From Pyrodictium occultum (GTDB lineage: Archaea > Thermoproteota > Thermoprotei_A > Sulfolobales > Pyrodictiaceae): a stretch of 32,000 nucleotides of DNA. The position numbers and the translations under genes were made by a program. The notes below the pieces were generated by a model. The model was not told the DNA's origin and did no database searches. It was given only the letters and a program-made list of their open reading frames with translations. Shown one piece after another: positions 1 to 32,000 of this stretch. How positions within the stretch are numbered: position 1 is the stretch's first letter; every line of letters begins with the position of its first letter. Where the stretch lies: positions 60,001 to 92,000 of the forward strand of contig NZ_LNTB01000002.1 in assembly GCF_001462395.1 (NCBI RefSeq), read 5' to 3'.

Positions 1-3000
1 TCGTCATGGTACACCACGTACACAGTGCTGCCGGCGGGCGCGTAGATGGTGTTCGGGGCACCTATCTCGGCAGGGCTGCTGCTCAGCCTCACCGTGTACG
101 TGAACACGCCGGTGTTGGGCCCAGTCTCGATCAGGGTTATGGTCTTCCTCACGTTGATGGCGCTGCTGTACACGGTCACGTTAACCGTGTCGATAGCGTT
201 CGGGTCCTTGTTGGCGTCGAAGTCCTTCACTACTATAGTTAGCATGCTGTCGGGAGCCGGCTGCTCCGGCGTGAACTCTATAGTACCGTTCTCGGAGACC
301 ACGCTGGCAGTCTTGGTTATCACCTTCTGCTGGCCGTCAGCATCGACTAGGTCGGTGTAGGACACTATCACCGTGTCTACAGGGTTGACCAGGCTGTCGT
401 TGAGGCTCAGCGTGAACACGAAGGTGCCGTTCTCGCTGCCACCGGTCTCTGGGTACACGGTGCTCAGGTAGGGCTTTAGATCGCTGGTCTTACCGCTGGA
501 TACCGCCAGGTAGCCCCGTACGTAGCTCGCATTCATGCCTATGAGGTCTGGGTCGTAGATCACTATCTTCACCGTGCCGAACGGGCTGACCTTCTCCGGC
601 GTCACCGTCAGCTCCGCGGTGTGGCTGCGCACCATGAAGCTGCCGCTAGTGGTCGCGGTGTACACCTTGCCGGATATGCTGCCAGCGCTGACCGGGTCGG
701 TGTAGCTCAGGGTTATTGCCTTGCCTATGAGGCTGCTGCACTCCACGTTCAGCTTGCTTGCTATCAGCCTTAGCAGCTCCTGGGCGGGCATGGTTAGCTG
801 GAACTTGCCCTCAGCCACCTCATTGAAGCTGGCCCCGGCGGCGCTCTCCAGGTCGGCCACAGTTATGCTGGCGGTTGCCACGGTGCAGCCCTGGAAGCTC
901 ACGCCGAAGGTTAGATCGCTCGGCAGCTTGTCGTTGCCGGCGCCGGGTATAGTGTCTAGGTCGGGCTCGTAGAGCGTTATCGTCACGCTGTCGCTCAGCT
1001 TATCAGCCACCGTGGGCTGGAGCGTCAGCTCGGCGGTGCTCGGGTTCTTCACCGGCAGCTCTACGGTCACGTTCTTGTCCACGCTTGTATCGTTGTACAT
1101 TATCACTAGCTTGCCGTAGGGCAGGTCGCTCAGCTGCAGCGTTATGCTCTTACCGCCGAGGGTTATCTCAACGCTGCCATTGCTGTAGAAGGTTATGCTT
1201 AGCGTGCCCTTGAAGTCACCGGTGTCTATGTCGGTCTCCGGCAGCTTTACCTCCTGTATGCTCGCCGGGCTCGTCTGCCCGTACTTCAGGAAGTAGAAGT
1301 AGAGTGTAGCGTTCTCAACCTTTGCTGGGTCGGTGTTAGCGTCGCTGTCCTTAACCTCTACTGTGTAAGTTATGCTCACGTTTGCGCCTTTGGCGGCCGC
1401 TATCGGTATCTTGCTTATGGCTATCTCCTGGCCGTTAGCCACCGCGTAGACCTTGACCTTGCCCTCTATAGCTTGTATGGCTATGGTGCTGTTGTACCAC
1501 CTGCTGTTTAGCGTGTCCTTGAAGTCCACCTCTATCTTGTCGTTGTTCTTTAGGTCTAGGTTGCGCAGGTAGAGCGGTATCTTGTAGGTGCCGGTGTCGG
1601 CGCCGGTCTCGTAGAACGTCTTGATCACGAACACCCTGTTCAGCTCAGTGCTGTTTAGCGTGTTGCCATTCTTCTTCACGTATATCTCTGCTACCGTTAT
1701 GCCGTTGGGGCTGCCGTAGTGCAGCACCGCGTGGTCGCCAGCTATCTTCATGTAGAGGGTCTCGTTAGCGCTGGGGTTGAGGTTGAGGTTGCCGCTGATC
1801 ACCTTCATTGTTACTGCCTGGAGCGGGCCAGCGGTGCTGGGCAGGCTCACAGTGGTCGGGTAGAACTCCAGCGCAGCCGTCTTACTCCTGTCTACGGGGG
1901 TGCCCTGCACCGAGTACTTGTCGTGGTAGGTCACCACTATCTTCGCCACACTGCTGTTCACGTAGATCACGCCGTTAGAGGTATCTATGCCGGCGTTCCC
2001 ACTGCTGCTGGGCAGCATCACCTTGAGGGATGCCGTGAACTCGCCGGCGGTGCCCGTGGGCTCAAGCTGCACAGTCGCGGTAGCGATATTGTTGCCGCTG
2101 CTGTCCACCAGTGCCACGTCAACGCTCGGGCTGTAGGCGTCGATGTCGGTGAGGGTTATCGTGAAGGCCTCACCGGGCTTCACGCTGCTGGGTATGCTGA
2201 GCGCGCCGGTCTGCAGCTTTATGAACGCGTCCACCTCAAAGCTGCCGCTGCCGGCCCCGCTGCCCTCGGTGAAGCTTATCGATACCGGGGCGTCGTTCAC
2301 AGCGTAGGTGCCGGCTATGAACTCGTAGCTGGGCACATCGTCCCTGCCGGGCATGTAGAGCTTGAACGTCAGCGCGCTACCCTCCTGGTAGACCTCTCGT
2401 ATGAACGTGTACTGCTCCGGCGTGTAGGTCACGTTGATTTCCTTGTAGTTAGGATCGCTTTCATACCTGGTATGGCCCTCGAAGCTGTTTATGTTGGTCG
2501 ACACGTTTGCGGGCACTATGGTTACGCGTACACATTTTATGATAACGTTGGTGTTGCCGGGGTCTACCTTGGTCCAGTTGAATATCTGGAAGCTGGACCT
2601 ATCGCTAGTGAGTACCGCGAATACCGAGCGGTTGTACCAGCTAGTACCATTGTAGGCGGCTATGCCTAGCTCCACGAATATGGTAGCGTCCTGCGGCACT
2701 TCGTTGGCCGTTAGGCTCAGAGTTGCCCAGTTATTGGTTGTGTTTATATAGAGCTGGGCGATTATGTTCACGCTGCTTATGTTGGTGGCGCCGGCCTCGA
2801 GGGCGGCTGCCTTCATAGCAGGGGTGCCGTCGCTGGCTAGGTTGAATACCTGGACACTGGTATTGCTGGTGAGAACCTTGTTAGCGTTGGAATTCACGTA
2901 GGTTAGCGTGTTGGCGGCTGTGGGGTTGGCCAGCAGTGTTGGGTCGTCTACACTGAACTCTACTACCTTCTCGGGGGCCGTGTATAGGTACCCCTGGGTT

Positions 3001-3671
3001 AGCAGCCTGGCCTTGCTAGGCCCTATGTTTATCCTCACTGTCTGGCTGCCCAGGTCGCCGGCCTCTATCTTGACCTCTATGTAGGCAGTGTTAGCGCTTG
3101 GGCTGAGGGCGTTGACTATCGGCCAGGCGCTAGCTATGTTGGCCGATGTGAAGTTGTATTTGTTGCCGTTGGTATCCTGCATGTTTGTTATGTTCTGTAC
3201 GGCCTTACCCTCTAGAGCTATCACGGGGCTGACCCTGGAGAGGGCGTCTGCCAGGCTGCCAGCGGTGTAGATGTTTATGCCCAGCTCGCTCATATTGTAT
3301 ATCTTCGAGGCCGTGCCTATGGTGGTGCTGCTAGTGTTGGTGTAGTTCCAGGGGAAGACCCTTTTCTCGAAGGTCTTGTTGAGGGCTATGAATACGTGCC
3401 ACTCGTTGCCGCCGGCGTAGCCTGCTAGGAGGAGGTAGGGCTCCCTTGCGAGCGCGTTGCCGTTAGCGTCGTAGGGTGTGACCGATACTGCTAGCGGGTG
3501 GTCGCTGGGGACGCCCTCCACCTTGATTAACAATATGTTGTAGTTGAGGTATGGCGCTGGCACGACCTCGACTGTGAAGCTCTGGGCTGCCGCCTTGGTC
3601 GCTGCTAGCGGGGACAGTATGGGGGCTAGTATCAGGGCCATGGCTATGAGGGAGGCTATGCGCGTGTTCAT
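1..3671 (-). CDS. Large secreted S-layer-like surface glycoprotein (N-terminal 1223 codons; C-terminus lies beyond position 1)
   Basis: Absent from the ORF track because it has no stop inside the window. Reverse-strand ATG at 3671-3669. My hand translation stays open down to position 3 (..STVYVVYHD). It begins MNTRIASLIAMALILAPILSPLAATKAAAQSF (signal-peptide-like) and is Thr/Ser/Asn/Val-rich with very few Cys. I counted about 28 N-x-S/T sequons. Recurring beta-module motifs: TITLTDIDA, VTITLYEPDLD, VKIVIYDPDL, LTIVVKDFDANKDPNAIDTVNVTVYS..LIETGPNTGVFTYTV. Confidence 0.75.
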   Translation of the reverse strand, partial: MNTRIASLIAMALILAPILSPLAATKAAAQSFTVEVVPAPYLNYNILLIKVEGVPSDHPLAVSVTPYDANGNALAREPYLLLAGYAGGNEWHVFIALNKTFEKRVFPWNYTNTSSTTIGTASKIYNMSELGINIYTAGSLADALSRVSPVIALEGKAVQNITNMQDTNGNKYNFTSANIASAWPIVNALSPSANTAYIEVKIEAGDLGSQTVRINIGPSKARLLTQGYLYTAPEKVVEFSVDDPTLLANPTAANTLTYVNSNANKVLTSNTSVQVFNLASDGTPAMKAAALEAGATNISSVNIIAQLYINTTNNWATLSLTANEVPQDATIFVELGIAAYNGTSWYNRSVFAVLTSDRSSFQIFNWTKVDPGNTNVIIKCVRVTIVPANVSTNINSFEGHTRYESDPNYKEINVTYTPEQYTFIREVYQEGSALTFKLYMPGRDDVPSYEFIAGTYAVNDAPVSISFTEGSGAGSGSFEVDAFIKLQTGALSIPSSVKPGEAFTITLTDIDAYSPSVDVALVDSSGNNIATATVQLEPTGTAGEFTASLKVMLPSSSGNAGIDTSNGVIYVNSSVAKIVVTYHDKYSVQGTPVDRSKTAALEFYPTTVSLPSTAGPLQAVTMKVISGNLNLNPSANETLYMKIAGDHAVLHYGSPNGITVAEIYVKKNGNTLNSTELNRVFVIKTFYETGADTGTYKIPLYLRNLDLKNNDKIEVDFKDTLNSRWYNSTIAIQAIEGKVKVYAVANGQEIAISKIPIAAAKGANVSITYTVEVKDSDANTDPAKVENATLYFYFLKYGQTSPASIQEVKLPETDIDTGDFKGTLSITFYSNGSVEITLGGKSITLQLSDLPYGKLVIMYNDTSVDKNVTVELPVKNPSTAELTLQPTVADKLSDSVTITLYEPDLDTIPGAGNDKLPSDLTFGVSFQGCTVATASITVADLESAAGASFNEVAEGKFQLTMPAQELLRLIASKLNVECSSLIGKAITLSYTDPVSAGSISGKVYTATTSGSFMVRSHTAELTVTPEKVSPFGTVKIVIYDPDLIGMNASYVRGYLAVSSGKTSDLKPYLSTVYPETGGSENGTFVFTLSLNDSLVNPVDTVIVSYTDLVDADGQQKVITKTASVVSENGTIEFTPEQPAPDSMLTIVVKDFDANKDPNAIDTVNVTVYSSAINVRKTITLIETGPNTGVFTYTVRLSSSPAEIGAPNTIYAPAGSTVYVVYHD

Positions 3672-3752
3672 GGTCTTGCCCCTCTATGGGCGCACCTCTT
3701 CCTAGCGCCGTCGCGTCTGGTAGGGGGTGCGGGTTTTTGGGGTGTATGGCTG

Positions 3753-3778
3753 CAGGTGTATACACTGGTATACACCTG
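3753..3778. promoter_or_regulatory. Perfect inverted repeat (11-bp arms, 4-nt spacer) upstream of the surface glycoprotein gene
   Basis: caggtgtatac-actg-gtatacacctg read directly from the sequence, 82-107 nt upstream of the ATG at 3671. Each arm contains a GTATAC core. Confidence 0.6.
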
Positions 3779-3796
3779 TGTGCTACGGGGCCCCAG

Positions 3797-3805
3797 GGTT
3801 TAAGG
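3797..3805 (-). promoter_or_regulatory. Candidate TATA box (CCTTAAACC on the minus strand) for the surface glycoprotein gene
   Basis: One of very few AT-rich elements in the GC-rich 3672-3924 spacer. It resembles the boxes at 20239-20248 (TCTTAAACCC) and 22764-22773 (CTTTTAACCC). Position only; no transcription start data. Confidence 0.3.
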
Positions 3806-3924
3806 AGGGGCCCAGCGGGCCCCGCGGGTGCGTGCACCTGGGCCGACGGAGCCCCGGAAGCGCTATCGAGGGGAGGATTCAAGGGGAAGGATCGGGGCGC
3901 GTGCCCCAGAGGCCGGGGAGGGGG

Positions 3925-5091
3925 CTAGCCTGCCGCGTGGCCGCCGCGGAGGAGGCGGCGGTAGAGGCGGAGGTGGCGGCGGGCCACCCGCCTCCACTCG
4001 GTGCGGGCCGCGTAGCTGTAGAGGAAGCTCATGTAGGTGACTACGGTCTCGTAGTGCCTCAGCGCCCAGCGGAGGAGCCGGGCGAGCGCCCCGGGGCTGC
4101 CGGGGGGCGTGGTGAGCCGGGGGGCGTACTGGTAGAGCTCCGCGAGCTTCGGCACCCGGGTGCCTATCACCGGCCTCATGCCCCCCAGGGCTAGGTGGAG
4201 CATGCCGCTCACGCTGTAGAACCGGGTGTGCCGGTAGGGGAGGAGCACCAGGTCCGCGGCCGCCAGCAGCATGAGGAGCTCCCGGTGCTCCAGGTACCTC
4301 TCAAGGAGGACGAGGTTGACAAGCCTCCCTATCTCCTCCAGCGTCCCGAGCAGCCCCCGGTCCCAGACCTCCCCCGCCACCACGAGGGTGGGGGCGGGGC
4401 CGCCCCCGCCGCCGAGGAGCCGGAGGGCCTCGAGGAGCGTGTCCAGCCCCTTGTCCCGCTTGAGGAACCCCGGCACCACCACGAGGGCGCCCCGGAGGCT
4501 CCCGAGCCCCAGGCGCTGGAGGAGCTGGTGCCGCGGGAGCCCAAGGTAGGGGTTGAACCGTGTGCCGTGGGGGATCCTGGCCAGCCTGGAGCCGGGCACC
4601 CCCTGGCTCCTCAGCTCGAACTCCTGGAGGGGGCTGTGGACCACCACAGCGTCCACGGGGCCCAGGCGGGACTGGAGCCCCAGAGCCTCCCTCTCCGGCG
4701 TGTAGGGGTGGTGGACCGTGTGCATGGTGAACACCACCCGGGCCGCCAGCCCCTCCTCCCGCGCCCGGAGCGCCGCCCGGAGGACGGCGTCGCTGTAGCC
4801 GTAGAGGCTGTAGTCGTGCTGCACGTGGAGCACGTCGACACCACCGGCCTCGGCCAGGGCGTCGGGGAGATCCTCGACACCCGCGCCGCTGCCCCGCTCG
4901 AAGAGGGGGACCACACGGGCCCCCGCGTAGTCGTTGACCCACGGCTCCCGGAGAGACCGGTCGGAGAACACGAGGACCTCGACGCCAGGGTCGACGGAGC
5001 GCAGAGCGGCGGCGAGCATCCTGGTGTACTCTCCTATCCCGCAGTGGGTCGGCGGGTAGCTGGAGACAATGCCGACCCTCACAGCCGGCAC
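3925..5091 (-). CDS. GT-B fold glycosyltransferase, family 4-like
   Basis: 388-aa ORF with a GTG start. N-terminus MPAVRVGIVSSYPPTHCGIGEYTRMLAAAL and C-terminal half VVVPGFLKRDKGLDTLLEAL..DLVLLPY are typical of group 1 glycosyltransferases. A canonical E-x7-E is not evident. Confidence 0.8.
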   Translation of the reverse strand: MPAVRVGIVSSYPPTHCGIGEYTRMLAAALRSVDPGVEVLVFSDRSLREPWVNDYAGARVVPLFERGSGAGVEDLPDALAEAGGVDVLHVQHDYSLYGYSDAVLRAALRAREEGLAARVVFTMHTVHHPYTPEREALGLQSRLGPVDAVVVHSPLQEFELRSQGVPGSRLARIPHGTRFNPYLGLPRHQLLQRLGLGSLRGALVVVPGFLKRDKGLDTLLEALRLLGGGGGPAPTLVVAGEVWDRGLLGTLEEIGRLVNLVLLERYLEHRELLMLLAAADLVLLPYRHTRFYSVSGMLHLALGGMRPVIGTRVPKLAELYQYAPRLTTPPGSPGALARLLRWALRHYETVVTYMSFLYSYAARTEWRRVARRHLRLYRRLLRGGHAAG

Positions 5092-5121
5092 CAGGGATTA
5101 CCTACGCCCGCCGGAGGCAAT

Positions 5122-5145
5122 CAGAGTTGCTCTCAGAGTTGCTCT
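5122..5145. repeat. 12-bp perfect tandem duplication (cagagttgctct x2)
   Basis: Read directly. It lies between the epimerase pseudogene stop (5172) and the GT4 start (5091). Each unit contains a small agag/ctct dyad. Confidence 0.9.
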
Positions 5146-5171
5146 AGAAGGGGCCCAAGCCCCCGGAGGGG

Positions 5172-5971
5172 CTACGCCCCCAGCTCCTCCATGAGGCTCC
5201 TGGCAGCGAGCCTCACCGCCTCCCCGCTGGTGTAGCGGGCTGCCAGCCCGTGTCCCCGGCCATCCTCGTTATGTCTAGGAGCATGGGCTCCACGTCCCCC
5301 GGGGCCAGCCCCGGCCGCCGGGGGTCGCCGGCCTGTACACGTGCTCCACGCCGGCCAGCCCCATCTCCTCCTCAACTATCCTGGCTATCTCCTCCACCGT
5401 TATCCAGCCCCTGTTCCCCACGTTGTAGACCCGGAGCGCGTCCCCGCCGCGTAGCAGCCCGTCGAGCGCCGCCATGGTGGCCTCCACCGCGTCGGCCACG
5501 TGGAGGTAGCTCTTCCTCTGGCTCCCGTCGCCCAGTATCTCGAGCCTCTGGGGGCTCTCCCTGAGCTTCACTATGAAGTCGTGGATGACGCCGTGCCTGA
5601 GCCGGGGGCCGACTATGTTGGCGTACCGCAGCACCAGGCCCTGGAGCCCGTAGAGCCCGGCGTAGACGCCCACCATGGTCTCCGCCGCGGCCTTGGTCGC
5701 GCCGTCTGTGCCTAACCTCGGGGTTGGCAGCGTAGTGGAGCACCACGTCAACGCCCCTAAACCCGTCCAGCCAGCCTCCCGGCTCCAGCAGGTCGGCCCT
5801 CACCAGCCTGAAGCCCCTCTCCCCGAGGAGCCCCCGGATGTTCTCCACGCGGCCCGTGGAGAAGTTGTCTATGCCGACCACGCTGCAGCCCTCCCCGAGG
5901 AGCCTCTCGGCCAGATGGCTCCCCGGGAACCCTGCCACACCGGTACCAGGGCCCTCAAGACCCCGGGTCAC
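5172..5971 (-). pseudogene. Decayed NAD-dependent epimerase/dehydratase (SDR family); internal deletion plus multiple frameshifts
   Basis: Homology to the intact paralog at 25631-26578 is spread over all three minus frames. The N-terminal part TGVAGFPGSHLAERLL..VDVVLHYAANPEVR is in the frame of ORF 5372-6079. It jumps at ~5715 to TDGATKAAAETMVGVYAGLYGLQGLVLRYANIVGPRLRHG.. in the frame of ORF 5275-5751. That jump skips about 60 codons, including the ASSSSVYGE segment and the Tyr of YxxxK. GWPGDV is restored only by removing one base in the C5G4 run at ~5296-5304. The tail RYTSGEAVRLAARSLMEELGA is in the frame of ORF 5172-5375. Confidence 0.7.
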
Positions 5972-6009
5972 CCTGCAGGGATGCCACGCCAAACCCGGGG
6001 GCCCGAGGG

Positions 6010-6038
6010 CCTTGCAGCTATACCTTGCAGCTATATAT
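6010..6038 (+). promoter_or_regulatory. 13-bp perfect tandem duplication (ccttgcagctata x2) ending in a TATATAT box; divergent promoter region
   Basis: Units at 6010-6022 and 6023-6035, followed by tat. The ctatatat box at 6031-6038 lies about 40 nt upstream of the ATG at 6078. A purine-rich AGGAGGAGG sits at 6059-6067. Confidence 0.45.
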
Positions 6039-6077
6039 CCCGGGGGGCCGGGGGCTGCAGGAGGAGGCCGGCCCCTC

Positions 6078-6815
6078 ATGGAGGCTGTAGCGGCTATCCT
6101 GGCTGGCGGGGAGGGCAGGAGGCTGAGACCCTACACCGACCTGATCCCCAAGCCCATGATACCGGTCGGCCCGGAGGAGAAGCCGGTCCTCGAGCACATA
6201 GTGGAGTGGATAGCCCGCCACGGGGTAAGAGACATAGTGCTCCTCGTAGGCTACAAGTGGCGCTACATCCGCAACTACTTCCGCGACGGGGCGGGCCTGG
6301 GGGCCAGGATACGCTACTCTGTCGACACCCCGGAGTACCGGGGCACGGGGGGCGCGCTCCTCCAGGCCTACCGCAGAGGCCTACTGAGAAACCCCACCCT
6401 CGTCTGGTACGGCGACATACTCGCAGCCCTAAACCCCCTAGACCTCCTAAAAACACACGAGGAGAAGAGGAGCCACGCAACCCTGGCAATCGCCACCCGC
6501 TACCAGGTGCCAGTCGGGGTAGCAGAGATGGGGGAGGACGGCAGGATAACAGGGCTGCGCGAGAAGCCAGAGCTAAGCATAAACGCCACCATAGGAATCC
6601 TGGCGGTAGACCCCAGCGTCCTAGACGAGGCCGAGCAGAAGCTGGGCAGAAACTTCGACATCATGGCGGGCCTGATCCCCTACATGATAGAGAGGGGCTA
6701 CAGGGTCTACGCATACATCTACAACGGGCCGTGGATAGACGTGGGGAGCATGGAGAGGTACGCAAAGCTGGACCCGGACAGGCTAGCCGAGATACTAAAC
6801 CCGGAGAACACCTAG
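6078..6815 (+). CDS. Sugar-1-phosphate nucleotidyltransferase (RmlA/GlmU N-domain-like)
   Basis: 245 aa from the ATG at 6078. MEAVAAILAGGEGRRLRPYTDLIPKPMIPVG carries the G-x-G-x-R-L nucleotidyltransferase signature. The track ORF starting at 5838 is an upstream extension across the divergent promoter. Confidence 0.85.
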   Translation: MEAVAAILAGGEGRRLRPYTDLIPKPMIPVGPEEKPVLEHIVEWIARHGVRDIVLLVGYKWRYIRNYFRDGAGLGARIRYSVDTPEYRGTGGALLQAYRRGLLRNPTLVWYGDILAALNPLDLLKTHEEKRSHATLAIATRYQVPVGVAEMGEDGRITGLREKPELSINATIGILAVDPSVLDEAEQKLGRNFDIMAGLIPYMIERGYRVYAYIYNGPWIDVGSMERYAKLDPDRLAEILNPENT

Positions 6816-6870
6816 CCGTGGAGCCCCGGCAGCCCCCGGGGAGCGGCTCTCGGAGGGATGACGGCTGTAG

Positions 6871-7509
6871 ATGGGAGCGGCTCTATGCCTGTTCGGCGCT
6901 GACGGCTCCGGGAAGACGAGCATCGCTAGGCGTGTTGCAGCATATCTGCGCGGCCGCGGGCTGCGGGTCAGCGTCGCCTGGGTTCGCGGCTCCCATACCC
7001 TCGCCTCCCTACTCGCTAGGATGCTCTCAAGGGCCTCTGCCTTCCGGGGTGCGTGTAACCCCTACTACCGGATCTGCATCCCCCCGGCTATGAGGAGGCT
7101 ATGGGTCTTCATAGAGTTTGCCTCCGTGCTTCCCGTCGTCTTGGCCAGGTTTGCCGCCCCCCGCCTCCTCGGGCGTGTGGTTGTTGCCGAGCGCTGCCCC
7201 CTAGACTTCCTGGTCTGGCTTGTGGTCACTCTGAGGGATACCAGTGTCGTGGGCAGCTTCTATGGGAGGTCCACTATATCCCTCTCGAGGCTCCTCTGTA
7301 GCCGCATCCTCTATGTACGTGCCGGCGTGGAGGCACTGCTCTCCAGGAGGAGGGGCTCCGGAGAGGAGCAGCTTATCCCTCTAGAGCTGCGGGTCTATGA
7401 CCGCCTGGCCGAGGCGCTGGGCGCCCCCCGCATAGACACCACTGGTAGGAGTGTAGACGAGTCATTCTCTGAAGCGCTGGAGGTGCTCGGCCTTAGCGGT
7501 GAACAGTGA
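6871..7509 (+). CDS. P-loop NTPase, thymidylate-kinase-like
   Basis: The N-terminal CLFGADGSGKTSIARRV matches the G-x-D-G-x-GKT P-loop typical of dTMP-kinase-like proteins. Size (212 aa) fits. The remainder diverges from canonical Tmk and has a hydrophobic stretch (LWVFIEFASVLPVVLA). Confidence 0.45.
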   Translation: MGAALCLFGADGSGKTSIARRVAAYLRGRGLRVSVAWVRGSHTLASLLARMLSRASAFRGACNPYYRICIPPAMRRLWVFIEFASVLPVVLARFAAPRLLGRVVVAERCPLDFLVWLVVTLRDTSVVGSFYGRSTISLSRLLCSRILYVRAGVEALLSRRRGSGEEQLIPLELRVYDRLAEALGAPRIDTTGRSVDESFSEALEVLGLSGEQ

Positions 7510-8362
7510 AGCCTTTAGACTCGTCTACGAGGCCGTCGTCCACGGCAGGGCTGTAGAGCCTGGGGAGCTTCTAGAAGAGTGCATCGAGGCCGCCTCGAAG
7601 AACAAAGTGCTGCTAGAGTTTCTGAGGGCTGCAGGCGTGCAGGGGAGGCTGCGGGCCCTGGAGGAGGCGAGGTACAGGCTCTTCCTTGAGGCGCTGCACC
7701 TGGTCTCCAGGGCTCTTAGGGGCCTCAACTACGTGTTCTTCAAGCTGCGCAAGCCTGCGAGGTACGTGCCCTCGGATATAGACGTGCTCGTAGACCCCGG
7801 TGACGCCGCTAGAGCCCGGCGCCGCCTAGAGAGGGTAGGGTTCCGTGTCGAGGTGCTAGAGCCCTACACTATCACCATGAGGAGGGGGCGGGTGATAGTA
7901 GACCTCTACACCTACCCAACAGTGGGCGGTGTGGTCTACCTTGACGGCCCCCGCCTGCTAGAGTATAGGGAGCTGGGGGTTTTCGAGGGCCTCGAGATAC
8001 CCCTACTGGAGAGGCCTCTAGAGGCCCTAGTCGCTGCAGCCCACGCGGTGTATAAGGAGAGGCTCTACACGTTAAACGACTACGTCACCCTAGCCCGCTG
8101 GGGCTCGAGGACCATGCTCCGGCTAGCCGAGGAGCTTGGATGCAGCGACGCTGTACGGGAGGCGCTCCGCATCCACAGCATGGTGTACATGGGGGGTGTT
8201 CTCCCCTACAGGATACCGCTAGCCCGCTGGCTCCTCCTGCTCCTGCGTAAAGCCTCCAGGGACGCTGCGACGCGGGCCACCCTCCCGAACATCGCCAGGG
8301 CTTTCGAGGACCCCCGGTTCGGGGAGCTGGTGAGGTCTAAGCTGCTCCGGGAGACCTACTAG
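7499..8362 (+). CDS. Uncharacterised nucleotidyltransferase (NTP_transf_5-like)
   Basis: GTG start overlapping the upstream stop by 11 nt. The motif FKLRKPARYVPSDIDVLVDPGDAARARRRLERVGFRV resembles the DIDLLV core of the Pfam NTP_transf_5 family. Recognised by eye only. Confidence 0.45.
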   Translation: MNSEAFRLVYEAVVHGRAVEPGELLEECIEAASKNKVLLEFLRAAGVQGRLRALEEARYRLFLEALHLVSRALRGLNYVFFKLRKPARYVPSDIDVLVDPGDAARARRRLERVGFRVEVLEPYTITMRRGRVIVDLYTYPTVGGVVYLDGPRLLEYRELGVFEGLEIPLLERPLEALVAAAHAVYKERLYTLNDYVTLARWGSRTMLRLAEELGCSDAVREALRIHSMVYMGGVLPYRIPLARWLLLLLRKASRDAATRATLPNIARAFEDPRFGELVRSKLLRETY

Positions 8363-8371
8363 CATCGCATC

Positions 8372-9046
8372 CTAGGCTATCCTCCTCAGCCTCCCCTCGG
8401 AGAGCATGTACTCCCTGTCACCGCCGTAGAGCACGCCTAGCTCCGTGGTCGTTATCAGCGCGGCTGCCCCCCTCTCCCTCACATAGTCTCTCAGTAGGCT
8501 TAGCACCGTCTCCCTGGCCTCGTCGTCTAGGCTGGAGAGGGGCTCGTCTGCGACAACCAGGCGCGGCTTCTTCACGAGCGCGCGGGCTATTGCCGCCCTC
8601 TGCCTCTGGCCCCCGCTCACCTCCCCCGGATACCTCTCCTCGAGGCCTTTGAGGCCAAGCCTCTCCAGGAGCATGCTGGCCTCCCTTCTAGCCTCCTCCC
8701 TGCCCACACCCATGAGGCGGAGTGGCAGCGCCACGTTGTCGACCAGGGTTAGGCTTGGCAGGAGCCTACTATACTGGTCTACATAGCCTATATGCTTCAG
8801 CCTCAGCTTTGACCTCTCCTGGTCCCCTGCGCCCGTGACGTCACTCCCCATGAAGACTGTCCTCCCTCTAGTGGGCGCCAGGAGGAGAGCCGCTATCATT
8901 GCGAGCGTTGTCTTCCCCACACCGCTCCTCCCATGCACTACTAGGATCTCGCCCCTCTCCAGGGAGAGGTCGACCTCCCGGAGTATCGTGTCTGCTCCTC
9001 TCTCGAACCAGACACCCCTAAGCTCTAGGATCAACGCCCCCACCAT
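8372..9046 (-). CDS. ABC transporter ATP-binding protein (MacB/LolD/FtsE-like)
   Basis: Walker A HGRSGVGKTT, ABC signature VSGGQRQR, Walker B LVVADEPLSSLD. 224 aa. Confidence 0.9.
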   Translation of the reverse strand: MVGALILELRGVWFERGADTILREVDLSLERGEILVVHGRSGVGKTTLAMIAALLLAPTRGRTVFMGSDVTGAGDQERSKLRLKHIGYVDQYSRLLPSLTLVDNVALPLRLMGVGREEARREASMLLERLGLKGLEERYPGEVSGGQRQRAAIARALVKKPRLVVADEPLSSLDDEARETVLSLLRDYVRERGAAALITTTELGVLYGGDREYMLSEGRLRRIA

Positions 9047-10607
9047 AGAGGTAGGCTTGGACCCAGAAGTTATCGTATACCCTGCTGTACCCCTCCCGGC
9101 TGAAGAGGCCCCCTAACCGGTATATGCTGTGGAAGAACTTGTAGCCAATGCGGTAGTTCTCGTAGTACACTATGTAGAGCTTGCCGGGCCTGGGCGCCCC
9201 GCCTTGGAGCAGCATGGCGGGCACGTCTCTGGAGTCTACGTTCCTCTCCATCAAACCGTAGTAGTAGACCTTCGTGTCCCCCACTAGCGTTAGGTTTCTC
9301 GAGGCATAGGCGAACACAGTGTCGAAGCCCCTGGTCTCACAGAGGGGGTAGTACCAGGTATACGATACCTTATCCCTATAGCTGACTATGTTCACGGATA
9401 CCAGCAGCCCGGAGGCGAGCGAGGCGGCGGCGACAGCTGCCGCGAGAAGCCTCACCCCTCCACCTCCCCTGCCCCACAGGTAGCCCACGAGCAGGGCGAG
9501 CATGGGCACGAGGTAGTCCAGGAACCTGTGGATTATACTGGAGACCCCCGGGGAGCCGAACAGGGCGAATGCCGTGTTGAGCGCTATGAAGAGGCCCAGG
9601 GCCGCCTCCAGGGCGCCTAGCAGCCGGTCGCGGATAAACGCCACCAGGGTGAGCGCAGCCGCTATGGGCGCAGCGTAGGGGAGTATGTGGCTGCTACTCA
9701 TCCTAACCCCTATCATGGCTGCAACCGAGCCCCGGAAGGCGAGTATATAGGCCATAACCGGGATGACCGGTAGCACGGCTGCCGCAGGGCTCACCCGCCC
9801 GGCGAATACCAGGAAGCCGCCATAGATCACAGCAGCGTAGACGAGGTACAGGGCGGCATCGCGTAGACCCAGGGGGAGCTGGAGGCCGTAGCGGCCGTAG
9901 AGGGTGTAGTAGGCGGCGAAGACCAGGGCTTCAAGCGCGGCCAGGAGGAGTAGGCGGGCCCCAGCCCCGGGAGCCGCTAGCCGCAGGCCCTTCAGGCTGC
10001 AGGCGAGCAAGGCGTAGGCAAGCCCAGCGGTAAACCCGGCGGCCATGAAGCTGGCTAGGTGATGCGATACAGCCATCCCGAGGGAGAGCACCGCTGCCAG
10101 GGCGAGGCCCCTGGCCGCCAGGGGCTCCTCCAGGGCGCGGAGGGCTAGGGCTAGGAGGGCGAAAAGCATGGGGTATGCGTAGACCTCCTTGAGGGGGCTC
10201 GAGGTGAACACGAGCAGTGAGGGCGTGAAGCCGAGGACTAGCAGGGATAGAGTAGACGAGCTCCGGTCCAGGATCCTCCGGGCAAACGCGTAGAACGCCA
10301 CCATCATGCCGGCGGCGAGGGCCGCGGTGTAGAGGTACATGTACACCCCTCTAGCTGATAGCCCGAGCACGGCTGCAGAGACGGCGGCCGACAGGATGAC
10401 CCCGGGCCAGTGGTTGTTATAGCCGTCGAACAGCTTGTCTTCCCAGATACGGGCCTGAGGGTTCTCTAGGAGCACCCGGGTGTCGCGGTAGAGGGGCCAG
10501 ACGTCGGTGGAGAAGAGGCTGCCCGACATGTAGGCTGGGAGGAGGCGGGCAAGCACAGCGAGCACCAGTATGGCTGACAGCGCTAGAGCAGCTCTACGCC
10601 CGGCCAT
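9018..10607 (-). CDS. Polytopic membrane protein with a C-terminal Tyr/Trp-rich extracytoplasmic domain (possible GT-C-like enzyme; function unknown)
   Basis: 529 aa. Many hydrophobic segments run from the N-terminus to about residue 400. A hydrophilic tail follows (YRDKVSYTWYYPLCETRGF..LYIVYYENYRIGYKFF). It overlaps both neighbouring genes (14 and 29 nt). No WWDYG oligosaccharyltransferase motif seen. Confidence 0.65.
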   Translation of the reverse strand: MAGRRAALALSAILVLAVLARLLPAYMSGSLFSTDVWPLYRDTRVLLENPQARIWEDKLFDGYNNHWPGVILSAAVSAAVLGLSARGVYMYLYTAALAAGMMVAFYAFARRILDRSSSTLSLLVLGFTPSLLVFTSSPLKEVYAYPMLFALLALALRALEEPLAARGLALAAVLSLGMAVSHHLASFMAAGFTAGLAYALLACSLKGLRLAAPGAGARLLLLAALEALVFAAYYTLYGRYGLQLPLGLRDAALYLVYAAVIYGGFLVFAGRVSPAAAVLPVIPVMAYILAFRGSVAAMIGVRMSSSHILPYAAPIAAALTLVAFIRDRLLGALEAALGLFIALNTAFALFGSPGVSSIIHRFLDYLVPMLALLVGYLWGRGGGGVRLLAAAVAAASLASGLLVSVNIVSYRDKVSYTWYYPLCETRGFDTVFAYASRNLTLVGDTKVYYYGLMERNVDSRDVPAMLLQGGAPRPGKLYIVYYENYRIGYKFFHSIYRLGGLFSREGYSRVYDNFWVQAYLYGGGVDPRA

Positions 10608-11751
10608 CTGGCTTCACCATCCACACGCCTGCAGCAAGCATAGCCGCGCCCAGGGCTAGCGAGGCGGCGAGGATAGAGGCGTCGGGCACCAGGCCAACCC
10701 TGTAGTGCAGTATGCCGAGCCTTACGCCGGGGAGGATCCTCCATGCAGCCGCCGCGGCCGCCAGCCCCGCGGCCGCGTAGTGCGCTAGCGCCAGCGCTGT
10801 GATACAGGCCCTGGCGCTGCGCAGCGGCAGGCCCAGCTCGTGGAGCAGCTCTAGCTCCTCGGAGCTGCCGAGTACAAGCGACTGGCCCAGCGTGTAGAAG
10901 CCTAGGCCTAGGAGGAGGGTGACCGCCGCCTGGAGTGCCAGCAGCAGGCTCCTGCTCAGCCCCACCCTCGAGAGGAGCATGCTGGTGTACGACTCGTAGG
11001 CGCTCGCCGACACCCCTCCACCGTGGGATCTCAGGGCGAGCAGCGCCCTCCCCACCATGCTCTTCTCGGCGGCCGGGAGGCCGAGGAGCCTCACAGCCCT
11101 CTCAAACCCCTCCAGGCTATCGAGGAAGACTATGGCTATAGAGGTGCTGCCCGGGCCCAGCCCCCTTATAGCCATGGCTGTAGCGGGGTTCGTCACCAGC
11201 TCATAGCTCAGCGGGCCGCTAGCGTGGAGCACGCCCTCGACGCGCAGCGCGTAGTCCGAGCGGGTGAAGGGGGAGTAGACGACTATGACGTCCCCCCTAT
11301 GGAGCCCTAGCTCTCTGGCGAGCGCGGAGCCCGGCCACACGCAGCCGATGCAGTGGTCGTCGAAGGGCCTCCCCAGCACCTTGTAGCTGCCGGCCACTAT
11401 GACGAGGTCCTCCCCTCTAACCCCCCGGACAACTATATCCGTGCCATGGTATTCCACGAGCGCCAGTACCTCGTAGACCACCTTCTCTACCCCGGTGAGC
11501 CTGCGGAGGGTCTCCTCGAGCGCGTGCCCGTCAATCCTCGAGGTGAAGGGTGCAAGCGAGTAGGAGGAGAGGACCAGGTAGTAGGGTGTAGGGGCCCGCC
11601 TCGGCTCGGTAATGTAGTCCGGCAGGGTGTAGAGCACGTCGATAATACCCGCGTTAACCAGCACTGCCAGGATGTAGAGCGCTGTAGCCGCCGCTAAGAG
11701 CGCGTAACGCCTAGACTCTAGAACGCCCAAGACGGCCCGCGGGCACGCCAT
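10594..11751 (-). CDS. ABC transporter permease, MacB-like extracytoplasmic domain plus FtsX-type C-terminal helices
   Basis: 385 aa. One N-terminal TM, a ~220-aa soluble domain, then three C-terminal TMs containing LELLHELGLPLRSARA (an FtsX-like loop). Confidence 0.65.
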   Translation of the reverse strand: MACPRAVLGVLESRRYALLAAATALYILAVLVNAGIIDVLYTLPDYITEPRRAPTPYYLVLSSYSLAPFTSRIDGHALEETLRRLTGVEKVVYEVLALVEYHGTDIVVRGVRGEDLVIVAGSYKVLGRPFDDHCIGCVWPGSALARELGLHRGDVIVVYSPFTRSDYALRVEGVLHASGPLSYELVTNPATAMAIRGLGPGSTSIAIVFLDSLEGFERAVRLLGLPAAEKSMVGRALLALRSHGGGVSASAYESYTSMLLSRVGLSRSLLLALQAAVTLLLGLGFYTLGQSLVLGSSEELELLHELGLPLRSARACITALALAHYAAAGLAAAAAAWRILPGVRLGILHYRVGLVPDASILAASLALGAAMLAAGVWMVKPDGRA

Positions 11752-11757
11752 CCCGCG

Positions 11758-12729
11758 TCACCCGCCGCGCTGGACGGCCGCTACAGCCGCGGCCACGGCC
11801 TCTGCGGTGAAGACGCCGGCCAGGGACACGAGGCCCCCGGGGCTGGGGACCGGCTGGAGGGGGGCGGGGGCGCCGAAGAGCCTTAGAGTGTAGAGCGCCG
11901 CATGCATGGCGAAGACTCCGAGGAGCACACCGTAGGCCGACATGAGCAGCCCTAGGAGGCTGAGCGCGAGGGCGAGGGCCAGCCGGGCCTCCTGGAGGGG
12001 GACCCCCATGCTGTAGAGCGTCTCTATATCCCCCTCCAGGGACTGGACGGCCCTCCTGCACGCCATGTAGGCTATAGGCAGGTATACCGCCGCCACAAGG
12101 TAGGCTAGGATCCTGGCATACTCCGAGAGGGCCGCCTCCAGCCCCTCAAGCACCGGCTGCTGGCCGGGGACGCTGCACAGCCTATACTCCTCCCCGGCCA
12201 GGCTACTCCACGCCCCCGCCGCCAGGACTATGGACGCCGCGTAGAGGCCCCCGCCCCCGTGGATGCATGAGACCAGGTAGCTGCGGCAGCCCCCGCCCAT
12301 GCACAGCGTGAGCCTGGAGCCAGGCCTGGCCCCGAGCATGCCCGCCAGGAGGCTTCCGAGGGAGAGCGGGGCCTCCCCGGCCGCCCGGCAGCCGGTAATC
12401 CCCTGGAAGCCCCCGGCATCGACTAGGAGCACGGGGGCCTCCAGCGCCCTGCCCCCAGCCTCTACCCTCGCGAAGGCAAGGTGCACGGTGGTGCAGCCCT
12501 GCGCCCCGGCGCCCGGGGGCAGCAGTAGGAGCGAAGAGCCCTCCCACCGCGCCAGGAGGGGCTTGGCCTCCTCCAGCGCCCTGGGCACGAGGCTGTAGGC
12601 CGACGCCAGCGCCGCCGGCGTAGAGACAGCCACCAGTAGTAGGAGGAGCACATCCCTGTGCATGGCCGCGGAGAGCAGCACCCTCAGCAGCGCTGGGAGA
12701 GAGGCAGCCCTCCCCACGGCAGCCACCAC
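11758..12729 (-). CDS. Second FtsX-type ABC permease-like membrane protein
   Basis: 323 aa with the same layout: N-terminal TM, soluble domain, C-terminal helices with LEGDIETLYSMGVPLQEARL. The start is uncertain (GTG at 12729, or ATG giving MHRDVLLLLL at ~12663). Confidence 0.55.
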   Translation of the reverse strand: MVAAVGRAASLPALLRVLLSAAMHRDVLLLLLVAVSTPAALASAYSLVPRALEEAKPLLARWEGSSLLLLPPGAGAQGCTTVHLAFARVEAGGRALEAPVLLVDAGGFQGITGCRAAGEAPLSLGSLLAGMLGARPGSRLTLCMGGGCRSYLVSCIHGGGGLYAASIVLAAGAWSSLAGEEYRLCSVPGQQPVLEGLEAALSEYARILAYLVAAVYLPIAYMACRRAVQSLEGDIETLYSMGVPLQEARLALALALSLLGLLMSAYGVLLGVFAMHAALYTLRLFGAPAPLQPVPSPGGLVSLAGVFTAEAVAAAVAAVQRGG

Positions 12730-12745
12730 GCTGGCCCATCGGGGT

Positions 12746-13372
12746 TCAGCGGCTCCTCCCCCGGGCCTCGGCCTCGAGCCTCACAAGCCTATACTTCCTA
12801 TAGGCTGCCGCGGCCAGCATGGCGGCCACGTAGACGGTTGTAGCCGCCATTATCGGCTTCAGCCTTATACCCCAGGGGGTGTAGTTGAGCACCAGCCCTA
12901 TCAGCGGGATTACGGCCAGCGAGAGGCCTATGGATAGGGCGAGCCTCTCAAGGGGTGTAAGGCTCCCCTCCTCCGGGTAGAGGGCCTCCACGAGGACGTA
13001 GCCCGGTATGAAGAGCACGTAGATGCTCCCAGCCACGTAGCGTAGAGGCTTGGCTGGCGGCGCCGCCCCCGAGAGGGCCACCGAGGCATGGGTCAGCGCC
13101 ACTAGGGCGACCACGGCCCAGAGCCATAGGCTGTAGTCGAGCCTCAGAAGGTACTCCCGGAGGCTCCTGGGCGGGGAGGGGTCTATGAGCCTCATCCTCC
13201 CGCCGGCTATGTCCTGGTATAGGCTCTTCAGCACGCTGTACAGCTTCTCCCCCCTCTCCAGGCGCTCCCTCACGAGCTGCTCGAGGGTCTTCCCCTCCAA
13301 GGCCCCTCTCTCACCCTGGGCTGACCAGCTTGAGGTATAGGTGGTTCCACCTGCCCGTGTAGACCCAGCCAC
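12746..13372 (-). CDS. DUF1616-like membrane protein (corresponds to the N-terminal, membrane half of canonical DUF1616 proteins)
   Basis: LFIPGYVLVEALYPEEGSLTPLERLALSIGLSLAVIPLIGLVLNYTPWGIRLKP matches the conserved DUF1616 membrane core as I remember it. The track start at 13372 overlaps the upstream gene by 62 nt. A TTG at 13300 would give a non-overlapping start. Confidence 0.6.
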   Translation of the reverse strand: MAGSTRAGGTTYTSSWSAQGERGALEGKTLEQLVRERLERGEKLYSVLKSLYQDIAGGRMRLIDPSPPRSLREYLLRLDYSLWLWAVVALVALTHASVALSGAAPPAKPLRYVAGSIYVLFIPGYVLVEALYPEEGSLTPLERLALSIGLSLAVIPLIGLVLNYTPWGIRLKPIMAATTVYVAAMLAAAAYRKYRLVRLEAEARGRSR

Positions 13373-14255
13373 CCTTCCCCGGGTCGTAGACCCATAGCTC
13401 GAATATCAGTGCTGCTCGCTGGCCCATGAGCCCCCGGGGAGGCTCCACCGGCACCACTACCCTGAATGTCGTGTTGCCGCCGTCTCCCAGGACCCCCCTC
13501 CACTCCATTAGCGGGGGCTCCGGGGAGGGCGTGGTGTTGCTTGGGAGCGTGGAGCCGTTGCCAACCTTGTAGACCACCTTGTAGTATATCGGCTCCCCCA
13601 TGTGGTTGTCGACGAATATGCATAGGGTCAGGTTCTCCCCGGGGTAGGCCTCCGCCGGGTAGTAGCCTATCTTGCACTCCTCGTTGAGCAGGCCTAGCGC
13701 TGTGAACGGCTCTATGCTCCTCGGCCTCAGTATCATAGCCGCCGTGAAGACTGATGCAACCACTATGACCGCCATTATTACGGCGAAAACCTCCTCGTCC
13801 ATTATGAGGCTGCTCCGGCTCCTCCCAGCCGGCCTCGTGGAGACGATCCAGCCCCTCCTAGCCCGGAACCATAGGTAGAGGTAGACGCGGGGTATCAGTA
13901 TGTAGGCGGCGGGGGCCAGCGCGAGCGCGGCTGCGGCAAGACCGTAGCGGCGGACCACCATGCGGAGGTGGATGCCGCGGACTCCGGCCTTCAGGGCCTC
14001 CACAGTGCTGGCGGCGCTTGCCACCGCCGCCTCCGCGCCACTGTAGTCGCCTCGGTTGATCCTCTTCGCGGCCTCGTCGAGCAGCTGGACTATACTGGTT
14101 ACGTTCGCCCCACGGCTGTAGAGGAGTGACGCATCATGCACCAGCGCCCCTATCTTCTGGTCGAGCGCAGCCACCGCGCCACGGCTCCCGGCCGCCGGCT
14201 GGAGCAGCACAGCCGCCAGGAGGGCTATAGCCGCTGGGACCAGGGCTAGGCGCAC
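13311..14255 (-). CDS. Signal-peptide/TM protein with a DUF1616 C-terminal-type beta domain
   Basis: MRLALVPAAIALLAAVLLQPAAG looks like a signal peptide, followed by a helical segment and two TMs. Then EPFTALGLLNEECKIGYYPAEAYPGENLTLCIFVDNHMGEPIYYKVVYKV..HLYLKLV resembles the FTEFYLL..DYP..vgI.NHE..Y soluble half of DUF1616 proteins. Confidence 0.6.
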   Translation of the reverse strand: MRLALVPAAIALLAAVLLQPAAGSRGAVAALDQKIGALVHDASLLYSRGANVTSIVQLLDEAAKRINRGDYSGAEAAVASAASTVEALKAGVRGIHLRMVVRRYGLAAAALALAPAAYILIPRVYLYLWFRARRGWIVSTRPAGRSRSSLIMDEEVFAVIMAVIVVASVFTAAMILRPRSIEPFTALGLLNEECKIGYYPAEAYPGENLTLCIFVDNHMGEPIYYKVVYKVGNGSTLPSNTTPSPEPPLMEWRGVLGDGGNTTFRVVVPVEPPRGLMGQRAALIFELWVYDPGKGGWVYTGRWNHLYLKLVSPG

Positions 14256-14258
14256 CAG

Positions 14259-15545
14259 CTACACCCCGTGCCCCCGGCTGCGCCAGGGCAGGAGCTCCAC
14301 ACCCATGCGGCGGAGCTTCCTCGCCACCAGCTCGGCGCTCCTATACACCCTGTACGCCTCCTCGAGGCTCTCAGCGTCAAGCCAGGGCTTCGCAGGCATA
14401 GCCACTACTACCTCTACGCCCCTCCGCCTAAGCGCGTCCACCAGGTCTAGGGTATCGCGGACCATGTGGAGAACCATGGAGGCTATAAAGGTTCTTCCAG
14501 GCCTAGCCAGGGCATCCACAGCCTCCAGGGGCCCCGCCGGGACCACCCCCGCCCTCCCCGCCAGCCCCCTCAACGCCTGGAGAACCTCCCTGCTGGTCAG
14601 GGGCTCGGCGTACTCGTAGAGCTCCAGCCTCTCAGCGGCCTCGCTCTCCAGTATACGGTCCAGCAGGTAGGCTAGCAGGACCCTTGGGCTAGAGTGGGCT
14701 ATTATCCTGCCCCGCGAGAAGTCGTAGGCTAGTAGGGGCTGCTCCCCCTGCCTCACCGCCGCCACAGCGGCCGAGAGCGCTGCCGAGGCCACAGCGTCGC
14801 ATGTGGCGGGCCCCCTGCACCTGGTGTCGAACACCAGCGCCAGGCCGCCTGCCGGGGCCTCCCTGTAGTCCCTCACCATGAGCCTCTGCGTCCTAGCGGT
14901 GGCTTTCCAGTCGATCCTCCTGGGCAGGTCCCCGGGCACGTACTCCCTGGTCTCGTAGTACTCGCCCCCCATGCTCCTCAGGGCCCAGGGGGCTGGGAGG
15001 CCCTCGCCGGGCCAGGCGCCTAGCCCCCCTAGGCCCAGGAGGCCCAGCGCCTCGAGGACCCGGTAGAGGGTCTCGGGTAGAACCCTCAGCTCAACCCGGG
15101 CCTCCACCCCCCTCCTCAGCCTCAGGAGGCCTAGGGGAGCCTCGAACACCACCACCAGCCGCTGGAGCCTGTAGACCCCGTAGTGGGCTGGGGCGAGCCT
15201 AGCCCTCACCCTCACCCCGGCCCCGTCCACGGGCACAGTTTCCAGGACATGGAGCCAGGCTGGCAGCGACCCCTCGTCGAGGCGGGCGCGGCCCCTGCTG
15301 CAGGCGACTGCTAGCTCCACCACCGGCCTCTCCCACGGCCACAGCCTCCTCTCCACCCGGGGCCCGGCGCTGCAGGACGCCCTCCCCGGGCCCAGGGCCA
15401 GGTAGGCGAGGTCCAGGACCAGGGGGAGAGCCGCCAGCGCCAGGGCTAGGGCTAGCAGAGGGTCCCCCGTAGCCGCGTACAGCGCGGCCAGGGCGGCGGC
15501 TACCGCTGCCAGCCCCGCCCCCCGCTCGGTGAGCTCCACGCTCAA
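14259..15545 (-). CDS. DUF58 domain protein (vWA-like MoxR partner) with N-terminal TM helices
   Basis: EYYETREYVPGDLPRRIDWKATARTQRLMVRDY is the DUF58 signature. 4-nt overlap with the MoxR gene stop. Confidence 0.8.
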   Translation of the reverse strand: MSVELTERGAGLAAVAAALAALYAATGDPLLALALALAALPLVLDLAYLALGPGRASCSAGPRVERRLWPWERPVVELAVACSRGRARLDEGSLPAWLHVLETVPVDGAGVRVRARLAPAHYGVYRLQRLVVVFEAPLGLLRLRRGVEARVELRVLPETLYRVLEALGLLGLGGLGAWPGEGLPAPWALRSMGGEYYETREYVPGDLPRRIDWKATARTQRLMVRDYREAPAGGLALVFDTRCRGPATCDAVASAALSAAVAAVRQGEQPLLAYDFSRGRIIAHSSPRVLLAYLLDRILESEAAERLELYEYAEPLTSREVLQALRGLAGRAGVVPAGPLEAVDALARPGRTFIASMVLHMVRDTLDLVDALRRRGVEVVVAMPAKPWLDAESLEEAYRVYRSAELVARKLRRMGVELLPWRSRGHGV

Positions 15546-16498
15546 ATCTTCGGTACCTCTACCTCCTCGAGCACCCTAGACACTATGGCTGAGGCATCCG
15601 CCCCCTCGGCCTCCCGCTCAGGCCTAAGGACTATCCTGTGGCGCAGCGTGTAGGGTGCCAGCTGCTTCACGTGGTCGGGGATCACGTAGTCCATGCCCTC
15701 TAGGAGGGCCAGCGCCCTGCTACCCTTGTAGAGCCATATCGACGCCCTCGGGGAGGGCCCTAGGAGCACCTCCTCCCTCCTCCTCACAGCGTTTACTACA
15801 TCGACTATGTACTTCCTCACCGAGGGGGCTACGTGCACGCCGCGGGCGGCCCTCCTCAGCTCGGCCACGTCCCGGGGCTCCAGGACCTTCCCCACTCTAG
15901 CCTCGTCTATCTCGTCTATCCTCGACAGCAGCTCCACCTCCATCTTTGGGTCGGGGTAGCTCGAGGCGTAGGAGTAGGCGAAGCGGTCCCTCAGCACGGG
16001 GGTTAAGGGGTAGGTCCCCTCAGAGCCGACGGGCATCTGGGAGGCCACGACCATGAAGGGCTCCGGCAGCCTGAGCGTCTCGCCCTCGATCGTCACCTGC
16101 CCCTCCTGCATCGCCTCCAGCAGCGCGCTCTGCGTCCTTGGGGGTGCCCGGCTGAGCTCGTCGATGAACAGGACGTTTGCGAAGATGGGGCCCTTCCGGA
16201 GCACCCACTCTCCTCTCCGGAGGTCGTAGAAGTAGGTGCCAAGTATGTCCGATGGCAGGAGGTCGGGCGTCATCTGGACTCTTCTAAACACGCCCCCTAT
16301 CACCTGGGCGAAGAGCTTTGCCGTCGTCGTCTTCCCGACCCCTGGAGGCCCCTCTATCAGCACGTGGCCCCCGCTGACCAGGGCGACCGCCAGGAGCCTA
16401 AGGAGGTCCTCGTAGCCCAGTATGTACCTCCTAAGCTCCTCGATGGCCTCGGCCAGCTTCGCGGCCGCGCTGGGCTGCATGACGCATCTCCTCTGCAA
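15542..16498 (-). CDS. MoxR-family AAA+ ATPase
   Basis: Walker A LIEGPPGVGKTT. Walker B and downstream region VLFIDELSRAPPRTQSALLEAMQEGQVTIEG. Size is ~318 aa. The start may be the internal MQPSAAAK. Confidence 0.9.
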   Translation of the reverse strand: MQRRCVMQPSAAAKLAEAIEELRRYILGYEDLLRLLAVALVSGGHVLIEGPPGVGKTTTAKLFAQVIGGVFRRVQMTPDLLPSDILGTYFYDLRRGEWVLRKGPIFANVLFIDELSRAPPRTQSALLEAMQEGQVTIEGETLRLPEPFMVVASQMPVGSEGTYPLTPVLRDRFAYSYASSYPDPKMEVELLSRIDEIDEARVGKVLEPRDVAELRRAARGVHVAPSVRKYIVDVVNAVRRREEVLLGPSPRASIWLYKGSRALALLEGMDYVIPDHVKQLAPYTLRHRIVLRPEREAEGADASAIVSRVLEEVEVPKI

Positions 16499-17447
16499 GC
16501 CTCTTCAGCGTATCCGGGTCCCAGCCGGGGTGGAGCGCCAGGAGTCTTTCAACCTCGCTCTCGGGGCCGGCGCTCCTCCCCCTCCGGCGGGCCGCCCTGC
16601 AGAGCCTCCTGCCCGCCTGGTAGGCTGCCAGGCCCAGAGCCGCCGCCAGGGGGTAGCGGAGCGAGGTCTGGAGGGCCGCTGCCGCAGCGCCTGCCAGCAG
16701 CCTCCTCGCGGCCGTGTAGAGGCCTGGGCTCCACTTGTCCGCGACTATATAGGCCCTCCTCCCCCCGGCCAGGAGCCTCGCGAGCTCCAGGTTGTCCCCC
16801 AGCCCCAGCATGGAGTTTATGAAGACGCTTGAGTCCGCTACCAGGTAGAGCCTCCCCCGCCCCAGCCGCGCCTCGAGGACCGTGCAGAAGGGGCCGTGGG
16901 GCTCCCCGGGGTCGTGGCGGCCGTTCATGTTGGCGTCTATGTAGCTGAATGGCGTGGAGTAGCCTATACACCTCCCCTCCGCGGCCTCGATGAACGTGCC
17001 GTAGTTTAGGTAGACTCTCAGCTCTCTGCCCCCCACCGCGACCCTGGCGAGCGGCAGGTACTGGGAGCGGTGCATGAAGAGGGGGTCTGCCAGCAGCGAG
17101 CCGTTAAGCCTCACCCTCAGCCCCATGAGGGCCAGCAGCGTGTTCGCCGTGCCGAAGTCGTCGGCTACGACCAGCACCCCGCCCCTCTCCACGAAGGCTT
17201 TGAGTGCTCTAGCCTCCTGGGCTGTGAAGGGCCGGCTGGGGCCTATGACGAGGACCAGGCTGTTCCCGGGGAGGCTCCCCGCGTCCATGGCGGCGACGGG
17301 CCTGGCCCCCAGCAGGGCCGCCAGCCTGCTCATGCCGTTCCAGAAGGGGTTGTCTAGGGCGAAGTCGTCGGTCGAGGGCACCAGGGCTATGATCAGCAGT
17401 AGCAGCGCCAGCGAGAGGGCCAGCCCCGCCGCGGCAGCCCTCCTCAC
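16431..17447 (-). CDS. DUF4350-like membrane-anchored protein
   Basis: N-terminal TM, then NSLVLVIGPSRPFTAQEARALKAFVERGGVLVVADDFGTANTLL. This motif is typical of the DUF4350 (GldG-like) proteins that accompany MoxR/DUF58. Confidence 0.55.
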   Translation of the reverse strand: MRRAAAAGLALSLALLLLIIALVPSTDDFALDNPFWNGMSRLAALLGARPVAAMDAGSLPGNSLVLVIGPSRPFTAQEARALKAFVERGGVLVVADDFGTANTLLALMGLRVRLNGSLLADPLFMHRSQYLPLARVAVGGRELRVYLNYGTFIEAAEGRCIGYSTPFSYIDANMNGRHDPGEPHGPFCTVLEARLGRGRLYLVADSSVFINSMLGLGDNLELARLLAGGRRAYIVADKWSPGLYTAARRLLAGAAAAALQTSLRYPLAAALGLAAYQAGRRLCRAARRRGRSAGPESEVERLLALHPGWDPDTLKRLAEEMRHAAQRGREAGRGHRGA

Positions 17448-19273
17448 GGCTCTCCTCCCCCGGCTGTGAGGCTGTGGAGCGCTGCTAGGAGCCTCTCCAT
17501 GCGCCTGCGCAGCTGCTCGAGCAGCCCCCTGGGGCCGCCGGGGCCGTAGGCTATCCTCTCCAGCCCGAGGAAGACCTCCTCCACAGCCCTGTAGATGCTC
17601 TGGGGGAGCCTCCCCCGGATCCTCGCCAGGTACTCCCTGAGCGTGTAGCTGGGCCTAGGCTCCACCCCGGTGGCCTTCCTCAGGGCCTCCAGGAGCCGGT
17701 GGTAGAGGCCCCGTATCCCCCCGCCGCTCCCGGGGGGCTGCTGCGGCGCCGGCTCAGCCGCTCCAGCGGCCCCGCCCCTCCCCGCCCCTCTCCCGCGTCC
17801 ACGCCTCAGCAGGAGGCCCGCCGCGGCAGCCAGCGGTGAAGAGGCTGCTACGAGCGCGGGCGTGTTGTACACCCTGACCCTGATCTCCTCGTCCACGCTC
17901 CTGTAGCTGGGGCTGAGCGGCTCAACGCGGACGTGGATGCTGGCCACCGTGCCTAGGTAGCTGTGGGGCACTCTCAGCTCCAGATCCGCTCTCCTCCCCT
18001 GGAGGGCCAGGCTGAGCCCGGCCTCGGGGCTCGAGACGACTATCCTCGAAACGGTGTCTGTGAGCACCTCCAGCCTGCCGGGCAGCCCGGTGAGGAGCAG
18101 GCTTGGAGCCCTCACCTCTACGTGCGGGGTGAGCCTCCGGACCCGGAGGGCTAGCTGGACAGACGCCGGGCCTATGGCGCCCTGGGGGAGCGTCCTTACA
18201 GTCACCGTGTAGGCTCCCTCGGCCGCGTCCGGGGGGACCCTCACCTGGATCCTGGCCGGGCCCTCGACTGGGCCTAGCAGCTGCCTGCCGGTGAACGGCG
18301 TCTCGACCACCACTCTAAGCCCCCTCATGGTCTCTATCTCTAGCGTGGTGCTCTCCCCGGGGGCCAGGGTGTCCCTGGCAAGCCTCGCCTCGAGGGGAGG
18401 CTCCACGTAGTCCACGTGGACTGTTATGGTCGCCGACCTCGAGTACCTGTAGAGCCCCCTGTCGGGGCCCTGGGGCGTGTACTCGGCGTACACCGGCACG
18501 CTGTGCATGTAGATGTCCAGCCTCGTCTCCAGCGCGTAGCAGCCCCCGGGGCCCGTGACGGCCTCCAGGGTCTCAGGGCCTAGGTGGACTAGCACCCTCC
18601 TACCCGGCAGGGGCTCCCCTGCAGCCGTCTCGAGGCAGCCCGCCAGGTGGAGGATGCCGCCGGGGGCCAGGCTCGCCGGCTCGGCCGTCACGTTTACACG
18701 GGTGGGTGTCAGCTCCACCAGCCCCTGGGCCTCCCTCTCGAGGCTCCTAAGCTCCGCCTCCAGCCTCTCCAGGGCACCGCCTATACGCGCCAGGATCTCC
18801 TCCAACCCCCTGCCGGGTATGCCGTGCCTCTCCAGCTCCCTGGCCGCGTCCCTTAGCTCGTCGTAGGTCACCCTGGCCCCCGTGAGGCTCGTCCTCGCCT
18901 TGTCGAGCAGCTTGGCGGCCGTACCGGGGTCCGACACTGCTATGCTCCTCCTGGCCTCCGCCAGTAGGCTCCTCGTCTCGTTGACCTGAGCGGCGAGCCT
19001 GTCTAGCAGGCTGTTAAGCCTCTCAAGGGTGTAGCGGAGGCCCGCCGGGGCGTAGACCTGCTCCGCGAGGGACAGCCCCGCCCTGGCGGCCGAGAGGTTC
19101 ATTGACCCGATTGCCTCCGCGACCCTGGCGTAGAGGGCCAGGAGGGCTAGGGGGCTGGGCCCCTCCCCCCTCGCGGTGGAGGGGTCCACGTGCCTAGGGG
19201 GCCTGGCGGCCCAGGCTGCCGCCAGGGCGAGCAGGGCCAGGAGGGCTAGGGCTGGGAGTACGCGCCTCCTCAC
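17444..19273 (-). CDS. Large surface protein: signal/TM, coiled-coil, Ig-like beta repeats, TM, RG-rich linker, C-terminal DUF4129-like domain
   Basis: 609 aa. The C-terminus PSYTLREYLARIRGRLPQSIYRAVEEVFLGLERIAYGP resembles DUF4129. The middle part has repeated beta-strand-like segments (TITVHVDY, TTLEIET, YTVTVRT, RVRVEPL). Confidence 0.6.
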   Translation of the reverse strand: MRRRVLPALALLALLALAAAWAARPPRHVDPSTARGEGPSPLALLALYARVAEAIGSMNLSAARAGLSLAEQVYAPAGLRYTLERLNSLLDRLAAQVNETRSLLAEARRSIAVSDPGTAAKLLDKARTSLTGARVTYDELRDAARELERHGIPGRGLEEILARIGGALERLEAELRSLEREAQGLVELTPTRVNVTAEPASLAPGGILHLAGCLETAAGEPLPGRRVLVHLGPETLEAVTGPGGCYALETRLDIYMHSVPVYAEYTPQGPDRGLYRYSRSATITVHVDYVEPPLEARLARDTLAPGESTTLEIETMRGLRVVVETPFTGRQLLGPVEGPARIQVRVPPDAAEGAYTVTVRTLPQGAIGPASVQLALRVRRLTPHVEVRAPSLLLTGLPGRLEVLTDTVSRIVVSSPEAGLSLALQGRRADLELRVPHSYLGTVASIHVRVEPLSPSYRSVDEEIRVRVYNTPALVAASSPLAAAAGLLLRRGRGRGAGRGGAAGAAEPAPQQPPGSGGGIRGLYHRLLEALRKATGVEPRPSYTLREYLARIRGRLPQSIYRAVEEVFLGLERIAYGPGGPRGLLEQLRRRMERLLAALHSLTAGGGEP

Positions 19274-19515
19274 CGCCCGAGCACCTCGGCCACCCTGAAC
19301 CCCACGGCTATGGTGAAGGCTGCGAGGAGCGCGGCGTGGAGCCAGTCCCTACCCCTCCTCGCAGGCCTGAGCACAGCCTTGACCACGGTGTACTCCAGCG
19401 TGTACATCGCTATGTATGCGTCCAGCCTCTCCTCCCCCAGGGCCCAGAGCGTGGACACGGTTAGGGCCACCATGATGGCGAGCAGTGTGTTGGCTAGGCG
19501 GCTCCTATCCACCAT
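19270..19515 (-). CDS. Small two-TM membrane protein, unknown function
   Basis: 81 aa with two hydrophobic helices. 4-nt overlap with the downstream gene start and a 6-nt gap to the upstream gene. Confidence 0.5.
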   Translation of the reverse strand: MVDRSRLANTLLAIMVALTVSTLWALGEERLDAYIAMYTLEYTVVKAVLRPARRGRDWLHAALLAAFTIAVGFRVAEVLGR

Positions 19516-19521
19516 GAGGCT

Positions 19522-20232
19522 CTACCCCTCGGGCCTCCCGACGACTATCCTCCTGGCCCGGGGCCCGGCCCTCCGGTCGGCCTCCAGCAGGGCGCTCCCC
19601 CATAGCAGGGCTGCGGCGGAGGCGGCCACCACCCCGTATATGCTCCCCACGGTGTCCTCGAGGCTCGCCGGAGCCGCCACGCGCTCCCCGTGGACCTCGA
19701 CCACCAGCCTGTCCCCCTGGTCGACGCAGTCCAGCCAGTCGGCTAGGCCTAGGAGGTCTGTGAGCAGGTACCCCACCGCCGCGCACGGCTCCGTGAAGCC
19801 CTCCACCATGCTCCCCGAGACGGGCGAGCGGAGGACCAGGACCGGCCTCCCCCCGCAAACCGTTATCGGCGTGGCCGGGGGCCCGCCGGGGCCGGGGCAG
19901 CCGGCCGCCCCGACGTAGATGTAGACCGTGCCGCCGCTGCTCCGGTACAGGCTCGGCCCCCGGGCCCCGAGGGCCTCCAGGAGCCCGGCTATGTTCGAGA
20001 ACGCGTTCTCGAGGAGCAGGAGGGCCTCCCTCACCCCGGTGCAGGCCTCGGGGGTGAGGTACATGGATGCGCCCACCACCGCCAGGCCCAGCCAGAGGGC
20101 CGTGAGGGGCCCGGGGCCTATGAGCAGGTAGGTGGCCGCCGCGAGCACCGCCGCCGAGACTGCTACGGCTAGCCCAGCTGCCTGGTAGGCGGCCATCGCC
20201 GGGCCTCCCTGCCCCACCGGGGCCCGCGGCAC
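19522..20232 (-). CDS. Membrane protein with a Cys-containing soluble domain, unknown function (first gene of the long minus-strand string)
   Basis: 236 aa from the GTG at 20232. An ATG at 20196 (MAAYQAAGLAV..) is an equally plausible start. Two N-terminal TMs, then a domain with five Cys. Confidence 0.5.
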   Translation of the reverse strand: MPRAPVGQGGPAMAAYQAAGLAVAVSAAVLAAATYLLIGPGPLTALWLGLAVVGASMYLTPEACTGVREALLLLENAFSNIAGLLEALGARGPSLYRSSGGTVYIYVGAAGCPGPGGPPATPITVCGGRPVLVLRSPVSGSMVEGFTEPCAAVGYLLTDLLGLADWLDCVDQGDRLVVEVHGERVAAPASLEDTVGSIYGVVAASAAALLWGSALLEADRRAGPRARRIVVGRPEG

Positions 20233-20238
20233 CTAGCA

Positions 20239-20248
20239 TCTTAAACCC
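20239..20248. promoter_or_regulatory. Candidate shared TATA box (TCTTAAACCC) in the divergent spacer
   Basis: The only AT-rich element between the minus-strand string (start 20232/20196) and the GT2 gene (start 20340). Confidence 0.3.
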
Positions 20249-20339
20249 TCGCATACCGTAGGTGCTAGCCGCGCGGCCTGGAGGCTCCAGGCTCCCTCTC
20301 CCGGGGCCGCGGGGGCTTGCAGGGGTCTTGAGGGCCGGC

Positions 20340-21473
20340 ATGAGGGGCCTGACGGTACTGATACCCGTCCTCGACGAGGCCGAGGCTATAGGCAGGGTTA
20401 TAGACGAGGTCGTCTCGGCGGGCGTCCCCAGGGAGAACATCCTGGTCGTGGACGGGGGCAGCAGGGACGGGACGGTCGAGATAGCCAGGGCCCGCGGGGT
20501 GAGGGTGGTGAGGCAGGAGGGCCGCGGGAAGGCTATGGCTGTCAAGACGGGGCTGCGCCACGTCTCAACCCCCTACGTCCTCGTCATGGACGGGGACTAC
20601 ACGTACCCCGCGGAGTATATACCCGTCCTCTACCGGGTCCTGGTCGAGGGCGGCTACGACCTAGTGATAGGCGCCCGCGTGCCCGAGCGGGGCGCGCAGA
20701 GCCTCGTCTACCGGGTGGGGAACGCGCTGCTCACAAGGCTCTTCAACCTCCTCTTCGGCACCAGGCTTAGCGACGTGCTGAGCGGCATGTACGCGGCCCG
20801 GACCAGGAGGCTCCGGGAGCTGGGCTTCGAGATGCAGGGGTTCAGCATAGAGTCCGAGATAGCCGCCCACGTGGCCTCCACCACGGGGAGGATAGCGGAG
20901 GTCCCCATCAGGTACAGGAGGAGGCTTGGGAGGAAGAAGCTCCGGGTCCTCCACGGCCTGTCCATAGCCAGGGACATGGTCCGGCTCGCGTGGAGGTACA
21001 ACCCCGCCTTCCTCATATTCCTGCTAGGCGGCCTCCTCCTCGCCCCGGGGCTCGGGCTGGGGGGCTGGGTCGCCTACATGTACCTGGCCCACGGGGTCAA
21101 GCACTACGTGAAGGGGCTGGCAGCGGTGGTGCTCTCCTCCACGGGCCTCGCCAGCCTCCTCCTCGCAGTGATGGCCCTCTACCTTAAGAGGGCCGAGATG
21201 AGGCTCCAGAGGAGGCTGGAGGAGCTCGCCGAGAGGCTCAACCGCCTACTGGAAGAGCGCGTCGATGAGGGGGGAGAGGGGCCTGGCGAGCCTCCCAGCC
21301 CTCTCCCCGAGCAGCCCCCGGGCCAGGTCGCGGAGGTCGCGGCGCTCCAGGACCCCCAGCCGGCCGTAGGCGGGGTAGCTGAGCGCGAGGAGGGCGGCGC
21401 CCGCGAGCCAGTGGAGCCCCAGGATCCTGGCCAGGGCAGCCAGCGCCGCGGGCACGGCGGCAGCCCCGCCTAG
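20340..21473 (+). CDS. GT2 glycosyltransferase, dolichyl-phosphate hexose synthase (Dpm1/AglD-like) with C-terminal TM helices
   Basis: MRGLTVLIPVLDEAEAIGRVIDEV..ILVVDGGSRDGTVEIA..VLVMDGDYTYP (D-x-D), then two TMs. Start placed at the ATG at 20340, not the GTG at 20262. The last ~75 codons are low-complexity and antisense to the flippase gene. Confidence 0.8.
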   Translation: MRGLTVLIPVLDEAEAIGRVIDEVVSAGVPRENILVVDGGSRDGTVEIARARGVRVVRQEGRGKAMAVKTGLRHVSTPYVLVMDGDYTYPAEYIPVLYRVLVEGGYDLVIGARVPERGAQSLVYRVGNALLTRLFNLLFGTRLSDVLSGMYAARTRRLRELGFEMQGFSIESEIAAHVASTTGRIAEVPIRYRRRLGRKKLRVLHGLSIARDMVRLAWRYNPAFLIFLLGGLLLAPGLGLGGWVAYMYLAHGVKHYVKGLAAVVLSSTGLASLLLAVMALYLKRAEMRLQRRLEELAERLNRLLEERVDEGGEGPGEPPSPLPEQPPGQVAEVAALQDPQPAVGGVAEREEGGAREPVEPQDPGQGSQRRGHGGSPA

Positions 21474-22745
21474 CAGCCTCCAGTCGAGCCGCAGGCCCAG
21501 GCCCCCGGCCACGGCCGCGCTGTAGGCCAGCCCGGCGTAGGAGCCCAGGGCGTACGCCACGGCCGCCCCGAGGCCGTGGAGCCTGGGGACGAGGACGAGG
21601 TAGAGGAGCAGCCTGGGCAGGCTGGCGGCGAGGCCCTGGGCGAGCACCAGGCGGTACCTCCCATGGGCGTAGGCCAGGCTCGACACGGTCGCGTTGACCG
21701 CGTCCGGCAGGAAGCCCGTGAGGAGGACGGCCAGCTCAGCCGAGGCGGAGGCGTAGCCCCTGCCCAGGAGGCCCAGGACCAGCCCGGGGTAGGCGGCGGC
21801 GTAGAACGCCACGGGGGCGGTGACGGCCAGGCTCACCCTCAGGGCCCTCCAGGCGGCCCCACCCCTCCCCCCGGCCATGCCGCTGAGCACCGGGAGGAGG
21901 AGGCTCAGCACGCTCATACCGAGCCCCGTAGCGAGGCCCGCGGCGGCGAAGGCCACGTAGTAGTAGCCCGTCTCCACGGCCCCGCTGCTCCCGTAGACGA
22001 GTAGCACGCCCAGCCACTGGCCGGCGAGGACCACGACGCCCGGGGCCCAGGAGGCCAGGCCGGCGGCCAGGACCCCCGCCACCGCGGCCGCGTCCAGGCC
22101 GATCCAGGCCCCGTAGCGCCTAGCCAGGTAGGGGAGCCCCACCAGGAGCACCGCGGCGGGGAGGAGGGCGTAGCCCGCCACGACCCCGGGGAGCCCGGCC
22201 CCGAGGGCCACGAGCCCCGCGCCCAGGGCCAGCTTGGAGAGGTTGCCCAGCAGCCTGGAGGCGAGGACCAGGTCGCTGCGGAGGAGGGCGAGCAGGGCAG
22301 CCTCCACCACCCCGGCCACGCCCAGCGCCGCCAGGGCGCCGGAGAGGAGGAGCATCCGGGGCCCGAGGCCCCCCAGCCCCCGGCCCGCGAGCCCCAGGAG
22401 GGCCAGGGCGGAGCCGGCGGCCAGGTAGACCAGGGCCATAGCGTAGAGCGTCGACCAGAAGACCCTCCGGAGGCAGGCCTCGTCCCCAGCCCCCAGGCAC
22501 CTGCCCAGCCGGTGCTGGAGCCCGGCGCCCGCACCGAGCCCCGCAGCCCCCGAGACGAGGCCGGCGAGCCCAACCACGGCCGAGGCCCTGCCCAGGAGCC
22601 CGGGGCCGGCGAGCCTCGAGACCACGAGCCAGTAGAGGAAGCCGCCGAGAGCGTTAACCAGCCTAGAGGCGTAGAGCCAAAGCCCCCCGCGCACAAGCCT
22701 GGAGAGGCTCAAGCCCGCCCAGAACCCCGCAGGAGAGAAGGGCAC
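21246..22745 (-). CDS. Polysaccharide/oligosaccharide flippase (Wzx-like, MOP superfamily)
   Basis: 499 aa with a GTG start and roughly 12-14 hydrophobic segments, G/A/L-rich. Call rests on architecture and glycosylation context. An AT-rich box lies 19-26 nt upstream of the start, consistent with a leaderless transcript. Confidence 0.7.
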   Translation of the reverse strand: MPFSPAGFWAGLSLSRLVRGGLWLYASRLVNALGGFLYWLVVSRLAGPGLLGRASAVVGLAGLVSGAAGLGAGAGLQHRLGRCLGAGDEACLRRVFWSTLYAMALVYLAAGSALALLGLAGRGLGGLGPRMLLLSGALAALGVAGVVEAALLALLRSDLVLASRLLGNLSKLALGAGLVALGAGLPGVVAGYALLPAAVLLVGLPYLARRYGAWIGLDAAAVAGVLAAGLASWAPGVVVLAGQWLGVLLVYGSSGAVETGYYYVAFAAAGLATGLGMSVLSLLLPVLSGMAGGRGGAAWRALRVSLAVTAPVAFYAAAYPGLVLGLLGRGYASASAELAVLLTGFLPDAVNATVSSLAYAHGRYRLVLAQGLAASLPRLLLYLVLVPRLHGLGAAVAYALGSYAGLAYSAAVAGGLGLRLDWRLLGGAAAVPAALAALARILGLHWLAGAALLALSYPAYGRLGVLERRDLRDLARGLLGERAGRLARPLSPLIDALFQ

Positions 22746-22763
22746 CAGGCCCCGGGAGGGAGG

Positions 22764-22773
22764 CTTTTAACCC
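22764..22773. promoter_or_regulatory. Candidate TATA box (CTTTTAACCC) in the divergent spacer
   Basis: The only AT-rich element between the flippase start (22745) and the 22817 gene. Confidence 0.35.
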
Positions 22774-22816
22774 CCGCCGCCCCACGCCGCCCGCACAGGC
22801 CGGAGGGGCCCCGGGA

Positions 22817-23248
22817 GTGCCGCTACTCGCGGAGCTGGCGAGCCGCCTAGACCAGGGCCCCGGTAGCCGGGCCCTCGAGAAGGCGAGGGAAGCGGTAGCC
22901 AGGATACTCCTCCCAGAGAGGATCACGGGGCCCCTCATCCAGAAGTACATCCGGAAAGCAATACTCAACCACACCTGGCACGCCCTACCCCCCGAGACCA
23001 GGGCGCTCATGCTCCTCGCCCGCCGCCTCCCGAGAATAAAATCCCCCACCCTAGCATCCATCCTGAAGCAGGCCTTCCTGAGAATAGAGCTCGCAACCAC
23101 CCGGGGCCAAGCCCTCCTCTACGGAGCACTCATAGCCATGAAGAAGGCGGCCCAGGACCTCCACAGGCTACTCCACAACGCCAGCAAGCTACTCATACTA
23201 GGACTATCCTACCTCAACAACCCGCCGATATACAGGATATACGGCTAG
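22817..23248 (+). CDS. Hypothetical helical protein, no family recognised
   Basis: 143-aa ORF with a GTG start and plausible, non-low-complexity composition (..ITGPLIQKYIRKAILNHTWHALPPETRALMLLARRLP..). Confidence 0.45.
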   Translation: MPLLAELASRLDQGPGSRALEKAREAVARILLPERITGPLIQKYIRKAILNHTWHALPPETRALMLLARRLPRIKSPTLASILKQAFLRIELATTRGQALLYGALIAMKKAAQDLHRLLHNASKLLILGLSYLNNPPIYRIYG

Positions 23249-23300
23249 AGCCCCCCGGGAGCCGTGAAGGCCCACAGCCCAGAGACGGCAGGCACCGGGG

Positions 23301-23431
23301 CAGCGGACACAGCCCTGCTAGAAGCCGCCGAGCCCCACACAGACGAGCATAACACGGCAGCACGGACTACGACATGCAGGAAACAGTGCCAGACACGCCA
23401 GCAGTGGACACAGCCCTGCTAGAAGCCGCCG
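23301..23431 (+). repeat. 30-bp direct repeat (29/30 identical) with 101-bp offset, bracketing the GT2 start codon
   Basis: cag[c/t]ggacacagccctgctagaagccgccg at 23301-23330 and 23402-23431. The core 26 bp is perfect. Confidence 0.9.
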
Positions 23432-24528
23432 GGGCAGCCCTCGCAGCCATACACTTCGGGGTGCCCCTAGCCTACTACTTGTACCTCAGGAGGGCCTGGC
23501 TCCGCAGGCCCTGGGGGCTGAGGAGGGACCCCGGGTACACGCCCAGGGTGGTAGTGGTAGTGCCGACCTACAACGAGGCAGACCTCATAGAGCGTAAGCT
23601 CGACGACATCTACAGGCAGGACTACCCCCGCGAAAAGCTCGAAGTAGTGGTAGTGGACTCAGCCAGCACCGACGGCACCCCGGAGAAGGCTAGAAGGTGG
23701 GCCTCCAAGCACCCAGACCTAAAGGTCAGGCTCGTAGAGGAGCCCGCCAGGAGAGGCAAGGCGCACGCGCTAAACACAGCGCTAAAACACATCCCGCCAG
23801 ACGCCGAGGTCGTAATCCTAACCGACGCAGACTCGTTCTGGCCCCAGAGAGACACGGTAAGGAGGGCCGTAGCCTACCTGGCAGACCCCACCGTGGGCGC
23901 CGTCTCCTGCCTCAAGAAGCCGGCGGGCCAGGGCCCCGGGGGCGTCGAGGAGGCCTACAGGAGCCTCTACAACCAGGTAAGGCTCGCAGAGAGCAAAGCC
24001 CACTCAACACCAATATTCCACGGGGAGCTAGCAGCCTACAGGAAGAGCCTCCTAGAAGAGATAGGAGGATTCCCGGAAGACCTCGGCGCAGACGACAGCC
24101 ACACAGCAACCCTAATAGCGCTCAAAGGCCGCAGGGCGATAACACCCGAAGACGTATGGTGCACAGAGCTAGTGCCGAGAAAAGGCTACACCAGGTGGAG
24201 GATCCGCAGAGCGCAACACCTAACCCAACACTTCCAGAAAATCCTGAAAACAAGCCACAAAACACCAAGCCAGCTCAAGAGGATACTAGCAGTAGAGGCA
24301 TACCTACACCTAGCCAACCCATGGCTACTACCAGCCGCCGCCGCACTACTAGCACTAGCCGCCGCCCACAAAAGCCCCTCAGCCATCATACTACTAGCCC
24401 TAGCCGCCGCGCTACTAGCGTACAAGCCGTACAGGACGTGGATAACAACACAACTATACCTCACAGCAGCAATGATAAGAAACCTACACACAAAGGAGAT
24501 AACATGGGAAAAGCAGACCAAACAGTAA
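23374..24528 (+). CDS. GT2 family glycosyltransferase with C-terminal TM helices
   Basis: VVVVPTYNEADLIERKLDDIYRQDYP..VVVVDSASTDGT..VILTDADSFW (D-x-D), followed by an RW-containing segment (GYTRWRIRRAQH) and hydrophobic C-terminal helices. Confidence 0.85.
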   Translation: MQETVPDTPAVDTALLEAAGAALAAIHFGVPLAYYLYLRRAWLRRPWGLRRDPGYTPRVVVVVPTYNEADLIERKLDDIYRQDYPREKLEVVVVDSASTDGTPEKARRWASKHPDLKVRLVEEPARRGKAHALNTALKHIPPDAEVVILTDADSFWPQRDTVRRAVAYLADPTVGAVSCLKKPAGQGPGGVEEAYRSLYNQVRLAESKAHSTPIFHGELAAYRKSLLEEIGGFPEDLGADDSHTATLIALKGRRAITPEDVWCTELVPRKGYTRWRIRRAQHLTQHFQKILKTSHKTPSQLKRILAVEAYLHLANPWLLPAAAALLALAAAHKSPSAIILLALAAALLAYKPYRTWITTQLYLTAAMIRNLHTKEITWEKQTKQ

Positions 24529-24548
24529 AAGGGCGGGTTCCAGAACCC

Positions 24549-25619
24549 ATGAAGATACTCTACATAACTCCTAGATACTATCCGCATATAGGTGGTGTGG
24601 AGTATGTAGTGAAGTCTGTCGCTGAGAGGCTGGTTAGATGGGGGCATAAAGTTGCTGTGTTCTCTGGAGAACCCAATATAGAGATTCCTAAGGAAGATAA
24701 TGTCAATAATGTACATGTAATTAGGTGGCCTGTATGGAGCCCCTCTAATGCTTATCATGTACCGAGAAAAAAGACCTTGTTTGAAAGAATGTTGGAAAAT
24801 CTGCTGGATGATATAGATGTACTTCATATTCACAACATACATAGTGTTTTAACATATTATGCATGGAAAATTTGGAGACGAAGAAAAAACTGCAAGTTGA
24901 TTTTAACGCCTTATTATCATGGAACAGGTCATACAGTAATTAGGAGAATGTTGTGGATCGGATGGAGAAGAATAATTAGAAGGATAATAAGAGATGCATA
25001 TAGGGTTCATACAGTATCGCAATTAGAAGCTTCATTGATATCAAGAGATTTCCAGGTGCCGGCTGTACCGATCGAAAACGGGGTTGAAGAGAAAGTTAAA
25101 AGGCTCAATTGGAAACCTAGCAATTATGTTCTTTATGCAGGTAGGATTGAGAAATATAAAAATATTCATAGGCTAGCTAAAATAATATTGATGCTTAATA
25201 AGAAATATGGATATGATCTTAGCTTTATGGTTATTGGTGAAGGCCCATATAGAGAAAAGCTTAAAAAATATTTAGATAATATAGGAATCAATTATGTGAT
25301 CTCACACTTTAAACCATATGAGGAATACCTCAAAATACTTTCGCAAGCATACTTCTTTGGATTGCTATCTGAAAAGGAATCTTATCCTCAGAGTGTGAAT
25401 GAGGCCAATGCCATTGGAGTACCGGTGGTTATAGCAAAACCTTGGGGAGCAAATTTTAATAAAAGAAGGAGAACATTAATAATTGATCCAGAAAGCAATA
25501 GTGAGGTTTTAGCCATGAAAATAAGCGAATTCTTAAAACAAGTAGCTAATGAGCCTAGATCTAATGTCCCTACATGGGATGAGATCGCTAAAATATACAT
25601 TCAAAAACTGTATAGCTAG
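24549..25619 (+). CDS. GT4 family glycosyltransferase
   Basis: The true start is MKILYITPRYYPHIGGVEYVV at 24549. The upstream 852 nt of track ORF 23697-25619 is an alternative frame of the GT2 gene. The E-x7-E motif is EKESYPQSVNEA. Confidence 0.85.
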   Translation: MKILYITPRYYPHIGGVEYVVKSVAERLVRWGHKVAVFSGEPNIEIPKEDNVNNVHVIRWPVWSPSNAYHVPRKKTLFERMLENLLDDIDVLHIHNIHSVLTYYAWKIWRRRKNCKLILTPYYHGTGHTVIRRMLWIGWRRIIRRIIRDAYRVHTVSQLEASLISRDFQVPAVPIENGVEEKVKRLNWKPSNYVLYAGRIEKYKNIHRLAKIILMLNKKYGYDLSFMVIGEGPYREKLKKYLDNIGINYVISHFKPYEEYLKILSQAYFFGLLSEKESYPQSVNEANAIGVPVVIAKPWGANFNKRRRTLIIDPESNSEVLAMKISEFLKQVANEPRSNVPTWDEIAKIYIQKLYS

Positions 25620-25623
25620 GTGA
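25619..25623 (+). promoter_or_regulatory. GGTGA Shine-Dalgarno-like site
   Basis: ggtga lies 7 nt upstream of the ATG at 25631, a typical crenarchaeal internal-operon ribosome site. Confidence 0.4.
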
Positions 25624-25630
25624 CAATTTT

Positions 25631-26578
25631 ATGAGGGGAAAAGCATTAATCACTGGTGGTGCGGGCTTCATCGGTAGCCACTTAGTTGATAGACTCCTCA
25701 AAGAGGGGTGGGCTGTAAGAGTAGTCGATAATTTTAGCTCGGGCAGGTATAGTAATCTAGCTCATCATAGAGACAATCCTATGTTGGAAATAATTAGAGG
25801 AGACCTCAAGGATGCTGAGACAAGTATGAGGGTCGTAGAGGGGGTTGACGTCGTTTTCCACTATGCTGCCAATCCTGAAGTTCGCGTGAGCACTACAAAC
25901 CCCGATATACATTTCAATGAGAATGTAGTGGCCACTTTTAACCTCCTAGAAGCTATGAGGAAGAAAGATATTAGGAAGCTCGTCTTTGCATCCTCTAGCA
26001 GCGTCTATGGTGAGCCTGAGAAAATACCGGTTAGTGAAAACGCACCGATAAAACCAGTATCCGTTTATGGGGCTAGTAAAGCTGCATGCGAGTCGCTAAT
26101 ACATGCATATAGTAAGCTATATGGGATAAAATCCGTTGTTCTTAGATACGCAAATGTCGTAGGACCTAGGCTTAGACACGGCATCATATACGATATAATT
26201 CAGAAACTAAGGAAAAATCCGAGAAGGCTAGAAGTCTTAGGCGATGGAACACAGGTTAGGAGCTACATCTATATCACAGATGCCATCGAGGCCACAATGC
26301 TTACCTTCAAAAACATGAATGATTATTTTGAAGTATACAATATAGGAAACGAGGACTGGATCACGGTAGACGAGGTAGTAAATGTAATTATAAAAGTTAT
26401 GGGGCTAAGTAATGTAGAGATAATCCATAAGCCTATAGCCCATGGAGTAGGATGGCCAGGTGATGTGAAAAGAATAGCGCTTAGTATTGAGAAGCTGAAA
26501 AGCTTAGGATTTAAACCAAGAATGAATAGTATAGAATCTGTGAAGGAGGCGGCCAAGCATGTCGCAAATGAACCCTAA
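25631..26578 (+). CDS. NAD-dependent epimerase/dehydratase (UDP-sugar 4-epimerase-like SDR), intact
   Basis: ITGGAGFIGSHL Rossmann motif, ASSSSVYG, YGASK (YxxxK), LRYANVVGPR. 315 aa, uninterrupted. Confidence 0.9.
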   Translation: MRGKALITGGAGFIGSHLVDRLLKEGWAVRVVDNFSSGRYSNLAHHRDNPMLEIIRGDLKDAETSMRVVEGVDVVFHYAANPEVRVSTTNPDIHFNENVVATFNLLEAMRKKDIRKLVFASSSSVYGEPEKIPVSENAPIKPVSVYGASKAACESLIHAYSKLYGIKSVVLRYANVVGPRLRHGIIYDIIQKLRKNPRRLEVLGDGTQVRSYIYITDAIEATMLTFKNMNDYFEVYNIGNEDWITVDEVVNVIIKVMGLSNVEIIHKPIAHGVGWPGDVKRIALSIEKLKSLGFKPRMNSIESVKEAAKHVANEP

Positions 26579-27254
26579 AGTATCAGCCATAAACTCTATT
26601 CTTAGCCGGTTAAGACTGGCTCGTGACTCAAAGCTTTTAGACATAGGTTGTGGCGACGGTAGTTTAACTATCCTTATTGCTAATAAGCTTAAAGTAAGTG
26701 AAATATATTGTATCGATGTAGACGAAAACGCATTAAGTATAGCTAATAAAAAGGGTATAATTACTTTCAAGCTTGACATAAGCAGAGATGATCTTCCTTT
26801 TCCAGAAAATACTTTTGATCTATGCCTTATGCTTGACGTGATAGAACATCTTGAAAACCCAGATCATGCACTTAGAGAAGCTTATAGAGTCCTAAAAAGA
26901 GGGGGATACTTACTGATCACAACTCCGAACATGGCTTCATGGTATAATCGTTTACTACTACTTCTCGGAAAACCTATCCTAGGCATTGACTTATCTAAAG
27001 AGTTTAGGTACAGGTACCCTCTTGGTGTAACACAGGTTATATCTGGACACCTAAGGCTTTACACCCTAGATGCACTTAGGAAGATGCTCTTTTATCACGG
27101 ATTTAGAGTAAAGTATGAAGCCGGATATCCACAGGTCTTCTCAAAAACTCAGGTAAAGGGCTTCATACGCCTGGTTAGGCTTCTAGATGCATCTATCGCG
27201 CGCATCAGCAAGACCTGGGCGGCTAACCTATTAGTGTTAGCTGTTAAGAGCTGA
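26559..27254 (+). CDS. Class I SAM-dependent methyltransferase
   Basis: LLDIGCGDGSLT (motif I), LDVIEHLENPDHALREAYRVLKRGGYLLITTPN. 20-nt overlap with the epimerase gene. Confidence 0.85.
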   Translation: MSQMNPKVSAINSILSRLRLARDSKLLDIGCGDGSLTILIANKLKVSEIYCIDVDENALSIANKKGIITFKLDISRDDLPFPENTFDLCLMLDVIEHLENPDHALREAYRVLKRGGYLLITTPNMASWYNRLLLLLGKPILGIDLSKEFRYRYPLGVTQVISGHLRLYTLDALRKMLFYHGFRVKYEAGYPQVFSKTQVKGFIRLVRLLDASIARISKTWAANLLVLAVKS

Positions 27255-27255
27255 C

Positions 27256-29013
27256 ATGTCGGTATTATCACTACTCCAAACACCACTAGTTCTATACACA
27301 GTTATCCTGACCATTACTTGGTTCTCCCTATTGGTGATTTCAGAGATCGCCCCCATAAAACCTAGTCTCAGCCCGAAAACTAGTAACAGACTAATGCATT
27401 CAATTTTTATAATTTACATTTTTATAACAATATTTTTCATCAAATTAAATTTAGTCTTGTATCCATATTTACATGCGATTATGATCGCACTCATTCTCTT
27501 ACTCATACTAGGATCAATGCAGCATAATCCAAAGTCTTTGCTCTTGGTAGCCCTCTCTACAGCTATAACGCCCATAATAGTCATGACATCTACAAAGCAC
27601 CCGCTTCCACTAGGTGATGACGCACGCTTCATTGGGTTCGCCCAAGCCATCTATAGAGATGGGAGATGGATACCGTTCAAATACCAGGAAAACACGTACT
27701 ATCAGCCATTCCATCTAATACCTTTCCTCGAATATATTCTAGCAGTATTGCTAGGCCTCAACTTAAAAAACATTGAAGCATACTATCTCCTCCTAAAATT
27801 TAGCCTCTGGCTCACTTATATGATCTCCACTTACCTAGTTATAAAGAACTTAAGTAATGATTACTCTAAGTCATTAGTAGGTATACTGCTTCTATCTATA
27901 ACTCCCCCAATCGCTCTAACCCAGGTAGTTCACCAAGCTTATGCGATAGTGCTTTTCCTGATAACAGCCTCAGTATTAGTGAAGGAAATAAGGGTTAGGC
28001 AGAGCTTAAACACACTGTTCCTAGTTATAATAGTATTATGGATTGCTGGAATAATTGCTCATGCAACCTATACTGTGATGTTTCTAGCATTCATTTTACC
28101 CCTCTTCTTAATAGAAAGGGAGGGGGTTTCTAAGAAAAACATTGCATTGCTCTCAGCAACACTAGTATCAATTAGCATCATTTATTGGACATACCTATAC
28201 ATGCTTGACGAGATTGTACGATCAACAATAAGTGCTACGACAAGACTCATAGATTTACTAATAGGGAGAACACCGTTCTCCCCCTTCCATGGAACAGCAA
28301 AACCCTGGTACACGTCATCTACATCAACATTTTTCATAGCCTGGGCCTTTGTTCCCTCCATAGTAGCCTCATACATACTCCTTCTCCTTTCAAAAATAAT
28401 ATTTAAACATTGGAAATACTCTTGGAGTTTCATGGAACTGTTAGGTTTTCTAGGATTAAGCGGAACAGCCGTAAACTATATCTTACGCGCTCTCTCCACT
28501 TTTGGCGGCAGGTACTTCTACTGGCTATACATACTAATGATCCCGCTGGCAACTATGGTAGTAAAGAAAGTATCAAGAAGCCCACTCAGTCTATTACCCT
28601 CCATAATCCTGATCTCCACGGCTGCGTTTTACGGCATACAGGATCCAACAATGGCTGCTAACACTTATGGAAACTATATTGGCTGGGCAGACAGAACCAG
28701 CTGGCATATAGCCCTAGAGCTACAGCCATACCTTGGCCACAGAGCATCCAAATGGATCGATCCAAGACTGTCAGCACCACTAAGCTCCACAGCTCCGCTA
28801 CCAGCAGGTAATGGGAGAATCAACTATCAGCAAAAGGTAGCAATAATAGGTGTTGATAAGGTAGGATTGAAAGGCGCCTCAAAGGACCCACGTAATGTAG
28901 ACTGGTTTATAAGAAATTTCAACGTAGAACCACATAACATCATGAATAAGCTAGACGAATTTAGTGTAATTCTAAACATCGACAAATATATCGGGATATG
29001 GGGAAACCCTTGA
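27256..29013 (+). CDS. Polytopic membrane protein (candidate glycan polymerase or GT-C-like enzyme; function unknown)
   Basis: 585 aa with a dozen or more hydrophobic segments by eye. An early loop reads HPLPLGDDARFIGFAQAIYRDGRW. The C-terminal ~130 aa are hydrophilic. The gene starts 1 nt after the methyltransferase stop. Confidence 0.75.
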   Translation: MSVLSLLQTPLVLYTVILTITWFSLLVISEIAPIKPSLSPKTSNRLMHSIFIIYIFITIFFIKLNLVLYPYLHAIMIALILLLILGSMQHNPKSLLLVALSTAITPIIVMTSTKHPLPLGDDARFIGFAQAIYRDGRWIPFKYQENTYYQPFHLIPFLEYILAVLLGLNLKNIEAYYLLLKFSLWLTYMISTYLVIKNLSNDYSKSLVGILLLSITPPIALTQVVHQAYAIVLFLITASVLVKEIRVRQSLNTLFLVIIVLWIAGIIAHATYTVMFLAFILPLFLIEREGVSKKNIALLSATLVSISIIYWTYLYMLDEIVRSTISATTRLIDLLIGRTPFSPFHGTAKPWYTSSTSTFFIAWAFVPSIVASYILLLLSKIIFKHWKYSWSFMELLGFLGLSGTAVNYILRALSTFGGRYFYWLYILMIPLATMVVKKVSRSPLSLLPSIILISTAAFYGIQDPTMAANTYGNYIGWADRTSWHIALELQPYLGHRASKWIDPRLSAPLSSTAPLPAGNGRINYQQKVAIIGVDKVGLKGASKDPRNVDWFIRNFNVEPHNIMNKLDEFSVILNIDKYIGIWGNP

Positions 29014-30122
29014 AGATTCTTTTCCAAACAATAGGTGTTTTAATACAATATAATTGGGCTTTACCATACTATTTGAGTAGAGAGGACGTTAAAATTACTC
29101 TCATAACGAATATGTTTTCCTACTTTATGGGCGGGTATTATTACCACTTTAAAGCACTTAATAAGCTAACACCGCTTTTCACGGGCTTCGGGTTACCTTA
29201 TACCCAGCAATACGACAAAAATATTACCAGTAACATTCCAGTAGGTAGGCTTAGTAGAGGATCTGATGTAATCCATCTTAATGATTCAAAAAATCCTCTT
29301 ACGAAAAGACTGTTAAATGTAGATAAACCTAAGCTTTTCTTCCTTCATGGATCGCTAGATATAATAAATCTAGCTAATCCGCCTAAAGAATTAGAGGAAA
29401 TAAGATCTAAAGTTGATGCGTTCGTGGTTGCAAGCAATCATGCCGCCTATACTGTTAGGAGAGTGCTCGGGTTCACGCCGATAGTTATACATCACGGCAT
29501 AGATACTATGATATTCAACCCCTTCAATATCACTAAGCAGAGAGCGAGAGAAAAACTGTCAATACCATTGAATAAAAGGGTTATATTATAGGTCGCCCGG
29601 ATAAGCCCTGAGAAAAACCTCCAGATGGCCATCAAAGCCCTCCCACATGTGGTTAGTGAGGATAAAGATGTTCTACTGGTAGTTAAAGGGAGAACAGTAG
29701 ATAGAAAGTATTTGGGTTTCATTCTCAAGCTGATTAAGAAGCTAAATGTGAGTAAATATGTAAGATTTGATTTCAAATGGAGCCCCAACGTGACTATGGT
29801 CTATTATTATTATCGGGCTGCAGATGTTTATGTACATACATCCTTGTCCGAAGCTTTTGGCTCCCTAACACTCTTAGAAGCTATGGCTTCAGGGACGCCA
29901 GTAGTAGCAAATAACGCTTCAAGCATCCCTGAAGCCGTTGGTAATGCTGGCCTACTAGTAAACTCAGAGGAAGAACTAGCTGAAAAGATTCTAGAAATAC
30001 TGCATGATGATAGCCTAAGACGCAAACTATCTAGAGAAGGCTTTAGAAGAGTTATCGAAAATTTTTCGTTAAAAATAACTGCTAAGAAATATCTACAACT
30101 ATATAGAAAATTGATGGGTTAA
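28998..30122 (+). pseudogene. GT4 glycosyltransferase interrupted by a single in-frame TAG (29589-29591)
   Basis: Track ORFs 28998-29591 and 29625-30122 are in the same frame. Reading through gives ..LNKRVIL*VARISPEKNLQMAIKALP.., the conserved ilyvGRl.peKg junction between the two GT-B halves. The downstream part carries the E-x7-E motif SEAFGSLTLLEAMA. Confidence 0.75.
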
Positions 30123-30140
30123 AAAGGTGTAAGCAAGGAC

Positions 30141-30653
30141 GTGGTGCTAGTTAGCATAGTAATATTAAACTACAATTGTAGTTTAATATTACATTGTGAA
30201 GAGTACTTGAACAGATTGCTTGGAAGTTGCTCTATATTAACTACTAGAGGACATGCTTTTGCTGTTCTTATACGGAGGGAGACAGTTATAGATTGGAAAC
30301 CACGACATGATCTTTCAGCACTTGAGACCTTCAGCCTTGCACAACATATATTATCTAAGGGATACCTATGGATAGAGCTTTTTAAACCCTGTTGTATTCA
30401 TCTAAAGGAGCTAAAATATGGAGCAGGTATAAGCCGTTATTTTAGACAAGGTCTTTGGGAAGGTGCAGGGGCTAGACTTGTAGGAATCAAGAAAAGACAT
30501 ATGCTTGAGGAAGTTGTTGCTAGATTATTAGGAGGGGTCTTAACCGCTTTAATTACTCATGATGTAAAACATTTAGCTAATAATACAGCTTTAAGACTAG
30601 GGCTACTTCTAGGTTATCTTGTACCTTATAAATTCAGAGTCTGGCGTAGATGA
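30141..30653 (+). pseudogene. GT2 glycosyltransferase remnant lacking the central D-x-D catalytic core
   Basis: It starts VVLVSIVILNYN (GT2 N-terminal motif) and jumps within about 25 residues to late-GT2-like segments (GHAFAVLIRRETV, DLSALETFSLAQHILSKGY..CCIHL). About 100 residues of a normal GT2 are missing. Confidence 0.5.
30159..30192. repeat. Perfect 34-bp palindrome
   Basis: gtaatattaaactacaa|ttgtagtttaatattac. All 17 base pairs verified position by position. Centred on caattg. Confidence 0.95.
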
Positions 30654-30735
30654 AATGTTTTGTGTCACAGCGTTGTTCGGAAATAAAAATTCCAGTTTAT
30701 TAAACTAAGACAGCGTATTTAGTGAAAAGTCCAAG

Positions 30736-31941
30736 TTGAAAATACTTATTATCTCAGAGCCCTTTTGGCCTAAGGGTAGCGGAGGTCCTCTAGCCACTTA
30801 TCTTATAACTAGGATTCTAGCAAGGAATAGAGACTTTAATATAACTGTTGTTATTGGCACTGAGAAATCGGCTAAGATAAGAAACGTTGAATTCATTGTG
30901 GATCCTATGCTTAGAGCTTCAAATAAGGTAAAGTTGTTACTAAGACTTACTAATCCTGTGGTAAGGCATAAATATGAGAAGCTTATAAAAAAATTCGATA
31001 TATTGTATATTCCATCATACTCCCCCTGTGGTTATCCTCTAATACCTATTGCTAAGAGGCTTGGGAAGAAGGTGGTTGTTCACCTCCACGACTACCAGCC
31101 CTTCTCCTACAACTCCGTCATACCGGCAGGCCGCCACGGTAGTGTTTTGAATGGTGTCAGCTACGAGGCCCGGTACGAGGTTTACGAGCATGGCAGCGTT
31201 GGGAGGGCTGTCCTGGGATCCCTGGCGACCCCTCTCATAGGTCTTTACAGGCTGTGGGTTAGACAGGCGGATGCAGTCGTATGCGTCTCAAGGAGGCAGG
31301 CGGAAATAGTGGCTGAGATAGCGCCAGAGCTTAGGGGCAGGATCAGGGTCGTATACAACCCCCTCCCAGACGTCCCCCCAACGGAGAAGAGGCTTGGAGA
31401 CCCCGCCTTCCTATATCTAGGCGGTGACAGCTACATTAAGGGGTTCCATGTTCTCCTGGGCGCTTCCCGGAAAATCCTGGAGCATTATCCCAATGTAGAA
31501 TTCCTGCTAGCCGGGAGATTCAGGGATTCAAGCAGGCTCCTCGTCGAGAAGCTGAACAGAAGGTTTAATGAAGCATATAGGGTGCTAGGCTACCTGAAGC
31601 ATGAAGATATTGTAAGGCTTCACGGAGAGAGCTACGCCCTCCTCTTCCCATCAGTAGTCGAGGAGCCCTCGCCATACGCTGTCCTCGAATCCATGCTGGC
31701 CGGGACGATACCAATAGCTTCGAGGGTGGGCGGGGTCCCCGAGATAGTTGAGGGTACACCCGCCGAGAGAATGCTCTTCACGCCAGGCGATGCAGGCGAG
31801 CTAGTGGACCGTATCGAACACGTTTTATCCTTCTCCAAGGAGCAGCTAGTCGATATGGGGTTTAAGCTGAGGGAGTCTGTCACGAGGAAGTTTAATAACG
31901 AAAGAATTAAGCGAGAGCTGATGAAAGTGTTTACTATATAA
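30736..31941 (+). CDS. GT4 family glycosyltransferase, compositionally mosaic
   Basis: TTG start. MKILIISEPFWPKGSGGPLATY.., HLHD, FLYLGGDSYIKG, and the E-x7-E motif EEPSPYAVLESM. 401 aa. A TTTATTAAA box at 30696-30704 lies ~35 nt upstream. Confidence 0.85.
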   Translation: MKILIISEPFWPKGSGGPLATYLITRILARNRDFNITVVIGTEKSAKIRNVEFIVDPMLRASNKVKLLLRLTNPVVRHKYEKLIKKFDILYIPSYSPCGYPLIPIAKRLGKKVVVHLHDYQPFSYNSVIPAGRHGSVLNGVSYEARYEVYEHGSVGRAVLGSLATPLIGLYRLWVRQADAVVCVSRRQAEIVAEIAPELRGRIRVVYNPLPDVPPTEKRLGDPAFLYLGGDSYIKGFHVLLGASRKILEHYPNVEFLLAGRFRDSSRLLVEKLNRRFNEAYRVLGYLKHEDIVRLHGESYALLFPSVVEEPSPYAVLESMLAGTIPIASRVGGVPEIVEGTPAERMLFTPGDAGELVDRIEHVLSFSKEQLVDMGFKLRESVTRKFNNERIKRELMKVFTI

Positions 31942-32000
31942 ATGTGTGGGATAATGAGGCCGGCAGACCAGACTAATACCTATAATACTGACGGCAACTA

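Follow-up and report, generated by a model that had tools for sequence, protein, structure and literature searches.

A tightly packed gene string of Pyrodictium occultum as a candidate apparatus for envelope glycosylation and assembly

On the minus strand of the window, the 32,000-nt stretch of DNA from the heat-loving archaeon Pyrodictium occultum that was analysed, twelve co-directional ORFs (G01 to G12 in transcription order) lie between 8372 and 20232, and the question is whether this string encodes one functional unit and what such a unit would do. Every junction is an overlap or a gap of no more than 16 nt, and the tight packing reported in the preliminary description was reproduced from the ORF layout. 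Counting from the longest-ORF starts, the junctions from G01/G02 to G06/G07 are a gap of 6 nt, overlaps of 4, 4, 68 and 4 nt and a gap of 3 nt; those from G07/G08 to G11/G12 are an overlap of 62 nt, gaps of 16 and 6 nt and overlaps of 14 and 29 nt. The 4-nt overlaps are at 19270-19273, 17444-17447 and 15542-15545, as had been stated. All twelve genes have an orthologue in Staphylothermus hellenicus, and therefore the ORFs are taken as real genes. Hydrophobic segments are present in 10 of the 12 products, the MoxR and ABC ATPases having none. The features are as follows, with the evidence in brackets.

19522..20232, minus strand: G01, small membrane protein (ORF; hydrophobic-segment scan)
19270..19515, minus strand: G02, 81-aa protein with 2-3 predicted TM segments (ORF)
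17444..19273, minus strand: G03, 609-aa surface protein with DUF4129 (Pfam)
16431..17447, minus strand: G04, DUF4350 (arCOG01314) protein (Pfam DUF4350, 68.2 bits)
15542..16498, minus strand: G05, cytoplasmic MoxR-type AAA+ ATPase (Pfam AAA_3, 170 bits; AAA_lid_2, 71 bits)
14259..15545, minus strand: G06, DUF58 protein (Pfam DUF58, 36.7 bits, the match spanning profile positions 1-47 of 216 only)
13311..14255, minus strand: G07, Ig-like half of DUF1616 (Pfam DUF1616 profile positions 131-236, 42 bits)
12746..13372, minus strand: G08, membrane half of DUF1616 (Pfam DUF1616 profile positions 3-121, 109.7 bits)
11758..12729, minus strand: G09, putative first type VII (FtsX/MacB/LolC-like) ABC permease (profile comparison)
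10594..11751, minus strand: G10, putative second type VII ABC permease with a MacB-like extracytoplasmic core (predicted fold)
9018..10607, minus strand: G11, putative GT-C-fold glycosyltransferase, 529 aa (predicted fold)
8372..9046, minus strand: G12, ABC ATPase of the LolD/FtsE/YtrE/MacB type (Pfam ABC_tran, 109.5 bits)
20262..21473, plus strand: GT2 polyprenyl-phosphate glycosyltransferase, ArnC/DPMS/GtrB-like (Pfam Glycos_transf_2, 89 bits)
20197..20339, no strand: probable divergent promoter region between G01 and GT2, inferred from sequence, holding the box 20239-20248

Alignment with the S. hellenicus orthologues, the codons and upstream GGAGG/GAGG-like motifs point to later starts for four genes. 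They suggest ATG 20196 for G01, where a GGAGG-like motif precedes the codon, ATG 16480 for G05 (overlap with G04 then 50 nt) and TTG 13300 for G08 (overlap with G07 then 12 nt). For G12, where a 220-aa gene call in lineage L001 was also used, they suggest TTG 9034 as an alternative start (overlap with G11 then 17 nt). These starts shift the overlap figures and leave the tight packing of the string unchanged. The AT-rich box at 20239-20248 reads GGTTTAAGAT on the minus strand and falls in the short stretch that separates the divergent genes G01 and GT2. The claim that the string contains no AT-rich promoter-like element is only roughly right, seven AT-rich 10-mers being found within it; TTTATA occurs once, within G06 (14489-14484, coding strand). 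A run of five or more T is the usual archaeal terminator signal, and none was found anywhere on the minus-strand transcript from 6454 to 24766.

The genes G01 to G08 correspond to the arCOG01314 system, which is known by prediction. Makarova et al. (2015) predicted the link between MoxR, DUF58, DUF4350 and DUF1616 by in-silico comparative genomics, and their predicted cell-surface 'secretion' system matches these eight genes (PMC5898192). The preliminary description held that no description joins the modules of this string. That is wrong for MoxR, DUF58, DUF4350, DUF1616 and the small membrane proteins; it holds for the ABC module only, whose join to the others is absent from the text and Table 2 of PMC5898192 and from the literature searched, in which the ABC/GT-C/GT2 link was not found either. 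Pfam confirmed the DUF4129, DUF4350, MoxR, DUF58, split DUF1616 and ABC_tran calls.

G01 has an N-terminal hydrophobic hairpin, a soluble domain of roughly 150 aa and a C-terminal hydrophobic segment. It gave no match to Pfam or NCBIfam, is 43% identical to its S. hellenicus orthologue and suits the place of the '2-3 TM membrane protein' in the arCOG01314 system. G02 (64% identity to the S. hellenicus orthologue) adjoins MoxR genes in eight lineages, namely the window, L002, L006, L010, L040, L024, L013 and L044. G03 (36% identity) begins with a signal/anchor sequence followed by a long extracellular part, and its DUF4129 domain occupies residues 523-592 (30.9 bits, cut-off 24.8). A TM segment, 474-496, was scored in the S. 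hellenicus orthologue only, the simple scan of the window protein giving the N-terminal segment only; if, as this orthologue suggests, the hydrophobic residues around 475 form a TM anchor, the C-terminal DUF4129 domain would lie in the cytoplasm. In G04 a signal peptide is combined with an extracellular domain of GldG/flavodoxin-like type, and an ABC_transp_aux match (24.9 bits) falls under the family cut-off; PMC5898192 describes the DUF4350 family. A C-terminal anchor is probable for G04 from its S. hellenicus orthologue, in which alone the hydrophobic segment 257-275 was scored.

The G05 translation contains Walker A (GPPGVGKT) and Walker B (FIDELS) motifs and is 74% identical to its S. hellenicus orthologue. 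Two hydrophobic helices lie at the N-terminus of G06, which carries the DUF58 signature; its C-terminal part is vWA-like but has no MIDAS motif, and in an alignment of seven sequences from six distinct lineages, DxSxS is replaced by a conserved D-x-x-C-x-G-x-x-T-C-D. A role of these genes in conflict or defence, as a MoxR-vWA system of the NTP-dependent ternary kind, is disfavoured and seems to us very improbable. G05 does have a secondary Pfam match to bpMoxR (E 1.1e-11), but its AAA_3 match is far stronger (E 2.5e-50), and PADLOC gave generic P-loop matches for G05 and none for the other nine proteins tested. The locus has no beta-propeller, effector or nuclease gene, its neighbours being glycan and surface-protein genes.

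DUF1616 is split between two genes. In G07 (54% identity to the S. hellenicus orthologue) the DUF1616 half is preceded by a signal/anchor and two more hydrophobic segments, and its counterpart is divided into two ORFs in L006, L007, L027 and L040. The N-terminal part of G08 is short and cytoplasmic. In H. volcanii the DUF1616 protein is a glycoprotein of the cell surface (PMC8241124). P0094, a relative seen on one 2.85-kb contig only, is a fusion of the membrane half of DUF1616 (Pfam E 4e-18) with the GT-C domain, and a G10-like fragment lies ahead of it.

The preliminary description called G09 and G10 FtsX-type permeases. Neither protein matched FtsX or MacB_PCD in Pfam or NCBIfam; the call was established by other evidence, including the predicted fold of G10 and the profile comparison of G09. 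The AF2 model of G10 (pLDDT 80) retrieved with Foldseek only type VII permeases or their extracytoplasmic domains among the matches listed (LolC/LolE, E 2.5e-13), and by this model G10 is a predicted LolC/LolE/MacB-like type VII permease. PF12704 is carried by its homologue P0022, and the L045 gene in the G10 position has MacB_PCD and FtsX. G09 is built of TM1, an extracytoplasmic domain and three TM segments, and is by profile comparison a paralogue of G10: full-length hhalign against the G10 family gave a probability of 95% (E 2.9e-8). Its best PDB profile matches, to the TM regions of YbbP, LolC and LolE, are weak (E 0.08-2). The nearest single-domain PDB relatives of G12 are YtrE (2.6e-46), LolD (3.6e-35), FtsE, YbbA, BceA and MacB. 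In canonical ABC proteins the H-loop histidine supports hydrolysis, whereas G12 has a threonine (T201) there, and its family has ITTTE/D instead of xxTHD in 18 of the 18 lineages aligned; the ATPase activity of G12 is uncertain because this histidine is absent.

The 529-aa product of G11 had been described as polytopic and left unassigned. It is polytopic (about 13 TM segments), its C-terminal extracytoplasmic domain is small, and its AF2 model (pLDDT 83, pTM 0.85) assigns it a GT-C fold. The best 27 Foldseek matches are all GT-C enzymes (STT3, E 2.7e-7; AglB, DPY19, ALG12, PglB, ArnT and AftA/B/D), a likeness at fold level only, with a TM-score of about 0.5; there was no Pfam match and no sequence-level match to solved GT-C enzymes. 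G11 is thus a predicted GT-C glycosyltransferase of an undescribed family, in whose close relatives D35, D61, K140, E141, H182, H183, H360 and R361 are invariant. It sits between the second permease and the ATPase wherever neighbours are visible, except in two relatives without the ABC module; distant GT-C relatives without this module are found in L046 and probably L041.

GT2, transcribed divergently from G01 with a probable start at ATG 20340, has ArnC (E 2.7e-12, residues 28-311) and P. furiosus DPMS (E 3.5e-10) as nearest solved structures. It is the most conserved partner of the ABC/GT-C module: orthologues of 51-70% identity adjoin the module in six other lineages, and in L026 and L036 they do so even with no MoxR cassette in view. 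The unit is one of thirteen genes once GT2 is included, and G09 to G12 with GT2 are a previously unrecognised unit, which would be a LolCDE-like membrane motor driven by ATP and incorporating a sugar-transferring enzyme.

ArnC as the closest solved GT2 relative, ArnT among the G11 fold matches, and BceA, BceB, YtrE/F and MacB among the relatives of G12 and G10 would suit an envelope-stress or antimicrobial-resistance module. GT2 and GT-C would then modify a lipid head group, as ArnC/ArnT do, the ABC unit would, like BceAB or MacB, expel a membrane-active compound or give protection from it, and the MoxR cassette would be a bystander. We consider this improbable. STT3, AglB and DPY19, which glycosylate proteins, outscore ArnT, a Bce-type sensor kinase or regulator is absent from every locus examined, and neither the persistent association with surface-protein genes nor the fusion with DUF1616 would be explained.

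We lean, with modest confidence, towards one conserved functional unit whose two parts recur together, an envelope glycosylation and assembly apparatus. In the first part, a cytoplasmic MoxR AAA+ ATPase would have as its partner a DUF58/vWA-like protein tethered to the membrane. To these would be added surface proteins that are extracellular but anchored in the membrane, one of DUF4350 (GldG-like) type and one with a DUF4129 tail, as well as a split DUF1616 protein and two small membrane proteins. In the second, two LolC/LolE-like type VII permeases would form a heterodimer, accompanied by a LolD-like ATPase whose H-loop is non-canonical, a GT-C glycosyltransferase and an ArnC/DPMS-like GT2. 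The cluster is flanked by glycan genes and an S-layer-like protein, and the envelope role proposed earlier suits these surroundings and the membrane and secreted products; since G11 has a GT-C fold and GT2 is adjacent, the function is read as glycosylation, not generic 'remodelling'.

In such an apparatus GT2, judged by its family, would charge dolichyl phosphate with a sugar on the cytoplasmic side. The lipid-linked sugar would be flipped, and GT-C would transfer the sugar to an outer-face acceptor. Surface proteins or their glycans are the likeliest acceptors, for instance the Ig-like proteins of the cluster itself or the S-layer-like protein next to it. The type VII ABC unit would be no transmembrane pump. 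By analogy with LolCDE, HrtBA and FtsEX, which convert ATP into extracytoplasmic movement, cytoplasmic ATP binding and hydrolysis may move its extracytoplasmic domains, and this movement may pull out a substrate or product embedded in the membrane or offer it to GT-C, or switch GT-C on. The DUF1616 membrane half may dock on GT-C, as the P0094 fusion suggests, and MoxR/DUF58 would, following the 2015 prediction, assemble or remodel the extracellular scaffold from the cytoplasmic side.

Whether the two parts belong together was judged from neighbourhoods in 28 lineages, nearly all the named ones Desulfurococcales. All twelve genes are collinear in S. hellenicus (CP002051.1), whose products share 33-74% aa identity with those of the window although its GC content is 38% against 68% there, and the same order recurs in a third lineage, L040/L020; with the other lineages, these clearly show that the adjacency is not confined to this genome. 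The ABC/GT-C module shares a locus with G01-G08-type (MoxR-cassette or DUF1616) genes in 14 of the 28 lineages, a lower bound with a bias of unknown size, half of the lineages being on short contigs. The order G09-G10-G11-G12 is constant wherever the whole module is visible (about 14 lineages), and the two-part unit is found mostly in Desulfurococcales-type Thermoproteota.

Two independent envelope systems in a shared neighbourhood, the arCOG01314 system and the GT2/ABC/GT-C module, could share a compartment and possibly co-regulation, neither needing the other and the two making no single machine; we regard this as a possible but rather unlikely account. The arCOG01314 system is widespread in archaea, with no such ABC module listed (PMC5898192). 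Neither DUF1616 nor MoxR-cassette genes occur in the visible flanks of the ABC/GT-C module in L008, L036 and L026 (for L026, 7.8 kb upstream and 5 kb downstream), so the module can work, or at least be encoded, alone. Exactly at the G08/G09 boundary, S. hellenicus has one additional gene (127 aa) together with a gap of 137 nt. In L006 and L013 the cassette is divergent from the ABC module, which is also why a functional link does not need a single transcription unit. However, the co-occurrence of the parts in 14 lineages in several arrangements is hard to explain without selection for linkage, and supports the earlier claim that the modules are functionally linked and not chance neighbours. 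Moreover, DUF1616 genes accompany the ABC module, not the MoxR cassette, in L006, L010 and L027, and the DUF1616 membrane half is joined to GT-C in P0094. The recurring pairing across related archaea offers the first concrete lead on the function of the system, surface glycosylation.

Further arrangements were seen. DUF1616 lies downstream of the ABC module in L010 and L006, and MoxR does so in L027, L024 and L044, while in L014 and L037 the MoxR cassette runs straight into G09 with no DUF1616 gene between. The L044 version ends in an archaeosortase-family gene.

The string of twelve minus-strand genes at 8372-20232 (G01 to G12 in transcription order, G01 at the 20232 end) couples two gene sets, a coupling not met with in the literature searched: an ABC/GT-C module (G09-G12), with a GT2 glycosyltransferase gene diverging from the string (20262-21473, plus strand), is joined to a previously predicted system of the arCOG01314 type (G01-G08). 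The twelve ORFs and the junction numbers of the preliminary description were reproduced with longest-ORF starts. From G01 to G12 the junctions were a gap of 6 nt, overlaps of 4, 4, 68 and 4 nt, a gap of 3 nt, an overlap of 62 nt, gaps of 16 and 6 nt, and overlaps of 14 and 29 nt. Later starts are probable for G01 (20196), G05 (16480), G08 (13300) and G12 (9034), as indicated by alignment with the orthologues of Staphylothermus hellenicus, start codons and upstream purine-rich motifs, and for G12 also by a 220-aa gene call in L001. With these starts the long overlaps were cut to 50, 12 and 17 nt, and the packing stays tight. An exact-sequence database look-up of the longest-ORF protein of G08 gave no match, probably because this start differs from the database-called one. 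No oligo-T run of 5 or more was found by a simple scan of the minus-strand transcript from 6454 to 24766, and a simple TATA scan found a single TATA-like hexamer on the minus strand within the string, at 14489-14484 in G06. Hydrophobic segments occur in 10 of the 12 products. No tRNA and no known RNA family was detected in tRNA and Rfam scans of the whole window. NCBIfam had no family for any of ten proteins tested, and G01, G02, G09, G10 and G11 matched nothing in either Pfam or NCBIfam.

The earlier assignments to DUF4129, DUF4350, AAA_3/MoxR, DUF58, DUF1616 and ABC_tran were borne out by Pfam. G01 and G02 are small hydrophobic proteins, and G03 carries DUF4129 at its C-terminus. G04 is a DUF4350 protein (68.2 bits) with an N-terminal hydrophobic segment; at the C-terminus such a segment was scored in the S. 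hellenicus orthologue alone. It adjoins G05 and G06. G05 is a MoxR AAA+ protein (AAA_3, 170 bits, cut-off 27; AAA_lid_2, 71 bits, cut-off 22.7), in whose translation Walker A (GPPGVGKT) and Walker B (FIDELS) are intact. G06 scored 36.7 bits against DUF58 (cut-off 23.4), but over profile positions 1-47 of 216 alone. Its DUF58/vWA-like domain has no canonical MIDAS DxSxS at residues ~240-260 and reads D-T-R-C-R-G there; in seven sequences from six distinct lineages the MIDAS is replaced by a conserved D-x-x-C-x-G-x-x-T-C-D in which two cysteines are kept. That the MoxR and vWA-like genes form a defence system is highly improbable, since PADLOC gave generic P-loop matches alone. G07 and G08 (12746-14255, minus strand) jointly cover the DUF1616 profile, G07 matching positions 131-236 and G08 positions 3-121. 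The putative Ig-like half (G07) stands before the membrane half (G08), and this reversed order does not reflect simple fission of a DUF1616 gene. G07 is further split into two ORFs in other lineages. An Ig-like surface protein is probably among the products of G01-G08.

These genes match the parts of the arCOG01314 system, a putative secretion or membrane-remodelling system put forward as a prediction only by Makarova, Galperin and Koonin in 2015 (PMC5898192). The passages of that paper on the system list DUF4350, MoxR, vWA/DUF58, Ig-like surface proteins, DUF1616 (arCOG02884) and small membrane proteins of 2-3 TM helices, and liken DUF4350 to GldG, an ABC-transporter accessory protein. They describe the system without an ABC transporter, GT-C or GT2, whereas the window has all of these, co-linear and conserved; in addition, the window DUF1616 is split with its halves reversed and the DUF58 protein lacks the MIDAS. 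The preliminary description had known of no account of these modules in one transcription unit. Its claim of novelty holds for the ABC/GT-C/GT2 part; the MoxR/DUF58/DUF4350/DUF1616 part had already been predicted in those passages (PMC5898192). In the literature searched we found no functional or experimental follow-up of DUF4350 or the arCOG01314 system, and no paper linking GT-C, MacB and archaea. A DUF4350-MoxR-DUF58 core with flanking membrane proteins is shared with the mycobacterial Rv3689-Rv3695 cluster (DUF4350, MoxR, DUF58, SpoIIM, RDD; PMC8191103), which differs in being bacterial and in having SpoIIM and RDD in place of DUF1616, the ABC module and GT-C. In Haloferax volcanii the DUF1616 protein is HVO_2173, an N-glycosylated membrane protein (PMC8241124). 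By locus-tag numbering only, it lies next to HVO_2174 and HVO_2175, which are prominent in a paper on cell-shape determinants (PMC10869688); these two were dropped as a lead to the MoxR cassette, as the papers concern H. volcanii cell-shape determinants.

G09 and G10 had been called FtsX-type permeases of a MacB/FtsX-type exporter. Neither window protein has an FtsX or MacB_PCD match in Pfam; the claim is upheld by fold for G10 and by profile evidence for G09. Searching the G09, G10 and G11 sequences directly against those in the PDB yielded no usable match, and profile searches of G09 and G10 gave weak top matches only (LolC, YbbP, LolE). The AlphaFold model of G10 has a pLDDT of 80, and all listed Foldseek matches to it in the PDB were type VII ABC permeases or their extracytoplasmic domains, the best being full-length LolC/LolE (E 2.5e-13), followed by MacB, HrtB, YbbP, BceB and YtrF. 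G10 is thus predicted to have the type VII fold, with TM1, a Porter/Sabre-type extracytoplasmic domain and TM2-4. One homologue (P0022) carries PF12704, and at a more distant locus (L045) the gene in the equivalent position carries Pfam MacB_PCD and FtsX. Profile comparison aligned G09 with the G10 family over the full length (probability 95%, E 2.9e-8); the two are therefore paralogous permeases, like LolC and LolE.

The closest single-domain solved relatives of the ATPase G12 (8372-9046, minus strand) are YtrE, LolD, FtsE, YbbA, BceA and MacB. Walker A, Q-loop, signature motif, Walker B with its Glu and D-loop are present. In 18 of the 18 lineages aligned the H-loop has Thr in place of His (T201; ITTTE/D instead of xxTHD). 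From what is known of ABC proteins in general, the Thr H-loop suggests that ATP turnover may be slow or regulated, as would suit a switch more than a pump. The module resembles LolCDE and other type VII systems (MacB, FtsEX, HrtBA, BceAB, YbbAP, YtrEF): its paralogous permeases are a pair of four-TM proteins that both carry a large extracytoplasmic domain between TM1 and TM2, and its LolD-like ATPase is a separate protein. It differs from them in being archaeal, in permeases without Pfam FtsX/MacB_PCD, in the His to Thr change of the H-loop, in the GT-C gene embedded in the operon, and in having no LolA-, MacA- or PcsB-type partner.

The embedded gene, G11, encodes 529 aa. An AlphaFold model built on 15 homologues has a pLDDT of 83 and a pTM of 0.85, and its best 27 Foldseek matches in the PDB are all GT-C glycosyltransferases (E 2.7e-7 to 2.3e-2, probability 1.00), among them STT3 (E 2.7e-7), AglB, DPY19, ALG12, PglB, ArnT and AftA/B/D. 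By its predicted structure G11 is a GT-C-fold glycosyltransferase. Directly past TM1 lies the motif FSTDVWPL, whose Asp (D35) shows no variation among the 15-16 aligned close relatives and is conserved to 90% or more in 65 distant relatives; a catalytic role for this residue of the first extracytoplasmic loop is inferred. Also invariant in the family are the block FDGYNNxWPG and K140/E141, H182/H183 and H360/R361. We rejected an oligosaccharyltransferase of the STT3/AglB/PglB kind: despite STT3 and AglB being the best folds, the WWDYG motif is absent, and the stretch in its position reads S-Y-T-W-Y-Y-P-L-C-E, with W418, Y420 and E424 as sole invariants and no WWD. No sequence-level match joins the G11 family to a solved GT-C or a Pfam family; a 65-sequence profile against the PDB came back empty, and a weak Pfam PMT_2 match occurred in 2 of the 65 relatives only. 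A HMMER scan of 1.84 billion representatives gave 379 relatives at E ≤ 1e-3 (counted as clusters at 50% identity) and 124 at E ≤ 1e-30, nearly all of 490-540 aa. As judged from these searches, G11 belongs to a small, discrete and undescribed family without a Pfam model.

The divergent gene encodes a GT2 protein (Pfam, 89 bits) whose nearest solved relatives are ArnC (E 2.7e-12, residues 28-311, through the membrane helices) and the Pyrococcus furiosus DPMS (E 3.5e-10), and two hydrophobic stretches past residue 250 were read in the translation. It is predicted to be of the polyprenyl-phosphate GT2 type (DPMS/ArnC/GtrB), a catalytic domain followed by C-terminal TM helices. A GT2 and a GT-C together make up the classic two-step scheme, in which a sugar is first joined to a lipid phosphate inside the cell and the product is then used outside it; pairs of this kind include GtrB/GtrC, Ppm1/Pmt and H. 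volcanii AglD/AglS. The window pair resembles the ArnC/ArnT type in its GT2 with C-terminal TM helices and its polytopic GT-C, whose first outer loop holds an invariant Asp. In contrast to the known pairs, G11 has no sequence similarity to their GT-C families, no GtrA-type flippase gene was identified, and the GT-C gene sits within an ABC operon, an arrangement for which no description was found in the literature searched. A lipid-phosphate-linked sugar donor for G11 is suggested by the adjacent ArnC/DPMS-like GT2 alone. The ArnC and ArnT likenesses, together with BceA and BceB among the ABC relatives, would also suit a resistance module of the Arn/Bce kind, which we regard as improbable.

Loci were collected from G11-profile scans (one genome per species; JGI metagenomes) and from context look-ups of single homologues, and profiles of the twelve families were mapped onto all loci. 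The 45 further loci (L002-L046) and the window represent 28 lineages at 85% G11 identity. Those with names belong to Desulfurococcales, Ignisphaera and Staphylothermus, and one further bin carries the label Sulfolobales; cluster-member names of relatives added just 'Desulfurococcaceae archaeon'. In S. hellenicus (CP002051.1, locus L002), a sequenced isolate with a complete genome that is in culture, all twelve genes lie in the same order together with the divergent GT2, at 33-74% identity, and the orthologous string has a GC content of 38% compared with 68% in the window. Between its G08 and G09 orthologues there are an extra gene for a 127-aa soluble protein (8464-8847 of the locus) and then a 137-nt gap, both absent from the window. 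The order G09-G10-G11-G12 was constant wherever the whole module was visible, and ABC genes were missing only in two distant relatives, L046 and probably L041. GT2 orthologues (51-70% identity) stand beside the module in six other lineages, two of these without the cassette in view.

Genes of the G01-G08 set share a locus with the module in 14 of the 28 lineages, so the modules are not adjacent in this genome alone. The layouts vary. The window, L002 and L040 share the collinear layout; L006 and L013 have the cassette diverging from the module; in L006 and L010 a DUF1616 gene comes next after that of the ATPase; MoxR comes after the module in L024, L027 and L044; and in L014 and L037 the MoxR cassette runs straight into G09 with no intervening DUF1616. 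A single 680-aa protein (P0094), encoded after a G10-like fragment on its contig, fuses the DUF1616 membrane half (Pfam E 4e-18) to the GT-C domain. Chance adjacency is excluded by this conserved, rearranged linkage across lineages and by the fusion. Because the linkage survives rearrangement and two components are fused, the comparative evidence argues strongly for a functional tie between cassette and module; it says nothing for a single transcript. No cassette gene lies within several kb of flank in L026, L008 and L036. Two independent envelope systems sharing a common neighbourhood would fit these three loci, and we consider such an arrangement possible, if rather unlikely, beside the 14 linked lineages and the fusion.

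On balance we favour the reading of the string and GT2 as one conserved locus of thirteen genes for envelope glycosylation and assembly. The preliminary description had suggested an envelope assembly or remodelling machine; this is supported in part, and the GT-C and GT2 assignments sharpen it to glycosylation and assembly. In the proposed mechanism, GT2 would charge dolichyl phosphate with a sugar, and the GT-C enzyme would pass this lipid-linked sugar to an acceptor on the cell surface, at the outer side of the membrane. Using ATP from the cytoplasmic side, the LolCDE-like unit would shift its outer domains, and so might either present or extract a substrate embedded in the membrane for the GT-C enzyme to act on, or gate that enzyme. 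The DUF1616 membrane half would dock on the GT-C enzyme, and the MoxR/DUF58 pair may assemble an extracellular DUF4350/Ig-like scaffold from the cytoplasmic side. A narrower version, drawn by analogy, builds the GT-C enzyme into the type VII ABC complex as a subunit, held by the DUF1616 membrane domain, with its outward-facing transfer driven or gated by cytoplasmic ATP and the MoxR/vWA cassette assembling a surface scaffold; taken as a whole it is unlikely. FtsEX, which switches on cell-wall hydrolases by mechanotransmission, is the model for an ATP-gated GT-C. If true, such a subunit would be the first ATP-gated extracytoplasmic glycosyltransferase, and would give a first function to the widespread archaeal and actinobacterial DUF4350/MoxR/DUF58 system.

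DUF4350, MoxR, DUF58 and DUF1616 form one of the most widely conserved uncharacterised archaeal membrane systems, with a related core in Actinobacteria, and since 2015 no functional lead has gone past 'secretion or remodelling'. In this clade, gene order, repeated rearrangement and one fusion tie the cassette to enzymes with guessable and assayable chemistry, namely a putative dolichyl-phosphate sugar synthase, a GT-C transferase and a LolCDE-like motor. Whether the system builds or decorates a glycoprotein envelope thus becomes a testable question. G11 defines a discrete GT-C family, and G12 with the permeases a divergent archaeal type VII ABC branch with a threonine H-loop; each is of interest for how its enzyme class works.

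The string lies in a region of 62-75% GC (4-23 kb of the window), followed by a sharp low-GC island of 36-46% at 24-31 kb. The surrounding features are as follows.

3-3671, minus strand: the S-layer-like gene of the preliminary description, encoding a secreted protein of at least 1223 aa and running off the window start
5275-5751, minus strand: 158-aa ORF matching positions 143-240 of 240 alone (the C-terminal part) of the NAD epimerase/dehydratase profile
21246-22745, minus strand: 499-aa Ala/Leu/Gly-rich polytopic membrane protein, no Pfam match
24000-31000: low-GC island with GT4 glycosyltransferases, an NAD-dependent epimerase/dehydratase, a SAM methyltransferase and a 585-aa protein with no Pfam match
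28998-29591 and 29625-30122: GT4 with N-terminal and C-terminal halves in separate ORFs

The 3-3671 protein, which belongs to no Pfam family, carries a signal peptide and numerous N-x-S/T sequons; it is a candidate acceptor for the glycosyltransferase of the cluster. The 499-aa membrane protein, whose ORF shares 228 nt with the 3′ end of the GT2 ORF, could be the missing flippase (Wzx/MOP-like). The low-GC stretch looks like a horizontally acquired glycan gene island; the split GT4 within it is possibly a frameshifted pseudogene, and the 158-aa ORF appears to be a truncated gene.

Further genes were seen beside the module elsewhere. In the complete genome CP072660.1 (L044), G09-G12 and GT2 are followed on one strand by MoxR, four genes with no Pfam match, DUF4350 and a DUF58-like gene, and an archaeosortase-family gene (Exosortase_EpsH, 20438-21599) closes the run, which hints at anchored surface proteins as the target of the system. 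In three Ignisphaera loci a polytopic membrane protein of ~270-290 aa, of an otherwise unseen family, is encoded directly upstream of G09 (L011, 1219-2022; L012, 6967-7827; L013, 6763-7572).

Follow-up and report, generated by a model that had tools for sequence, protein, structure and literature searches.

A low-G+C glycan gene cassette in Pyrodictium occultum as the probable exchangeable core of a hypervariable chromosomal slot

How does a block of AT-rich glycan genes come to lie in the GC-rich chromosome of the hyperthermophilic archaeon Pyrodictium occultum? A preliminary description of a 32,000-nucleotide stretch of this genome (the window, to which all coordinates refer) had reported a sharp switch from GC- to AT-rich DNA that stayed low throughout the block, and sliding-window calculation bears this out. 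Sequence matches of 100% assign the window to P. occultum. In 500-bp windows, G+C was 0.679 ± 0.042 at 3500 to 24000 (minimum, 0.59; n = 41) and 0.389 ± 0.029 in the block at 24540 to 31040 (maximum, 0.436; n = 13; Mann-Whitney p = 7e-8), while GC3 was 0.23 to 0.41 in island genes versus 0.73 to 0.95 in host genes. The composition switch is thus real and far above chance. We consider it likely that this block forms the exchangeable core of a flexible glycan island of the replacement type, with cassettes swapped by homologous recombination.

The drop had been placed in the ~20-bp gap between 24528 and 24549. The drop itself stands, but its location does not: the maximum-likelihood change point lies at ~24442, within the final 90 bp of the GT2 gene at 23374 to 24528, and is preceded by a ramp in which GC3 of this gene (0.69 overall) declines from 0.79 in the first half to 0.585 in the second. 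On the right, where a boundary at ~31070 had been proposed, the change point was computed at ~31056, internal to the last GT4 open reading frame (30736 to 31941), so that both change points fall within intact genes. G+C dips a second time, to 0.39, at 31850 to 32000. AT-rich DNA therefore probably runs on past the right edge of the window, as the earlier wording of 6.5 kb or longer allowed, and the right end of the variable region is the window edge or farther out.

Gene content of the block and its surroundings

The features considered here are as follows.

3 to 3683, minus strand: gene for an S-layer-like secreted giant glycoprotein, an open frame of >1223 aa that runs off the window, with a signal-like N terminus
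5300 to 5950, minus strand: GC-rich pseudogene of a paralogous epimerase, found by tblastn with the island epimerase
20262 to 21473, plus strand: native AglJ-like GT2 of the dolichyl-phosphate hexose synthase type (NCBIfam AglJ, TIGR04182; GC3 0.89)
23374 to 24528, plus strand: membrane GT2 glycosyltransferase of intermediate G+C, conserved, the proposed left homology arm (Pfam Glycos_transf_2, 1.6e-28)
24240 to 24730, plus strand: left transition zone, in which homology to strain L012 decays and which contains the change point at ~24442
24549 to 25619, plus strand: GT4 glycosyltransferase, first cassette gene (Pfam Glyco_transf_4 and Glycos_transf_1; GC3 0.32)
25631 to 26578, plus strand: GalE-like NAD-dependent sugar-nucleotide epimerase/dehydratase (Pfam Epimerase, 2.8e-60; GC3 0.41)
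26559 to 27254, plus strand: class I SAM-dependent methyltransferase (Pfam Methyltransf_11, 3e-23)
27256 to 29013, plus strand: 585-aa polytopic membrane protein, predicted GT-C-fold glycosyltransferase (AF2 model and Foldseek)
28998 to 30122, plus strand: GT4 inactivated by a single in-frame TAG (29589 to 29591), its halves matching Glyco_transf_4 and Glycos_transf_1
30141 to 30653, plus strand: GT2 remnant, internally deleted for ~130 residues of the catalytic core; no Pfam match
30736 to 31941, plus strand: GT4 glycosyltransferase, the proposed right homology arm (Pfam; intact 401-codon open reading frame; composition step at ~31056)

Pfam searches confirmed the earlier list of seven plus-strand glycan genes, from the first GT4 to the last, and two of the seven are indeed broken. 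In the interrupted GT4, VIL*VARI stands where homologues in L006 and L003 read VILWVGRI, a TGG>TAG change with loss of Trp. In the GT2 remnant, the N-terminal VSIVILNYN motif is joined directly to the distal part, residues 35 to 170 are 55 to 57% identical to the C-terminal part of full-length GT2 proteins in L006 and L007, and a perfect 34-bp palindrome (30159 to 30192) lies at the break. Genes are spaced by −20 to +82 nt, too little to accommodate mobility genes; the methyltransferase start and epimerase stop overlap by 20 nt, and the gaps of −20 to +20 nt from GT2 onward point to one operon. The island epimerase scored 192 bits with NCBIfam GalE, under the 262-bit cutoff.

The 585-aa protein had no Pfam, NCBIfam, or PDB-sequence match. 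Its AF2 model (pLDDT 81.9, pTM 0.85) gave significant Foldseek matches to GT-C enzymes only, namely, STT3, ArnT, AglB, DPY19, and AftA (E of 1e-4 to 2e-2, TM of 0.30 to 0.50). Within its family, which counts 135 representatives among 1.84 billion, D121-D122 of a PLPLGDDARF motif is invariant and G120 nearly so. On the basis of this model, we predict a GT-C-fold glycosyltransferase of a small undescribed family. Haloferax AglS is a GT-C enzyme that works outside the membrane.

The S-layer-like gene had been described as adjoining the cassette; it exists, but lies 21 kb away. It is compositionally native (GC3 0.79), and its product, with 28 N-X-S/T sequons, is a likely glycan acceptor. The AglJ-like GT2, 99.75% identical in L012, matched TIGR04182 at 6.8e-62 (209 bits, under the 325-bit cutoff) and could possibly supply a lipid-linked donor to the GT-C enzyme. 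The epimerase pseudogene consists of two pieces in different frames, 48 to 50% identical to the island epimerase, with residues 86 to 133 absent and the catalytic YGASK motif changed to DGATK; it represents debris from an earlier or native version.

The same slot in related strains

An independent assembly, the Logan assembly of run DRR667394 (L012), appears from its flank sequence to represent a near-identical P. occultum strain. It matches the window at 19292 to 23550 with 99.4% identity overall and only 4 SNPs in the first 3.5 kb, yet past ~24730 it carries different, nonhomologous, and equally AT-rich glycan genes: a GT4 (42% identity), a GT1, a Methyltransf_21, and an unrelated 576-aa membrane protein. 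This comparison agrees with the proposal of a foreign glycan cassette between conserved flanking glycosylation genes, since the same GT2 is followed by other AT-rich genes. The sister-lineage loci L013 and L014 show 91.6% identity over 6.9 kb starting at the right-arm GT4; their gene content between the arms differs, and the slot is bounded by the same two genes. Related strains thus do not all carry one and the same AT-rich block. We conclude that the slot is a standing, lineage-typical, low-GC hypervariable locus that is strain specific in content only. Just upstream of GT2, L012 and L013 carry candidate defence and toxin-antitoxin-type genes together with gene fragments, which indicates that nonhomologous insertions do happen in this neighbourhood.

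Where do the cassettes join the flanks? Divergence from L012 steepens toward the cassette from ~24240. GT2 is 95 to 100% identical over 23465 to 24245 and 67 to 95% after, with codon differences at 15/258 in its central part, 20/35 at 24240 to 24345, and 11/60 at 24345 to 24526. Meanwhile, the stretch at 24012 to 24310 is 82 to 93% identical to L013, versus 55 to 75% for other orthologues. The first ~290 bp of AT-rich sequence is common to L012 at 58 to 95% identity, the initial ~60 codons of the first GT4 are still part of the shared flank, and DNA homology to L012, L013, and L014 stops at ~24730 to 24766. The first GT4 is only 42% identical to the same-position GT4 in these three loci.

The right-arm GT4 has GC3 of 0.30 in codons 1 to 105 and 0.65 in the remainder, and the cassette proper holds its 5′ third. 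Full-length orthologues in L013 and L014 are colinear throughout at 71 to 72% amino acid identity, while in L012 the gene is reduced to a remnant; a 52%-identical homologue lies beside a low-G+C block in Thermoproteus tenax Kra1. The gene is a three-way mosaic (chi2 = 116, permutation p ≤ 5e-4). Its N-terminal part is GC-rich in L014 (0.60 to 0.66), while L013 has most of the G+C step too, with the rise ~130 nt later (~31190 in window coordinates), which suggests that the step may in part be older than this swap. The GT2 on the other side is likewise a recombination mosaic, and the crossover zones lie inside flank genes (~24240 to 24730 and ~31056), not in the intergenic gap.

These comparisons bear on two other explanations. 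In a draft genome where composition shifts by 29 points in ~100 bp, a low-GC contig of another organism might have been fused to Pyrodictium sequence. Against such a chimera, L012 repeats the transition at the 3′ end of GT2 and has the ~290 bp beyond it in common, the right step falls within an intact 401-codon frame fully colinear with the L013 and L014 orthologues, and GT2 is also found directly upstream of the GT4 and epimerase in unrelated genomes; we regard misassembly or contamination as barely credible. A virus, plasmid, or integrative element that carried glycan genes and integrated through site-specific or illegitimate recombination would suit the abrupt compositional boundary and the insertions upstream of GT2 in L012 and L013. 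However, the preliminary finding that mobility hallmarks are absent held up: no integrase or transposase was found among the genes of the block by Pfam, no tRNA in the window, and no direct repeat flanking the block. Moreover, the coding is gap-free and restricted to glycan genes, both composition boundaries lie in intact genes colinear with orthologues, and a search of 2.9 million viral contigs found no copy or relative of the block. An integrated mobile element is accordingly very improbable.

Relatives and origin of the cassette

The GT2-GT4-epimerase-methyltransferase-GT-C architecture recurs in archaea of ~39% G+C. The same gene order was found in a Sulfolobales MAG (L011), a Metallosphaera MAG (L009), L005, Vulcanisaeta (L008), and many hot-spring contigs; GT2 orthologues adjoin the GT4-epimerase pair in L011 and many metagenome loci, and the GC-rich GT2 is included in the cluster where this order is kept. 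The flank genes and the cassette thus belong to one conserved cluster. The nearest homologues of each cassette gene are from low-GC archaea, not GC-rich relatives. The first GT4 is 50 to 51% and the epimerase 65 to 69% identical to those in L011, L005, and L009, and the methyltransferase is 63% identical to that in L011. Composition tells the same story: island GC3 (0.23 to 0.41), GARP (0.218), and FYMINK (0.320) equal the values of orthologues in ~39% G+C hosts and are far from host values (0.73 to 0.95, 0.395, and 0.134, respectively). The block is therefore un-ameliorated, as first described, with no adjustment of GC3 or amino acid usage to the host.

The further suggestion of a low-GC archaeal donor is upheld by homologue distribution and composition as far as origin goes, but no actual donor was found among the homologues. 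The closest is L001, with 86% identity for the epimerase by tblastn (84% across the full codon alignment; best JGI match, 79%) and 61% for the GT-C protein, whose nearest relative it is. Since third-position identity to L001 is only 0.54 to 0.59, with synonymous sites near saturation, the swap cannot be dated as recent, and none of the loci compared offered the "smoking gun" for a recent exchange, namely, the identical cassette set in a divergent background. The arms share only ~60 to 75% DNA identity with distant low-GC lineages, so that a 39%-GC donor is unlikely to have recombined with them directly by homology; at least one earlier entry step via another route would be needed.

Could the cluster instead be an old resident whose AT-richness arose or was kept in situ, with no foreign donor? 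A strain-specific segment lacking a homologous partner might escape GC-biased gene conversion and drift to AT, or AT-richness of glycan genes might be selected, e.g., for expression control. Glycan clusters are low in G+C whatever the host composition (host to cluster, 0.68 to 0.39 in P. occultum, 0.70 to 0.35-0.40 in L012, ~0.5-0.6 to 0.35-0.40 in L013, 0.50-0.61 to 0.38-0.43 in T. tenax, and 0.46-0.51 to 0.34-0.38 in Vulcanisaeta), the authors of the T. tenax genome saw no evidence for a single low-GC donor (PMC3189178), and the arms are graded (GC3 0.59 to 0.79) as a recombination-frequency gradient would give. However, GC1, GC2, and amino acid usage are also of the low-GC type, besides third positions, which requires a very long low-G+C history. 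Nonhomologous cassettes in strains whose flanks differ by so few SNPs indicate that content was replaced, not merely eroded, and the low-GC affinity of every cassette gene also speaks against divergence in place, which we consider unlikely, if less so than a mobile element.

Cassette exchange and known glycan islands

Under exchange by homologous recombination, genes for surface-glycan biosynthesis would occupy a fixed slot on the P. occultum chromosome, with GT2 and the last GT4, members of the same pathway, serving as left and right homology arms. Whole cassettes would be exchanged by crossovers inside the arms, here in the two zones mapped above, which would account for the lack of an integrase, tRNA, and direct repeats. 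The present cassette would have been drawn from a low-GC pool of homologous clusters widespread in thermophilic Thermoproteota, and transcription of its operon would run in from the native GT2, with one GT4 and one GT2 of the cassette nonfunctional. The epimerase would make an epimerised nucleotide sugar available, and the GT4 enzymes would lengthen a lipid-linked oligosaccharide at the cytoplasmic face. A sugar would be methylated by the methyltransferase, and a residue would be transferred from a dolichyl-phosphate sugar by the GT-C enzyme at the outer face; the glycan may then be attached to glycoproteins of the envelope, the S-layer-like protein among them. The glycan itself, the protein that receives it, and expression of the cassette are inferred.

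Bacterial O-antigen and capsule loci have a similar layout. In rfb between galF and gnd (E. coli/Salmonella) and cps between dexB and aliA (pneumococcus), low-GC glycosyltransferases, sugar-nucleotide enzymes, and one polytopic membrane enzyme lie between conserved flanks, serotype-like replacement occurs via flank recombination, and pseudogenes are frequent. The Pyrodictium locus shares the low-GC cassette, probable flank recombination, and pseudogenes but is archaeal, is flanked by pathway genes rather than housekeeping genes, and has a polytopic enzyme of predicted GT-C fold instead of a Wzy polymerase or Wzx flippase; no Wzx, Wzy, or Wzz was recognised.

A close parallel is with the surface-glycan class of replacement flexible genomic islands (Lopez-Perez, Martin-Cuadrado, and Rodriguez-Valera 2014, PMC4033161), such as the cell-wall island GI1 of Haloquadratum walsbyi (PMC4535781). 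These likewise occupy the same chromosomal position across strains of one species, hold different gene sets of equivalent surface-glycan function, lack integrase or tRNA hallmarks, and show divergence rising toward the cassette, with higher substitution density in bordering conserved genes (PMC4033161); exchange by homologous recombination was inferred there as well. Here, however, the host is a Thermoproteota hyperthermophile (~105°C) rather than an aquatic mesophile or haloarchaeon, the contrast is far larger (GC3 of ~0.9 to ~0.3), the arms are glycosyltransferases of the same conserved cluster, and no identical cassette was seen across divergent clonal frames. Low-G+C region 3 of T. tenax Kra1, dominated by type I/II glycosyltransferases (Siebers et al. 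2011, PMC3189178), is a similarly extended crenarchaeal region (0.38 to 0.43 in a 0.50 to 0.61 background), but was described from a single genome without strain comparison, has a smaller contrast, and contains many GT2s and Polysacc_synt flippase-like genes, with no GT-C of the 585-aa family in the stretch read. In Haloferax, agl N-glycosylation clusters vary among close strains and have been subject to recombination and lateral transfer (Shalev et al. 2018, PMC5867893). Those archaeal S-layer glycosylation genes are likewise clustered and variable, employ an AglJ-type Dol-P-hexose enzyme, and have in AglS a counterpart to the predicted GT-C enzyme; unlike them, the window holds no AglB oligosaccharyltransferase and only a below-cutoff AglJ match, and its glycan may be N-linked, O-linked, or free, while theirs is N-linked. 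Swapping of surface-glycan cassettes is already well known in bacteria and salt-loving archaea; Pyrodictium provides a striking new example, and selection by viruses or other surface-recognising agents would presumably keep this diversity.

Composition and gene content of the AT-rich block

The abrupt GC-to-AT switch reported in the preliminary description is real, and both of its boundaries, the left of which had been placed between two genes, fall inside genes. In 500-bp windows, G+C is 0.679 ± 0.042 over positions 3500-24000 of the window (n = 41) and 0.389 ± 0.029 over 24540-31040 (n = 13), with non-overlapping distributions (Mann-Whitney p = 7e-8). G+C at third codon positions (GC3) is 0.23 to 0.41 in the seven open reading frames of this island compared with 0.73 to 0.95 in host genes, and GC1 and GC2 are also lower. 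Maximum-likelihood change points lie at ~24442 and ~31056. The left one occupies the final 90 bp of the GT2 gene at 23374-24528 (+), hereafter the left arm, whose GC3 is 0.79 in the first half and already depressed to 0.585 in the second, ahead of the step. The right one falls at codon ~107 of the last GT4 gene, hereafter the right arm, with GC3 of 0.30 before it and 0.65 after it. Both arms are thus intermediate in composition (GC3 0.65 to 0.69). Over the final 150 bases of the window G+C returns to 0.39, and AT-rich DNA therefore very probably extends past the window edge. Pfam confirmed the list of seven glycan-related genes proposed earlier, with individual support as follows.

Genes of the cassette
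24549-25619, +, GT4 (Pfam)
25631-26578, +, NAD-dependent epimerase/dehydratase (Pfam)
26559-27254, +, class-I SAM methyltransferase (Pfam)
27256-29013, +, 585-aa polytopic protein (no family match)
28998-30122, +, GT4 in two halves (Pfam)
30141-30653, +, 170-aa ORF, a GT2 remnant (no Pfam match; comparison with the archaeal locus L006)
30736-31941, +, GT4, the right arm (Pfam)

Two of the seven genes are broken, as had been stated. The GT4 at 28998-30122 is split by a single in-frame TAG at 29589-29591, where VIL*VARI stands against VILWVGRI in homologues, a TGG>TAG change, and the 170-aa ORF has lost ~130 residues of catalytic core relative to the full-length GT2 of L006. A perfect 34-bp palindrome (GTAATATTAAACTACAA/TTGTAGTTTAATATTAC) lies at 30159-30192, exactly where the remnant ceases to resemble a GT2 N terminus; it may have been left by snap-back or template switching during the deletion. 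Between the GT2 stop and 30141, neighboring genes are spaced by -20 to +20 nt, and 82 nt precede the last GT4; given this tight packing, the cassette reads as one operon running on from the native GT2. A GGTGA motif, previously noted as a ribosome site, is present ahead of the epimerase start.

The preliminary description had also found no integrase, transposase, tRNA, or direct repeat, and Pfam, tRNA, and repeat searches bear this out: no tRNA is present, no meaningful repeats flank the island, integrase and transposase domains are lacking, and the coding space is too fully used to hold a mobility gene. An integrated mobile element would be expected to leave an integrase or recombinase, a tRNA or att site, or flanking direct repeats; with none of these at the island and no relatives on viral contigs in two viral scans, we regard such an element as highly improbable. 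Three proteins of the window match P. occultum entries at NCBI with 100% identity, on a contig of 120 kb. Existing annotations render two of the genes incompletely. In GenBank the right-arm GT4 is reduced to its GC-rich C-terminal portion of 289 aa (KSW10767.1, "hypothetical protein"), and in RefSeq the 585-aa protein begins at an internal start and is 510 aa long; AT-rich stretches evidently mislead gene callers.

Searches of Pfam, NCBIfam, and PDB sequences gave nothing for the 585-aa protein, even with thresholds relaxed to E = 5 to 10. In an alignment of 42 homologues, D121-D122 are invariant and G120 nearly so, within a PLPLGDDARF motif. A conserved acidic motif in an extracytoplasmic loop close to the N terminus is a feature of GT-C enzymes; the motif here comes after four predicted helices rather than one and could face either side of the membrane. 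An AlphaFold model built on this alignment (pLDDT 81.9, pTM 0.85) has about 13 long helices, and its best 12 Foldseek matches in the PDB are all GT-C proteins (STT3/OST, ArnT, AglB, DPY19, and AftA; E 1e-4 to 2e-2), with modest TM-scores of 0.30 to 0.50. On the strength of the multihelix model and these matches, we consider it a putative enzyme with the GT-C fold, belonging to a small family that has not been described (135 representatives among 1.84 billion at E <= 1e-3). Its relatives are all archaeal thermophiles at 33 to 61% identity (Bathyarchaeia, Metallosphaera, Thermosphaera, Thermofilaceae, Sulfolobales, and Vulcanisaeta). One Bathyarchaeia MAG (JZ-1_201912_bins_83; loci L002, L003, L004, and L007) has at least four copies on four contigs, each with different neighboring GT4/GT2 genes; the genome could contain several glycan cassettes, or the bin could mix populations. 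Elsewhere in the window, a 529-aa membrane protein at 9018-10607 was considered as a native GC-rich paralogue of the GT-C protein and proved unrelated (hhalign probability 1%). A 499-aa membrane protein at 21246-22745 (-), considered as a flippase, has no family match and is not so called.

The slot between the two arm genes in related strains

A comparison of the locus among related strains had been suggested from the outset, and a near-identical strain of P. occultum, L012 (contig 1 of the Logan assembly of run DRR667394), has other AT-rich glycan genes at the same place. Over 19292-23550 of the window L012 is 99.4% identical, the first 3.5 kb having just 4 SNPs, and it then carries a 5.7-kb insertion followed by GT2. 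This GT2 is 95 to 100% identical to the window over 23465-24245, 67 to 95% to 24545, and 58 to 78% to ~24730, after which nothing recognizable remains. What follows is a different, equally AT-rich set (G+C 0.34 to 0.42) comprising a GT4 (42% identical), a GT1, a Methyltransf_21 protein, and a membrane protein of 576 aa with no relation to the GT-C family; further 3' lie a remnant of the right-arm GT4 and then additional AT-rich glycan genes. A sister-lineage pair behaves similarly. Amino acid identity to the window is 72% for GT2 and the right-arm GT4 of L013 (GCA_053490995.1) and 71% for the right-arm GT4 of L014, the sole L014 arm compared. Starting at the right-arm GT4, L013 and L014 share 91.6% identity over 6.9 kb; the space between their arms is taken up by one distant GT-C homologue in L013 and by six or more other genes in L014. 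The differing content in both pairs indicates that the slot between the same two genes is hypervariable in two lineages.

Replacement islands show a peak of mostly synonymous substitutions in their conserved border genes (PMC4033161). Divergence between the two P. occultum strains clearly rises toward the cassette, with a synonymous excess over only part of the interval.

Differences between the window and L012 on approach to the cassette (S, synonymous; N, nonsynonymous)
3.5 kb upstream of GT2: 4 SNPs
GT2 center, 23465-24240: 15/258 codons (9 S, 6 N)
24240-24345: 20/35 codons (5 S, 15 N)
24345-24526: 11/60 codons (9 S, 2 N)

At 24012-24310 the window is 82 to 93% identical to L013, compared with 55 to 75% for ten more distant orthologues, and at 24252-24311 it is nearer L013 (0.85) than its sister strain L012 (0.73). 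Along the right arm, the closest pair among the window, L013, and L014 changes repeatedly: window and L014 at 30936-31236, L013 and L014 at 31236-31336, window and L013 at 31436-31636, and L013 and L014 again from 31736. This heterogeneity (chi-square 116; permutation p <= 5e-4 in a three-sequence test) supports a reading of the right-arm GT4 as a multitract mosaic, and both arms are recombination mosaics. The N-terminal part of the right arm is AT-rich in the window and L013 and GC-rich in L014 (0.60 to 0.66), and the AT-rich 5' third is therefore not intrinsic to the gene. L013 shares most of the G+C profile of this arm, with the rise ~130 nt later, at ~31190. A simpler two-piece chimera, with a native C terminus and a foreign N terminus, was rejected for the right arm; N- and C-terminal identities, measured against 115 homologues, gave no clear discordance beyond the family-wide trend (0.43 versus 0.54).

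Several further observations concern the surroundings of the slot. In L012 (4268-9971) and L013 (2277-9912), a 5' fragment of GT2 precedes an inserted module and then the full GT2. The module encodes a candidate antiviral system (PADLOC HEC-01A ATPase, 2e-54; HEC-01B/DUF4276, 2e-11) with PIN and nucleotidyltransferase genes and, in L012, an additional AT-rich TPR protein. The window does not have it at ~23550, which is consistent with a deletion between the two GT2 5' repeats; 42 nt of the GT2 5' end are still present in two copies (23289-23330 and 23390-23431). The module is 85 to 93% identical between L012 (4313-7275) and L013 (4036-9281), while the adjacent GT2 genes are only ~75% identical, and in L013 its G+C (0.59 to 0.61) is above that of its surroundings. 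These values suggest that it may have moved between the two lineages separately and more recently. A GC-rich pseudogene of a paralogous epimerase at 5300-5950 (-) of the window is 48 to 50% identical to the island epimerase; it occupies two frames, lacks residues 86 to 133, and has DGATK in place of the catalytic YGASK. Together with short epimerase 5' fragments upstream of GT2 in L012 (7166-7287) and L013 (9174-9290), it looks like debris of earlier cassette turnover. Finally, a GC-richer element of ~0.8 kb encoding small HTH-type proteins (weak HTH_23 and Sigma70_r4_2 matches) lies inside AT-rich glycan regions in L012 (16455-17297), L014 (7374-8200 and 11444-12025), and L013 (17173-17753), with 67 to 82% identity among copies. 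Absent from the window, it could represent a family of regulators or else a small mobile element.

A conserved cluster and the source of its base composition

Much of the gene order recurs in other archaea. In L011, a Sulfolobales MAG locus with G+C of 0.39, the order is GT2-GT4-epimerase-methyltransferase-GT-C, followed by GT4 genes that include an orthologue of the window's last GT4; identities to the window are 55, 50, 68, 63, 45, and 49% for GT2, GT4, epimerase, methyltransferase, GT-C, and last GT4, respectively. Similar arrangements occur in L009, L005, L008, and many hot-spring contigs, where GT2-GT4-epimerase is a frequent trio. This recurrence places the GC-rich GT2 and the last GT4 in one conserved cluster with the AT-rich genes, so the compositional boundary cuts through a functional unit. 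It also bears on an assembly chimera, in which unrelated sequences would have been misjoined at the steps. The GT2-GT4-epimerase adjacency exists in unrelated genomes, the left transition is reproduced in an independent assembly, and the right step lies within an intact ORF colinear with its orthologues, and we accordingly give a chimera almost no credence. A DUF4350-MoxR AAA ATPase-DUF58 trio near the cluster (14259-17447, -) is likewise found near the cluster in L009 (1-2531; Metallosphaera MAG; MoxR 48% identity), in the opposite relative orientation.

The island's signature reaches the protein level. Its genes have a GARP fraction of 0.218 and a FYMINK fraction of 0.320, compared with 0.395 and 0.134 in host genes, and codon choice is equally distinct (AAA for Lys, 63% versus 9%; AGA for Arg, 58% versus 6%; TTA for Leu, 22% versus 0%). 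Because orthologues in L011 and L001 have values that cannot be told apart from these, there is no visible amelioration, and the proteins have long existed at low G+C. The GT-C protein was searched against a large database and the epimerase against JGI metagenomes, and two viral scans were made; none of these gave a donor nearer than the locus L001. L001 has amino acid identities of 86% (epimerase) and 61% (GT-C) and third-position identities of 0.54 to 0.59; JGI contigs reach 79% at best for the epimerase. Synonymous sites relative to L001 are near saturation, and dating was therefore abandoned. Since the arms share only 60 to 75% DNA identity with distant low-GC lineages, a donor of that kind could hardly have recombined directly with them by homology. 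Most likely, the cassette would have entered the Pyrodictiaceae gene pool by another route and then been swapped among Pyrodictium strains through the arms.

An alternative is that the block became AT-rich in situ, through drift or escape from GC-biased conversion. Glycan clusters are low in G+C across hosts, falling from 0.50-0.61 to 0.38-0.43 in T. tenax and from 0.46-0.51 to 0.34-0.38 in Vulcanisaeta, and in L013 too, and the authors of the T. tenax study saw no evidence for a single low-GC donor (PMC3189178). However, in situ change leaves unexplained both the nonhomologous content in near-identical strains and the amino acid-level signature, and we consider it quite unlikely as an account of this block. 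Surface-glycan cassettes of Thermoproteota are ~35 to 42% G+C whatever the G+C of the host (about 39% to 68%), including the two unrelated P. occultum cassettes. A speculative reading, which on balance we doubt, is that the process raising GC3 to ~0.9 elsewhere in the P. occultum genome does not act on this slot. Under such an exemption, cassettes might be phylum-wide commons that turn over faster than they ameliorate, or hemizygous, partnerless DNA might escape GC-biased gene conversion.

Probable cassette replacement and its meaning for Pyrodictium

We conclude that the AT-rich block is probably a replacement flexible genomic island, as that term is used in PMC4033161 and PMC4535781. Four of the five defining features are present: the same chromosomal place in near-identical strains (L012, with the shared GT2 arm), nonhomologous content of equivalent function (window versus L012 and L013 versus L014), no hallmarks of site-specific or transpositional insertion, and a substitution peak in the border genes, with a partial synonymous excess. 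The fifth, which would prove a recent swap, is the occurrence of one identical cassette in divergent clonal frames; none was found with the two strains of the species that were compared, and the best relatives are those at 86% (epimerase) and 61% (GT-C) identity. The preliminary interpretation, a cassette recombined between conserved flanking glycosylation genes, is therefore supported with corrected boundaries. Bacterial O-antigen and capsule switching and the variable haloarchaeal agl clusters (PMC5867893) are mechanistically alike, and the low-G+C glycosyltransferase region of T. tenax (PMC3189178) is related and holds a 52% homologue of the right arm. The island is an unusually sharp case of a known kind, in a lineage where it had not been shown before.

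As judged from knowledge of the enzyme families, the native AglJ-like GT2 (20262-21473, +) and the arm GT2 would act on dolichyl phosphate, the GalE-like epimerase would supply an epimerized nucleotide sugar, GT4 enzymes would extend the lipid-linked glycan in the cytoplasm, the methyltransferase would add a methyl group, and the GT-C enzyme would work on the outer face, attaching a sugar taken from a Dol-P donor. An S-layer-like protein (3-3683, -; >1223 aa, 28 sequons) is among the likely acceptors. With one GT4 and one GT2 dead, the present glycan would be simpler than the cassette's original product. A swapped-in cassette would be expressed from the resident GT2 promoter and hence functional at once. 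An archaeal N-glycosylation (agl) cluster would have a linked oligosaccharyltransferase AglB (WWDXG motif) along with Dol-P-dependent GTs that build an N-glycan. The AglJ-like protein scores 209 bits against an NCBIfam cutoff of 325 and the first island GT4 only 41 bits against the Agl16 cutoff of 575; AglB is absent within the 32-kb window. The 3' ends of the AglJ-like ORF and the convergent ORF of the 499-aa membrane protein overlap by 228 nt. The overlap is 99.8% identical in L012, which argues against a local sequencing error; the AglJ-like ORF ends in a low-complexity C-terminal tail that may not truly be coding.

The comparison supplies direct strain-pair evidence for cassette replacement and extends a serotype-like process known in bacteria and haloarchaea to a crenarchaeon growing at ~105°C. 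The undescribed, putative GT-C family stands out as the signature membrane enzyme of a cluster common to many thermophilic archaea. The contrast is extreme, from a GC3 of ~0.9 to ~0.3 inside single intact genes, and makes crossover zones visible at near-nucleotide resolution. It also provides a natural setting in which to ask whether the AT-richness of glycan loci reflects a donor signature, selection, or an escape from biased conversion. If hemizygous DNA does escape GC-biased gene conversion, the graded G+C in both arms would be a direct readout of recombination frequency; if the slot is exempt for either reason, transfer rate could be weighed against amelioration rate with unusual sensitivity in Pyrodictium, a natural system that grows above 100°C. 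Pyrodictium strains identical by marker genes may differ in their envelope glycans, which bears on virus susceptibility and on work with cannulae and the S-layer.

Follow-up and report, generated by a model that had tools for sequence, protein, structure and literature searches.

A perfect 34-bp palindrome near a microhomology deletion in a decaying glycosylation cluster of Pyrodictium occultum

Mutations associated with quasipalindromes are reportedly covered by the Ripley model and by work of the Lovett laboratory in E. coli. Spacerless palindromic extension of a DNA flank is known from the P-nucleotide additions of V(D)J recombination and from hAT-type excision footprints. Deletions between short direct repeats, attributed to slipped mispairing or MMEJ, are exemplified by the classic lacI deletion spectra. 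For template-switch mutations, a four-point model (TSM) has been described by Löytynoja and co-workers (PMC8794818, PMC7202029, PMC8604942, PMC13100816), and template switching, either intra- or inter-strand, creates or extends perfect inverted repeats (PMC8794818, PMC8604942, PMC13100816, PMC7202029). Surface-glycan islands, in turn, are known from bacterial O-antigen and capsule loci and from the archaeal N-glycosylation (agl) loci. The locus described here touches on all of these systems.

Within a stretch of 32,000 nucleotides of Pyrodictium occultum (in the following, the window), an open reading frame of 170 codons with a GTG start (ORF170, 30141–30653) contains a perfect palindrome of 34 bp (Table 1). 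Judged from the sequence, this palindrome appears best explained as an 18-nt in-frame inverted duplication (CSLILH) seeded at ACAATTGT, which is a mutation of the template-switch type. We consider it probable that the palindrome is a functionless-looking scar within a decaying glycosylation cluster, and that three separate lesions made ORF170. The mutational processes involved are known ones in a new instance, and no new mechanism or function is implied.

Table 1. Coordinates of the features discussed, given as positions in the 32-kb window.
Feature	Position	Strand	Remarks
GT2	23374–24528		
GT4	~24588–25619		island gene
Epimerase	25631–26578		island gene
Methyltransferase	26559–27254		island gene
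585-aa polytopic protein, no family match	27256–29013		island gene
GT4a	28998–30122	+	in-frame TAG at 29589–29591 where homologues have Trp
5′ remnant of LNYN-type GT2 (GT2x)	30141–30239	+	33 codons, 6 of them palindrome-derived; gives ORF170 its GTG start
Perfect spacerless palindrome, 17+17, 34 bp	30159–30192	.	sequence GTAATATTAAACTACAA followed by TTGTAGTTTAATATTAC
Left arm	30159–30175	+	native coding sequence of the GT2x remnant, codons V7–N12, VILNYN
Right arm	30176–30192	+	apparent inverted copy of the left arm; with one further base, the 18-nt in-frame surplus, CSLILH
ACAATTGT, 8-bp palindrome, centre of the present palindrome	30172–30179	.	putative pre-existing seed of the strand switch, from the reconstructed precursor
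Deletion junction, single kept copy of (G/A)CTACT	30240–30245	+	window without the 923 nt that L080 has
3′ part of MPTWNSN-type GT2 (GT2y), codons T146–R282 and stop	30240–30653	+	equals P0134 residues 146–282; catalytic PF00535 part absent
48-nt indel relative to L080 (window = shorter allele)	30710–30711	.	GT2y–GT4b intergenic, upstream of GT4b; L080 1472–1519
GT4b	30736–31941		downstream of ORF170

A preliminary description of this DNA had reported a flawless 17+17 palindrome, the left arm of which codes for the GT2 N-terminal motif and the right arm of which is the reverse complement of that coding sequence, read as CSLILH. All of this is confirmed: the arms are reverse complementary at 17 of 17 positions, and both lie in frame within ORF170 (left (V)ILNY(N), right CSLILH). 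The symmetry ends sharply, the bases at 30158 and 30193 both being A, with no further pairing. The runner-up among the perfect palindromes of the window has arms of only 9 nt, and the longest arms found in 586 kb of related loci measure 11 nt, apart from the copy of the same palindrome in the sibling allele L080 (see below). When the low-GC island of 6.6 kb was simulated 1000 times with a first-order Markov model, arms never exceeded 13 nt, and analytically 8e-7 such palindromes are expected by chance per island, or 4e-6 per window. Hence, the 34-bp palindrome is not explained by chance. A search for the palindrome or its half-site elsewhere, as had been suggested, returned the L080 copy only: the window holds no second copy of the 17-nt half-site, even allowing 3 mismatches, no exact copy is present in 79 of the 81 related loci, and no similar palindrome occurs among about 70 homologous clusters.

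ORF170 is a chimera of two GT2 types and not one internally deleted GT2 gene; 33 of its codons derive from GT2x and 137 from GT2y. Its N-terminus, LVSIVILNYN, agrees at 9 of 10 positions with LVSIVVLNYN, the start of GT2 genes of about 347 aa (LVSIVVLNYNGKHHLKTCLDSLL...). Many of these clusters contain such a gene of the LNYN type at a distance of a few kb, and in a Metallosphaera MAG a GT2x relative of the LNWNG type occupies the slot between GT4a and GT4b. The remainder of ORF170 belongs elsewhere. An exhaustive HMMER search returned 56 homologues, typically of 270–300 aa, which align to ORF170 only from about residue 33–35 (ORF170 ~35–170 corresponding to homologue ~159–294); the best of them is 48% identical, which is too distant for defining breakpoints at the nucleotide level. 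Scans for related loci yielded 4 and 72 of them, with identities of no more than 61%. The full-length GT2y relatives taken from contigs begin with IDV[VI]MPTWNSNxxYF in 41 of 41 distinct cases and match PF00535 over residues ~5–135, and an HMM built from these 41 sequences aligns ORF170 solely from T34, leaving residues 1–33 unaligned. A word-indexed search of 5.8 billion proteins with ORF170 as query returned ORF170 itself as the sole entry.

Neither Pfam nor NCBIfam searches with ORF170 gave a match, the gathering score of PF00535 not being reached, because the catalytic part has been lost; the intact orthologue introduced below and other homologues score 26–58 bits against PF00535 over residues 5–135, FxDSDV included. 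The earlier statement that the ORF is devoid of the GT2 catalytic core is thus borne out. Other parts of that description have to be revised. It had GT2 homology resume immediately after the palindrome, with about 100 residues missing, and it assigned the N-terminal motif to the gene that had lost its core. Instead, homology resumes at T34 (nt 30240), 48 nt later, 145 codons of GT2y are missing, and the motif is a remnant of a different GT2, namely GT2x. A candidate homology directly after the palindrome (CEEYLNRLL resembling EVLKRGL) was dropped, given that the HMM leaves residues 1–33 unaligned and that L080 provides the exact junction. For the annotation this implies a correction, as the ORF deposited as a protein is the product of a chimeric pseudogene.

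GT2y itself is a GT2 family of about 290 aa with a near-invariant MPTWNSN start, and is widespread in hot-spring metagenomes (P0002–P0056, L001–L076). Its C-terminal ~140 residues, with the motifs DWxPP, LSAxE, QHI and QGLWEGA, lie outside every Pfam model.

The 90%-identity cluster of ORF170 holds one other protein, P0134, of 282 aa and with the start MEIDVVMPTWNSN, which equals ORF170 from TTRG (T34 of ORF170, T146 of P0134) to the end. It is encoded on a contig of 1889 nt from the Logan assembly of ERR15087784 (L080), in which GT2y is intact. Positions 1–83 of L080 correspond to window positions 30163–30245 with 82 of 83 bases identical, the sole mismatch being G versus A at 30240, and positions 1001–1889 correspond to 30240–31080 (841 nt) with no mismatch and one gap of 48 nt. 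Overall, the alleles differ by 1 SNP in about 920 aligned nt, and the stretch between palindrome and junction (30193–30239) is collinear in both. The motif CTACT is present in L080 at 79–83 and again at 1002–1006; the window keeps one copy at 30241–30245, without filler and 48 nt downstream of the right arm of the palindrome. The comparison demonstrates that the 923 nt were lost from the window by an ordinary microhomology-mediated deletion between CTACT direct repeats. As in other deletions of this kind, the undeleted allele has two copies of the repeat, the deleted allele has one, and nothing is inserted; the present site differs in that one base beside the repeat is not the same in the two alleles (G/A at 30240). 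The ends of the 48-nt indel further downstream (30710/30711) display no microhomology.

The missing 923 nt hold the rest of the GT2x remnant, what is left of the 3′ part of a dead FkbM methyltransferase gene, with an in-frame TGA and a frameshift in L080, and codons 1–145 of GT2y, which include the catalytic PF00535 part. In L080, the frame of the GT2x remnant continues as ...SILATAKHGLKVIAIKPILFPL, with a stop at L080 position 137. Since 923 equals 3n+2, the loss joins the frame of the GT2x remnant to that of GT2y, and it is by this chance that an ORF of 170 codons exists.

The contig L080 starts with TATTAAACTACAA, followed by TTGTAGTTTAATATTAC and ATTGTG..., which is the palindrome from its base 5 onward and then the same 53 nt as in the window. 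It covers 30 nt of the palindrome, bases 1–4 of the left arm and everything upstream lying outside the contig. Because L080 combines the palindrome sequence with an intact GT2y, the palindrome is older than the deletion and is not its mark; the comparison of the alleles shows the deletion to be the later event, confined to the lineage of the window. Striking as it is, the palindrome is not the signature of the neighbouring deletion. The point at which L080 begins is informative too. Its first 31-mer consists of palindrome bases 5–34 plus A, and within a perfect palindrome of 34 bp the 31-mers at offsets 0 and 3 are mutual reverse complements, so that a palindrome of at least 32 bp must break a k=31 contig at the start of L080. 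This supports the full-length palindrome in an independent data set. For ERR15087784, a left-hand contig ending in ...GTAATATTAAACTACAATTGTAGTTTAATAT at the palindrome is predicted.

These results change the picture given by the preliminary description, in which the palindrome sat exactly at the deletion point and the loss was not an ordinary deletion. Alignment to intact GT2 homologues moves the deletion endpoint from the palindrome centre to 30240–30245, 48 nt downstream, where the 5-nt direct repeat accounts for an ordinary deletion, and L080 has the palindrome sequence without the deletion. The proposed footprint of fold-back or template-switch repair is retained in part: it provides the best explanation for the palindrome itself, but L080 contradicts it as a footprint of the deletion.

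As the left arm encodes the conserved VILNYN motif, the right arm is presumably the newcomer. Compared to proteins of the GT2x type, the GT2x remnant has six surplus residues between NYN and the next helix. Every deletion of 1–10 residues at each position was scored against a GT2x-type HMM. Among 260 variants of the window sequence, removal of codons 13–18 (CSLILH) performed best and raised the score from 13.5 to 22.1 bits; among 371 variants of the longer remnant derived from L080, excision of CSLILH was again best (12.3 to 20.7 bits). The gain is modest (~7–9 bits), and any six-codon excision within codons 13–25 scores within 2 bits of it; by score, the surplus is better defined in length (6 codons) than in position. 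A test chimera scored against PF00535 gave 102.7 bits with the CSLILH-excised N-terminus and 95.9 bits with the actual one, a difference of 6.8 bits, the controls being 86.4 bits with no N-terminus and 90.8–101.1 bits with four shuffles.

We infer a precursor that would read ...AACTACAATTGTGAAGAG..., corresponding to ...GTA ATA TTA AAC TAC AAT TGT GAA GAG... (VILNYNCEE). This reconstructed sequence already includes the 8-bp palindrome ACAATTGT. The present sequence is obtained from this precursor by a single inverted copying of 17 nt followed by a return at 30175. The return junction is devoid of clean microhomology; a return primed by TAC predicts 19 nt, as against the 18 nt observed. For a precursor allele the k-mer TTAAACTACAATTGTGAAGAGTACTTG is predicted, and an intact GT2x would, under the reconstruction, not be expected to read NYNCSLILHCEEY natively in the absence of palindromic DNA. 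No allele without the 18-nt surplus was found among the 5.8 billion proteins (searched with a doubled 54-aa query of the reconstructed N-terminus), and none is present in 79 of the 81 related loci.

This data may suggest the following order of events. A GT2x gene adjoining GT4a would initially have been reduced to a short 5′ remnant. Within this remnant, synthesis may then have switched strands at ACAATTGT, copied 13–17 nt of the opposite strand and returned, leaving 18 additional nt in frame; the copy would amount to 17 nt or, equivalently, to 13 new nt and a re-copy of 5 nt (ATTGT). By this step the 8-bp palindrome would have become a perfect spacerless one of 34 bp. Later, in the lineage of the window, the 923 nt between the CTACT copies were lost, which fused two frames into the chimeric ORF. 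The central 4–6 bases of a palindrome are unable to pair within one strand (PMC7999016). A product without spacer is thus more readily explained by an inter-strand switch or by a hairpin-capped end than by a snap-back within one strand.

The palindrome shares several properties with template-switch mutations: the new bases are the exact reverse complement of adjacent sequence, a short inverted repeat would have been lengthened to a long perfect one in a single step, and the change affects coding DNA, altering several codons at once. It differs from them in being a pure insertion of 18 nt without spacer, where the described cases involve mismatch correction in a looped stem, and also in that the precursor is a reconstructed one and the host an archaeon. 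We found no report of a template-switch mutation in archaea in the literature searched. The locus is likely to be a natural example of template-switch mutation in an archaeon.

Several other explanations have to be weighed against a template switch. Opening of a hairpin-capped break would yield the same product: a break between ACAA and TTGT might have been capped, nicked 17 nt from the tip and rejoined with 1 nt of fill-in, either in the course of break repair or upon excision of an element. Spacerless perfect symmetry is what the opening of a covalently closed hairpin results in, 17 nt plus 1 nt gives the 18-nt surplus, and the extension of a flank into a spacerless palindrome resembles P-nucleotide additions. 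Typical P additions are far shorter than 17 nt, however (usually 1–4 nt), and to our knowledge no enzyme of archaea produces hairpins on flanking DNA. The site shows neither an element remnant nor a target-site duplication exceeding 1 nt, and the half-site is not repeated elsewhere in the window, nor among 79 of the 81 related loci. A footprint of transposon excision is not recognizable by these measures, given that 1 nt is duplicated in the hairpin representation and that the central palindrome by itself gives rise to the repeat ATTGT. When Mre11/Sae2 are limiting, palindrome formation is driven by short inverted repeats close to breaks (PMC7999016), which counts in favour of this route; we nevertheless regard it as unlikely. 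A different proposal concerns the consequences of the palindrome: once formed as a scar, it may have acted as an obstacle to replication, or fragile site, and provoked the 923-nt microhomology deletion. The order of events and the distance of 48 nt would fit, the palindrome being the older lesion, and two rare lesions so close to each other could be mechanistically linked rather than independent. Deletions stimulated by palindromes usually remove the palindrome, whereas the present one was not part of the lost interval and is still complete. Forks stall at perfect spacerless palindromes, and rearrangements are stimulated by them (PMC7999016), but 34 bp is short for strong instability. Dead DNA tolerates any lesion, and the plainest explanation for the proximity of palindrome and deletion is that both arose in DNA which was already dead, so that their clustering needs no causal link. 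This proposal, too, appears improbable to us. We give very little weight to the most far-reaching version, by which the locus would present either a hairpin-capped end, as an archaeal counterpart of long P-nucleotides left by an unrecognised nuclease or mobile element, or a fragile site that triggered the 923-nt deletion. If either were true, the locus would document palindrome biology as it occurs naturally in a thermophilic archaeon.

A selected function of the palindrome, be it as a dyad binding site, as a symmetric TATA-like promoter or as an RNA hairpin at the 5′ end of the ORF, is highly improbable. RNA of the palindrome is predicted to fold strongly (−33.5 kcal/mol, z = −5.2), which is a trivial consequence of the palindrome, and both arms contain TTTAATA, which we take to resemble an archaeal TATA box. 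The element is intact in two alleles; however, these are nearly identical (1 SNP in ~920 nt), which makes conservation uninformative. The sequence is unique in the window and in 79 of the 81 related loci, nothing similar occurs in about 70 homologous clusters, no Rfam covariance model matches at E≤1 across 29000–31200, and the DNA around the element is dead, with a nonsense-mutated GT4 on one side and gene remnants on the other. Nothing suggests a function. Even less credible is one fold-back, hairpin or template-switch repair event that produced the palindrome at the junction and removed the GT2 core at the same time. Palindrome and junction are merely 48 nt apart within an island of 6.6 kb, and MMBIR/FoSTeS models allow for small templated inversions left close to breakpoints by replicative repair. 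Against this, the palindrome sequence in L080 is accompanied by an intact GT2y and no deletion, the junction is the 5-nt direct repeat and not the palindrome, and the intervening 30193–30239 is collinear with L080. Of all explanations we give least credence to an artefact of assembly or amplification. Palindromes and inverted chimeras are classic artefacts, and the evidence here consists of assembled contigs rather than reads. On the other hand, the same 30 nt of palindrome with flank are found in an independent Logan contig, from another run and from another allele (distinguished by the 923-nt and 48-nt indels), L080 ends where a true palindrome of at least 32 bp must break a k=31 assembly, and an inverted copy of 17 nt alone would require two chimeric joints 17 nt apart.

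GC content in the window is 60–74% up to ~24 kb, followed by an island of ~38% GC at ~24.5–31.05 kb. As in surface-glycan islands, genes for GT2, GT4, an epimerase, a methyltransferase and a polytopic membrane protein are clustered, at ~38% GC in a genome of 65–72% GC, and at this site a sibling strain with 99.4% identity carries another low-GC cluster, as known from hypervariable glycan islands. Genes are arranged alike, as membrane protein – GT4a – (FkbM methyltransferase) – GT2 – GT4b, on contigs of MAGs and metagenomes from Sulfolobales, Bathyarchaeia, Metallosphaera and other sources, and the homologues of the island genes stem from Sulfolobales, Bathyarchaeia, Thermofilaceae and similar groups. 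What sets the copy described here apart from known glycan islands is its visible decay, evident from a nonsense codon, from gene remnants and from a fusion ORF. In GT4a, VIL(stop)VARISPEKN is read where homologues have VILWVGRISPEKN and IILWVARIGPEKN (TGG>TAG, the Trp being shared by all homologues), which marks it, on the sequence, as an inactivated gene, i.e., a pseudogene; neither half of GT4a is present in the protein collection, and the repaired (Trp) version is likewise absent from it. We conclude that the island is a low-GC, hypervariable, horizontally exchanged and decaying glycosylation cluster. It offers a snapshot of an eroding surface-glycan island in two alleles, one with intact GT2y and the other shortened by 923 nt at a 5-nt repeat; a nonsense codon, remnants of genes and the one-step mutation to a long palindrome lie nearby in the same island.

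Variability between close strains is illustrated by another Logan contig (L081, from DRR667394), which corresponds to window 19292–24730. It is 99.4% identical over 19292–23550, next carries an insertion of 5.7 kb that resembles a defence island (an AAA_15/AAA_21 ATPase together with DUF4276, PIN and TPR proteins), and continues with GT2 at 88.8% identity and then a wholly different low-GC glycan cluster. These differences indicate that the glycosylation locus is hypervariable between close strains. The right boundary of the island is abrupt and lies inside GT4b, where GC3 rises from ~0.3 to ~0.75 near 31030–31060 (31000–31150), and on the left the composition changes gradually over the end of the GT2 gene (24050–24800). 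Both boundaries look like recombination breakpoints inside conserved glycosyltransferase genes. Clusters of the Bathyarchaeia type contain ORFs of 110–127 aa (L002 5883–6215, L010 4395–4775) that combine an FkbM-like N-terminus with a GT4 C-terminus and represent a further fusion remnant, from which we gather that erosion of this kind is common in such clusters. The 585-aa polytopic protein has homologues (P0058–P0133) of 35–61% identity beside GT4a in many hot-spring archaeal contigs, and this position suggests a glycan polymerase or transferase.

Some minor observations concern repeats in and around the locus. An imperfect inverted repeat (10 of 12 positions, 30148–30159 and 30232–30243) brackets the palindrome and the GT2x remnant, and a near-repeat, ATATTAA(A)CTAC, is found at 30162–30173 and 30233–30243. 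Such weak repeats near the junction were set aside as a basis of the deletion, being probably chance similarity of AT-rich sequence, and L080 explains the junction. A MoxR protein shares 48% identity with a MoxR of a Metallosphaera MAG. In the high-GC part of the window, a perfect palindrome of 18 bp, TCGAGAACGCGTTCTCGA, lies at 19995–20012, about 250 nt upstream of an AglJ-like gene (20262–21473). The latter palindrome is also present in L081 (704–721), in a region that is 99.4% identical anyway.
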